From Yuukianura sp. NJ FZ-2021 (taxonomy: Eukaryota): a stretch of 64,000 nt of DNA. The notes under the pieces were generated by a model, which was not told where the DNA came from, did no database searches, and worked only from the letters and a program-made list of their open reading frames with translations. Shown piece by piece: positions 1-64,000 of this stretch; the stretch's first letter is position 1; every line of letters starts with the position of its first letter. The DNA lies in assembly GCA_046563655.1 (NCBI GenBank), contig CM102289.1:4650001-4714000 (forward strand). Direction: 5' to 3'. The translations under genes and the position numbers were made by a program.

Positions 1-552
1 ATCAGTTCTGCATTGCCCTTTCCTGCAGCCCAAAAAATTGGACCTTGCTGAATTGCATCTTCAAAATTTAGAACTCGACTAAGCAATCCAGGCTTTCCAG
101 TAAGCTGGACATGTCGAATAATTTCTTGGCAACAGGCAATAGCAATTTTGAAATCGTCTGAAAGTCAAAGTAAATAACTTTTTATTAAAATAGTATATTT
201 GTATATTACGTTGGCTATTTGCGGAATCTTAGTTACCATGATTCGCAGCACAATGCAGGGCTGTCCCACTTCCATATCCAACTTCAGTTACATCCGCACC
301 TTTTTCCAGCAGCAAGGTCAAGGTCTCGAGGTCACCACTGCGAGCAGCCTTAAGTAGCGGCCCTTCGTTCTGAACAGAAATTATTTTGTCTTCCATTTGA
401 ACATTTACCATTTCATAACTTGCATTTTTCTTGATAGATTCACTCTGTACAAATAAAAAAGTAGCTTTAACAACATGTAGGTTTAAGAAAAAACACTTTT
501 TGTAAACATAGACACTTTAAAAAGACAAAGTCCTTACTTGGTTTGGTTCCAT
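1..552 (-). CDS. Ankyrin-repeat TRPA-type channel, copy 1 (5' part only, runs off the left edge)
   Basis: Exon ~233-444 (SESIKKNASYEMVNVQ...PLLKAARSGDLETLTLLLEKGADV...GTALHCAANH) is clearly paralogous to the first ankyrin exons of copies 2 and 3. A further exon lies at 1-158. The predicted first coding exon is 538-552 (MEPNQ|gtaagg); the ancestral ATG is at 736. Confidence 0.8.
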
Positions 553-720
553 GTGATTTGGTCAGAAAGTGAAAAGATCAAAAGTGAAATGATCAGAAAA
601 AAAAGGTCAGAAAAGGAAGGAACGTAACCAAACCTAACCTTAGATCTTTTGAATTCTGACCTTTTCACTTCTGATCATTTCACTTCTGACCAAATATTTC
701 TGACCATTTCACCTGCTACG
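545..720. mobile_element. 176-bp non-autonomous foldback/MITE insertion with 8-bp target-site duplication
   Basis: CTTGGTTT direct repeat at 537-544 and 721-728; arms of inverted GGTCAGAA/TGATCAGAA versus TTCTGACC/TTCTGATCA repeats around a central AACCTAACCT. Confidence 0.8.
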
Positions 721-3131
721 CTTGGTTTAATGGCATCTTCAGTAAGCATTGACTTTTGGCGAGTTTTTCAATTTGTTCAAACAAAACACTTTCAACAGAT
801 CAGTATGAAAATTAACACAAATTTGAAATTATTCTGTGATTTTGTAATAAAAACGTTTTCAAAGCTTTTCTCCCACTTTCACCAACACAGCACTTCTTTT
901 TCCGAGGAATACTTTAACAGTTCATGTTACACTGAATTTAAAAACTATGAGTTACGCTTGAAATTTTAGAACTTTGGAATTTTGGAAGTAAAGAATTTTG
1001 ATCCAAAAGTAAAACCAAAATGGAGAAAAGGTGTAATCATAAGGAGGGGTTTTTTGGGGTGGGGGATTTTTGCAAAAACCACGGAAGGCGCGCAGATGCA
1101 ACTTCTGCACACCATAGATACTGAGAGCTACAAAAAGAAACAGAAGAAGTTCCACCGAAAACCACCATATTTATTTACAATTTCCACACCTTTAGGCCCA
1201 GACGAACAGAAATTAACTTCCAGAGAAGTTTTTTTGAGGTTAAAACCAGACAGGGAAAATTGGCTGAAAAGGAATAAAAACTGTTTTTTCAGTCGTGAAT
1301 TCAGTCCACCGGAACGGAAGTCACTTTTTTTCTTTCCTAACACCAATTGTTTATAATTCTCGCAAGTCACAGTGTGTTCACAAGAAGCAAAAAGGAAGTG
1401 AACTGGTTGAGTGTTAATGGAAAACTAAGAAAATAAAAACGAAACTTATATTGCGGGAGTCAAAATTTGATTAAAGGAATCCTGTTGCCTCAAGTGCTAA
1501 GTTCTGGAAAAAGAGAACGGGAACTTGACCTTAAGGGGTCAATCAAGGGTAAGTGAACAATTTTTGGAACTTTAGTAAATTAAATTTCCTTTGATTGAAG
1601 AAGTATATGTCTTGGGATGGAACTTCTACTCAAAATTGCAGCTTTTCATTAAAGAGAAAGCTTTTAGGGTGGTTTCTATTGATTAGGGAGGATGCTTTTA
1701 CCACTAATAAATGCTTTCTCCCCATTTTCTGAAAGAAGCAAAGATCTCGATTCATTTAGAAGCAAAGGAGCTTCACATGCCATCAACTTTTTCTTGATTC
1801 TCCAATTTTCTATAGCATCTTCTTCCCCTAAAATACCAGATCCTTTTCCCCGAAATGAACGAAGAAGCTCATCCTTCTTGAAGAAAATTGCGCACACTCC
1901 CACTTCATTAAAGTCCACTTTGCAGTTTTTTTTTCAAGTGATCATCAGAATTTAAATTAAAAAATAAGTTATTATTCAAAAATTTTATCTTACGAAAGTT
2001 AAAAGAAAACCTGAACGTTGAATTTAAGCTTATCTTCTAGAAAATTTTGAAAAATGAGGTAACATCTCTGGTGGCAAATTGTTATATCTGCAAGTTTTAA
2101 TGTGCTTACGAAGCTTATATTCTACGTGGTGTAATAAGCAACTAATCAATGCCTCTGTTTAAGTTTTTTGCCCTGGGAATGCGTGCTCTATTGTTCTTTT
2201 TAATCCCATTATCCCGTAAGGCTTACATTGAAGGTAGGCACGAGAAACGTGTCCAGAACTTAAATTAATACCTGCATTGTCTACTGATCCCGAGATGAAG
2301 ATTATAAACTTAAATCTCTCCTGTTTCCCCGCTGGTACTTTATGGATTTGAATTTACTGTGGAAGTACTTCGTAAATGTCGGATGTGGGACTTCGAGGTC
2401 ATTGACCTCTCAGGCGGCGTCAACATGAGCTCCGCCTTCATTAGAACGGCCAATTTTTTTCCTGCAGTCATTCAAATAACCCTGAAAACGACAGTTTGCT
2501 AAAGTTCGTTGGTCAAATTTCGTCGTAATTTTTAATTTCTGAATAAAATAAATCTTTAATTATCATATTTTTTAGAACACTTTTTATATTTTTGTTTGGC
2601 AAACATGGTGTAATGCCAGTTTGAGGAAGAAAGTCAGAAAAACGCGGGAAGTAGTTGTTTATTTCAGAGGTGTTTTTAAGTACTCCACTCAAAAAATTCC
2701 TTGGTTGGACTCAACCCTCGCTTTAACTTCCAAACAATTGTGGGCATATATGGAGACACTACTTTGATGTTAACATAATACATTGCAATTACTTAAAAAA
2801 ATATATAAATTTTAATGGTTTACACGGAATTTTTTTTAACAAAACGTTGCTGTTAGAAGGCGAAATTAAGAAATAGATTCATAGGCCCAACGTCTTTCAG
2901 ATCTGAAATTTTGGGATTGGGCTGACGTTTAAAGCCAAATAAAAAAAAATATCATCTGTCTTTGATAACGCCAAAGGCAAGGCAAAGTAAACCCACCCTT
3001 AGTGTTTAGATGTAGTTAGTCATTAAAAGTACAATTGAACACATAACTTAATGAACTACAACGAAAGCGTTAGAGTTAGTACTAGGAAGCAAAAGTTAAA
3101 GTGATAATGTTTAGTCTTAACCAAAAATCGT

Positions 3132-3792
3132 ATGGATAAAATGTCAGTTCCAGACGAATTCAACAAAGCTGCACTTTATGTCAAAAGTTCCAGTGGTAAT
3201 GAATCTAAATTCAATGGCAATTTTTATTTCGGGATTACTTTACATTAGCAATTCTTCTTTCACCATGTAGGAAGGGTAGGGAGGGTATAATATAAGAATT
3301 CGCCTTGTCAGCCCACTAAACTAACGGCTATTTTAAACTTCAATTTTATATTATCGTTAAAAGTCCCAGTCTCCCGCCCCAGTACTTATTCTCGAGATTT
3401 TTGAAAGAGTATTTATTAAGGTTATTATGAGATTTCTTGTTATGAGAATTTATAAGTGCAAAAGCAAGACGGAATATGCTTGTTCCCGGTGATTCATTAT
3501 TTATTAGTTTTTTTAATTAAACTAATTCGTTTTGTTTTTGAATTTAATTGCAGTGTACAATACCCTTGACGGGAGCAAGAAGTTGGTGTTATACGGTCTC
3601 TACAAGCAAGCGACAAAAGGAGACATTACCCGACCGCCACCAAGTTTTTTCAACTTTCGCGGCAGACGAAAATGGAATGCTTGGAATGCCGTCCGCGGAA
3701 CACAGTCACATGAAGCCATGAAGCAGTACATTAGGATGGCCGACGAAATCAAAGAAGCATTAAGTCTCAGTCAAGCTAATCGTCCACGATAA
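3132..3792 (+). CDS. Acyl-CoA-binding protein, copy 1 (2 exons)
   Basis: Exon 1 MDKMSVPDEFNKAALYVKSSS|gtaatg; exon 2 LYGLYKQATKGD...PSFFNFRGRRKWNAW...EAMKQYI, matching the ACB-domain YKQATxGD and KWxAW motifs. Confidence 0.9.
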
Positions 3793-4914
3793 TCTAACTT
3801 CTGAAGCCACTTAACTTAATTACACACTTAAGACAACTTAATAGTAATAAGAATTAAATAATTAAACAATATTTGATACACTAAAGTGAAATTGTTCAAG
3901 TAATGTTTCAGATGCTAGCCTTAAAATGCATTTCAACTGCCGGGTAAATATGAACATTTCATTTTTAATAAATGCCATTAATGTTTATAGCTCCTGCAGT
4001 AGTTTAATATTTTAATTTACAATGTTGTGAATGCCGTTTTTGAAGTTGGAACTATTATTGAATTGAGGTGTTCCTCCAAGCCATTTGTTTCTGGAATTTA
4101 TTTTGTCTATTTTATTCTCGCAATTAAGCATTAGAACAAATACGGCCATCTCTTTCCGCCACATTTAGCATATATTCAATACCCGATATTGGACTTAAAG
4201 GGATGTGGTAAGTTCAGGAATTAATCGTCGCGCTTTACAATGGAATGGTGCATCGTCACAGATTCTTCATCCCTTGCAGTAAATATTTTTTTTGAAAGTG
4301 TGAAATTAAGAGTCAAGTTAAGAAGCAATCCGGAGAGTAATTTGTTCCCTGAGGGAATATAAACTAAATCTCTAATTCAAAGAACTATTTCCAACTGTTA
4401 ATTACTTACTTCCTTTCTTTATTAATTTTTTTAAAGCAAGTCAAGCACAACCTCAGCTAAATATTTTTCTTGACTTTTTATGAAGTTAGTGATTTCATTT
4501 CTTCGTGACTGCAACAAAAATCATTCAGTTGCCAAAATTTCGTCATTCTAATGCATATTTCTCCATAGTAGCTTTTGGCGTGTTAAAATGATGACGCTGC
4601 TGGTACTTCGCCAAGATACAGGCAAAGACAAATGAAGCTAGATTTTAAAGTGTATCCTCCACTGCGACTAGATGATTATACAAACCGTTCCATAATGAAC
4701 TTACATTGTCTCTGATAAGTTTGTTATATACTTGGCATTTGACACATTGGTACCTAAGCCACCAATGGTTAAACCTCACTTCAACTTTGCAATCTTTTAA
4801 AACTGTCGATATTTAATATCCAAAGCATCATTTCTCTTATTCACAATCACACCTAGGGCCACGAATCAATGTCAACAGAAACAGGAACAAAATAGGCACG
4901 CACATTGTAACGAC

Positions 4915-6560
4915 ATGGAGAATTGGCAAGTTACTGCCCTCATTCTCTGTGGTTTTGGATTTTTCAAGGAATTTAGGCCATCAGAGAGCTATCTAACAGA
5001 CTATTTGGTGAACTTCAAAGAGATACCACTCGACCAACTCGGTAAGGGCAAAGGTCAATGTTTCACATTTCACTTTGATTTTCATATCTACGCGCGTTTA
5101 TTTTTTCAGTTCATATTGCATTTCCTGTTGCGACTTACTCTTACTTGGCCACTTTGTTCCTCGTTTTCATTCTTACGGACTTTCTACGCTATCGGATCGT
5201 CATCATCGTCGAAGCAATCGCCTTTGTTGCCACTTACGCTTTATTGATATGGGGGAACACTTTGACCACTTTTATTGTAAGACTATTTTATTACAGTTGT
5301 AATTCGACTGACCTTTGACCTTTCGCTTGAATGGCTTTAGATCGTAGAAGTTTTTTTCGGATTGGCCATGTCTACAGAAGTGGCCTACTATACGTACATT
5401 TATGCCAAGGTAGACAAGGAGCATTACAAGAAAGTCACCTCATACACTTACACGGCAATCTTCATCGGGAGATTCTTTGCCGCAATCACAGGTCAACTGC
5501 TCGTCTCTTTCAGTATCATGGACTACCATCAACTCAATTACTTGACACTCGGTTCGGAAATTATTGCGTTTGTATTCGTACTTTTCCTACCGAAAGTGGA
5601 AGAATCGATTTATTTTCATCGGCAGACTGAAGGTCAAGGTCAGCTTGACCCAGACTCGAGCTCTTCCGCTCTTTCAGACATTCAAGATGTGGCTTTTGGC
5701 ACTTTTCCTAAGAAAAACTCATTTTGCGTCCCACATTCCTCGAAGATTCGAAGAGCGTTTCCTATTCTTTGGCTCCATTTCAAAACGGCTTACACAAATG
5801 CGTATGTACTCAAGTGGTCTATTTGGTGGGCGTTTGCAATGGCGGGTCACCTCCAGGTCACCAACTACATTCAAGCTCTCTGGTCCGTTACAGCCTCTGA
5901 GGGTGGTGGATCGGCTCGTTACAATGCTGCCGCAGAAGCCATATTATGTATCCTGAGTAAGAGAAACTATAACAACATAATATTGACAATTCTGGTGTCC
6001 TATATAACTCACTATTCCTGTTAAGGTGGAGCAGGGGCAATGGCAGTAGGTCACACAACAGTTTCCTGGAAGAAGTGGAGCGACGTCCCTATTGCGGTGA
6101 TTTCCATGCTGATGGCTGTACTGCTCGTTTGGATTTCTCAAACCAATGAGATGCTTGTCTCATATAGTGGCTACATTCTGTATCGGATTTTATTCCAAGT
6201 CAATTTAACATTAGCAAGGTAAGGGTAAAAAAAATAACTGAAATGAAATATTCAGATTCTGAATTACTACTTTCTTTCTGTGTTCCCTTTGCCAGCGCTG
6301 AAATTTCTGAACAAATACTGGAGGATAGTCACGGGTTAGTGTTTGGTTTCAACACCTTCGTTTCTCTTGCTCTTCAGACAATTCTGACAGTCGTGACAAC
6401 TGATCAAAGTGGACTGGCGCTGTCTGAAAGGTCACAGTTCCTGGTGCTTGGCGTGGCCTATGGATTACTCGGTCTTGGATTTGTAGCAGTAGCATGTTAC
6501 AGGCTCATGTCATATATTTGTCGGCATCCGTCCTCAGAATTAAATATAGTCGTCGGTTAA
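4915..6560 (+). CDS. SLC19 family thiamine transporter / reduced folate carrier (multi-exon)
   Basis: Family motifs LCGFGFFKEFRPSESYL, STEVAYYTYIY, VLKWSIWWA, NYIQALW and GLVFGFNTFVSLALQTILT; many hydrophobic helices; GT-AG introns. Confidence 0.9.
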
Positions 6561-6893
6561 ATTTTTAGGCAAGATTTCATTGAAAAGTCAGCAATTGACC
6601 TCTGACTCGTCGGTGGACTCATTCGGCAGCTTTTGGTTTTGATACGCATGTCACAAAACACTTGACAACAAATTATAAATGAATTTAATATATTTCATAC
6701 ATCATGGATTTAATACAATTAAAGAATGAATAATTTATTGGTTTTCGTATTTCTTAACAGTTAGTACAGAAAACAATAGGCTTAATAACTTTGCTTATTA
6801 ACGAATCTTTGATTCATTTAAGTAGTCAGCGGCTTTTTAAATAAAGTTTTATTAGAAATTCAAACACCACCAAAAATTCCCAACTGATTGCAA

Positions 6894-9800
6894 TTACCTA
6901 AGTTGCGCAATTGTATCCAAATTAAGTTCATGAAGTTCTTTTTGCAGTTTGTGCGGTAAGCCTGGAATGTAAATTGTCGCCTTTCTCCTGCAAAAAAAAA
7001 AATCAAAAAGTATTCGGGGCGGCGCTGAACATTTTCGGTTTAGGAATTATAGGAGCTAATATACTAAAATAATTTATTTGATGGTTTACCGTTGTTGTAC
7101 AATTTGTTCATTTTCACGTTCCGGAGGCATCAACATGAGATTTCTACGAAGAAATCCTTTGCCACAGATTGGAACACTTTCGTCCAGAAACGACTCCAGC
7201 ATCACAATTTGCTCCAGTTGGGTGCACAACTTCCAGATTTCTGCTCTCTCCCAAAAATCCTAACAATCAAAACTATATTTAAGTCAATTCATACTGCAAC
7301 AAAAAAGAGTGGCTCACAAATTTCAAATTTTTAAATACCCGTATTTCTTCAGATGCCAAACCAATGAGAAAATTCACCAGAAGTACCACAATGATCACAA
7401 TGAAAATTGCGAGTGCCAACATCACAAAGCCGGAGAAAATGTTGTCCTTTGAATCTCCGTAGAAGAGGCCATTGTAGTCCAGTTCACCGATCATAAACGT
7501 TATGATTTTTACAAAAGACTGGGCAGCTGAAGAAAATGAAGGTTCCTAAACTAACAAAACTCAAAATAAATACCACCAAATAATAGAATCATAAATTACT
7601 TTGGAGTTCGATTTTTTTTGAAAGCTTGCCCCTGGTAGTAGAAGGACGAAAATAGTGGCAAAACCAAAGAGTATTGGAGCAGTTACTGCAATTGCGATCA
7701 CCAGTGTTTGCGTGGACTGTTCAGAAAGTCATTTTTCACTTGTACCAATTCATTCTTATATTTTTTAAGAAAACGAGCCCCAGAAAACAATTACCTTCCA
7801 AAGTAAATTTATGTACACTCTAAAGCGTGGTATTTTCCCGAGTTCAATGTTAATAGCAATCCAAATTAGAAGACCCAGTATCTATGCATGGTATTCAAAA
7901 AAAGTATCAACACATTAAAAAGAAAAAATGCTGATTTAAGAAACCTAAAGAAAACACTTACACCAGCAATGATGTATTGGCAAGTTTCGTCAAATAAAAA
8001 TACTCCCAACGTAGGCAGAGTGCTAAGCACAATTGTCAAAGAGAGCACTAATGGCCAGCTCGGTAGAATTTTGAATACCATTCCAATGTAGTATCCAATC
8101 GTTTGAAAAAATGCTTCAATCCAACTCGTTTCTGCTTTGAATTGCTTCATAGGTCGAAATATCCAGTGCAGATTTTGTTTCGTAACATGAAATTGGCTCA
8201 ACAAGAATACGAAAACTGCAAATAAATTGAAAAGCCCACTCCAAAATATTTTTGGAGTCATTTCGCATTCGAATAAACCTGCAACAGAGAATTCACATAT
8301 TAATAAAAACATGTTAAAAAAGTAGGTAAGTAATGAAATCTGATAAAAAACAAAACAACAACAAAAAATAAAATCTTGAGGTTCCCGAATCCCGATATTA
8401 CTTTTGTGCTTTGCATCACTAGGAGCGTCATCTGAAGCGGGTGGTCGCAGTTTCAGCCAAGAAAATTCGGTTGAATTTTGGTAAGGGCAATTGATTCGGT
8501 AAATGTGCACAACCAAGAAGAAGTTGAACAGATACCAGAGCATCTGGAAATACAAAACACTTCTGACAACAATGCTTTTTCAAGTTTATTGAGAAAATGT
8601 AAAAAATTAATCGTAGAAAATTTTCGAATAGAAGAAAATTTCTTAAAATCAAAAGAACACGACTCACATGTAAAATACGAAATACAATAAAAAATGTACG
8701 AATCTTTTTCCATTTCTCGTGAATGTAAATTTTGACGAATGTATTGTGCAAAATTTCTTTCCGATCGTCGAATTTGGCATAACAAATTTTGGCTAATTCT
8801 TCCGTTTCTTTGTACACATTGGATTTGGTGGTGCTATAGCCAAGAATTGGACTGGAAACAAAAATATATTTCAATAGAATAGAACTTTATAAGTTTATAA
8901 GTTTCTGAAACGCTACCCAAAGTCTAATTCTGCAATATATTTCATAAACTAATTGAATATATTATCAATAAATTGTCCATGTTTACCCAAAATCCAGCTC
9001 TGCATAAGTATTGACTGAATTGATGTGTTCAACAAAACCGGAGTTTTTAGCCGCTTCATCTAAAAGCACATTGACGGCTTGTGGAATTTTCTCATAAACT
9101 TTCTCTAGTGGAGTCTTGCCACGTTTAGATCTTTTCAGAAAAATGGAAATGTAAAAACAGTTTTGAAGAAGTTCTGTTACACCAAAGGAACAATTTTTGA
9201 TTCTACCTTATGTCAAAAGCTGATCCAGCAAGAAGCAAAATTTTGGTTGCTTCAATATTTCTGTTTGCTGCTGCTAAGTACAGTGGTGTACAACCATCTT
9301 GATCCTGAGCATTCAGCAATTGTTTCTTCTCTTCCTCGTCTTCAATGTTGTTCAAAATTGTTTGAACACAAGCCTCAGCTTTGTACTGATTACCAAGATT
9401 TGCTGCAGAATGTAGCACAGTAAATCCCGTGTTTCCTTCTCTAACGTTGTAGCACTCTGGAACCATTTCCAGAACCTGAGCGTATCCACGACGCGCAGCA
9501 ATATGAATTGGACAACTTCCGCCAGAGTCAAAATGGTTCAAACCAACTGACTTGATTTCTTCATCTACGTTGTCAATCAGAACTTTGGTGCATTCAATCG
9601 CCTTTTTCATAAATCCTAAAAGCATAATTCAATTTCAAAGTTTTTTTTCAGTTTCGAAAAGAAGCTTTCTTTTTCTACTAAAATCGTACCATGTCCAAGG
9701 CATCTATGGAACACGTTTCGCCCAACTTTATCCACCTTTAGAACGTCAGCACCGCTTCGTATTAAGATTTCAATTAGCGCAGCATGACCAGCAATTGCAG

Positions 9801-10646
9801 CCATTTGCAAACAAGTCCAATTTGTCCACTTCCTTTCGATGTTTAAGTAATTTTGTAGTTTCTTGAGGTCATTGTCGTAGTACTTAGGATCTACCAAAAC
9901 TCGTGTGCAGCTTATTGCTTTTTCAACATCGCCTGTTGAAATTAAAGAAAATGCTGGAGCATCTTGTTGAAAAAAGAGGTTCTGTTTTAAATGTTGCTTA
10001 CCGAGCTGTGCTGAAGAATGAAGTAGGGTTTCATTTTTGAAATTTACGCCAAGGTTAGCTCCATTGTCTAAAAATATTTTTACCAGTTGTGAATTCCCAG
10101 CTCCAGCTGCCCAAAATATCGGGGTTTGTTCGATGTTGTCTTTAACGTTTAAAATTGTTGAAAGTAGAGATTTGTCGGAACTTTTTTGAGCGTGACGAAT
10201 GATTTCTTGGCTACAGGCAATTGCGTTTTCGAAGTTACCTTTTGAATAAGATAGTTGAAAAAATTAAGTACTATCACCAAAAACGTTTAGAATGCTTCGT
10301 TTTAGATTTAAATATAAAATTCACTAACGGTTGTGCGCAGCCCAATGCAACGGTGTACCTCCGCTTGGTCCAACTTCGGTCACTTTTCCTCCCTTTTCTA
10401 GCAGCAAGGTCAACGTTTCGATATCTCCAGTTTTAGCAGCTTTTAGCAGTGGACTCATTTCTGCGTATTTTGAGCTTTTGATACCCTGAACTTCAACGTT
10501 TACCATTTCGTAACTGGGATGTTTACTAGAATTTTCGTTCTGAAATAAATATCAAAATAGCCTAAAAACTGAACGAATTGATATATGTTCAAAATGTTTT
10601 TTGAAAAATTAATAACTGTTAAACTTACAAGTCTCTTTGACGGCAT
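6894..10646 (-). CDS. Ankyrin-repeat TRPA-type channel (pyrexia/painless-like), copy 2
   Basis: First exon MPSKRL|gtaagt at 10646; multiple ankyrin repeats (TPLHWAA, CPIHIAARRG, TVLHSAA, TPLYLAA); TM region with pore motif MIGELDY and S6 NFLIGLA; final exon ends IAQLR-TAA at 6894. Confidence 0.88.
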
Positions 10647-12336
10647 TTGTAAATCACGGTGCGATCAATTTTATAGATAAACTTTTCAAATTTATTTTCT
10701 AAAAACGCACGTAACTAGCAAAATTATTCCTTGATTGTTGCGGAATTTGGAAATCAACAGCTGAAATATCCGACAACTGGAAATTTTTAAAATTCCAAAA
10801 ATTTCCTAATTTCAGTCACTGTTCTGGAAAACCTGGTTTTCACTTTTCACTGAACATAAAGATGGAGGAAGGGCGTAGCACTTCACAGGGTGTTTTTGCA
10901 ATGGGGTGGGACAGAATACCTTAGCGATATACCGAAAGGCAACTGCAATGCGCAGATGCAATTTTTTAGTTTTGCTAAATCAAATTCAAGAAGAAAAAAG
11001 AAGTCAGAAACGGGGTGGCACACAACGCACTTCCACGTATAAAACCTTCCATATTTGAAATTCAAAATCTTGATAAGGTGAATAATTTAAGTTTCAGTCA
11101 TTTCACTTGTTTTATTCAAAACAAGACAGCAAACAGGAATCATCGGACAAAGAACTTTGACTCCAACTGTGTCACTCCAGGGCTTCTAACGTATCAGTTT
11201 TCAATAAAGTAGAAAACAAAACAATATTTAATCACAAAAAAATGGAAATTCTGGAACACATTTTTAAAAATTTCGTGCGGAACCACAAAGGGAAACTATA
11301 CAGGTAATTCAACAAAAATCACAATAACAATATAAACCACGGAACTTTGCCACAAGAATTGACGCTTCCCTAAAAAACACTAAATTCCTGGGAATGTATA
11401 ATTGAAAAACATTTTTTAAAGTTAGTACGGAAGTGGATGCATTTAACTCAACAGTGAAAGTTATTTGATCGTTGGAGGGTGGCGGTGAAAGTCAGTTTAA
11501 CTTTGTATTGATTTGGAGATATGCCTCGTATGATACTCTCGTCTTTTAAAGCTCTTCTGTGGGTACTAGAAGTGTAGCAGATTCCAATTCTATTGTTTTT
11601 TTTTGTTCTTCAAATATTTTTTGATTCTGGATCGAACGCGTCTCAATTCACAGCTTCAGTTCCACCTAAAATCATTGTGCACGCGTGCTTGTCTTTTTCT
11701 TTAAATTCCTGAGAGATCTGAAGTTCTTTTGTTCCGTGATGGAACTTGGCACGCTGCATTCACACGTTCTCTCAGGAATTCCGAGCCTTTCATCACAGAT
11801 ACTTTTTTTTTGTTTTTAAACTTTCCCAGTTTGCACAAAATCTAATCAACTTTGTAAAATGATTTCGCTGGTAATGTCAATTGTAATACAAATTAGTATA
11901 ATTTATGTTGTTCTTTAGTTGTTCTTTATTTATAAGTCAAAATACATAAATTTGAGGGAAAAAATTCGTTTAGAAAATAAAAACCTTTGAGATCTCTAAC
12001 GAGCAAGCCAGCTCAAAAGTTTATACAACTAAATTTAGTGCAGCAATTCTTTCCTCCTAAAGAATTGGGTGTTTGAGTTTTCTTTGTCCCTTTGTGGACT
12101 TCTTTCAATGTTTTTGAATTTTTAATAAGTGTCCAAATCTTGAGCGTCGATGGCCTTAAGGCTCCTAAAATTTTTTTATTGTGCTCCTCCGACCTCCGAC
12201 GACGTGGGAATTTATTTTGTGTTGAGCGCTATAAAACTCCAGTAAAGGAATTTAACGCATTTTTGTGTGTTTAGAAAAACTTAGTAGTTCCACAACAATA
12301 TAAAACAAAAAAGGTTGCTCTAAAAAGTAGCCCTTA

Positions 12337-14257
12337 TGCCCGTATACATAATGACGGTTCACCCGTAACCTACGGATCAGGATTTGGTGAGACCGATCCG
12401 GGGGTCAGGATCACAGTAATCCGTGAACGGTATACATAATATAATCTTGAGCGGTGGATTTGTAAATCCGGTTCACCTGAACGTGATCATCGGATTACTC
12501 ATTTTTACATGCCACATTTAAATACTTCAACAACAATGTATTATGTTGATTAAAAATGTGACAAGTTTAATGCTCCTTTTATTTTCAGGTGGCAAAGTTT
12601 TCAAACTTTCTATAACACAACACCATTTTTGTTGTGTTTTATTAAAGTAATTAACGAAATAGTTAATGATTCAATTAATTTCTGAACAAAATAGGAAACT
12701 AATGGGACAAAATGCGGCCATGCTGTGCATATACTGCGCAAGTACTGCGCACTGCGCAAGTACTGCGCAGTACTTGCGCAGTGCGCAGTGCTTCCGCAGT
12801 GCTTCCGCAGTGCTTCCGCAGTGCTTCCGCAGTGCTTCCGCAGTGCTTGCGCAGTGCTTGCGCAGTGCGCAGTACTTGCGCAGTGCGCAGTGCTTGCGCA
12901 GTACTTGCGCAGTGCGCAGTGCTTGCGCAGTACTTGCGCAGTGCGCAGTGCTTGCGCAGTGCGCAGTGCTTGCGCAGTACTTGCGCAGTGCGCAGTGCTT
13001 GCGCAGTGCTTGCGCAGTGCTTGCGCAGTGCGCAGTGCTTGCGCAGTACTTGCGCAGTGCGCAGTGCTTGCGCAGTGCTTGCGCAGTGCTTGCGCAGTGC
13101 TTGCGCAGTGCGCAGTGCTTGCGCAGTGCTTGCGCAGTGCTTGCGCAGTGCGCAGTGCTTGCGCAGTGCGTAGTACTTGCGCAGTAGTTGAGTAATTGCA
13201 TGATTCCAACCGGATGATCTTTGATTCCATCTTTTGACAAGCAAACGTTGACAAATGACATACACAACATCAGAACCTTCCGGAAATCAGGAAATTATTA
13301 TTTTTGTGTAAAGTCAAGGCTAGAGTAAAGTTCGAAACGATTTTTTTTTGAAACATTTTGAAAAGAAAGAAGATGAGATGATGAAATGTTGAGAATAGTG
13401 AAAGCGAGAGATTGATTTTTCCATGGGGTGGTTTTTGCACCCTCCTATTCTTGTCCGAACCCCTCATCCCTTAACAAGGTTTAAGAGCACATTCCATTTG
13501 TTATACACACTAAATATTTTTGTGATCTGTGGGTCGTATACGAAAACTTTTTAGTTTTCAAAAACATCCAGTAGAATCTTCTGCATAACAAATAGTTTCG
13601 AAAAAATTGCATCACTCTACCGGTTTGGTCATTTTATACAGAAACGTAAGAGATCAACTTTTTTATCTTCTTTTTCCTATAACCTTTAATGCCCGTATAC
13701 ATAATGACGGTTCACCCGTAACCTACGGATCAGGATTTGGTGAGACCGCACTGCGCAAGTACTGCGCAAGCACTGCGCAAGCACTGCGCACTGCGCATAT
13801 ACTGCGCAGACACACTGCGTTTTAAGTTCCATAATTTTTATAGAGTCAGTTGACGCAAACTGTACAAAAGTTGAAATTTATATAAAAACTTTAGTTCTAT
13901 AAATTCTGTAAGTTTTTTCTGACATTTATAACGCAAACTCCTTAATAAAACTGAACGCTTAACTCGTGGGAAAAGAATATACTAAACAAAAATTAAAATA
14001 ATTCCAGTTGAATCAAGTGGTGAACCTACCCCTATACCAGGGTCACGAATTTTGATCCCGATCATAGTGATCCGGTTTACTTTTTTGTATTATGTATACG
14101 AATATAACCCTGAGCGAGGGATCAAACAAATTTTTGATCCGAGGTTTACGTGAGCGGGTCACCGATGACCTCGAGACTCATTATGTATAGGGATCAGGGT
14201 GATCGGTTCAACTTTTCATGATCGGATCACCGTGATCCGGCATTATGTATACGAGCA
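12337..14257. mobile_element. Non-autonomous PIF/Harbinger-like (Tourist-type) composite element
   Basis: Terminal inverted repeats TGCCCGTATACATAATGACGG (12337) and CCGGCATTATGTATACGAGCA (ends 14257), each flanked by TTA. A second copy of the left ~59 bp lies at 13690. No transposase ORF. Confidence 0.7.
12732..13185. repeat. GC-rich tandem array of GCGCAGT (7 bp) and GCGCAGTGCTT (11 bp) units
   Basis: Directly visible; a short reverse-orientation run of the same unit lies at 13748-13810. Confidence 0.95.
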
Positions 14258-14634
14258 TTAGAGATCATTAAGAGGTAACCTCAACCTTATAGCTACAATT
14301 TTATTCAACGCTTCGTTTTTCTTATTCTGAAATCATGGCGTCTGCAATCCTCGTAATCCAAAAACTCCAAAACGCCTTTATCCATTTGTATTTGAATCTT
14401 GGAAATTATCTGCGACGAATGAGAATTCATATTTAAATTGACCTGTAGTAACCTGTAACAGGTTCAGGGGTCAAAGGCATCATTTTCTTTGCAATTCGGA
14501 AATGGATAGATCGATTCCGAAGAGGTTTGCGTGACGTATTTTGGATGAGACGCGGACTAAATACTCCGGATTTATGTTGACCCCAAGTGACCTCAAACAA
14601 ACTACATAATTTTGAGAATAAGAAACAATAAGAG

Positions 14635-14868
14635 GACAATTTCAAAAACAACCCTTTAGTTGCTTAGAATCATTAGAGGATTTTTTTTTCCTATGGACCA
14701 TGACCCTACGACCACTCGCTAAGGTCAGAGATGAACACAAGCGTAAAATTTTCCTTTGACTTGACCTCTGACCTCAGGGAGTGGTCATAGGGTCAAACTC
14801 TATAGGACAAAAAAACTCCTCTAATAATTCCGAACAACTGTCAGAAAGGGATCGTTTTTGAGATTGTC
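14635..14868. repeat. Palindromic TGACC/GGTCA-rich MITE-like repeat
   Basis: Inverted arms, e.g. TTAGAGGATTTTTT...TGACCCTACGACCACTC versus GAGTGGTCATAGGGTCA...AAAAAACTCCTCTAA. Confidence 0.6.
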
Positions 14869-15333
14869 AGAAGTTCCCACTTCACTTTCTGGACTTAGAA
14901 ATATTTCGAGTCCGGATTCTCAAAAAAATGGGAAAGGGGATCCCTGGGTCAATAATTTTTTTTGCTTCAAGCGTTCCAAAAAGTTTTTCTACATAAAATT
15001 AGAATTAACATTTTGTTTTGGTTTATAATTTCAAATCCTGAAGACTTTTTCTTTCACTTTCTTTCCAGAATGTAAAAATGATAACATTGAAAATTGAAGT
15101 TTTGGAAAAAAAAAGTGCGGGAAACTGTTGGGTTGGGTTTAACTTTTGGAAAGTAAAACCACCCAAAAATACATAAACCACAAACGTCAAAATCAAAGTG
15201 AAAGAATCCTTCCAAACAAATACTAACAATATTTGGGTCAATCAAATATTAATTCAAATTTAAGTTGTATTCTGAGTGCCACATAAGACATGACCTATCT
15301 TACAATAAATTACCACCTAAAAAGTCGTGGTCT

Positions 15334-15745
15334 ATGATCATGAATGACGTAGAAGAATTCGAGAAGGCTGCTGTTTATGTCAGAAGTGCAAGCGGTAAAC
15401 GAACTTATAAATGTTAAAATTAGTTGGAGGGGTCTCCAAAAGTTCAAAGCAAAGGGCCAAATCTTTTAAAACATATGTTAACTAATATATGATTTCCAAT
15501 ACTTTTCAGTGGCCAGGTCCCTTGATCGGAAGAAGAAGTTAGTATTTTACGGCCTCTACAAACAAGCAACAATTGGAGACTGTAATCGACCTAAACCGAG
15601 TTTTTTTAATATTCCGGGTAGAAGAAAATGGGAAGCCTGGACAGCCTTACTAGGAACACGGCGCGAAGATGCAATTCGTCAGTATATTACAATGGTTGAA
15701 GAAATTGGCGGTGCCAGTACTCTAACACCGAACCAACGACGATGA
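15334..15745 (+). CDS. Acyl-CoA-binding protein, copy 2 (2 exons)
   Basis: Exon 1 MIMNDVEEFEKAAVYVRSAS|gtaaac; exon 2 FYGLYKQATIGDCNRPKPSFFNIPGRRKWEAW. Confidence 0.9.
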
Positions 15746-15956
15746 CCCGTGTTGTATCTAACCATCTTTTTTTAATCATTTGTAACAATCGATAAAACCT
15801 TTTGTAATTTGATATATAATAAATTTATTAGCTTATAAGAGGGATAGGCTTATAACTTATAGCCATTTCTTTTCTTTTTTTTTCAGAGCCATTTAAGGAC
15901 GTGTGCTATGCGTCTAATAAACAATCATCGTTAAATTTAGTACCCGCGATATCTTA

Positions 15957-16067
15957 TATATGACCCTGTGACCTTCCGTTGAGGTCAATTTGAAAGTTAG
16001 TTAGGTTAGGCTAGATTAAACCTTCAAATTGACCTGTGACCTCAACGGAAGGTCACAGGGTCATATA
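15957..16067. repeat. Hairpin MITE-like repeat related to 14635-14868
   Basis: ATATATGACCCTGTGACCTTCCGTTGAGGTCA is inverted against TGACCTCAACGGAAGGTCACAGGGTCATATAT, with a central GTTAGGTTAGG. Confidence 0.7.
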
Positions 16068-16368
16068 TCAGAGGACAAAAAATGATCCCCTTATCATGTC
16101 CAACAACTTTTGTAGAGGTCATTTTTTGGGTTGTCTGGGGACTTGAATTTACTATCACCAGTACACCGCTTAAGCTCCGGCAATGATGTTATATTTTAAG
16201 CCAGAATAGCCCAGCAATTTATAAATCAAGAATTAAGAATCAACTTCCGGTGAACGTGGAAACCGATTTAAAACACTCTCATAATCAATTTTGTTCCTTA
16301 ATCTGAAGTTTTTTTTTAATCGGCCAATAGAAATTCAAAAATTCCGCGGTAGAATCAACAGATTCTAA

Positions 16369-19300
16369 TTATCTAAGTTGTGCAATAGTTTTCAGTTTGA
16401 GTTCATGAAGTTCTTTTTGCAGTTTGTGGGGTAAACCTGGAATGTAGATTGTGGCCTTTCGTCTGTAAACAAAATAAAATTTTATATGAAACGATGAACT
16501 TTCGGCATCATTATTCACAACCCATTTGCAGCGGTGCATCGGGGAAATGTGTTGGTTTTTTTTACCGTTGTTGTACAATTTGTTCATTTTCACGTTCCGG
16601 AGGCATCAACATGAGATTTCTACGAAGAAATCCTTTGCCACAGATTGGAACACTTTCGTCCAGAAACGACTCCAGCATCACAATTTGCTCCAGTTGGGTA
16701 CACAACTTCCAGATTTCGGCTCTCTCCCAAAAATCCTAACAATCAAAACTGCATTTGAGTCTATTCATACTGCAACAAAACAGAGTGGCTCACAAATTGC
16801 AAATTTTTAAATACCCGTATTTCTTCAGATGCTAAACCAATAAGAAAATTCACCAGGAGTACCACAATGATCACAATGAAAATTGCGAGTGCCAACATCA
16901 CAAAACCGGAGAAAATGTTGTCCTTTGCATCTCCGTAGAAGAGGTCATTGTAGTCCAGTTCACCGATCATAAATGTTATGATTTTTACAAAAGATTGCGC
17001 AGCAGAAGAAAATGAAGGTTCCTAAACTAACAAAATTCAATGTAAATATCATCCAGTACAATTCTAAATGTTTCTGAAGTTTGCTTTTTTGAAAGCTTGC
17101 CCCTGGTAGTAGAAGGACGAAAATAGTAGCAAATCCAAAGAGAATCGGAGCAGTAACTGCGATTGCGATGAGTAGTGTTTGTGTGGACTGAAAAAAATAA
17201 CACATTACCAAAATAACTATATAATTACAATAGTACATAATCAAATATAATTTCATAAAACATTTACCTTTCGAAGTAAATTTATGTATACCCTGAAGCG
17301 TGGTATTTTTCCAAGTTCAATGTTAATTGCGATCCAAATTAGTAGGCCCAAGACCTGAGCATTCGAGAAAAAAAATGAACATGGCCACAGGAATATTTGG
17401 TCAAAAAATTTAACCTTACACCAGCAATGATGTATTGACAAGTTTCCTCAAATAAAAACACTCCCAATGTAGGTAACGTGGTAAATACAATTGCCAAGCC
17501 AAGCACTACTGGCCAGCATGGTAAAATTTTGAAAATCATCCCGATGTAATATCCAATGGTTTGAAATAGTGCCTCAATCCAACTCGTTTCTGCTTTGAAC
17601 GTTTTCATTGGTCGAAAAATCCAGTGAAGTTTTTGCTTCGTAACATGAAATTGGCTCAGCATAAATATGAAAACTGCAAACAAATTTGCAACTCCGCTCC
17701 AAAATATTTTGGGGGGCATTTCACATTCAAATAGACCTGTAATAAAATTATATGTTCGGCAAAATATACGCATAATTAGCATGAAAAGTGAAAAAATATA
17801 AAACGAGTTAAGATGTGTCCACATTACTTTTGTGTTTTGTTTCACTAGGAGCTTCATCTGAAGCGTGTGGTCGTAGCTTTAGCCAAGAAAATTCGGTTGA
17901 ATTTTGGTAGGGGCAATTGATTCGGTAAATTTGTACAACAAAGAAGAAGTTGAACAAATACCAGAGCATCTGGAAATACAAAAAAGAACACACACATAAA
18001 ATTCAAAATGAAGGCAAAATGTAAATCACGTGTTGCACGATTTTATCTCAAAAAAATTCGTTGTGTTGGAAGCATTGGTGGGCGCAAAAATGTATCAACA
18101 TACATGTAAAGTACGAAATATAACAAAAAATGTCCGAATCTTCTTCCATTTCTCGTGGATGTAAATTTTGATGAATGTATTGTGCAAAATTTCTTTCCGA
18201 TCATCAAATTTAGCATAGCAGATTTTGGCCAATTCTTCCGTTTCTTTGTATACATTTGATTTGGTTGTGCTGTAGCCAAGGATTGGACTGACAGAAAAAT
18301 ATATTCAATAACATAATTGAATTATATATTCTTATTAGATAGTTGTTACGTACCCAAAATCCAGCTCTGCATAAGTATTGACAGAGTTGATGTGTTCAAC
18401 AAAACCGGAGTTTTTAACCGCTTCATCTAAAAGCACATTGACCGCTTGTGGAATTTTCTCATAAACTTTCTCCAGTGGAGTCTTTCCACGTTTAGATCTG
18501 TTTAGAAAAATGGAAATGTCAAAAACTAAATTTTTGTTTTGAAGAAGTTTTGTTGCACCAAAGACCAATTTTTGATTGTAACCTGATGTCAAATGCTGAT
18601 CCAGCAAGAAGTAAAATTTTGGTTGCTCCAATATTTCTGTTTGCTGCTGCCAAGTACAATGGTGTACAACCGTCCTGATCCTGCGCATTCAGCAGTTGTT
18701 TTTTCTCTTCCTGGTTTTTAATATTCTTCAAAATTGTTTGAACACATTCTTCTGCCGCGTATTGATTTCCAAGATTTGCTGCAGAATGTAACACAGTGAA
18801 GCCTGTATTTCCTTCTCTGACGTGGTAGCATTCTGGAAGCATTTCCAGCACCTGAGCGTATCCACGACGCGCAGCAATGTGAATTGGACAACTTCCGCCA
18901 GAGTCAAAGTGATTCAAGCCAACCGTTTTGATTTCTTCGTCAATGTTATCAAGAAGTACCTTTGTGCATTCGATTGCCTTGTCTTCAAATCCTAAAAACA
19001 GGCTTAATTTCAACATTTTGTTCAGCTTGTGAAATTATTTTTTAAATTGCCAGAATTGTTGTAGAAAAGGTTAGCATAGTATTTTACCATGTCCAAGACA
19101 TCTATGAAAAACGTTTCGTCCAACTTTATCCACTTTTAAAACATCAGCTCCACTGTGTATTAGGATTCGAACAACTTTAGCGTGACCCGCAACCGCAGCC
19201 ATATGCAAACAAGTCCAATTTGTCCATTTTCTTTCGGTATTTAAGTAATTCTGCAGTTTTTTGAGGTCATTGTTGTAATACTTTAGGTCAAGCAAAACTT

Positions 19301-20028
19301 CTGTACACCGTAGCGCTTGGTTTGCATCCTCTGTTTTAGATTTCAATTTTAAATTAGCAATTTCAAAAGTTAGCAGGACTCTTTTTTTAAAAAATGATAA
19401 CTATACCTACGTACTTTGATATTACTTACCCAGTTGTGCTGAAGAATGCAGTAAGGTTTCATTGAGAAAATTTACACCGAGTTTACATCCATTTTCTAGT
19501 AATATTTTCACGAGCTGAGCGTTTCCAGTTCCAACGGCCCAAACTATCGGAGTTTGTTGAATTTTGTCTTCAAAATTTAATATTGTTGAAAGAAGAGATT
19601 TGTCGGAACTGTTACGAGCGTGACGAAGAATTTCCTGGCTGCAAGCGATTGCACTGTCAAAGTTGACTTGAAAAAATTGTTTAAAAAAATTAATAAAATA
19701 AGTACCAAGCTTTCAATCACTTTAACTAATCAGCTTCAAGTAAAAAAACTAACCATTATTTGCAGCCCAATGTAGTGGTGTTCCTCCTCCGAAGCCCACT
19801 TCAGTGACACTTTCTCCCTTTTCTAACAGCAAGGTCAATGTCTCCAGGTCACCAGCTTTTGCAGCTTTGATCAGTCGACTATCAGTGGAGGATTTCACGT
19901 CACCTTCCACGTTGACCATTTCGTAGCTTGGTTGTTTTTTAATAGATTCGTTCTGAAAAAAAATCATAATTCTTTAAGAATGTCATATTTTTTGTAACGG
20001 ATTCACTTACAAGTCTTGTTGACGGCAT
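16369..20028 (-). CDS. Ankyrin-repeat TRPA-type channel (pyrexia/painless-like), copy 3
   Basis: First exon MPSTRL|gtaagt at 20028; same exon structure as copy 2; ankyrin repeats, MIGELDY pore, C-terminus TIAQLR-stop. Confidence 0.88.
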
Positions 20029-21769
20029 TTTTTGAAAACGAAGTAAATCACTTCCACCAAATCGTGTTTTTGTTTTACCAAATGTTCTCACTTTTTATTA
20101 AATTTTGAATATCTTTAAATGATAACTCAGAATGGATTTTCAGTTAGATCAGACAGTCCACGAAAAGATGAGTAACGCAGAAGTTATTTGTGTCAACTAG
20201 TAGCGTTGGAGTATAAATTCGCTGAAAACTAGAACTTTAATTCTGAGTCAAGTTTTTTTTTGAAAATTCTGTTTTCACTTTTCACGGAAACTAAGATGGA
20301 GGAAAGGCGTATCAGAGGGTGTTTTTGCAATGGGGTGGGGATAGAATAACTGTGTGATACAGCGAAAGTCAACTGCAGGGCGCAGATGCAATTTTTATTT
20401 CTGCAAAATCTAAATCACGTACATAAAAAACATGTAAGAAACAGGGGGTACATGACACACTTCCACGTTGGAGCCTCCATGTTTGAAGTTGAAGTCTAAA
20501 AATCTTGCAACTGTAAAGGTGAATAATTAGTTCCAGTCGTTTCACTGTCTTCTTCTACAAAAGACATCAACAAGAAGCCATCGGACCAAGAACTTTGACT
20601 CTCGTCACAACTTGTTTGTCACTTCACAACTTTTGTTTAGTTTGAACAAACTCAAAATCAAACACAAAGGACAAAAAATCAGTCGAAATGAAAATTGTGG
20701 ATCACCGTTTGCTAAAGTTTTCTTCAGGATTTCATCATAAAACATCGCTGGTAAAGAATTTGAATTTTATCATATTCAATATAACTTCACTATTTGCAAA
20801 AACGCATTTTATTTTAGAAAAGAGGTAGGCAGTGATAAGTTCTAAGGCGCTATTTTTAATGTTGTTCGTTTTAAGCCTACAAAACGTAAACTTTTGTTGT
20901 AGATGCTGTTTGTTCAGAGAATGTTGTTACAAAAAAATCAAAAATTTAGTTAAAATAAGCGACTCAAATTATCAGGCAAGGCACTAACAACACGAAGAGG
21001 TGAAAGCTGTGTTTGTGTTTGTGTACTGACACAAGCGAGTTTTTAACTTTGTTATTGATTTGGAGATGCTTTCACTTGTGACTCTCCATGTTTAAACTCT
21101 GCTCTGGGACTACTGTAAACTGTAGCAGATTCCAGTTCCATTGTATTTTGTTTCTCAAATATATATTTTTTTTATCATGGATCGAATGCATTCCAGAACG
21201 AAGCTTCACCACATAAAAGGATTGTGCACGCGTCCTAGCCTTTGAAACAAATTCCTGAGAGACTTGGAGATCTTTTAGCCCGTCTATACGTACTTAAGCA
21301 CTTAAAAGCTTAAAACGCCTGAAGAAATTTTCTTCGTTTTCGATGCAGCGAATAGCGCTTACGTTGTCGTAAATTTCACTTTTTTTTGCTCCAAAGCTAA
21401 AACAGGAGGGCTAGCGTGTTTTAAAATATGTTGGTAAAACATTATTTTTGTTAAAAGCTGTCCAGAAGTGATTAACATGCCACCACGTACTTTATACAAC
21501 CTTAATCAAAGCTTCTATATATTGTTCTGTTTTTCCTTCAGCAAAATTAAGGTGTGCGTGCTCTATTGTCCCTCGGAGGGAGCCCTTCCTTATACTGAAT
21601 CTTTAAAACGTGTCCAGAACTTGAATTAATGTCAGAATGGCTCCTGATTTCTTTTTATTAGATCTTCTCCGCCCCTAGAATGAATTTCAAGTTTCATTTC
21701 TCAACAACAACAACTTTCATTTCTCAAGTTTTACAACTTCTATGTCTAACGCGGAATCTATACTTTTAC

Positions 21770-22253
21770 CTTTTCCATTTCCGTTCCTCTTCCATTCTCG
21801 TTCCATTCCATTACGAATGCATTGTTGTCATCCATACTACAATTGCATTCCAGTACCATTTCCATGACAGTAGCATTCCATTTTCTATTTCATCAAGCAT
21901 TCTCGCTGAAAAGTATGGATCGTTCCGTCGATGCACAATTTGGAAGTGCATATTTTTCGTATTTTTCTTTAACGTTGGTGCATTTGTGCAAATTTAATTT
22001 GCCATAGCAACCCATTTTTTCTCTGTCGTTCCATTGAAGGAATAGAACTGAGTTGAATGGCACGATGTCACTGGCATGGCAATGGAATGCAACAGGAACG
22101 GAAAACTCAAAATGCATTTCCATTCCATTTCCATTCCATCATCGTTCCTCATGGAAACCACGAAGCAACGATGGAAAACAAGTATGGATCGTGAAAATGG
22201 AAAATGGAATGGAATGCAACGAGAATGGAACGGGAAAACCACCAAGTATGGAT
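21770..22253. repeat. Degenerate foldback/MITE-like element with TTCCA / TGGAA inverted arms
   Basis: Left arm TTCCATTCTCGTTCCATTCCATT...ATCCATAC; right arm GTATGGAT...AATGGAATGGAATGCAACGAGAATGGAA. Ends and TSD not resolved. Confidence 0.5.
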
Positions 22254-23849
22254 TCAGCGTAATGCACTCACAACGTAACTCTTCGCTTACTTTAAAGGGG
22301 CCACGCCCCATGGTGACTCTAGGCAACTTACATTTCAGCAATACAACAAATGTTTCACGGCCTGGATTCTCCCAGCGTTTCCGTCTTAATCTGCTTTTTT
22401 AGTCTGAAAACTGGAACTGCAATAAATTAAGAGCGTAACTATTAAAACTGGAAATAGCCTATGTTGTAGTTGCTACTATTACTACAATTTTGGTCGTCTG
22501 TCTGTTCGTCCCGGATTTTACCCAACGTATCAACGGTTTAAACTAAATGATTTAAACCAATCTGGTTTCTTTTTAATGAAAACCTGGTTTAAATCAAACA
22601 CAAATATTAGCCGGGAAAACGGGGACATTTTGAAATTCTACACATCGAAATAGCACGTTCCACAGAAATTGATTTGATATATTCTACTTCTTGTTCTAGC
22701 GCTTTTTTTCAGTCATCAATTTTTAGTCAAAAGGAGAAAAACTGACTATTGTTTGACAATAGTATTGTTTGTTTATTTGTATCATTGTTTGTTTTAACTA
22801 AATACCCGTTTCAACACACTATTTCGGATGAAAACCTGAAACTACTGAAAATTGACCGTCTTCAAAAATCAGTTAAAAATCGCATAATCAACGGAGAACG
22901 TTAAAGTATCAAAAGTGGAAGGAAGTGGCGGGGTTTTCAATGGATTGGATTTGAAATATCTTAACCCAATTAAAAGTCATAACAGATTTTAGAAAAGTAG
23001 TCGCGAATAGTCGTTGTTTTTCAATTTTCAGCGTGGGAATTTCTAAGTTTTTAATCAGTAGAATACCCCGCAATCGCATTTCACAAATTTTAATACCATT
23101 AAGCATCTTTCCATCTCCTTCCTAGCTGTCCCTGGCACAAATTTTACAAAGTGACCAAAAATTTTGGAAGTTTGATTTCTTTATCCAAGTAAATCACCAA
23201 GACATCGGCAACTGTTTGTATGAAACGTATAACGAATCTCCATGATTCCTACGCGGAGGGATTTGGGTGAAAACGAACAAGTATGCCGATATCTGTTGCT
23301 AAGCAAACCATTTTTGAATTCATGAGTTCCTGTCGCATTTTGAGCCCTCAGTTTCCAGGGTACTCCGTATTCGCAAGCCTTAAAAACTCAAGTTTTTTAC
23401 TGAAAGTATTGTCCACTATTTTTTTAAATTTAGGAGTTCTAGTAACAGGGAACTAAAAAAAAATAACCCTGTAATAATTTAAATAATGTAAATAATTTTA
23501 CAAATCTGGTAAGTTCTGTACTGAATTAGTATTTTCGTGTTGTCACGCTTGCAGAATGCAAATTCAAAGGGAAGCTATACTAGAAAGAAAAGCGCGGCAA
23601 ATTCTCGGGTATGTTTAACTTTGAAAGTAAAAACATTGGCAGACAAAATGAGAAAAAACAAACAGGAACTGGTACTAAAGGAAGTGGTAAAATGCAAAAA
23701 AAAAGAAGAATTAACTTACATATTAATTAAAATGAGTGGTGGCGGTGAGTGGTTGAAGATTTAATACAATTAAGTACAATTTAATCATGTTATTCAAGTG
23801 CTATGGTTTAAGACGCTGAGATTGTTCTAAATATGTAAGATCGTTGTGA

Positions 23850-24379
23850 ATGGATGAAATCATGTATGATTTAGAAGACAAATTCAAGAAGGCTGCTAGT
23901 GATGTCAGAAGCCAAAGTGGTAAAAATTTAATCACTGAAAAGACACAATGTTGACTTTGAGTACTATAGTTTTGATCTCAAATTTGAAAAAGGGAAGGAA
24001 GGGTAGTTACATTTAAATATATATTTTTATTACTAGTATGTATTACATATTTGTATGCAGAACATACATGCATTTGGTGGAATTCAAATTAGATGTTGAT
24101 ACTGTCAAGCTTGGATCTTTCATGTATTTAAATTTGTGTTTTTCAGTGTCCAGAACCCTTGATCGGAAGCAGAAGTTAGCATTTTATGGCCTCTATAAGC
24201 AAGCAACGATTGGAGACTGCAATCGACCTAGGCCCAGTTTCTTCAATATTCCTGGCAGAAGGAAATGGGATGCCTGGAATGCCTTGGGAGGAACCAAACG
24301 TGAAGATGCCATGGAACAGTACATTGCTATGATTGAAGAAATTATTGGCTCCAGTATTCTGACACCAAACCAACGGTGA
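23850..24379 (+). CDS. Acyl-CoA-binding protein, copy 3 (2 exons)
   Basis: Exon 1 MDEIMYDLEDKFKKAASDVRSQS|gtaaaa; exon 2 FYGLYKQATIGDCNRPRPSFFNIPGRRKWDAW...DAMEQYI. Confidence 0.9.
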
Positions 24380-24565
24380 TGACCTATTCCCTTGTTTAGC
24401 CTTCATTGCCGAATGTTGCAGACGCGGAACTATACCAATAATTCACTTTTGTATATACACGAATTAATGTTTATTCAACTTATCAACTCGTACCAAGAAC
24501 TGTATCCTTGTAACATTTTTCCTTTGCTGGTTTGTTCAGCAATATAAACTCTAACGGCTACAGTT

Positions 24566-25041
24566 CGAAGCACGCCATTAGATAAAAAAAAAGACATAGA
24601 CAAAAGACATCCGAGAAAAAGACATCGAAAAGAAACACATCGAAATAGCAAACACATCGAAAATGTAAACACATCGAAACAAAAGACATCGACAATGTAA
24701 ACACATCGAAACAAAAGACATCGAAAACTAACCTCAGTCAGCCCAACCTAGAGTTTTCATTTTTAGGCTGAAACTGCACGCACCAATTTCGTTGCAATTT
24801 CCGCGCCCAAGGCGCGGCGTTAGGTTTGGTAAAGCACGCAATAGTGACTGCGTGCGTAAGTTTGGCTGATGAGGTTAGCTTTCGATGTCTTTTGTTTCGA
24901 TGTGTTTGCAATGTCGATGTCTTTTGTTTTGATGTGTTTACATTTTCGATGTGTTTGCTATTTCGATGTGTTTCTTTTCTATGTCTTTTTCTCTGATGTC
25001 TTTTCTTTCAATGTCTTTTTTTTATGTAATGGCATAGACCC
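24566..25041. mobile_element. 476-bp foldback-type non-autonomous DNA transposon with 8-bp TSD
   Basis: About 175-bp inverted arms built from ACATCGA(A) repeats; CTACAGTT direct repeat at 24558-24565 and 25042-25049. Confidence 0.85.
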
Positions 25042-25308
25042 CTACAGTTTATTTAGAATTAAAACATGGATATTCAACACCATGTCTTCTAAAGAAAGAA
25101 CAAACGTGGGGATAATTTCATCTTAATTTTGCCAATGTCAGGAAATGTTGTGAGTCACAGTCACAACTTATGACTCTGACGAGTAGTTTACCCATCCGCA
25201 TTAATTTCACTTGGTCACCCGATAAGCAAAGTTGTCCAGACATAAGTACGGGATAAATCTGAAACGCACCATTTTATTTAATTTGTTTGCACCATATTTT
25301 CGAAAACG

Positions 25309-26411
25309 ATGCTAACGTTAGCATCGGGTACCCGATGGTCAACCATCGAGATTGGCATTTTTTTCTTAAGTTTTACTTTAATTGGACTTGATGCCAGCGA
25401 TTGCTTGTACAACCAATGTACATTTCCCCCGGAAGGATATCACAGTCCGTGCTCAGGCCTTGGAAATAGACAGCTAATTCGCAGTGTTAGTTGCGGTGAC
25501 GGATCACTTTGGCACATTTGCTGCTTGACACACCGTAAGTTTTAAAAATTCAACCTTCTCAAAAATAATATTTTAAACCTGTAGCTACTCCCATGTCCTT
25601 AATTTTCGGGAAAAAATTATTTTCAGAACGCGACGACATTCAAAAGAGTCGGCAAGAGTGGTTTCGAAAAGTTACCAGATTGGGAGTCACCATTGGACCC
25701 AACTGCATGCGCAGAATCCTTTGTGAGCAGTCGTGCAAAGATGGACTCAGCGGAAAAGCCCGATCCGACTACCCAGAAGTCCTTGACACAGAAATGAACG
25801 ACGACGTCGCAAAAAGTTATGTCAAAGCGTACGCTGATGGAGAAAATTTGTCTTGCTATGGTCTTGTCAAGTCTGGCGACGTTGTCGCCACGACATCCGA
25901 TTGCGAAAGTCGTTGCAGCGAAACTTATTCCGAATGCCTTGCTGATATGGAATCGAATTTCGATGCGCAATCCATTTACGCCGTATCAGGTATTGGGCAC
26001 AAGTTGGGAATGTTTTTGTTTAACGTTGTTTGGTGGATGGATGATGGTGCGACGTGGACCAAGGATTTTGTAAAAGCAAAATTTGGCGAATTGCGCGATG
26101 GTATGAACAAGCTACAGCAAAATTTCGAATCCTATTTGGAAAAGGATCCGAGACCAAAACGAAACGCGGATTCTGAAAAGTATGAAAAAAATTGGGAACC
26201 ATTTCTGAACTGGTATAATAAAACAGATCCAAGATTGGTAGAAATTCTGTCTGGTCAAGTAACTTATCAGAAATTTCTGTTTTACAAAAACGTTACAGAG
26301 GAAATCGTATTGAATGAGAATTTTGAAAATTTTCCGAAGTCGGGATGTTGCAACACATCCGCATTTGGAAAATTTGTCATTGCTTTAATTCTGTTTGTTT
26401 GTTACTTTTAA
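25309..26411 (+). CDS. Cys-rich secreted, possibly GPI-anchored protein with DM4/DM12-like motifs (2 exons)
   Basis: Signal-like N-terminus; phase-1 intron ending at 25626; GPNCMRRILCE and YVKAYADG...C...YSEC motifs; hydrophobic C-terminal tail. Confidence 0.65.
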
Positions 26412-26977
26412 TTCTTCAACGCTTTACCCAGATTTTCAAGTTCTTAGGAATGTTTAGAAAAAACTAAAAGCCATTAAATTAAAACCTCCTTGTTCAAAAT
26501 TTGTGCTTTGACAGAAGAACTTCTTCTATATTATAATTTAGTTATAAAAATCTCATAAAGATAAGATTTGTTAGTTAAAATTACAATAAAAGGCAAACGA
26601 AAATCTGTTTGTATTCGAAACTGTGAACGATCAAAAATGCAAAATATATTCTGCAAAATTTGTGTAAGTTCTCAAACATTTTATTGTGGATTTTTTTATT
26701 TAAAAATTGTAATTCAACTCTAATTTCTACAAAACTTGGAGTCACTGCCTCTAGTTGATGTAACTTCTGTTTACTATGCAAAAACAAAGTGAAAAGAGTT
26801 ATAATGATTTCTTTATCATGGTTTTCACTTAAATTATTTGAAATGTTTAAAGTCAATCATTTCAAGATGACAATCATAAGGATTGGATACCAATTTAATT
26901 AAATGCATCCAAAAAAAACTGTACAGTAATACGAAGAAGCAGTTGAAGCCGTTTGATTGTGAATTCAACAGTTTTCT

Positions 26978-29900
26978 CTAAACGGCGATTACCGTGTCGT
27001 TGGTAGGTTTAGGGTGAAAGTGGACAGTTCTGTAAGGACTTGCAGGGACGATTGAAGGGCACACGAAGCCACCACTTCCGTTTCTGCCCTTGTGCATAAC
27101 TCCTATTCCTCGAAGCCACCTTCTTCGTTCGTAGTAGAAAACTGGTTGAGCATCGAACATTGGAACGACGGTTTGACCCAGGTCAGACTCAAGACTAGTT
27201 GCTCCGAATTCCACGTACGAATTCAAAACTGAGTCAGGCATTGATGGACCTGGTTGCCTCCTGGGGTCATAGACTACAGAGATGTCAATGGGGTTACGTG
27301 ATCTAGGAAGAGCTGATATCCATTTTGACTCTGATGTGTTGAGAGAGATGGCGGTGGGGTTATCGTCCGGCCAGACAATGGCAGTCGTCTGAATCTCAAG
27401 GTTCAACGACCTGTCAGCTTCGTTGTATTTGAACCGGAGTCCAGTGACGACTGTACCATCTTCTCCCAAAATCAGGTCAATGTTCAGACGTCGAAATCCA
27501 CCGACTCCTAGTGGGATTTGCTTGGCTTCAGTAGTCGGTTTTTCTATCCACCGCAGCGAACTTTCATCCACAACTCCATTCATGATCGGCTTTCCTTCTT
27601 CGATCTTTTAAAAGAAAATAAAAATTCACACATTTCAAATTCACATTTACATATTTTTTCCTTACCGCAAGTCGAATTGTGTTTCCATCTTTTACAAATC
27701 GAACAGCAGAGACGATGAATCCCTTCTCTGCATTAGAGGTCAGCGGGCTTAAGTCAAAGTACTCCCTGTCCTTGGGGTCAAATGGGGTCATGCAATTGCA
27801 AAGGCAAAGTTCGCAATAATTTGGCGTTTTCAACACAACACCATTTCCCATTTCCCAAAATTCCCTGGCCGTAGTAATTTCTCCTGCGCAAGGTGGTTGA
27901 GCAGGGTTTTCGTTACCTACATATATGTTCCAACCAAGCATTACGTTAGAGGTCATAGTGGCGAGTAAGTTTTGACTTTCTCACCAAAATTTGGAAGGCC
28001 TATGACCGTTTCGTTGAAGCTGATCCACTCGTACGGTTTGGATGAGTCGTTTGATGCACAAATGCGTACTTCTGTTCCGGCCCGACGACACTTAGAAATG
28101 TCTGACAGTAAAAATCTTATTCCAAATGTGTTCTGAAACTAGTTAAAATCTTACATTCATAGCGTACTGCGGACATTGGGGTTTTTCTAAGCACTTTGTT
28201 GACCTTTCTGAGCAATGCGAGTTTCTCAAAAGAGGACAATGTGGTCCACGACACAAAGTGGTTGGACGTTTAAAATCTGAACAAGTACCGCCGCAGGTAG
28301 CGTCTGGATCCAAAGCCAGCTCACTTTCAAGGTACCCCTACTCAAATATAATGACAGCATACCATTTAAAACTTAAGTATTGGTATTAGCAAAGCGATAA
28401 AAAAATCAAGTGTAACCTTGAATGCTTTTTCGAATCCAACCGCCACTACGTCTGGTCTCCTGTCGTCTAAATACCCAACTGTATCGTTGTCCTTCAACGG
28501 ACCAGCGGGAGGATCTAAATAGAATGGACATTGTGATGTAAAAATTTAGTCGTTTTCTAAGATTTAAAAGATAAATCGGTTTGGGAGAAGTAAATTTTTC
28601 TAACGTATGTTTACCGTAGGGAAATGAAGGGCTTGCACTTGGCTTGACCCCGGTGGAAATGTTTCTACCCCATTGCCCCCTCTCCCCCGCGAAGTTATAC
28701 GGAGGAAGGTCACATTTAAAGACGACTGGGCCAGCAGGGTGTGGCCACCCAGCACCATCAAACATCGGAAACTTGATTTTTCGTTGAATTCGGCCCAACA
28801 TCTCCGCCCATATAGCTTCCCTCTTCTGTCGAACGATTTGTTTGTCGCTAGCGTCCTTTCCTGTAACGTACAACTTTCAAAAAGATAATTTTTCGAAAGA
28901 AAAAAGAAATGAACGACAAAAAATTGAGAAAAAAGGTGAAAGTTCAATCAGTAGTGGATTGTAAAGCATTAGTTAACTACAATATTAAACTTTTAATTAA
29001 AATTAACCTTTGAAGAAAGTCTGCATGGTGTGATTGTACACGTTCATGAAGAGTAGTTCCATGTCGGCAGTCACCAGAAGCGATGCGGCGTCCCCGATGA
29101 CATCAAAGATGTCAGGAATCACACCGAATTCGTTGTTTCCGTAACAAAAGTAATTGAGCTGATCCGTCGCAGAGGTTTCTGGTTGTTTCTACGCATAAAA
29201 TGTATTAAACACAAGTTGAAAAGTTTTTTAATTTAAAGAAAGTTTTTTTTAAATGTTAAAAATTTTGGGCTTTTACTATTGAAGACAGAAGCACGAGAAG
29301 ACGTCGAATCAAGTGTCCCGTTCCATTTCCACTACGCACAATTTCCCGATCGAGAATTTGACCAACTTCCATGACATTCAAGCTGGCTCCGATTTTCCGC
29401 ATTCCTTAAAGGTGAAATGTCAAAGATTTTTTTTTAAATGAATACAAACCTAGTACTTGTTTTTATAGATAATCCATATTGTTATTTGTATTACCGTCTT
29501 CTAAAAACTTGGCTCCCCAAATTGGAAATCGATCCTCCGACAATATTTGAATAACGCCTGCTTGATAGTCATGTTCCCCACTTAGTATTTTTGTTGTGGA
29601 AGCATTGAAGGCAAAATGAATGACAGCAGCTAGTTCCTGCATAGCTATCCATTTTAGCTTTAGACGAATCAAAGCATCCGAACTTGTGGCTAACCTTTCC
29701 AGAACATGCCTACACCAGAACCAAAAATGTTGAACCAGAAATACATTAAACAATATTCTTCGATGTTCTTCAATATTTTTAGGTTTACATGTGGTTTATT
29801 CCAATTGCCGCGTTCAACACTGGAAATGGATTTCCATCACGCAAGCGCTCGCTTCTTTCTCGGAGAAAAGCAAGGAATTCCGGTACGTGAAACTTCACAA

Positions 29901-30273
29901 ATGATTCCTTCAAGTCTGTTTTGTCACTTGGATTTGGAATACTCTGAAAAGTAAAAGAAACATTCAGTATTAAAATCAATTAAAATTTTACACTTAATTA
30001 ATTAAGCTGACACCTTACGTCAATCAGAGCCCAAACATTTTCCACCAGGGTTCTGAGTCTGTCGATACTTTCCGCCTGCAGCAGTACAAACTCTAACCAT
30101 TTCGGGTTTTCTTTGAAAGCGTCCACAACTTCCGGCCCTGGAGAGATGAGAGTTTGTGCAAATGTAAATGGAATTAAAGCTAGCACAATGACACTCAATA
30201 GTGTGAAACAACGAACTGGCCAACAGAACTCATCTTCAGAGGAGCGATTTGTAAAAACATTAAGCACAACCAT
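26978..30273 (-). CDS. Secreted DUF4803 / Orion-like protein (multi-exon)
   Basis: Signal-like segment (TLLSVIVLALIPFTFA); motifs CELCLCNC, VSAVRFVK, VVTGLRF, DLGQTVVPMFDAQPV and LRGIGVMHKGRNGSGGF, which match my recollection of the arthropod DUF4803 C-terminus. The 5' end is approximate. Confidence 0.7.
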
Positions 30274-31073
30274 TCTCTTCTAAAAAAAAATTCAAGAAAG
30301 CTTAAATCCAAGAGCATTTGCTTTTTGATTGTTTCAATAGTGTTATTTGAAAGACAATTTCTTAGTGTTAACTGGAGCCTACACAAAACGTTTTATGACT
30401 TTCATTGTTTATGGTTTTGGAGTCACTTTTACAATGAATTCAAAACTTTTTGTGTAATTCTTAGAAAGTATAAGAGGGCATCGAATCCATTCATTTTGTT
30501 TACACAATGCTAAAGGAACTTTAGAAATGGATTCTGCGTATAAGGATCTAGTATTAAAAGAATTTTAAAGTCTTGTAAAAACAAAAGTTTTACAACCTTA
30601 TTAATTTTTTTCTCATTAGATCTCACACAAAACTTTTCACGTGGCGGGGTTCGAATGTCCCAGGGCAACATTCCTGTACTATGCAAACGCTTTTGGTTAA
30701 GAATTTGACTCAACAGGTACCTTGTTAAGCACAAAGTTAGCCTAGTTAAGCAAGCGGTTAGTGATTCTTTTCTAATTCGCCGGTTCTAGTATGTATAACC
30801 ATTATAGTTGACCAAATAACATTAGTAGTTCTCTTTAGGCGTGCGGTTGCTGCGGCGTATGAAGTGGTGCTATACTTTCTCCCAAGGTCACATTTCAGTT
30901 TTGGGGAAGAAAGTTGATTCTCTATCGATTTGGTCTGGAGAGTGGCTAAGATTTGGGTTTTGAGAATCATTACCCTCTCTGGATGTGGGTCACTTCCTCA
31001 GTTTTGTAGTTTAGAGCTTTTGTTGTCATGACGACCAAAAGTCCCACAGAAATCAATCAATAGAAACAACTTT

Positions 31074-32819
31074 ATGCCTTGCATGTCTCTTTCTCGGCTC
31101 AACATTTTGTCCAATAACGTCGCAGTTTCCTTGTCTCCAGTCAGGCAATCACAGTCAATCCATTTTTATTCCTTGTCAACACAAATCAACAGCTATTCAT
31201 CAGTCGTTCATCAGCGTAAGTCAAAGCATAAAGGTTTGGTAAAGTTTCTCAGTATTTCAAAAGTTCTAAGAACTTTTAAATTCACCTACAGATTACCAAA
31301 GTAGAGAATTTTAATTCAAATTTCAGTTTCTCGGAAATAAGCATGCTAATATTTCCAGATTTGAAATGCGCGAAGGTGATGGGTCTGAAAACTCTGAAAC
31401 TGTTTGCGTAACAGAAGAAGAGGAGCCACCTCGAACCAAGTCTCCACTGATGGATGCTGCCAAGTTTTTCCAAGATCGTATGGAGCATCACTCGGTAGAG
31501 CAGTACATTCCGCACAGTGGACCACTTTTAGGTGCGGAAGAAATGGAGAAGTACTTGGGTGGTAGGAAGGCCATTGTTCAAATGACGACTTGGAACTCCG
31601 GGTCACTTCCGATTCCTAAGGAGTATCAGTTGCGCAAACTGTTCTTTCACGAGCAGGACGAGATGCTTAAGAAAGTGGACATACATGTCGTGGCAATCCA
31701 GGAGTGCTGGCCAGACGCTGAAGCTTGGGAACTTTCGCTCCAAAGCGTCTTAGGCATTGGATTCGGACTGTTCGATTCCATGGCTTTTGGCACCCTGCAT
31801 ATCAGCGTCTTCATAAGGAGAGATCTCCTGTGGTTCACTACAGGCGAGCAAAGCATTCGAAATATAAAATTTAAAAATTTTGAAATCTAATTTGAAAAAT
31901 TCGTTTAAATTTTTTTTTCAATTCAGAGGCTTATGATTCGACAATCAGCGTCCGATCTGGTCGTTTGTTTAAGACAAAAGGAGCAGTGGGAATAAGTTTC
32001 GGTTTTTTCGGCTCCCGATTTCTTTTCCTCTGTGCCCATCTTTCGGCTGGAAAAGAAGAAGCCAGGATTCGCCAACGAGTAGAAGAACTGCGCAAGATTT
32101 TGACAAATGAAAAGGACAAGCAGTTGGGCCACTATGACGCCGTATTCTTGGCGGGAGATTTGAATTTCAGAATCAATGGAATGTCACGTGAGGAAGTGAT
32201 TGAGTGTCTCCGATACAACCACATAAAGCCTCTGCTTGAAAAGGATGAACTGAACCACTTGTTCCACCGTAAAGACACTTTGCCAAAGTTCATGGAAGAC
32301 TACCTGGAAGCAGCGGCAGTCACGTTCAGGTTACCTAAAATTTTAAAAAATATTTTAGTTGCATTTTTGATGATTGATTATGTTTACTGAATTGGTATTT
32401 TTGATTTGTAGACCGACGTACAAGTATGATCTGGGGAGTGACGTTTTTGACTCGTCAAGCAAGCGCAGAGCTCCAGCCTATACAGATCGGATTCTGTACA
32501 AAACGAAGCATTTTAACGCAGATTATCCAGACGTCATCTGTCTCGCGTACGAAGCAGTCACGAACATGCGCCTGTCAGACCATAAACCAGTCTACGCCAT
32601 CTTCTCAGTCGCAATCAAACCAGGATTTGACACGTAATTCACACAAAAAAATACAGTTCCGTGAAAGAGAATTTTTAAATTCCAATTTTGTCCAACAGAT
32701 TGCCTCTTTCTGGAGCCAAGTTTAAACGTGACATTTTCGTAAAAGCTACCCAGCAACGAGCAAAGTACTTGCTAGAGCATCGAAAAAAGTTAGCTTCTAG
32801 TGTTTGCAGCGTCTCCTAA
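31074..32819 (+). CDS. INPP5E: Inositol polyphosphate 5-phosphatase E
   Basis: 5-phosphatase motifs TWN, AIQE, KTKGAV, CAHL, GDLNFR, PTYKYD, RAPAYTDRILY and SDHKPV; C-terminal CaaX box CSVS-stop as in INPP5E. The start codon is uncertain. Confidence 0.9.
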
Positions 32820-33025
32820 TTCTATTTTAGCGGGAAACGTCCAAAAATGCTTAGCATAAGCGTCCATTTGCGAAGGACAGCGTTATGCACTCGTGAAATA
32901 TTTTACGTTTGGCTTTTTATTGTGCTAACATTTTGGAAGTTTCTTTGTTTAATAAACTTTGGAATCTTGGCTTAACGAATCTCAGCAGTGTTTTTTATGA
33001 ATTGACAAATTAGAAGATTTTGAAT

Positions 33026-33862
33026 TTATTTAGAACAGATGAGATCGGGAACATGATCAAAGTGTGATGGACCCACAACCACTTGGACGTTTTCAATCAG
33101 GATAATGGAACCAGGTCTCATCGTTATGGTCCCAACGACGACAACCTAAAACAACAAATCAAAGCAAAATTAACACTTAAACGTAAAAAATTTTTAACTT
33201 ACAGAAAGTTTTCTGCAATCTAACTTTTTTTTCTGTAACTTTGTTTGACTTTTTTTCTGAGACTTTGGTTTACAAACCTCGTCGACCGGTCCAAAGTAGA
33301 CGATTTTTTGACAGTAGCCATCCTTGTACTCTCTGTCACCAGTGGAAATGTCCGGTAGAATCTCCGACTCCTCTTCCACTTCATCCGTGTCTCTGTTCAG
33401 AGATCGACCGACAACCGTCAGTGTTGAGTTGGTTCCTTCGTCCAAATTTGTAAAGTACTTGATCACTACAATCACAGACTCTAGTACTGGCTGCTCTCTC
33501 TGCACTTCTAGCAGCCGTATTTTTCCCTCCGCAGGAGCTCCAGCAAGTAACCAAGCATTTCTTGCGTGAAATGTATATGTTAGCACTCTTGCAAAACTGG
33601 GTAGTCTTCCGTAGAAAGTGAATCCTTCCACTTGGAAGTTGTCTTCTGGAATGGGAAAGAGGGCTCCACTGCTGTGGGCCTCTGCGAGGTCAAAGGTCAG
33701 TCCGTATTTGGTGGCTGGAGTTCTCCAGGACCCAGCGACGGGGCCTGGGACGAACACAGGTCCGTCTCTGGTAAGGAACACAAAAAGTAGTGACAAAGGA
33801 AGCAGAATGAGAACGATGGAGCCACACACTTCGTATGGACGCATGGCACATGCCCGCTCCAA
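33026..33862 (-). CDS. Uncharacterised protein with N-terminal membrane anchor or signal (2 exons)
   Basis: 222-codon ORF with hydrophobic IVLILLPLSLLFVFL; spliced last exon VVVVGTITMRPG...DLICSK-TAA ending at 33026. Confidence 0.65.
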
Positions 33863-34799
33863 TCATACGAAAATACTAATGTGGATTTTTTTTTGAAGAA
33901 ATCCCTCTCAAAACGCTTTGAAATTTAAATGCTCTTCTCCAGGCATGGCTACTCTTTAAACTGTGATTATACAAGACTGAAGAAAAGCAGAATTTTGGAG
34001 GAAAAGTTTCGCGACATTTCCAAAAGTTGTACTGTGGACGTTGATGGATGAGAGTGTTTGGTTCAAAACCTTTATCGCACTTCACGCTGTTTATTTTGAT
34101 AAAATTACTCAATTGCGCTGAACTTGGAAAAAAATACAGAAATGAAAAGACTCCAAGCATTCACTTATTGTTATGAAAGTTGAAATTAAATACGGGAGTG
34201 TTTGAGTGCATGTCATGACCCGTGACAGTTGGCCATTTCTAATCTAATCTCAACTTTCTATCTCACGGTCTCTGTGACCGATTTAAAATGAACCGACTTT
34301 CTCCAACTCTAGCTTTCTCCGTTAATGAATTGATTAGCAATTGTGGCTTTGCATGTTTCCACAAAATAACAAACTCCCAAGCGGATTTTCGAGACCGATT
34401 AGCATCAATTACAAACTGGAGCAGCTCCATACGTGTGCAGTTCCTCACTTCAAACTGCGGACTGCTCAAAACAACAACCTGAACACAATGAAAGTTGTTC
34501 AAATAAGACCTAATGAATTCGAAAACATTAAATTTTTAATGAAACTTTTGAAGATATAAATTACTTGCATTGCTTTGCAATCCATTTTTGAAAAATTGAC
34601 ATTGCCCATTTGATAAGACTAAACTACGAAAATTCTAAATTGTTGAATTTATTTCGTTTCGTTTCATGATTTCGGTCATTCGTCGTTCGCGAATGCAAAA
34701 TTCTCTTGTGGAAAGTAAGGTGGCCTGGAAAACCAAAAAAGAGAGTTTAGGAGCTATTTTTGAAAATTGGATATCGAACGTACAAAATTCGATAAACAT

Positions 34800-36452
34800 T
34801 TAAAACTGTCCGGCAACTCTTGTGCTCCTTCGCTGAGACAACCTTAAATTTTGTTGTGGCCATTCTGGATTCGTAGGAACGCGGGAATCTGGCCTTCTGA
34901 AGTACTCTTCCTCTTCGTCATCATCCGGAACATAAATTTTGTTGACTCTAAAAATGTCAGAAGACTCTGATCCATCTAGAGAAGGAACATAGTAACCGCC
35001 GGGGACCCCTTGACCTCTGTCCCATGACCCTTGACCCGAGTCATGGTCCTCTCGTTTTCCTAGCTTCCCGTTCACCATAGTTTTCCTAATCTGATGTAAA
35101 GGATTCTCTCGCTCGTAGAACTTCTCTTCGTCAGTAACCTGCGTCATTGCTTTGCTCACTTCTTTATCTCTGTAAATCCAAATTTCAATTTTTTCAAATT
35201 ACGCAAAACTTAAATTGTCAATTCAAATTTTGATATTTTTGTTGCCTGTTGAGGTCATCTGAAGCCTTCTTGAGCCAAGCCAAACAAAGTAAAACTGACA
35301 CGACAATGACCGAGCCAAGACAAGCCACTACCCAGATCCACCCGGCGGTACGCACAGCTTCTTTTGGCGGTATATACGGAAAGTACCCAACGGGAATTAG
35401 ATCTCCTGAGTACATGGACCACATTTCATCGATTCTGACTCCTGTCATTACGTACGCTCCATTGACGTCGTAAATCGCTATGGCAAAGGTCACTTCCACG
35501 CATTCTTTGAATGTCGGCCAAGATCTGCTGCAGAAACGCATTTCTTCTTGAGGAACCATCACATCCGACAACCTGGAATTTAGAAAAAAAAAATCGGTAT
35601 GAAATACTTCGCATTCAAAAGTAGAAATTGAACACTAACTTTGCTGCATTCTGTAGCTCAATTCCTTTGCTCTGACAGTATTTGTTGGTCATGTTTGCCA
35701 AAGCATCTCTGAAAACGTCTACTTCAGACACAAACTGAAAACAAATTCAAAATAGATTAAATTTTTAAAACTAATTTCGGGCTAATTATTAGTTAATTTG
35801 TCACTTTTGCGTACTTGAGTTGGAGTTTTGCCTGTGACGAATTTTGTAACGTAGTCATTTGGAGTTTGCCCGGGTGGAATCGTTGTTGGAGGTTCGGTTG
35901 TGGTCGTAACTTCCTCTGGTTTCCTTTCTAAAAATGATCATGTTAATTTTTAAAATCAAAAAACGAAAGAAAAACCTCAAATTGCTTTATTTTTTTTTTA
36001 CCAAAGTATGATATTTCAAGCTGAAATTCTAGATTTGCAATTGAGCTTTCTTGGACTCCATGAAAGAAAATGGCCACCCCTTCCTCATGAAGCAGACGGA
36101 ATACCAGGGTGTCGTTTGCTGTCCATGACAATAAAACGCTTTCGTCAATGGGCAACTGTTTTATAACGTCAGCTATGGGCAGTGTGCCTCCGGTAACAGG
36201 AAATGGTTGTTTTGACAGCAGCAGAAAGTCGCCTCTTTGTCCATCAATGTTGAGTTTTCTAACTGTAACTTCAACGTCATGTTGAAACCTCCACAATTTG
36301 TCTAACGTAGTACCGGGGTAACCCTCACCGGCCGAATTCAGACGCAGAGGACTTCCTACTGGAATTTGTGGTTCGGTAACAATCTCCACGTTTTGCGACA
36401 AAGTCACACCCAGTAACGCAAACGCAAACACAAACACTAACAGGCCCTTCAT
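34800..36452 (-). CDS. Uncharacterised single-pass type I membrane protein (multi-exon)
   Basis: Signal peptide MKGLLVFVFAFALLGVTLS; Thr/Pro linker exon ~35810-35925; Cys-containing ectodomain; TM WIWVVACLGSVIVVSVLLCLAWL; acidic cytoplasmic tail. Confidence 0.75.
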
Positions 36453-36868
36453 TGTGTGCCTTTTAGTCCAACTTTTACTAGTGTCAATCTAACATCATTC
36501 GCCAATGTACTAAAAAATTTCAAAACGCATCTTATCTTTTTTATCAGTAGATAAAAATGATACAAAATGGTTTGGAAATTGCAAATCCTCTTATCAACAA
36601 ATCCAAACATTTTTATATTTTAAAAAAATCAAATGCAACAATAAAATAACTAAATAACAAAATATAATAATTGTACTAAAAATAACTAAAATGCTTAGCA
36701 ATATTTTGTGAAATACTAAAGCACCGTTAGTACGGTGAGGCCCATGTAAAATCGAACGGCGATTTTCTGGCGTGCTCCGCATTTGTATATCCTAATTCCT
36801 AAGTTAAATTAGTAGGAACAATACTGTGTATGAGGTACAACTGGAACTACATTAAAATGTCAATTTTC

Positions 36869-38038
36869 TTAAACTTCTTCTGCAATGATCTTATAGCGTA
36901 TCCGTCTCACAGGCCGTCGACAGTTGCCATGGTGATCTCTCCTCATGTTTTCTGGACAGGGAGCAGCACCCGGTGACTTGTCGAAGCTTGGTGTGCGGAA
37001 AAGAGAGTGGAACGTGATTTGATCTTGTACACGCGTGGTTGCGTTCTGTTGCTTTGGTCTGTTGTCTCCCATATCAGAAGTGTTCGGATTTGATGCGGCG
37101 GAGGTTTCAAAAATAATTCGAGGTAGTAGTTGACCTTGGCCGTTGTCATAGCGACTGTTCAGATTCTCCGTCGATGGAATGATCCAAGCATTCGTCTGGA
37201 AGGATGTGGAACCTAATGAGCAAAAAGTAAATTTTCTCAAACGAAGCTCAACATCGCATGTACATGCTAAGTGTTTTTCTGGACAAAAAAATCTCAGTTT
37301 CAGAAAAAAAAAATACGAAATCATTCTTTCCTTTCTCTACAATTTGGAAATTTTAATAATTATTATTGTGGAAAAGAATGGTAAAAAAAATACTCTCGCT
37401 TGTCTAAATGAAAAAAAAAACAGTAGTTTTGGCTTCATGCTTGAAAATATTGCGCAACATTTCACAAGGAAATTGGATAATGTTGCAAAAAACTTTTCTT
37501 CTCACCCTTTTGTGGTTTGCTTGTAGACGAGTCTTCGTTTTGTGTTCCTACGGTAGGCAAAGGTTCGTCATTGCCCGATCTCAGCTCCACGACTGGCTCA
37601 CTTTTTGCTCCAAAAGTTGAAAATTTTCGAGTATAACTGTAGCGATTTCGCGTTGTTGCAGCTGCAATTCAAAATGAAATGAAATTATCTAATTAAATTC
37701 TAAACGGTTCACTGAATCGGCTTAAATTTTTATAACTCCTTACCATCTTGCGCAAACATGATTTTGTCCAAGTACACAACACTTGAAGTTCCTTCCTGCG
37801 CAGGCGCTTTAGTTGTAGGTTTTGTTGGAACATTTAGCGTAGGATCAAATTTTCTGAATCCAAATCTCGGAAGAAACTCCACTTCATTTTGTGTGTCGTC
37901 AAATACGAAGTGTCCAGATTGCGGGAAAACAATTTTGTTTTGATCCACGTCTTTAATAGAGTGAATAACCTTCGGGAGAGGCGACAGGTCACTTGGCCTC
38001 AGCACCAGCACAAGTATCACACATATCAAATAAAGCAT
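36869..38038 (-). CDS. Uncharacterised secreted protein with C-terminal CPxxxxxDxxGxCR motif (3 exons)
   Basis: Signal MLYLICVILVLVL; phase-consistent exons ~38038-37744, ~37660-37507 and ~37213-36869; ends CPENMRRDHHGNCRR...EEV. Confidence 0.7.
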
Positions 38039-39656
38039 TATACTTTTTGAAAATTCAACTAACTTTGCTACCTCAAGTTGGAATCAAAGCTAAAAATGAT
38101 TTCCAAAATTCTGTAGTGGTTGTTGTAAATGATTTCTGAGAAATGGCGTGAATTTGATGACTATCCTCAGTATTTGTACTGACCGGTTGGTTCAGAAATT
38201 CCCACAGATGCTGTTCTATTGTTGTTCTTCAACAACAATTGCTGGAGGAAAACCGGTCTTGTCATGTGCTCATTTAATACACACGCTACATCTTCAATTA
38301 TGACGCCAAGCTCTGATCTGATCATCAACCCACCATTATGTAATATTTCGTATTTCATAAGCTTTTAACAATCCAGTCCCAAATTTTTGCACATGTTTTA
38401 ATTGAAAAACCAATAAGAACAGAGGAAAATAACATAAAAATGTTTTTGTAAAGTTTCCTCAAAATGTCGCTTTTTAAGAATCGAAGGTCAAAAGACGGGA
38501 GACAGACTGGCTCCGTTGGATTTGTAATTGACAGAAGATCCTGTTCCAGGTACCAAAATTTATCTGGAAAGTCCATCTGACTAGTCCATGTTGGACATAA
38601 ATTAATTTAGCACTCTGAGCGTGTGTTAATCAATAACTAACGTTTCCTCAACCGTTGCAAGGGGGAGTGTACCAAGGATTTTACGCCTTGCGTCATCAAC
38701 AGTCGTCATCATCACACAACATTAAACCTGTTTGTCAGCCTCCTCCTTCCTCCAAAACGTCAAAATTTCTTTGAAGTAGAAGTTGTTGTTGAAGTTACTC
38801 AAAATTCAAAACTCAAAAATTTAGCTCGTATAGCGCCTTGCATCTAAAGCAACATTTTCAAGCTGCTAAACACTTAGAGGGGGTTTGAATTGTTTTGAAA
38901 TCCAGTCGGCTCCAGTTTCAAAGTGCTACAATTAAACCCTAAAAAACCAAGTTAATTTCCATTTGTTTTGCAACTTTTTTCCTATGCTGGCACCGACGCT
39001 ATTATTCTCTTTTACTTCCAACTACACGGCAAACACGAAATACCGTAAAATTTCAAGTAGCCTTGCTGGTTTTAAAAGAAACTAACGGTGTCTAAAGAAA
39101 CAGGAAACGGAGTTTCTAATTCAATTGTGGTTCTACGGTAATGAAGATGCGACAGTGATGTCCTTGCGTGTGTTTGTGTGTTTTTGGTAGGAGGATCACT
39201 GTCAGGGAGAAATGTGGTGGGAATTGTTAGGAGCATTCGACAAAAAGCTATTGTTTGCATGGAATTGTTGACACTGATCTTGGACTCACCTGGATTGGCC
39301 CAACACCCAGCTAATGAGATCTACAACAGTAAGCAGAATTGTGTATGCAAAGTCATGACTTCATCCCACTACTTAGTACTCCCATTCAGTCTCTGCACAA
39401 AGCGCAATTAAGACAATTACCACAGTTCACATTACTCACTCGCACCTAATACTTACAAATAATACTTAGCAGTGCATCACAAAATCAGTCGTCACTTTGC
39501 AATCAGTTCTTCACAACAGTATTGAACCGGATACGATAACAAAGGTTAGGGAAAGTTGGACGCTGTTGGAGAAATAAGTTGCTGAAAATATATACGTAGT
39601 CTGTAATTCGTAATGAATTTGTGTCACTTTCCTGTCATTTTTGCGCTTTCTAAATT

Positions 39657-42600
39657 ATGCGACACCATTTTCACCTCCTGTTGACCTTGGCCCCCATCTT
39701 CCACCTCTTGTCTCCTACCCAAGCTGCTGACTACTTCGAGTACAAGAAACAGTTCAGACCTTGTACTCTTCTTCAGTTCAAGTAACACACAGTCCAATTT
39801 TTTTGAAGTTGTTTTCCGAATTTAATTGCATTTGCATTGCATGTTTTCTACTAAGGTCGTTGACTTTTAAGAATGCTGGAGGCCTGGAAAGTGTTCCTCC
39901 AGGATACACATTCTTCACAGCGAAAGATGGGAACGTGACATACGAAGTAAAATCTCTAGAAGATCAGTGCAAAGCGAAGCACTGTCACGATGGTCCTTTT
40001 CAGCAAGAATGCAAAAGCCTGGAATCCGGTGACCAAGTTGTAAGGCAATATTTAAAGGAACGCTATGTTGAAAATTGAAGTTTAATAAAAACCAATTTGT
40101 TGATTCTGAATTTCAGGATTTTCAAAACAGTTTCAATGAAACGCTCATCTGTATATGCGAATCTGTAAGAACGCCGCCACAAATTTCAACAAAACAATTT
40201 TTGCACTGATTGCATCTTTTTCAAATTGTTTGTTTAAAGTAATTACAAGAAGAATTTGTTCTCAAGGATGTTCCTGAAATTCTACAAGACCAACCGTTTG
40301 ACAGGAACCACACGGGAGCCGTGTTCTCCCCTTATGTCAAAAACTGGTCAAAGGTCAGCTCTGACGGAACCAGCGTCATTTCCAAATGGAATAACTACAC
40401 ACTCGATGAAGTCAAGAGTCTCATCTCCATCTTAGCTACAAAGTTCAAAAGATTCTCAACATACGGAATTGGTGCAACTTGTAAGTTTCGAAATCCCCAT
40501 CTCTCCCCAAATTCAAAATCAAAAAAGTATACATAACTTTTTTCTGTAAATTTTGTCAGCAACTTCTCGATCTTGGGATGGCGGAGATTCAACAGGGCTT
40601 GTCCCAGTTGCCACAGCCCAAATTAACCAACTTATAGTGTCCAAAGGACTTTCACCACTTACAATTCTCCAGGGAATTTATCAAAACGAGTACAATGAAA
40701 TTCGGAACCAAGAAATCAGAAATGCACTGACGGCTGCGCGAGACGCCAACGCCATATTTCCTGGAACTGTTATTGGACTCATTTTTACCAGCGACTATGT
40801 AACTAACAATGCCACGGCAAACGAAGTTTGTTCACTTCTGGACCAGTACAGAAACGAAACAGAGGAATTGAAACTGAAAGTTGGAGTTCGACTCAAAAGT
40901 TGCACAGACATCATCCCCACGAAGCTACCAGAGGCTGAGTAATTCAAAACAAAATTTTTACTTCGGTAAAAATCGAGTCCAAAATTCAAAATTATGCGCT
41001 TTTTTTAAGCAATCACTTGCACAGTCTTCCTGGCAACTACACATACGCCCAGTTCCAATCAGGAGAGCCAGAATCCATCTTCCAAAATCTGCTGAAGCGT
41101 GTGGACTTTATAATTTGTTCAAATCCTCCGCCAGCATTTTTAGTCGACGAAGCAATGGAGGATGTCGTGATGCAGTATGGATCCATTTTTCTCAAAATCC
41201 AAGATTTACTGCGCGGAGTAAAGCCAAATCTGACTGTGATTGCGCAAGGTGGATGGGCCAGTTGGGGAGTCAGTAGAAACGGAGCCACAAACAACGTTAC
41301 CAATATGGTTGAATTCTGGAATCGGATGGATGCCTGGGCGCATGAGCATTCCTTCCTACTCGACATGTTCGAATCCTTCGACGAACCTTGGAAGACTGAT
41401 GTGAATGACCGGAGTAGTGCCAGTGGTGGGCCCAGTGGTCCAGTAGGAGCAGAAGGGAACTACGGCTGGTGGAAACGATATGACAGCGCCAGTGGAAACT
41501 TCTACACTTACGTCCCCAAAGTTCAAGGTCGGCACCACTCACGCTAATTTTTTGAGTACCATCAATTTTGACCTTTGTTGGCATTTTTAGAGCTGGAAAG
41601 TGTTTACCCAGAGACAGACAACTTTAAGACTACTGCTGGAATGGACTCTGTTACTCTTGCGCTCGTCACGGTTATCGTGGGTGTTTTGGGTCTCACTGGG
41701 TTTCTAGTCTGGCGTCTAAAAAAGTCCAGGGTGACGTCCATATCAAAAATCTGATTTTCAAATGGAAATTTTGAATTGTATTTTGACATTTTGACTTGAA
41801 TTTTTGAATTCTAGAAAAGTAGTATATCGGCGGAAGCATTGGAAATGGCTTTGGAATTTCGAAATGGGCTTGCACTGTCGTCGGAGTCTGTGGAGAAATT
41901 AGCGCAGAAGTCAGACGGAGGAATGCCGCTGGATATGATGGAATCCAACGGAGGGAAATCGTATATTTTTGCGCTCCGTTTTCCATATGACAAAAAATAC
42001 GAATTGGACAAGAAATCATTCACTGTCGGTAAGAACCGTCTCTTACAAAACTTTTTTGAACTTACAAAATTGAAATGTTAACATAACCTGAATTGGAATG
42101 GACAGACGAAGACTGTGTACTTGGGGTGGGCAACTATGGCACAGTGTACAAAGGAGAGATTCATGGAGTGGTCACTGAAGCTGCATTCAAAACGCTCAAC
42201 TCCAATGGGTCCATCATTGAACTCAAAAATTTGCTGTCAGAAATCAAAATCATGGCGTATGTTGGACAGCATCCAAACATTCTCATGCTCATAGGAGCTT
42301 ACACTGCCAAAATCGAACATGGTAAACAACCTAGTCTAACTTTGGTTTCGAAGCAACTCACCCTAAACTAAAATATCTGCAAATATAATGCCAAATATTT
42401 TCAATCTTAGGAGTTATTTACGTGGCTACAGAGTTCTGTGGTCTCGGTTCCCTAGAAAAGTATTTGAGGGCTCAACGTCCTAACTATCAAGATGGATCTC
42501 AACCTCCTGCGCCTGCGCCACTTCCTGCCCTGAACTACGTCATGGCATTCATGTAACAGCTTTCAAAAATTAAAAACTTACTAACTTATGTAATTATAAT

Positions 42601-43371
42601 TGCATTTTCGAAATTTCAGTCAATCCGATCCTATCCCTTCGTCTTTCATAATTCCTCAAAAGTCTTTGACATTAGCGGATTTGCTTAAGTGGGCCTATGA
42701 AATTGCCTGTGGAATGGAACATATTGCCAACAAAAAGGTTAAACCTAACCTAAATTTCGTAATACAAACTTTTACAACAAAATTTTAAAAATATTAACAC
42801 TACGATTCTTGCGCAGGTCGTCCACTCTGACTTGGCCACTCGGAACGTTCTGCTGACTTCCGATGGAACTGCGAAGGTGGCTGACTTCGGTTTATCTCGG
42901 CAATTGTACTACCATACGAATTACCTTAAATCTAATCGGAACGAGGAGTTGCCATGGCGATGGATGAGCGTCGAGTCTCTCCGATCACTCGTCTTTTCCA
43001 CCCATTCAGACGTCTGGACATTCGGAGTCACTCTGTGGGAAATACTCAGCCTAGCACAACTGCCCTACCCGGGAGTACCCGGATGGACGCCATCTTTCCT
43101 CCATGAACTGGAGGCAAACGACTACCGTATGGAACCGCCCCCACATGGATCACCGCAAATGTGAGCACTTCAAAAGCTATCTTTACTTAACTTAATATGT
43201 ATTACTAATACATTTCCGTCTTCCTTATACTTTTATGTTCTTAGGTACGAACTTATGCTCAAATGCTGGGCAAAGGATCCAGTCGCTCGTCCGACCTTCA
43301 CGTCACTCAAGGAAACACTTCTTCTGGAATGCCAAAAACAAAGCCAACATTCAAATGGAAGACCAATATGA
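39657..43371 (+). CDS. Receptor tyrosine kinase (PDGFR/VEGFR-like kinase) with GH17 glucanase-like ectodomain
   Basis: Thirteen phase-consistent exons: 39657-39781, 39856-40039, 40117-40164, 40267-40480, 40560-40938, 41025-41527, 41591-41730, 41815-42028, 42106-42321, 42411-42552, 42620-42737, 42817-43160, 43245-43371. Signal peptide; GH17-like motifs; TM VTLALVTVIVGVLGLTGFLVW; kinase motifs GVGNYG, AFK, SEIKIM, HSDLATRN, DFGLSR, LPWRWMSVE, SDVWTFG and CW...RPTF. Confidence 0.85.
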
Positions 43372-44314
43372 ACTGCTCTTAAATTTAAACGCATAGGTTA
43401 ACAAAACAAACTTTTGAGAAATTCTAGTTTTAAAACACAAGTCATTTAAAGTATATTTAAAATATCAACGAAACTTAGAAGCAGTTAAACAAATTATCTG
43501 TTATGGAGTTTCCCCTTTTCACATTAACGTAATCGCGTGGTGGTAAAGTAAGCGTTACTTGCATGAAACGTTCTATGACCAAAAATTTTATTGACGCGCA
43601 AATCGAAGACAGTGTATTTTTTTTCGTTAAATTCAAAGTAGGCCGAAAGTTATTATTGTTTGATTAAAAAGTATTTTGAAGAAATTGCGTAGGAGAGAAT
43701 GAGTGAAAGTTACTTCGTGCGATTCATGTGCTTAAAATGAGTGATTGTTGACCCGACCTACTGAACATGGAGATAAACTCAGAGGTCAAAAGTCAAATCA
43801 ACAAGTAGAGCTATGGAAGATTTTTGAAGTTGAAGGCAGCTCAGAAGCACAAGCTACACACACACTCAGAAACAAATATCTATAGGTTTAAAAAGGTTAT
43901 GACCTTTTGATGACATCCACAAAAAGCATTTCCTAGAGTTGTGCATCCAAAATAATCCGTCATAACAAACAAGCGAGTTTCGCAACTCCATTCACACAAG
44001 CATTTTTTATTCTTAGAAGATGGCTTTATAATTAAAAATGTAAAACGTGGTGGGTTGCGTAATGATGCAATGTGAGTGATGAAAGGAGGAAGTTTTATTC
44101 AAAACTAAACACTAAATTGAAAATGAGAGAATTGGACTAAACTAGAACTTAATTAGATTTGTTTCCAGAAACAAACCAGAATTTAATATTTTCAGAAAAA
44201 GGAGACTAAAAAAATTCAATTTGGCCACGTTTGAAAATTAAAAAAAGTAATGAAATTTAATTTAATTTAAGCTTAATGTCTGTGACGCCAAGTAAAAATG
44301 TCACAGGATATTTT

Positions 44315-45253
44315 CTAGTGTTTGTTCTTGCTAAGAAAGATTTTGGCCATAAGGCATTGAGCGCTCCCTCCCCCAACTTCCTCAATCGTTGACAAATCAG
44401 AGTGCAGGATTCGATTGTACGATTCCAACTTAGCTCGTTGTGCCTCCGAAAGCGACTTGAATGCTCCAGTTGACATGACCAGAAACACCTCTCCGTCAGA
44501 ATTCTGCAACTGGATCATGTTTCCAACGAAACTGTGCAATTGCACACGCGTGATTGGCAGTACTTCTTTGCCAGTTGCCTCCAAGGTGGCAGCCAGCAGT
44601 TGACGCTCTGCAAGATCTTCGATGGATTCCAAGCACACGAGAGCATATCGGTCTGCAATGCACATCATCACATCCGTGTGGTAGATGGGGACTCCATTTT
44701 CGTCTTTGGCTTCGAAGATGACATAGTTGGCCACTCCAAGGTCGTCGACAACTTTCTGAACGAGTTCCTTGTGGGTGCGACCGGAAAGGCAAGCGTAAGC
44801 GACTTGATTGTAGTAGTCAACGATGACAGATCCAGCCCCTTCGCAGTACTTTTCTTCAGCTTCAAAGTGGGACCAGTCGAAGAGCTGAGTAACGTTGAAC
44901 GTTGTTTTGAGGAGGTCAATGAGGTGGGGCTTTCGTTCCTGCCTTCGATTCTGGGCTTCCATTGGGTAGAAGCAGAGAGAGCCATCGGGTAGGGTGGAGA
45001 CCCAGTTCGTAGGGAAGATGGAGTCCGGCGTATGCGGAGTGTAGGAGTCGGTTCCCACGGTAACGTCGATCTTGTGGTCGCGCAGCAGTTGGACCATGCC
45101 ATCGAACTCTTGAAGAGCCTTTGGTTGAGTGTTCCCAATCAACCCATTCATTGGCTCCTGCTGGAACATATTGTCATGCGCAGTTTGGTAGTTGAACTCA
45201 AAGCGAACCGGACGAACCATGAAAACTTCGCGGCAAATTGACGGGTCAGTCAT
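44315..45253 (-). CDS. Bacterial-type amidinotransferase / arginine-deiminase superfamily protein (CtlX-like), intronless CDS
   Basis: 312 aa with motifs MVRP, TAHDNMFQ, TPDSIFPTNW, YPMEAQNRRQE, EGAGS, AYACLSGRT, IYHTDVMM, GNMIQL and GGGSAQC. Confidence 0.88.
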   Translation of the reverse strand: MTDPSICREVFMVRPVRFEFNYQTAHDNMFQQEPMNGLIGNTQPKALQEFDGMVQLLRDHKIDVTVGTDSYTPHTPDSIFPTNWVSTLPDGSLCFYPMEAQNRRQERKPHLIDLLKTTFNVTQLFDWSHFEAEEKYCEGAGSVIVDYYNQVAYACLSGRTHKELVQKVVDDLGVANYVIFEAKDENGVPIYHTDVMMCIADRYALVCLESIEDLAERQLLAATLEATGKEVLPITRVQLHSFVGNMIQLQNSDGEVFLVMSTGAFKSLSEAQRAKLESYNRILHSDLSTIEEVGGGSAQCLMAKIFLSKNKH

Positions 45254-46663
45254 TTTCTACAAACAAAGAAAACCATTAATTACTACATGAGTTTTAGAAC
45301 GTAGTAGGAAAATCAGTTATGCATTCTTACCCTAGATGCTGATATCTTTAGAAGTATATGGAACTGTTAGCTTCTTATTTAGACTTTGTTAGCGTTGATA
45401 GCAATTGACACTAAATTGAAAGATGTGTTTGCGTTGACGAGTTGATTGAAACTGGAACGTTAAGTCGATTCGGGGTCAACTTTAAACACAAACTGTCGGT
45501 GGCTGTGGGTCGTCACAGGGTGAATTGACAACGTCAACGGAGGGTTGTTGATGGATAAATCCACGTCAAAGCCTGTTGTTGTTGTGGCATGTTCTTGTTT
45601 GTGCTACTTTAATGCAGTTAAGCCCTAGCGTCAGAGGAAAGTCTGGGAATCAATTTGGACTTTGAAACAAAGCCTCCCAATGAGTCGTAAAACTTTAGAA
45701 AAGAAACTATTCAGTACAAACTAACCTCATATCACTTCAGCAAAACTTTCCAAAAGGCCTCAAATCTAATTGGAAAATTCAAACAATTGTAGTAGGTCAA
45801 ACCGTAATATTTTTAGAAACGGCTTTCCCAAATGCAATGCAAACAAACTCAACCGTTAAAAACATATCTAGAATTCCTTTTCTCTCTTCGCAGAATTAAG
45901 GAAATTACATTAATTCCATTGGAAATGAGCGAACGAAAGATAGAAGAGCAAAAATGAGGAAAATAAAGTCAAATAATGTCGAAACTAAAGTAAAAGAAAC
46001 TAAACTTTACTCCCGGAATTAACAGGAGTATTATGTTCGGATCTTATCTCTGCGTAACCTTTGAGGCTGACCTAAGTTGAGTTTTGAGCATGTGGCACTT
46101 TTGCGCATCTAAGCGAATCAATCAGAATTAACAACAATCCCAAAAAGTGAGCGAGTGATCAGCATATCGAGCAGCGATTTTGTTTCAGACACTTAAAAGA
46201 TTAGGCGTCTCTTAATTATATTCGCGTTGAGACGACGAGACATAGCATGAACGCATGAACCTAATGACGACTGGAACATGGGAACCAGTTTATAGAGCAA
46301 CTGAAACTGGACACTTCCAGTCATAAAAGTGTCTCTGGGATTTTGTCAACCGGATTATTGCTGTATTAAAAAAACAGAATTATGTACCATATTCTTAACA
46401 TTGTTTAAAATGGAGAAGGGGGGAAGGTATGGAGGGCCATGTCATGCATGCATGACAATGCTTGACATGATGTCAAGCATTGTCTACACTGTGGCCTCTG
46501 AAATACTATGGGGAAGTGAAATCAAACAGTCAATATTTTAATGTCTAAATACAGGCATGGGTTACATGTAGAGTCGTCATCCTGCGTCAGCGTTTAACGA
46601 TTCAAGACATAAAAATATAATGAGTTTTCGCGAGATATCTAACTATTAAAGGACACTTGTGAT

Positions 46664-48511
46664 TTATCGCTTTGGCCTTGGTCGCATTGACATTTGATGT
46701 GCCTGAACAGGAGCTCTTGAATTACTCTTGTCACGTACTGGCGGCTGCCTTACTGACTTTTTGAAAATCGTATTGGATATACCGACTACGAGAGAGAATA
46801 GCTGCAGTCTCCGATTTCTGAAACAAAGAGGAAATCAGTACATTTGGTTCAAAACCTAAGAAGATGATGTGTGCAATGGAGGTACCCTTTGACAACGACT
46901 GCCTCTGCCTCATTTCCACTGATGATGAAAAGTGGGAAGACGATGCTGAAGCAGCAGCCACTGATGACGAAATCATTCGGCCACCACGTAACGAGTGTGA
47001 GCGGAAGTCCGAAGCCCAGGAAGTAGGGCCAGTTGGACTCGAGGTATGACAGTCGTTGATGTAATGGCCATCCCATTTGGATCCACTTATACTCGAATGA
47101 GTAGAGCGAGTAGAAGAGGCACATGTGGAACAGAAATAGAAACTGGTTCAGGATCGGAATGGGTATCAACAGCACTGCCTTGGCCTGTCAATCGATTATC
47201 AGTTAAATGCGTATAGTCAAGAAAGTTTAAAACCAAAGATACGGGAGATCTTGCCTTACCTGGATAAGGAAGAGGAGTTGAATTAGGATGGAAAACAAAT
47301 TGTCTGCTACAAGCGAACTGAGATTGGGCAATCCCTTTGGACGTCCTATTGAGTATCGATAGGCAAGGGTACCAATGTCCTAGTTAATAAAACCACAGAT
47401 ACGTGACACATTGATTCGTACTAAATTGTTTTAACAAATCCCACTTCAAAATTGAGGTAAATTTGAAAAAAAAAAGTCTGCATTCTTTGGTACACATTTG
47501 TAGAATAAAACGGGTTCAAACGATGACGAGGAGTCGAGTCAACACTCACCTGAAACCATAATGAGTTGACAGCACCACTAAGAATATATAAGGGAATTAT
47601 CCATAGAGTTCCGAAGGTCAGCTGAAGACACAACTCTAGCCAGTACCACAAGTCTGTTGTGGAGTCAAAGAGTGTCGTTAGAATTAACTGAAAATAGAGG
47701 ATAAGCGAAGTTGAAGTTACATGCAGTGTACCTTGCGATTATTGAATGGCATTTTTAGGGTTTTACCTTAAGTAGAGGTAGGACGAGTTTATTAAAAGTC
47801 ATAACCGATGCACCAAAGACTAGGCCATTGAGTGAGCAGCACTGTAACACACGTTTCAGCAGTCGAGGTTCTCTAAATGAACAGCAGAGAAAAACAAAAA
47901 CAATTAATATTTTGCACCAAAAGCATATCAGTAGCAATCACTTGAGGCGGATTCATGAAACAAGGGATATCGGCTCACTCCTTGCTAATGTGGATTGTTG
48001 TCCTGTTTGTGCGTTTGAGTTCATGGAATTGAGTCCTTTCGTTGTGCTAAAACCGATCCACTCAAAATGAAAGATTGAATTTGTAATTGTTTACTTTGCA
48101 AAACGTGCGTGACCCTTGACTTACGGCCTTCTTCTGCATGGAGTCAAGTGTGAACAACCAGTAGATTCCTTTGATACTGTCGAAGGTCCCCTTCGCAACT
48201 GCAAGAACAGCATCCTAGAGAAATCGAACGAAAACGAGAAGAACAGTATATTAGTATTAACAATAATTTTTTTTTCCAACTTTTTAGTTTTTTTATTTCA
48301 TTCAAAATTAGTTTCTAAATACAACTTTCAACTGCCAAAGGCAGGTTGAGTAATTATTGTTATTAATTAATTAGAATTGTTTATTGATTATAATAACAGT
48401 AAATGGGTTCCTCACGAAATTTATCACACGAAGTACAGTTGACTGACAGAAACTTCGGAAAACAAAGGGATAGTAAAAAGCTAAAGTGTTTTTGCTCACC
48501 TTAATACTCAT
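46664..48511 (-). CDS. EI24: Etoposide-induced protein 2.4 (autophagy-associated membrane protein)
   Basis: Start MSIK|gtgagc; motifs RVLQCCSLNG, LWIIPLY, YSLYSFEYKW, ESNWPYFLGFGLP, SGCCFSIVFPLFIISGNEA and RLQLFSLVV; stop at 46664. Confidence 0.9.
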
Positions 48512-49116
48512 ACTTGGTATACGTTGGGTTTTGGGTCCCGATTCCTTATTCGCAATCACTAATCTACACCCTGCTAATTTCTACAACGTGTTAATTTAAG
48601 ATTAGTTAGACGATAATTAAAAACTATAACCTAAACTGAATTGCACAATCATTTCAATAAACTTCCTGACTTCTTGCTTTCATCACTCAATCTTTTCCTT
48701 TCTCTGTCAGCTGTTTTCGGAAAGTTTTTTCTCATCCATTTCATCCAATCCAATCCAATGCTTTATTTCAAAGCATTAGAGGAGTTGAAATCGTACGTGA
48801 ACTTACACGTTCACTTAGGAGTTTTGAGTTACGCGAGCTTTTCGGGTTAGGGGGCGCTAGTGCGGAGGACTTTCTCCGTAAGTAAACTTACACGTTTGGC
48901 TAAGTTTGAACGCACAAATCATGATTTGTGCGTTTGGACCTACGTTCAGTTTTCAATGTTGGATTTTCAGTTATATTGTATTAAATTATTATTGTATTAA
49001 TTAAAACAAGTTGTATTTATGATAAAAACAATATAATATATAATATAATATTATATATTATTATACATTATATCATTTTACCTACATTATATATTATGCT
49101 AAAATTTAGATATTTC

Positions 49117-49790
49117 GGTGATCTCCAAAAAAATTTTCAGTGATTAGGGATGATTTTTCAGTGATACTTGAAAAATTCTAAACTGATGATTTAGCAGTGA
49201 TCACTGAAAAATTGTCAGTGATTCCTGAGAATTTTTCAATAATCACTGAGAAATTACCATTGATCACTGAAAAATCACCAGTGATTGCTGAAAAATCGTG
49301 GGTGATCCCTGAAAATCTGTGGTCACTGAAAAATCATCAGTGATCACTGAAAATTTGTTTAGTTGGTCACTGAAAAATCATCAGTGATCACTGAAAATTT
49401 GTTTAGTTGGTCACTGAAAAATCATTAGTGATCACTGAAAATTTGATTGGTTGGTCACTGAAAAATCATCAGTGATCCCTGAAAATCTGTGGTCACTGAA
49501 AAATCATCAATGATCACTGAAAATTTGTTTAATTGGGCACTGAAAAATCATCAGCGATCACTGAAAATTTGATTAGTTGGTCACTGAAAAATCATCAGTG
49601 ATCACTGAAAGCATTTTAGTGGTCAGTCACTGAAAAATCAATGTTCACTGAAAAGTTTTTACTATTTACTGAAGAGGTTTTGGGGGTCACTAAAAAATCA
49701 CCAGTGTTTACAGGAAACTTTTTGGTGGTCGCAAAAATCTACAATGATATTTGAAAAATCCTCGTTGATCACTGAAAAATCATCACTGAT
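49117..49790. repeat. Minisatellite with 44-bp core unit containing the palindrome TCAGTGATCACTGA
   Basis: GGTCACTGAAAAATCATCAGTGATCACTGAAAATTTGTTTAGTT units start at 49321, 49365 and 49409, with degenerate copies on both sides. Confidence 0.9.
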
Positions 49791-50196
49791 GATTAATCAC
49801 TTTCAATGTTGATTAATTAGTGGTAATTTTAACTTTAGGAAAGATGAAGTGAAGACTGAACATGAATAAGTACTTTCTTATGGGGTTTCTGGCATTCCCT
49901 TAGAATTCAATTTTTTCTGAAGTTTACACGTGCGATTTCAACTTGAAATCTCTACGTTAACTTTGAGAGCAAACGTAGAAGGAAAGTGATCAGCTGCATT
50001 CGCGCGTTCTACGTTCAAACCTACGATTTCAATTCCTCTATTATTAGGCGGGGTATCTTTAAATTTTATTTGTGTTAGTGGTTGAAGTAAACTTTGACTC
50101 TGTCCGTTGTACCCCCCAAATTGCATTGTATTGTACCCCGCCCCCCCCCCCCTTTATATAATCCGTGGCGGTAAATTGAAAAAAGCAACAAATCGC

Positions 50197-51050
50197 CCTC
50201 CACGCCATTGTTTCAAATGAATTGTTGAATTGTTTCAAATCGAATTGCTTTAAATGAATTGTTTCAAATCGCATTGCTTCAAATGAATTGTTTCAAATCG
50301 AATTGCTTCAAAAGGTAAATTGTTTCACAAAGTAAACTGTTTCAAACAAAATTGTTTCAAATGGTCAATTGTTTCAAAAGGTAAATTGTTAAAAAAAATT
50401 GTTTCTAAAAAAGTTGTTTCTGAACCCAAATTGCTTCTAAAGGGAAAGTGATTTTCAAAACAATTTCAAATTAACGGACTAGTTAACAACTTAGTTGTTT
50501 GTTCGAAAAATCTTTATTTTAAAAAAATCAAATGCCATTCTCCAAAAAATTTGAAAACAAAGACATGAGCAACAATCGCTGTCAGAATTACGCAAGCGCG
50601 AAACGAGCAAATCCAATTCAACTTAAATTCAAATTCAATTCCTAAAACTAATTTCAAATTACCCAATTACGCAATAAGTACTAACCTTTAAACTTGAGCA
50701 AGTAAAAAAAATAACATACCTCATTGGTATGTTATCACTCTTTGTTCATCGCTCTTTTGCGAATCTATTGACACTCTTTCTTGATCGATCATCTTTTCCG
50801 GAACCTCTGCCCTGTCCCATTTGCGTCATCAAAAACGTCCGTATTATGAGATACCATCTCGCTCAAGAATTTCTCTTCATTCAAACAAACAATGTCCGTG
50901 AAGTATGACCGCGGTTTAACCGGGGTTTTTGGAGGGGGTGACTATTCCTCAGATACGTCGGAATCGCAAGAGAATACGTTACGGTTTTGAACCTTTTCAT
51001 TTGAACCAATTGGATTTGAACCAATTCATTTGAACCAATGGCATGGAACC
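50197..51050. mobile_element. Degenerate foldback-type element(s): AATTGTTTCAAA repeats on the left, TTTGAACC repeats on the right
   Basis: Left end CACGCCATT and right end AATGGCATGGAACC resemble the termini of the 545-720 and 24566-25041 elements. No TSD found, so this may be two fragments. Confidence 0.5.
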
Positions 51051-51281
51051 ATTATCTGTACCTTCGAGGTCTCCCGTGGGCGAACTGGACTTATTAAACT
51101 GCAACAATTTCATATTGCCTTTAATGAACACAGTTGGCAAATAAATGTCAAAGCAATTTAAATCTCCCGCAACTCCCCAGGCTTAGGAGTTCCATCACCA
51201 AAGTCAAAGGTCATACACCTAACCTAACCATCATTCCGTATTCCCCATAAAAACAAATAAAACAGATCAATAATTAAAATT

Positions 51282-52414
51282 TCAAGGAATTTTTCTTCCT
51301 CCGCGGCGGCCGTTGAACGTATAGTTCTTCTGAGCAGCCTTTCCAAACTAAAGTTTAACAAAAAAAGCCGGAAATTAAAAAGTCATAATAACGATTTTTC
51401 AATTTCTAAAAATTAAAAAAAAAGTTCTACCTCAGAGTGCGAAGCGGGAGTAATTTTTCCAAAAGTCGACAGTGGAATAGGGATGAGGAAACTCTGAGCG
51501 GGGTACGCCGAATGGCTGAAGAGTGGCGAATCCATTGCAAACAACCAGTTGTAAGCGTGTGCAGCAGTACCTTAAATTCAAATTCACGCTTAAGAACAAG
51601 TCGGAAGGACTAATTGAAAATGATGTGAATAACCAAACATTATAATGCTGACCATGGTTCGCTTTGTCGTCCGTTGTTTCCGGAACGATTCCAGTGAAAC
51701 GAGTCGTGTGAGCAACAAATCCAGTTGGAGCTGGAACGACGAGAAGTGGAACTTCCTCTTCTTCGGCACTCGGAAGGACAACTTCCGAGTCATCCGCATG
51801 CTCAATGCTCACTCCGTTTGTTTGTGGGTGACGGATTGTCACATCCGAGTTTGCGCCGATTCTGGCAGCTTCTTTTGCGTAAGTGGCCAGGAACTTTTGT
51901 TTTGCTTCGGTGACGGCCGGAGTATCTCGTGGTGGCAAATGGTCCCCTACTGCATGGAAACCTCCTGCGTCTGCGCCGTAGCTGACATTGATGACTTTCC
52001 CCTCGGGGTCTCTGTAGGAGTACTTGCCCTCCACAGTTCCATCAGCATGTCGCCGCTCCTCCCGACTCGAATCCACCGAAGAGTAACCGAACCTACACAG
52101 CGACCACGACCCTTTTTCGTCATTTGATCTTTTCAAAAGCAAAAACGCTAAATAGCAAATTACTTGGAAAATCAGACTTACACGTATTGCCCGTCGACAG
52201 GGTTGACGTCCATGAAGTGGATGAGAGCTGGTGCTTGGCTGTACTGCCTAGGGTAGGCGGAAGTGGACGTTAAGGCCACAACAAGCACCTTGACAACGGG
52301 TAGGAACAAGTTCCTGAAGGGCGCTCCAGCGGGATTTCCCTGTCCAAATTCATTCACGTCAAAAACAATCACTTCCTCCAAATACTCACAAACAACGCAC
52401 AAAATGGCCCACAT
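51282..52414 (-). CDS. Cuticular protein with R&R chitin-binding domain (CPR family)
   Basis: Signal MWAILCVV...; YRFGYS...REERRHADGTVEGKYSYRDPEGKVINVSYGADAGGF; DTPAVTEAKQKFLATY motif; last exon ends GGRKIP-TGA. Confidence 0.88.
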
Positions 52415-54721
52415 ATATTGAACAAGAAAAACGCCGAAGCGAAACCAGTCCACCAGCGCCTCCGCGCCTGCGTAAAACTTCTCCCTCATCTTAAAAACTC
52501 TAAAACAAGTTCGCCGGACATCACCGAAACCGTTGTATTGCTACTCCAGTCACAGACTACAGTCAAAACAAGAACAAAGAAGATGTGTTTTCGATTTTGG
52601 TCGTTGTGTTCCAAACGGAAAGTTTTGACGCCTTTTTAGAACACGGAATTTGGGTTCTGTGTTAAAAATAAAGAAAACAAGGACAAGTTCATGTCCACTC
52701 TGACTTTAAGTTCAAGTAAAAATGGGAAATGGTTTTGTTTTTCTTTGCCTATCGTGAATGAGGGCAAGGGATTCCTTGGGGCAGTGAGTTTATGGCTGAC
52801 TGCCGTCACAAACAACAAAAAGTGACCTTTGCCAATGCCAATCGTCCACCCAAAAGGAAAACTTACTTACTTAAGATGAGTCGGTAAGTTGAGCCATTGG
52901 GACGCTCTGCCGTTATTTATTACTCTGCCGTTGCAGTTTAGATTTTTGAAACCTAAACCCAACAACCCTCGATTTTGTACAGAGAGAGTGTTATGCACGT
53001 AAGCATACACTCTGCAATCCCCAAACGTTCATTTTGTTCAAGTTAGATTAGTTTACTGAGGCTAACTAACCTAGCCTGTCCAGTATTGACGCAAGTTACC
53101 GAAATGCGTTCTGAATGTTTTCCAATGAAAATGTGCCGAAATTTATTAGGTTGAACTAATAAACTAATCGTAAACCTAGAGGTTACCAAAAACTGCTTCT
53201 GCATCCTCGGCGTCATCTCGATTTGTAGAGTCCTTCAACGTTTCAGTTCCGGAGTTATTGTTTGAATGTTGAGCCTTCGGATGTGAATAGACAAGTGACT
53301 TCGCTTGGTGAAGATGATGAAGACAATCGATTATGATTTGACGGAATAAAAATTGCGTCTTTTTTTTCAGTTTCCTGCTGCCTCATTGGGTTCGCACTTA
53401 AACGCATTAGGAAGAACATTCTGATGCTTGAAATCTTCATATCCCGCAGGGAAGCGACGCCTGCGTGGTACCAGCCCGAATAATGGGAGCAATCAACTAA
53501 TGGACCCTGGCCAAAACCGACAAACGCCATCAGTCACTCTCCTCTCTCCAAAATCCATTAGTCAGCATTCTACTGCTCACAAGAAGCTTATTCTTACCTT
53601 TCAAATTATGCGCCAGTGGTCATTTCAAAAAAAGTGAAAAGAATAAATTGGTAGGTACAAGAGGAACAAATTGTCAGTCGAAATGGAATTGAACAATTAG
53701 GGTATATGTTGTCAAAAATCCAATCTCCAGTGGCAAAAAAAAAATGCAATCCAAAAGATTCTTTGAAAAGTGTTCGCAATTTCACAACCAATTTAATTTT
53801 TTGTAGCATGGAATTTCATTCCATTAAAACCGCAAAACTGTTTTATTATGAATTCAAATTGTTTTAAACTTAAGGCTGTCAATCATATGAGAAAAAAGAA
53901 AGACTAAATGATAAGTGAAGGCTTTTTAGACTTCGGTTTTCGCTGTTTGAAAACTTGCTGGTAAATCCACGCCTGCGTAAAATAATTAATGGTTTATTCC
54001 AAGAAGGTGAACCTATATTCGAAGGCCTTCGAATATCCGAAAAAAAAAATTAATGAAAAAATACATGAGAAAGTTCATGGAGAAAGTTCAATGAAAATAG
54101 TTCGTGATTAATTACAAGGAAGAATTAATATCACGAACTTAACTCCTTAATTAAGTTAATTTTAATGGGGAGAGAATTCTTATAGCAGTTGAATCGTCTT
54201 CGCCATGATATCTAATCCTCCGAAAAGCAAAAAACGTTGATTGGCAATCCGACGTCAGGTTAAAGTCCAAACCACTTTTTCCAACATTTATTGTTGCTAA
54301 TGTAACTACTATTGCTAAAGTTGCCTACTATGCTAATGTAAAAGTCTAGTATTGTAGTCAATGGTGGCGTTTCACTAGTCCAGCATAGCTACAAAAACAG
54401 GAAATTCCGGTTTCAGAGGCTCCGAAAAGTGGATTTTATGTAATTTTTACGAGAGTTTCATTTACAAGTTTATTTCTTTTCGTTTCCAGAGGCGATTGAG
54501 GTGGTTTGTCGACAGACTCGAAGACTTGGGAATCACACGCACTTGTCCGCTGTCTTTTGCCAATCTCTTAATTCGATGATACTGGTGACCAAGATTTCAG
54601 AAACTAGTTGCTGACGAGGATATAAATCATTCGTACGCCGAAAACGGGTAGTTCAATCGTCAAAGATCCGTTTGTCTGTCTGGTCGTGATTTGTGCTTTG
54701 AATAACAAGCCCATCTCAACC

Positions 54722-55889
54722 ATGCATCTCTCCAAATTCGCTTCCCTTTCCGTGGCAGAAATCCACGACTCTACGGAAGTGCAGAATTGGCTTCAACATG
54801 AAGCAAGAGCGTTCCTCGTTCCATACTTGGAGTCTATCGATTGTTGGGCGAACGGTGAGGACATTGTTCTGCAAAACTGTGGAACAGGGAAACACTTTGT
54901 GGAGCCATTGCAACCCTATGTTCAGAAGAAAGGGCACACGGTGTATGGTCTGGACAAAAGCCCCAGCATGATTGCGCATGCGCAGAGAGACTGCCAACTA
55001 CCGAACTTCAAGTGGGTTAACAAGGAACTGAGCAACTGGCGGGATTCGAAGAACTCAATTTTGCCGCCAAGGAAACTCATGTCACTCCACTCTCTCCATA
55101 CTGTCACCGACTTGGGGTAGGTTAGCGAACTTATATTTACTTCGAAAATTGAAACCATAACATAACATATTCGTAGGGCTGAATTCAAAACGTGGTTCGA
55201 CACTTTGTTCTACGACGGTAAGGTGTGGGGAATGGTTTTGGCGGAATCAGACATCTACAGATTGCTCTCCCATCTCAAAGCTCATCAAGCATTCGAAGGA
55301 ACAATTGGAAAGGTAAGCATTGCGAATCAGTGACGATGCGATGATGCGAACTGTATGCTCTAATATTTTCCGCAGGGCGAAGTGACGTCTCTCTATGCTG
55401 CTTTACTGAATTTGTTGTAATAATGTCCATCTTGTATAACTTAGGATCTGGACATTCCCCCTTGGGCAGACAGCAGAACGGATCCGCGGGAGATGTACGT
55501 GAAAGCTCTGGAAGAAGCAGGATTTCAAGACATAAATGTGGAAGTACAAAGCGGGAACTATAAATTCCCTACATTTGAAGCTCTACTCTGTAAGATACTG
55601 CATAATTATAACTGGAATTGCAGTGCTAACTTTTGTTCTTCCGTTATGTGAATGAATAGATACAGTTGTGGCACTCTACCCTACGATTTTTGAAAAACAC
55701 ATGAAGGATTCTGTGGACTGGGAAGCCTTTGCTGAAGCGTGTTTCAAATTCTGGAAAGCGACCGTAGGAAGTCCGACTTCATTTCACTACAAAACACTCG
55801 TTTTTAGCGCTGTAAAACCGAAACCATGGGAGGAAGTTGCTATCGGAACGGAACGTAGCAGTGGTGGAGGAATTTCAACGTCAAAATAA
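54722..55889 (+). CDS. SAM-dependent methyltransferase, JHAMT-like (4 exons)
   Basis: Degenerate motif I (VLQNCGTG), YGLDKSPSMIAHA, SLHSLH, LEEAGF and YKTLVFSAVKP; TATAAA at ~54621. Confidence 0.7.
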
Positions 55890-56165
55890 AAGTTTCCTTG
55901 GATTAAACTCCAATGTTCAACTTTCTTTGTTCCATATTTACTTGGAATAAATGCTGACAAAGTCGAAAGTGTTCAATTAACCATAAGCGAAATGCTCTCG
56001 TACTTTTTCTTTTGTGGTATTTTGGAGAAAAAACTGCGTTTAAGGCAAAGGGACACACTACAGATCTGTGTTCCCAGCACATTCGAATGATTAGGTCCTA
56101 ATTTGAAGAAAATTTGGGCGTCGAATACTTGGGTTTGTATTGGGCAGTAGTTAGAAGAAACAACT

Positions 56166-57012
56166 TCATTTTTCCAGAGTAGGAAGACCAAAGTGGTGTG
56201 ACTGGAAGTTGAGCAGCGATGGAATGACGACTGTTGGATTCTCAGAAGTAGGATCAAGCAGCGTCAAATCTGGAACCCAAACAACTTGCATACCCGCTGC
56301 CAACCCAGCTTGAACTCCGTGGCGTGAATCCTCAAAAACAAGAACCTAAATTCCATAAAAGTGTAATTACATGCCAGCTTCTCTTTTGAATTTAATATAC
56401 ACAGTTCCATGTTTTATTTTCCTTACGTCTTTCATTTGCGCCGGAGGATTTTGAAATCTGCGCGCTGCCACCAGGAAAGAGTCCGGCGCAGGCTTGCCTC
56501 GCTTCACTTCGGGGTCATCTGAAGCTAGAACGACATGGGCAAAAAGATCAAACACGTCGTCCTTCCCACGTGTCTTCAGTAGGAACGTTTCCTTCTTGCT
56601 ACTCGTCGCCACTGCCTGCGGAATACCATGACGATGAAAATGCTTGACCAGTTCAGCGGCTCCCGGCATGAAGTCCACATTCTGGAAAACCTGGTGGTAC
56701 TCTACATTCACTTCCCGAAGGAACGTGGCTGTGTCCAGTGGCAATGAGCTTTCGCTAATGATGATTCGGGCACCAGCCTCCGCTGTACGACCCATAACAT
56801 TACGTTTAGTATCAGCAGTGTACACGCATCCATATCGCTCACATACAGTGGAGATGGCAACACTGTACAGCTTCTCAGTGTCTGCAAAAAGGCAGTAAGA
56901 TGATATCAAGTGAAATTGTAAAATATAGACCAAATAAAATTTTACCCAGGAGCAGGCCATCCATATCCCAAATGACGTGCGTCACTGGATGAAAAGTAGA
57001 ATTGGACCCCAT
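56166..57012 (-). CDS. PUDP: HAD-family pseudouridine-5'-phosphatase (HDHD1/PUDP/Gs1-like, 3 exons)
   Basis: [59 protein letters not shown] and FGLP. Confidence 0.88.
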
Positions 57013-58674
57013 ATGTTTCTAGTGGTTAGCAAACGTAAGGCACGGTGTTTAGATGATTGAAGTTGCTGGTACCGAGGAGGACGGCGTAACTCTAAGGTAA
57101 GGTAACTCTAAGGTAACTCTTGACAGAATTGCTTTACGTTAGTTTACTTCAGTTAACTAAAAGAATCTAAATCTCAGTTGGAACTAAACTTTTGTGTGGC
57201 TGCAGATGCAGTTAGACTAAAAGTTGTTTGAGTTAGATTCTCTTCCTCCGCAAACCGCAAGGGCCCAAGAGAAAGGAATAACCTTGACCTGCTTTTCTCC
57301 GGGCGAATGGTGACGAAGGCGATGAACAAATGAATATTCCACTCACAACCTACTTTCTCATCCAAATCTTTCCCTTTGAGTAGGCATGTTAAGCTCCAAG
57401 CCCAAAAACCATAAGCTTTTCAAGGTTACACAAAAGCGGCACACCAGAATAAGAGATTCCGTGATGACCTTTGAAGGTCAAGACCGTTTGCATATCACAT
57501 AACTACGATGCTGGCTTTCGGACTTAACTAGTCACAAAAATCCTCCTATCTCTGTTTTTCACTAACTCAACGTAATTCAAGTTATTAAATAACCCCGAAT
57601 TCATTCGATAGTTCAATTTGAGTTGTCATCGAAAAACTTTCGAATAATTCATTTCCTAGCACAACCACGCCTAGGTTTTTCTTTTAAAAACTTTGACCGG
57701 TGACTTTCTTTTTGGAAAATCTTACAATGTATGTTCACTCTATTGGTTGAACAACTGTAAGTGATAAATTGTAAACGTTTCACAAGAAAAATGATTTAAA
57801 AAATGTAAATTTTAAATATTAAATATTGTTCGTTTATTGTATTTATTCAAAACTATTTGCAACAAAAATGAACGATAGAAAAATGTTGGAAGTAAGTAGA
57901 ACTGGAAGTGTCAAAACATGTTGTAACTAGTTAATTTCCAGTTATAAATTTCTCTCCTTGGAACATTAAAAAACGTTACAACTTTTTAGCATCTCCTGAA
58001 TTTGAACTCGTCAACACAAAAACGATTGGAGGTAAGGATTTTAAGCCGTTTCATATACGAACATTTTGAAAAGAGTAAGAAGTAAGTAACCGCCGACTGC
58101 TTAATTTTCAAGCTTCATACATGTCTAAAAATTATAATTATTTTTTTTCAAAATACACAACTTTCCTGCCCATCTTACGTTCGAACTAAGCAAAAAATTG
58201 AAAGAAAGAAAAGACAGAATTGGCTTTGATCGCATGGAGTACTTTGTACAAGCTCCAGTTGAATATTAAGTCACTCCAACCAACCCTTCAGGCCAGTTTT
58301 TGCAACTTGGCGAAGGTAACACTTCAAATGTGCTCTGTGTCTTCATTTCTTTCGTTTATGGTGAATCCTGTCTCATCCAAAACGCTTCCCTGTCTCCCTG
58401 ATTTCGTTTTAGTTTTAAAAGTTACAAAATGAACAAAAAGTAACACAGTTACAAAAATTTTAACATTTGCTGGTTGAGAATGCAGCATGATGATGATGAA
58501 TATCTAGAAATTATTTAAAGAACAATACAGGATGAACTCCATTCTCTCTCATACTATGATTTACACGTCGTATAAAAAAACACGAAGGTCTTCCTGTATT
58601 TGCTATACTATCTCCGTTTCTGCGAGATTGTGTTAGATTTATTTTACAAACCAGTTACACTGTTCGGAATGAAA

Positions 58675-61600
58675 TTAATAGTGGTCGAATCCGGGCATTG
58701 GGAACTTCGTGGCAAATTTCGCCACCTCCCCCTTCAACGCCTCAACGGTCTTGAGTGTGGCAGGGTCCGTGGCTAGGAATTCCTTGAAGTCCTTCAACTT
58801 ATCCGTCTTGGACTTGACGTCGAGGGCAATAGCCACAGCCTGGTCCAGGAATTTCGCAACTACTCTGAAGTCATCTTCTTTGAAGTTACGGGATGTCAAG
58901 GCAGGAGTACCTACACAAGTGAAATAGACGTTCAGCCTTCAGTAAACAGCGTATAATTTTGGATAGATATTTTAGTTGAGTAGGAAGTGTCACTGTCACC
59001 TAGTCTAAGGCCACTGGGGTTTAGAGCACTCTTGTCGCTGGGGCAAGTGTTCTTGTTGGCTGTGATATTTACTTTGTTGCACACCTCCTCCACTCGAGCA
59101 CCATCTAATCCCTGTTGAAATCCAATAGTTTTTTTTATCCCATTTAGAAGCTTCTCAACGACCTTGTAATGATGAATGATTCAGAAAACTTTGTTACCTT
59201 GGAAGCCTTGAGGTCGACGAGGAAGAGGTGGTTGTCAGTGCCACCAGAAACTACTTTGTATCCCATTTGCGTCATCTCAGCAGCAAAAGCTTTGCAGTTC
59301 TTCAGAACCTGCTCCTGATACTCCCTGAAGTGGGGTTCAGTTGCCTAAACAGAGAGAACAATTTGGAATTCAACTTGGCGAGGTTTTGTTGCTTAAACTT
59401 GTCAAATTCAATTCGGGTATCTGCAACATTGCACTCAATAAGATGACTTGCCTGTTTGAGGGCAACTGCCACTCCAGCAATGCTGTGCATGTGAGGTCCA
59501 CCTTGAATGTGCGGGAAGACGGAAAAGTTGATGTTGTTCTCCAAGTCGTACTTGATCTCCTTGCCAGTTTTGACATTTTTACGTGTCCCTTTACGGTAGA
59601 AGATGAGTCCAGCTCTAACTCCGCGCAATGTCTTATGTGTGGTTGTCGTTACCACATCAGAGTAGTCAAATGGAGACGGAATGACTTTCGCTGCCACGAG
59701 CCCGCTAATGTGAGCCATATCTGATAGGAGGTAGGCACCAACTTCGTCACAGATTTCACGGAAGCGAGCGTAGTCCAAGAGACGACTGTAGGCTGAGTAG
59801 CCAGCGATTATGACCTTGGGGCGGAAGAGGCGGGCGTTGGCATGAAGTGTCTCGTAATCGATGAGACCTAAACACAAAAATATGTTCTTAAGAAGAAAAA
59901 TTCCGGTTTCTCAGTTACAAACGTTTCACGAATCACGAGACGAAAATAAATGGAAATGTTCGGTATAATAAGAACCTGTGTTGACATCTAGTCGATAAGG
60001 CATGGATTCGAAGTAGACGGAAGTGGCTGAAATTCGTTTGGTGTCAGTCATAAATCCATGTGTCAAGCTGATGAGTAACAAAAGTTCAAATTAAGAAATG
60101 AGACGGAAGAATGAGAATGAAAATGAGTAAAAAGTAACTTACTGTCCACCGTGTGGCAAGTCCAGGCCCATGATTCTGTCGTGTGGTTTCATGAGAGCAG
60201 TGTAAGCCTCAAAGTTGGCTGGCGACCCAGAGTACGGCTGGACGTTGCATCCCCACTCTGCCGGGTCGAGAGAGAAAGCTTCAAGGGCTCTCTTCTGACA
60301 CAAAAGCTCCAGCTTATCCACCACCTCGGTACCTCCGTAGTATCTGGCTCCTGGGTATCCTTCGGCGTACTTGTTGTTCAAGCAGGAACCCATCGCTTCC
60401 AAGGAGGCTCTGCTCGCAAAGTTCTAATTAATTCAAAAAAGAAGAAACAGAATTCTCATCTGATTGTAGAAGGGCGTCGAACTAAAAAATTGCTCAATTG
60501 ACAACTGACCTCCGATGCGATGAGCTCCAGTCCAGCGAGTTGTCGTTGTTTCTCCTCTTGCACCAAGTTCCAGATTTCAGGATCATCCTGACTCAATGGC
60601 TCTTGGCCAGTCCAAACTTTCTTGTCGCTAGACATGTTACGAATGGCAAAGGAGGCAGAAGACAAATTCAGTTTCCTGTAACACAGTTGCTGAACCTAAA
60701 ATCAAAGAAAGGAGAATGAGTACAACGCTCTTAAACTAAACAATATTAGAGGTCATGGGAGTGGACTCCGCGATCCGAAGTGTGAGAGTGTGAAACTGAT
60801 GACACTGCTAAATTGGGTAATAATCTACTCATGTCGGTTCACCCCTTACCCAATGCTATTCAATCTCAATGATAATCCCTGTTCTGCTTATAAGATAGGT
60901 TATAATCCTGACACTGACACAAGCAGAAAGTTGAGAACAAAGCTTAGAAGTAAAGCAAGGAAAAAGGTTGAAGGTCATTAGACCAGTTTTAGTAAATTCA
61001 AGAGATTCTTATATCAGCTTCTGCTAGGAAAAATGAATTTTCATAAGCATAGCACATGAATGGAATACAGGCTTAAGTTGTTTAAGCTTATAAGATGCTG
61101 CCCAAAATAAATGTTTTCAGTCCTCGGTATTGGAATAGGAATCAAACCACAAAAAGGCAAGAGACATGGCGGACGGAATCCACTGACCCGATGATATAAA
61201 CAAAGTTGCATAATTTCCAATTCCAACCTGTCTCCTTAAACTGGTTCCTGGTACACTTCACGCCGTTCACGAGGTGATAATCGGTAGAACAATTACTTAC
61301 TAACTTACAGGATTATTATGATTTTGCACAATAATCAAACACCAGTAAACGACAAAACCATAATAAGAAATGCCGGTGGACGGGCACAGCAATATCAACA
61401 AGTGATTGTAAAGTGCGGGGGACACTAATTCGCTGATTGCTCGGATTTTCCTTTCTACATTTAAGACAACGAATATAAATGGCGACAAATTGAAATCGTA
61501 TGTATGGATTGCTTCATTATTGTTTCCATTCTAGCCCGATTGATTGGCAGAACCCAAATATAGTGAAAAGTGGAAACTCAGAAACATCGATTTTTGATTT

Positions 61601-61813
61601 TGATCTAATATTTGCTTTTGCACAAAACATTTAAAATACCTCGTTTCCAATCACTAAATCGTTTCTGTAATAACTAGGAGCTAACAGGTGGTAAATGGCT
61701 ACACTAGAAATCGTAATTAGAGTTAATTATTGTTTGAATCAGGAGGAGTAGCTTACCGACGACGTGTTGGAGTGGAGTCTGACGAAAGTAAGAGCCTGCT
61801 GAAGAGCCCGCAT
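58675..61813 (-). CDS. SHMT: Serine hydroxymethyltransferase with predicted mitochondrial presequence
   Basis: [48 protein letters not shown]-lysine motif [15 protein letters not shown]; predicted first exon 61757-61813 ([19 protein letters not shown]|gtaagc). Confidence 0.95.
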
Positions 61814-62452
61814 TGAGTCGCCGTCTCGGAAGTAGCGATGGAGGATTAAGCAAGTGGTGGGGAAGACTGGACAGGGGATTAACGAAGAGTTGAGAAATCA
61901 TGCAAGTCACAATCCTCACCACTATCAGGACTTTTGACCTCATTGGTCAACTCCAGTCACAAGGTCATTCCAGTGAAACTATCCAACCAACAAGTTCCCA
62001 AAATGATTTAGGAATCCTAAATTAGGATCTTAAGGATGATGCAAAAAATATTGCAAGTAGAAATGACGCGTGACTGGCCAGGCCACCGCTCCAAAAAAAA
62101 GGCATGAACAAAAGTGGGGACTGAAGTAAGCTTTAGCAGTTCTTGATGACACTTCTTGACACTTGACATGGGTGAGATGACAAGTGACCGATATTTGATC
62201 TTTGTTTTCTTGAGTGCTTGCCAAATATTGGCATAACGACGAGTGGACTCAAGGGAAAGCATGTGTGGGTAGTTTTGGAAGTGGATGTAGTAGGCCACCA
62301 TTTCCGTTCTCATAAGGCATGCATTGTCCAGCTTAGTGGCAGTCTCTGCATTTATTTCTCTTTCACAAGGCTATAAAAGAGCCCTGCGTAATTTGAGGCC
62401 TGGTTAGACTGAATACAGTTCTTCATGAGGTCAAGTGGGTCATGAGCACGAC

Positions 62453-63235
62453 ATGAGTCGCTTCCTGGTCTGGGCACTCTTCTTACAGACCATTTTCTGC
62501 CTCCATCTCACAAACAAACATCATCGTTGGATCCCAGTGCACGGTCCATACGGTCGTATCACTCCGGACAAGTTAAGGGGCACGCTCACACTGTCTCCAA
62601 GCAAGAATTACTTCAAGCACAACGAGAAATTTACTTACCCAACTTCAGTTCCTCCAACTTGGTTTGAAACAAAAAATGGATCCAGCAGGAAAAAGTATTT
62701 GGGACGCCTCCAAATTCAGCAGTCATTCAAAAGTAACCAATTTCTGGTTCCGTCTTTAAGTTCCAGCTTGAACAAGCTCCCAAGCAAGGAGAAGGAATGC
62801 AAGGGGCTGGACAACCTGATAGGCGACATTGGAATCATGAGCTACGTCCTAGGTCTCGTGGGCACAATGAACGGATTCTTCACTCTCCTTGTCGGCTTCG
62901 TTAGTCAAATCCAGACATTTCTCAGCACGTACTTCGTCGGTGTGCCCAGTTCCATGCTCACGCTCAACACATTCTTCGGAGATCCATCGGCCATTCCATC
63001 GTGGTTCGTCAACGCCGTTTCTTGGTTTGGAATCGTTGACACTTTCGTCAACATCACGTTCGCCAATAACGTCAACGGTCTCGTGAACTTGTTCAGTATT
63101 CTGGGGGCCATCTTCTCCTTTGTGAGCTTGTACATCGGCGTCGCGTCAACTTTCCCAACGGCTGTCAAGTACGTGTTCAAGGAACTGCTTGGCGCAGATC
63201 TAGAAACACTTTTCGCCAACTACGGATGCCCATGA
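62453..63235 (+). CDS. Intronless uncharacterised protein with signal peptide and hydrophobic C-terminal half
   Basis: 260-codon ORF from ATG 62453; TATAAAA at ~62372; signal-like MSRFLVWALFLQTIFCL. Confidence 0.65.
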   Translation: MSRFLVWALFLQTIFCLHLTNKHHRWIPVHGPYGRITPDKLRGTLTLSPSKNYFKHNEKFTYPTSVPPTWFETKNGSSRKKYLGRLQIQQSFKSNQFLVPSLSSSLNKLPSKEKECKGLDNLIGDIGIMSYVLGLVGTMNGFFTLLVGFVSQIQTFLSTYFVGVPSSMLTLNTFFGDPSAIPSWFVNAVSWFGIVDTFVNITFANNVNGLVNLFSILGAIFSFVSLYIGVASTFPTAVKYVFKELLGADLETLFANYGCP

Positions 63236-64000
63236 AAAAGGAGCGGAAGGGCGCAGCTATTTCACACACAAACAGTTTATTAAAACACAAACAAATTGTC
63301 CAAAGGTGAAAAGCAGACTGACTACCCAGGGCGGGAAGTAACTATCAATAAATCAATCCAATTCCAACCGGAGTTGGAATGTAACTGTTGAAATTCAAAA
63401 ATAAATCCACTTACAAAATGATAAAATGGCCACTACTACTTACGTAGTACTGGGAAATCTCATATTTTGAAACTGTGTTGGAAGTTGGAAGCGCTAATTG
63501 GAGTGAGCACTCAAAGGACGATACTTACGCACTAAATAGGTTTAAGAAGTAGTATTTCAAATAGTTGAACACACAAAGCCTCCAAAAGTGCTTGATTTCA
63601 ATGCCAAACTGAGAAGACGAAGTCCTTTTTTCTTTTTTCTTTTTTTTTACCAAAGTCCAGATGACCTTCCACCTATACAACAAATCCAAAATTTTTTAAT
63701 AATTAAATGATGTTTGTTTAACTTATCTTGTTGAATTTGTGCGCTGTTGCCTAACCTGGTGGATTTCGAACGCGAATTGTAGTTCTCTGCTGCTCCAAAA
63801 CTGCAAACATAAAAAACAATTACATTCTGGTAAAGCGTAAATAAATTAGATTTTGAAAGAGAAAATTGATGATAAATAGAGGCGGTGAAAAATGGTTTTT
63901 AGTTGGAAAAGACGAAAATTCGGGATTTGAAAGCGATAAAGAAGGGCAAAGTAAAAGTGAGGCCCTGAATGTGGTGGGAATTACTTTGATTGAACAATTT

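Follow-up and report, generated by a model that had tools for sequence, protein, structure and literature searches.

A receptor tyrosine kinase with a GH17-type ectodomain and a putative role in beta-glucan binding

Beta-1,3-glucan is recognized in insects by GNBP and beta-GRP, soluble proteins derived from GH16 that act via protease cascades, and in mammals by Dectin-1, a membrane receptor that works through clustering and tyrosine phosphorylation. In plants, tobacco CHRK1 is a chitinase-related receptor-like kinase that pairs a GH18-type domain with an RLK/Pelle-family Ser/Thr kinase. The ligands generally ascribed to animal receptor tyrosine kinases (RTKs) are protein growth factors.

Glycoside hydrolases of family GH17 had been called rare in animals by the sequence-only reading of the locus described here, and a 2025 whitefly paper states that none has been documented (PMC11800479). 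Neither a GH17-RTK nor a springtail GH17 was found in the literature searched; supplement file 1 of PMC4987106 may bear on prior notice. The term "tyrosine kinase" is absent from the main texts of the Orchesella cincta and Folsomia candida genome papers, as is "GH17" from the Cryptopygus GH paper. The earlier statement that no animal RTK of this architecture has been described thus holds for this literature, but annotated O. cincta proteins with the architecture exist.

Gene model and domain layout

A 13-exon model on the plus strand (39657-43371) was rebuilt from the window, the whole 64-kb stretch of DNA that was analysed. It yields an open reading frame (ORF) of 2769 nt for 922 aa, with an ATG at 39657 and a TGA at 43369-43371, and the 12 introns, all GT..AG, span 63-102 nt each and match in phase. 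The gene is that of an arthropod, probably a springtail. The 13 phase-matched exons first read from the letters were recovered in one frame, and, at the level of sequence, one real spliced gene is confirmed.

A metagenome contig (L001) carries a 908-aa ortholog with the same 13 exons, in which 12 of 12 intron positions and phases are identical. DNA identity between L001 and the window is 64% in exons and 51% in introns, compared to 48% for shuffled introns, and the L001 ORF is intact at saturated synonymous divergence. In this comparison the GH17 part had a pN of 0.21 and the kinase one of 0.19, versus a pS of 0.77-0.83; both parts are under purifying selection. Synteny of L001 with the window flanks gave no convincing match, and the orthology therefore rests on the gene itself. 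The model and its same-exon ortholog bear out the proposal of a single gene for signal peptide, GH17-type domain, transmembrane (TM) helix and tyrosine kinase, and indicate that the fusion is real and constrained rather than a model artefact.

The predicted product is a type I receptor with a signal peptide, a six-cysteine module, a GH17-type domain (aa ~116-491), a TM helix, a juxtamembrane motif and a split tyrosine kinase. Exon 1 (39657..39781, aa 1-42), which has a GT donor and an orthologous exon in L001, carries the start codon and the signal peptide (about aa 1-24, nt 39657-39728; a hydrophobic N-terminus judged by eye) and begins the Cys-rich module. This module continues through exon 2 (39856..40039, aa 42-103; Cys 80, 85 and 94), matched by an L001 exon, and ends with C115 and C117 in exon 3 (40117..40164, aa 104-119), a phase-0 exon of 48 nt that is also in L001. 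It has no Pfam match at E<=1, and its counterpart in the paralog P0019 was modelled by AlphaFold with low confidence (pLDDT 38-56).

The GH17-type domain begins in exon 4 (40267..40480, aa 120-191) with FSPY (139-142) and STYG (183-186). Strands 3-5, with the acid/base position, lie in exon 5 (40560..40938, aa 191-317), to which LQGIY (227-231) belongs, and strands 6-8 in exon 6 (41010..41527, aa 317-490), with GGWASWG (397-403), FESFDEPWK (437-445) and AEGNYGWW (464-471). Exon 7 (41591..41730, aa 490-536) encodes a stalk, the TM helix (aa 510-530, nt 41650-41712) and a basic stop-transfer sequence, RLKKSR; the helix is the single strong hydrophobic segment, with a top Kyte-Doolittle 19-residue mean of 2.41 at aa 510-511. 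Ten N-x-S/T sequons fall in the ectodomain and one in the cytoplasmic part. The juxtamembrane region follows in exon 8 (41815..42028, aa 537-608) with LRFPYDKKYE (590-599, nt 41974-42003), and motifs of this type also follow the TM helix in P0019, P0026 and P0064. Mapped on the 922-aa model, every ectodomain and juxtamembrane motif named earlier was found, in the order claimed.

Descent and catalytic positions of the ectodomain

Exon 6 alone matched the GH17 structure 6fcg in the PDB with an E value of 1.1e-4. The 922-aa model matched a profile of seven GH17 proteins at 2e-82 (positions 15-346) and a free arthropod GH17 protein, P0003, at 3e-62; P0003 itself stands above the Pfam GH17 cut-off (42.4 bits vs 28.2), and the family profile matches 6fcg at 5.7e-19 and 4wtp at 1.4e-14. 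The Pfam GH17 model, PF00332, matched none of the single ectodomain exons at E<=1, scored an ortholog fragment (P0001) at 18 bits, below its cut-off of 28.2, and is also blind to the ectodomains of P0019, P0085, P0026, P0064, P0056 and P0132. The profile check proposed earlier thus succeeded for the kinase (PF07714) but not for Pfam GH17 on single ectodomain exons.

The fold was predicted on P0019, a paralog that is 34% identical to the 922-aa receptor. Its GH17-type domain was modelled with pLDDT >90 as eight strand-helix units, with Q294 at the end of strand 286-293 and E423 at that of strand 418-423, and the three best PDB matches found by Foldseek were all GH17 structures; the earlier reading had expected a GH17 barrel for the spliced receptor itself. 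Solved GH17 proteins (the Formosa endo-laminarinase 6FCG, the Rhizomucor miehei glucanosyltransferase 4WTP/4WTR and the plant structures 3UR7, 2CYG and 1GHS) are homologous (beta/alpha)8 barrels that have the motifs G-W-P/A-S and F-E-A-F-D-E-P-W-K in common with the receptor; the receptor differs in the replacement of both glutamates, the tether to a membrane kinase and the extra Cys-rich module in front.

An exhaustive search with exon 6 among 1.84 billion representatives returned 85 relatives, and the matches with a named organism (30 of the 85 were looked up) came from springtails, mites or bacteria only. Two word-index searches gave weak negatives: exon 6 found no match among longer proteins, and the P0019 ectodomain found only P0019. 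The closest enzyme-type relatives, 29-35% identical over about 350 aa, are GH17 proteins from bacteria and, among springtails and mites, free GH17 proteins such as those of Allacma fusca (CAG7698437.1), Folsomia candida (XP_021951588.1), Medioppia and Dinothrombium. The free proteins are secreted, about 330 aa long and without TM helix or kinase, and keep N-E and E-T-G-W-P-S intact in most rows; the nearest bacterial ones are Nitrospira MAG, PEP-CTERM and dockerin proteins. Of the fungal and bacterial likeness once claimed, the bacterial part stands and the fungal Bgl2/Scw part does not. The 6fcg match, the GH17 profile and the paralog's structural matches support the assignment of the ectodomain to the GH17 type, and these comparisons indicate that it is homologous to GH17 glucanases.

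Catalysis by GH17 requires two glutamates, according to PMC11800479, and both are replaced in the receptor: the acid/base glutamate by D269 and the nucleophile by Q396. In alignment with enzyme-type GH17, codons S268-D269 (40790..40795, plus strand) take the place of the Asn-Glu acid/base pair, where the N-E of the family profile aligns with G-N-E in 6fcg and G-S-E in 4wtp. Codon Q396 (41245..41247, plus strand) takes the place of the nucleophile, with IAQGGWAS in the receptor versus IGETGWAS in 6fcg; 4wtr, titled an active-site mutant, has A there. Eight rows of bacterial or free arthropod proteins have N-E or N-D at the acid/base site; N-E stands in seven of them, and E at the equivalent of position 396 in all eight, compared to S-D and Q in the receptor. 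Both substitutions are the same in L001, and the Gln recurs in fragment P0002. The nucleophile Glu is retained in the paralogs P0019, P0021, P0026, P0083 and P0039, and in no membrane-anchored row does N-E stand at the aligned acid/base site (in P0064 it lies one residue off).

The motifs of the sugar groove (FSPY, G-W-A-S, F-x-x-F-D-E-P-W-K and G-N-Y-G-W-W) are retained in both the receptor and L001. Of 55 enzyme-conserved columns, kept in at least 12 of 13 enzyme-type rows, 39 are retained in the receptor and 16 altered, including neighbours of the nucleophile (T to G and P to A); the groove may therefore be remodelled for another ligand. Because both catalytic glutamates are replaced, the ectodomain is best read as a GH17-derived pseudoenzyme and not as a competent hydrolase, and D269 and Q396 rule out the working glucanase that the phrase "glucanase domain" had implied.

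Kinase, family and origin

The kinase N-lobe is encoded by exon 9 (42106..42321, aa 608-680; Gly loop GVGNYG, K636 and E653; PF07714 E 2.9e-9, profile positions 6-72), and the hinge and first part of the kinase insert by exon 10 (42411..42552, aa 680-727). Exon 11 (42620..42737, aa 727-766; profile 96-122) ends the insert and contains helix E. HSDLATRN (HSD at 42823-42831), DFG, YY797-798 (42907-42912) and PWRWMSVES lie in exon 12 (42817..43160, aa 767-881; E 6.8e-34), and exon 13 (43245..43371, aa 881-922; profile 234-258) encodes the kinase end (CWAKDPVARPTF) and a short tail up to the stop. PF07714 (PK_Tyr_Ser-Thr) is colinear over exons 9-13 from position 6 to 258 of 258 and beats PF00069 on every exon that matches both. 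The catalytic residues (Gly loop, Lys, Glu, HRD Asp, DFG) are all there except the HRD Arg, which is Ser, and the tyrosine-kinase motifs D-L-A-T-R-N and P-W-R-W-M are found, so that the complete tyrosine kinase claimed earlier is present but for that Arg.

With a signal peptide, one TM helix and a cytoplasmic kinase, the protein has the layout of an RTK. Of the traits of the PDGFR/VEGFR/PVR class (III/V), it has the kinase split by an insert (about 43 aa, aa 702-745, where the Pfam match is interrupted between exons 10 and 11) and lacks the Ig ectodomain, Pfam giving no Ig match on any ectodomain exon. The best solved relatives of exon 12 in the PDB are FGFR4, FGFR1 and RET (about 1e-27 to 1e-25). 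The kinase belongs to a clade of non-RD receptor kinases, rich in springtail members, whose shuffled ectodomains also include Ig, PAN, LDLa plus trypsin, and Kelch, and in which the HSD loop is found in 28 of 28 motif-covering rows. Such a non-RD catalytic loop is unusual among tyrosine kinases, and regulation may therefore be atypical. The closest kinases, 57% identical over exon 12, are those of springtail Ig-type RTKs (VEGFR/PVR-like, e.g., O. cincta P0109), which share the non-RD loop, the L-P-W-R/K-W-M motif and the kinase insert but have Ig ectodomains that the 922-aa receptor lacks.

The architecture is not unique to this gene; the search of related genomes that the earlier reading had proposed returned, besides L001, three annotated O. 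cincta proteins with the same layout of signal peptide, Cys-rich module, GH17-type domain, TM helix, juxtamembrane motif and split non-RD kinase. These are ODM95569.1 (P0019, "Vascular endothelial growth factor receptor 1"), ODM96865.1 (P0085, "PDGFR beta") and P0132 ("Macrophage colony-stimulating factor 1 receptor 1"). ODM95569.1 aligns with receptor residues 79-902 at 34% identity (E 1e-150) and is therefore a paralog or distant ortholog; it differs in keeping the nucleophile Glu and in having Gln at the acid/base place, and P0085 differs in having two GH17 repeats. All were named by kinase similarity alone, with the ectodomain unnamed, and Pfam-based annotation thus hides the architecture behind names such as VEGFR1 or PDGFR beta. 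Judging from a genome-paper supplement, O. cincta may have about 15 copies, and a likely family member stands among the transfer candidates there. In the 64-kb window the gene has no paralog elsewhere.

The free arthropod protein P0003 is 46% identical to Nitrospira P0027, and the GH17 part of the receptor about 33% identical to bacterial GH17. A GH17 tree was built from 44 of 105 proteins (46 rows; short fragments and 16 nearly identical proteins from the Nitrospira cluster were omitted). Its backbone is poorly resolved, with 14 of 43 branches open, and its root arbitrary, and therefore no donor can be named; the family is fast-evolving and has long branches. A clade of only the 11 known membrane-anchored rows, a group chosen after seeing the tree, was rejected by the AU test (p 3e-13). 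Rows of undefined architecture (P0056, P0060, P0063 and P0072) nest within the membrane-anchored groups, so that both one and several fusions are compatible with the test; a single GH17-RTK fusion is supported only by the kinase tree (SH-aLRT 84). The GH17 domain was probably acquired horizontally, perhaps from bacteria. A GH17 gene would have passed from bacteria into soil arthropods, one copy would have joined a member of the springtail-rich RTK family, and the fused gene would then have multiplied.

Proposed function and known glucan-sensing systems

The most likely function, we infer, is that of a beta-glucan-binding receptor kinase. With the groove motifs kept and Asp269 and Gln396 in place of the glutamates, the domain should hold beta-1,3-glucan uncut; on balance we favour a type I RTK whose GH17 TIM-barrel pseudoenzyme is the ligand-binding part, such that bound glucan would lead to clustering and kinase signalling. 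Several ectodomains would bind a glucan polymer of fungal, algal or other microbial origin at once and the receptors would thereby cluster, the kinases would phosphorylate one another on the activation-loop tyrosines Y797/Y798 and in the kinase insert, and the inward signal might elicit defence or feeding and gut responses in a soil-dwelling arthropod that feeds on the fungi around it. More tentatively, and as a reading that we would not yet call probable, the family may be a springtail-specific set of pattern-recognition RTKs, in which a horizontally captured, disarmed bacterial GH17 was welded to an RTK and expanded, and which would be the first animal RTK to bind a microbial polysaccharide directly.

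The same fused receptor could instead use its dead barrel as a scaffold for another ligand (a protein from the host or a microbe, or a different glycan), which we consider rather unlikely. Dead enzyme domains bind proteins in other receptors, e.g., the carbonic-anhydrase-like domain of RPTP zeta/gamma; the 16 altered columns, some beside the nucleophile, the fast evolution of the family with its varied catalytic positions, and the N-terminal six-cysteine module, which could hold a binding site, would all fit. However, the groove-lining motifs are kept in the receptor and L001, and the GH17 part is constrained like the kinase (pN 0.21 vs 0.19). Furthermore, the change from E to Q at the nucleophile is the classic one that preserves substrate binding in retaining glycosidases, and, by their entry titles, the active-site mutants 4wtr and 4gzi were solved with laminari-oligosaccharides. 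Binding of uncut glucan is favoured over an ectodomain that has stayed an active glucanase or transglycosylase at the membrane, its activity reported or regulated by the kinase. That reading is very improbable, since the nucleophile is Gln in the receptor, L001 and P0002, no membrane-anchored row has an aligned N-E and catalysis takes two glutamates, even though Asp269 remains a carboxylate, five paralogs keep the nucleophile Glu and the closest fungal structure, 4wtp, is a glucanosyltransferase.

It is likewise very improbable that the locus is a pseudogene or that the model merges a membrane-anchored GH17 gene with a separate kinase gene, head to tail. Read-through of intron 7 would meet a stop after ...KKSRVTSISKI, making a kinase-less isoform possible, and the O. 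dallaii models P0064 and P0026 end right after the juxtamembrane motif; these stop exactly at the pre-kinase exon boundary, however, which looks like a truncated prediction. Introns 6 and 7 measure just 63 and 84 nt, exon 8 lacks an independent start context, the kinase part has neither signal peptide nor TM helix, three annotated O. cincta proteins unite both halves, and the exon structure and ORF of L001 are intact at saturated divergence. Bacterial contamination or an assembly chimera that placed a microbial glucanase beside an animal kinase, suggested by the bacterial proteins among the nearest full-length enzyme-type relatives, is for practical purposes refuted: the GH17 part is itself interrupted by spliceosomal introns and only about 33% identical to bacterial GH17, GC content is even throughout the receptor region, and the neighbouring genes in the window are those of an arthropod (cuticle protein, DDAH, SHMT and folate carrier). 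One DNA contig of 27.6 kb (run X3) covers 39400-43600, and another from a different study (X5) covers 40925-42015, bridging the joins between GH17-type domain, TM helix and juxtamembrane region.

By these comparisons the GH17-RTK is a real and new variant of the RTK, and GH17 is present in soil arthropods. A glucan-binding receptor of this kind would link a microbial cell-wall polymer directly to tyrosine-kinase signalling, unlike the soluble GH16-derived sensors, and would mean that a microbial domain, probably horizontally acquired, was incorporated into a core signalling protein of metazoans and multiplied thereafter.

Compared to GNBP and beta-GRP, the receptor would likewise represent an arthropod use of a dead glucanase-type domain for beta-1,3-glucan; those proteins are soluble beta-sandwiches, whereas the receptor has a predicted TIM barrel and a kinase on the same chain, and its exons gave no Pfam match to a GH16-type domain or CBM39. 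Dectin-1 differs in its C-type lectin fold and in recruiting Syk instead of carrying a kinase in the chain. Like CHRK1, the receptor joins a dead glycoside-hydrolase ectodomain to a membrane kinase; CHRK1 is a plant protein with a GH18 domain and a Ser/Thr kinase, and the two would be independent inventions.

Gene model and host

The gene at 39657-43371 (+) was rebuilt from the window by joining open segments of the three-frame translation at GT..AG sites, and the 13 predicted exons give a 2769-nt ORF of 922 aa in a setting of AT-rich eukaryotic DNA with short introns. As the sequence-only reading had claimed, the exons run in one frame, with phases in agreement at all 12 joins, and every motif that it had named was found in the model in the order proposed. 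Its single transmembrane (TM) helix and complete tyrosine kinase also held: one strong hydrophobic segment spans aa 510-530 and is followed by RLKKSR, and the Pfam tyrosine kinase profile PF07714 is colinear over exons 9-13, covering profile positions 6-258 of 258. A signal peptide was read by eye, without a predictor, at the N-terminus, and N-glycosylation sequons number 10 in the ectodomain versus 1 in the cytoplasmic part. The N-terminal module (aa 25-119; 39729-40164) contains six Cys, conserved in the ortholog encoded by metagenome contig L001, and has no Pfam match; a similar C-x-C ending occurs in the Orchesella cincta protein P0019 (ODM95569.1), in which this module has low AlphaFold confidence.

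ORFs near the receptor encode a reduced-folate carrier (5341-6024, +), ankyrin repeats, a eukaryotic DDAH with its full domain in one ORF (44315-45256, -; E 6e-89), an insect-type cuticle protein (Chitin_bind_4; 51432-52247, -), a HAD hydrolase, and SHMT (59302-59910, -). This is ordinary arthropod gene content and points to an arthropod host. In the protein-database search with the kinase, the named organisms among the top-ranked matches were all from four springtail species, and the nearest solved structures for the C-lobe were FGFR4, FGFR1, and RET. In a 37-row kinase tree, which was built without insect PVR or FGFR sequences and hence does not imply a springtail-only clade, 29 rows group together as a clade (SH-aLRT 96); inside it, one 12-row group (SH-aLRT 84) takes in all five kinases known to bear GH17, its remaining seven rows being kinase-only fragments. 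Taken together, the tree and the database matches suggested that the window is most likely from a springtail and that the kinase most likely belongs to the host's own expanded family. The catalytic loop in this clade (P0109-P0133, relatives of 42817-43158), in which every named member is a springtail sequence, reads H-G/A/S-D in 28 of the 28 rows covering the motif, compared with HRD in all four outgroup rows. Non-RD tyrosine kinases are unusual. The ectodomains of the springtail kinase relatives comprise Ig, PAN, LDLa with trypsin, Kelch with Ig, or nothing in Pfam; for example, P0123 (Allacma fusca) carries trypsin and nine LDLa repeats, P0117 (Folsomia candida) PAN/apple, and P0129 (A. fusca) Kelch and Ig. 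This lineage seems prone to shuffling borrowed ectodomains onto the springtail kinase.

Several other features of the window were recorded. At 12610-13294 lies a tandem array whose 11-nt unit, TGCGCAGTGCT, occupies 12746-13169, with periods of 29 and 40 also scored; since 12746-13169 is open in all six frames, long ORFs called in it are artefacts of the repeat. Two short arrays at 24617-24731 and 24880-25023, spaced by about 150 nt, have mutually reverse complementary units (beginning AAACACATCGAAA and TTTCGATGTGTTT), and the inverted pair (24617-25023) possibly marks the two termini of a small mobile element. The array at 49191-49661, located where the window is richest in AT, has nested periods of 21, 44, 126, and 170 nt and a palindromic core, CAGTGATCACTG. 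Pfam returned nothing for the long ORFs at 25569-26411 (+; 280 aa), 62429-63235 (+; 268 aa), and 7866-8579 (-; 237 aa).

Descent and catalytic residues of the ectodomain

None of the ectodomain exons searched singly reached Pfam GH17. Exon 6 alone matched PDB 6fcg, a solved GH17 endo-laminarinase, at E 1.1e-4, with I-G-E-T-G-W-A-S of 6fcg aligned to I-A-Q-G-G-W-A-S of the model. When exon 6 was run exhaustively with HMMER against 1.84 billion representatives, 85 matches were obtained, 30 of them at E<=1e-10, and among 22 relatives scanned, PF00332 was found in 17 at E<=0.01 and passed its curated cut-off in 10. The whole model matched a profile built from seven exon 6 relatives at E 2e-82 (positions 15-346) and the Pfam-positive P0003, a free arthropod GH17 protein, at E 3e-62. 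Furthermore, a 48-row family profile recovered PDB GH17 structures, namely 6fcg (5.7e-19), 4wtp/4wtr (about 1e-14), 8akp, and 3ur7. The AlphaFold2 model of residues 1-540 of P0019, a paralog 34% identical to the window protein and its closest annotated relative, shows eight strand-helix units and pLDDT >90 across the GH17 domain, and in Foldseek its ectodomain gave GH17 structures as the best three PDB matches, followed by other beta-glucan-active TIM barrels. Collectively, the 6fcg match, the PF00332-positive relatives, the profile matches, and the P0019 fold identify the ectodomain, by sequence and predicted structure, as GH17 by descent; the GH17-type ectodomain proposed from the sequence is thus borne out, at the level of fold through the paralog.

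Two glutamates serve catalysis in GH17 enzymes, according to an excerpt of a whitefly paper (PMC11800479). At the acid/base place, where 6fcg has G-N-E and 4wtp has G-S-E opposite the N-E of the profile, the window protein has S268-D269; at the nucleophile place, which is Ala in the solved active-site mutant 4wtr, it has Q396. Both substitutions are identical in the L001 ortholog, and the related fragment P0002 has Gln at the nucleophile place. N-E does not occur at the aligned acid/base place in any row with a TM helix or kinase (in P0064 from O. dallaii it is shifted by one residue), and in those rows the nucleophile place is Q, E, or F. Of 55 alignment columns shared by no fewer than 12 of the 13 enzyme-type rows, the window protein keeps 39, and it retains the signature motifs of the groove. 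As judged from these positions, the GH17 domain of the window protein is a predicted pseudoenzyme. Read-through of intron 7 (41731-41760) meets a stop after 8 additional residues, so that its retention would yield a kinase-less, membrane-anchored GH17 pseudoenzyme, a possible decoy isoform.

Reality of the fusion and proposed function

The 7126-nt contig L001 encodes a colinear relative of the model, with all 12 introns matched in position and phase and an intact 908-aa ORF, and beside it the notion that the predicted exons derive from two separate genes, or from a pseudogene, is very unlikely. As proteins, the two are 61% identical over the whole alignment, with 65% for the GH17 part and 70% for the kinase; synonymous sites have reached saturation (pS 0.77-0.86), with pN of 0.21 in the GH17 part and 0.19 in the kinase, and DNA identity is 64% in exons and 51% in introns, versus 48% for shuffled introns. 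Both halves of the model are under constraint, and the gene is real and conserved. The architecture, which the sequence-only reading had proposed to seek in related genomes, recurs there: ODM95569.1, labelled "VEGFR1", matches model residues 79-902 at E 1e-150; ODM96865.1 (O. cincta "PDGFR beta") carries a tandem pair of GH17-type repeats (aa 25-313 and aa 352-601) on the N-terminal side of its TM helix and kinase; O. cincta P0132 joins a partial GH17 domain to a kinase; and P0083 has GH17, a TM helix, and the kinase N-lobe. Two GH17-type repeats were also seen in P0072. O. dallaii P0064 and P0026 end directly after a juxtamembrane motif of the model's type, a pattern suggestive of gene predictions cut short. 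Contamination or an assembly chimera would have to recur in separate DNA contigs that both bridge the joins, one of 27.6 kb from public sequencing run X3 that spans 39400-43600 and one from public run X5, a separate study, that spans 40925-42015, and is the most improbable of the alternatives. On the genomic evidence, we regard the GH17-kinase fusion as real.

The window protein is somewhat more probably than otherwise a carbohydrate-binding receptor tyrosine kinase (RTK). The disarmed GH17 groove, in which the signature motifs are retained, would grip beta-1,3-glucan chains; the multivalent polymer would cluster receptors, and clustered kinases would trans-phosphorylate at activation-loop Y797/Y798. 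The receptor might serve to sense fungi and other microbes that bear glucan, or to defend against them. The identical scaffold may instead bind a ligand other than glucan, which is a less probable yet serious option. Partly retained enzymatic function of the ectodomain, given the substitutions at both catalytic places, is hardly to be expected.

Origin and relation to known receptors

Of the 85 exon 6 relatives, 30 were looked up, and those with an organism name came from springtails (O. cincta, O. dallaii, F. candida, and A. fusca), mites (Medioppia and Dinothrombium), bacteria (Nitrospira MAGs), and metagenomes, the last with a GH17 label on their proteins and, in some cases, a dockerin or PEP-CTERM tag. 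The free arthropod P0003 and Nitrospira P0027 share 46% identity. In an unrooted, sparsely labelled 46-row GH17 tree, the bacterial sequences group together with 100% support, adjoining the free arthropod enzymes, and the membrane-anchored rows have long branches with the backbone unresolved. This pattern fits a bacterial GH17 that passed into soil arthropods and was later fused, a donor and direction that we infer. A clade of only the 11 known anchored rows was rejected by the AU test (p 3e-13), which says little on one versus several fusions because the group was picked once the tree had been seen and rows of unknown architecture fall among its members.

Literature searches found neither a description of GH17 in springtails nor one of a GH17-RTK, and the sequence-only reading likewise knew of no described animal RTK with this architecture. 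The main text of the O. cincta genome paper names beta-glucanase only among transferred functions and does not contain "tyrosine kinase" (PMC4987106). In entries of its supplement file 2, Ocin01_12095 is a horizontal-transfer gene for "carbohydrate metabolic process", with KIT as best Swiss-Prot match, a cyanobacterial protein as best TrEMBL match, and an orthogroup (orthomcl1330) of 15 copies in one species and 0 in ten others (PMC4987106). Ocin01_12095 probably belongs to the same family as the window receptor, caught by the pipeline and, in these parts of the paper, left undescribed. Pfam is blind to the GH17-type ectodomains of this family, and hence its members bear plain "VEGFR/PDGFR" names. 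The window gene is one member of a springtail GH17-RTK family and encodes an RTK with a predicted catalytically dead GH17 ectodomain of putative horizontal derivation.
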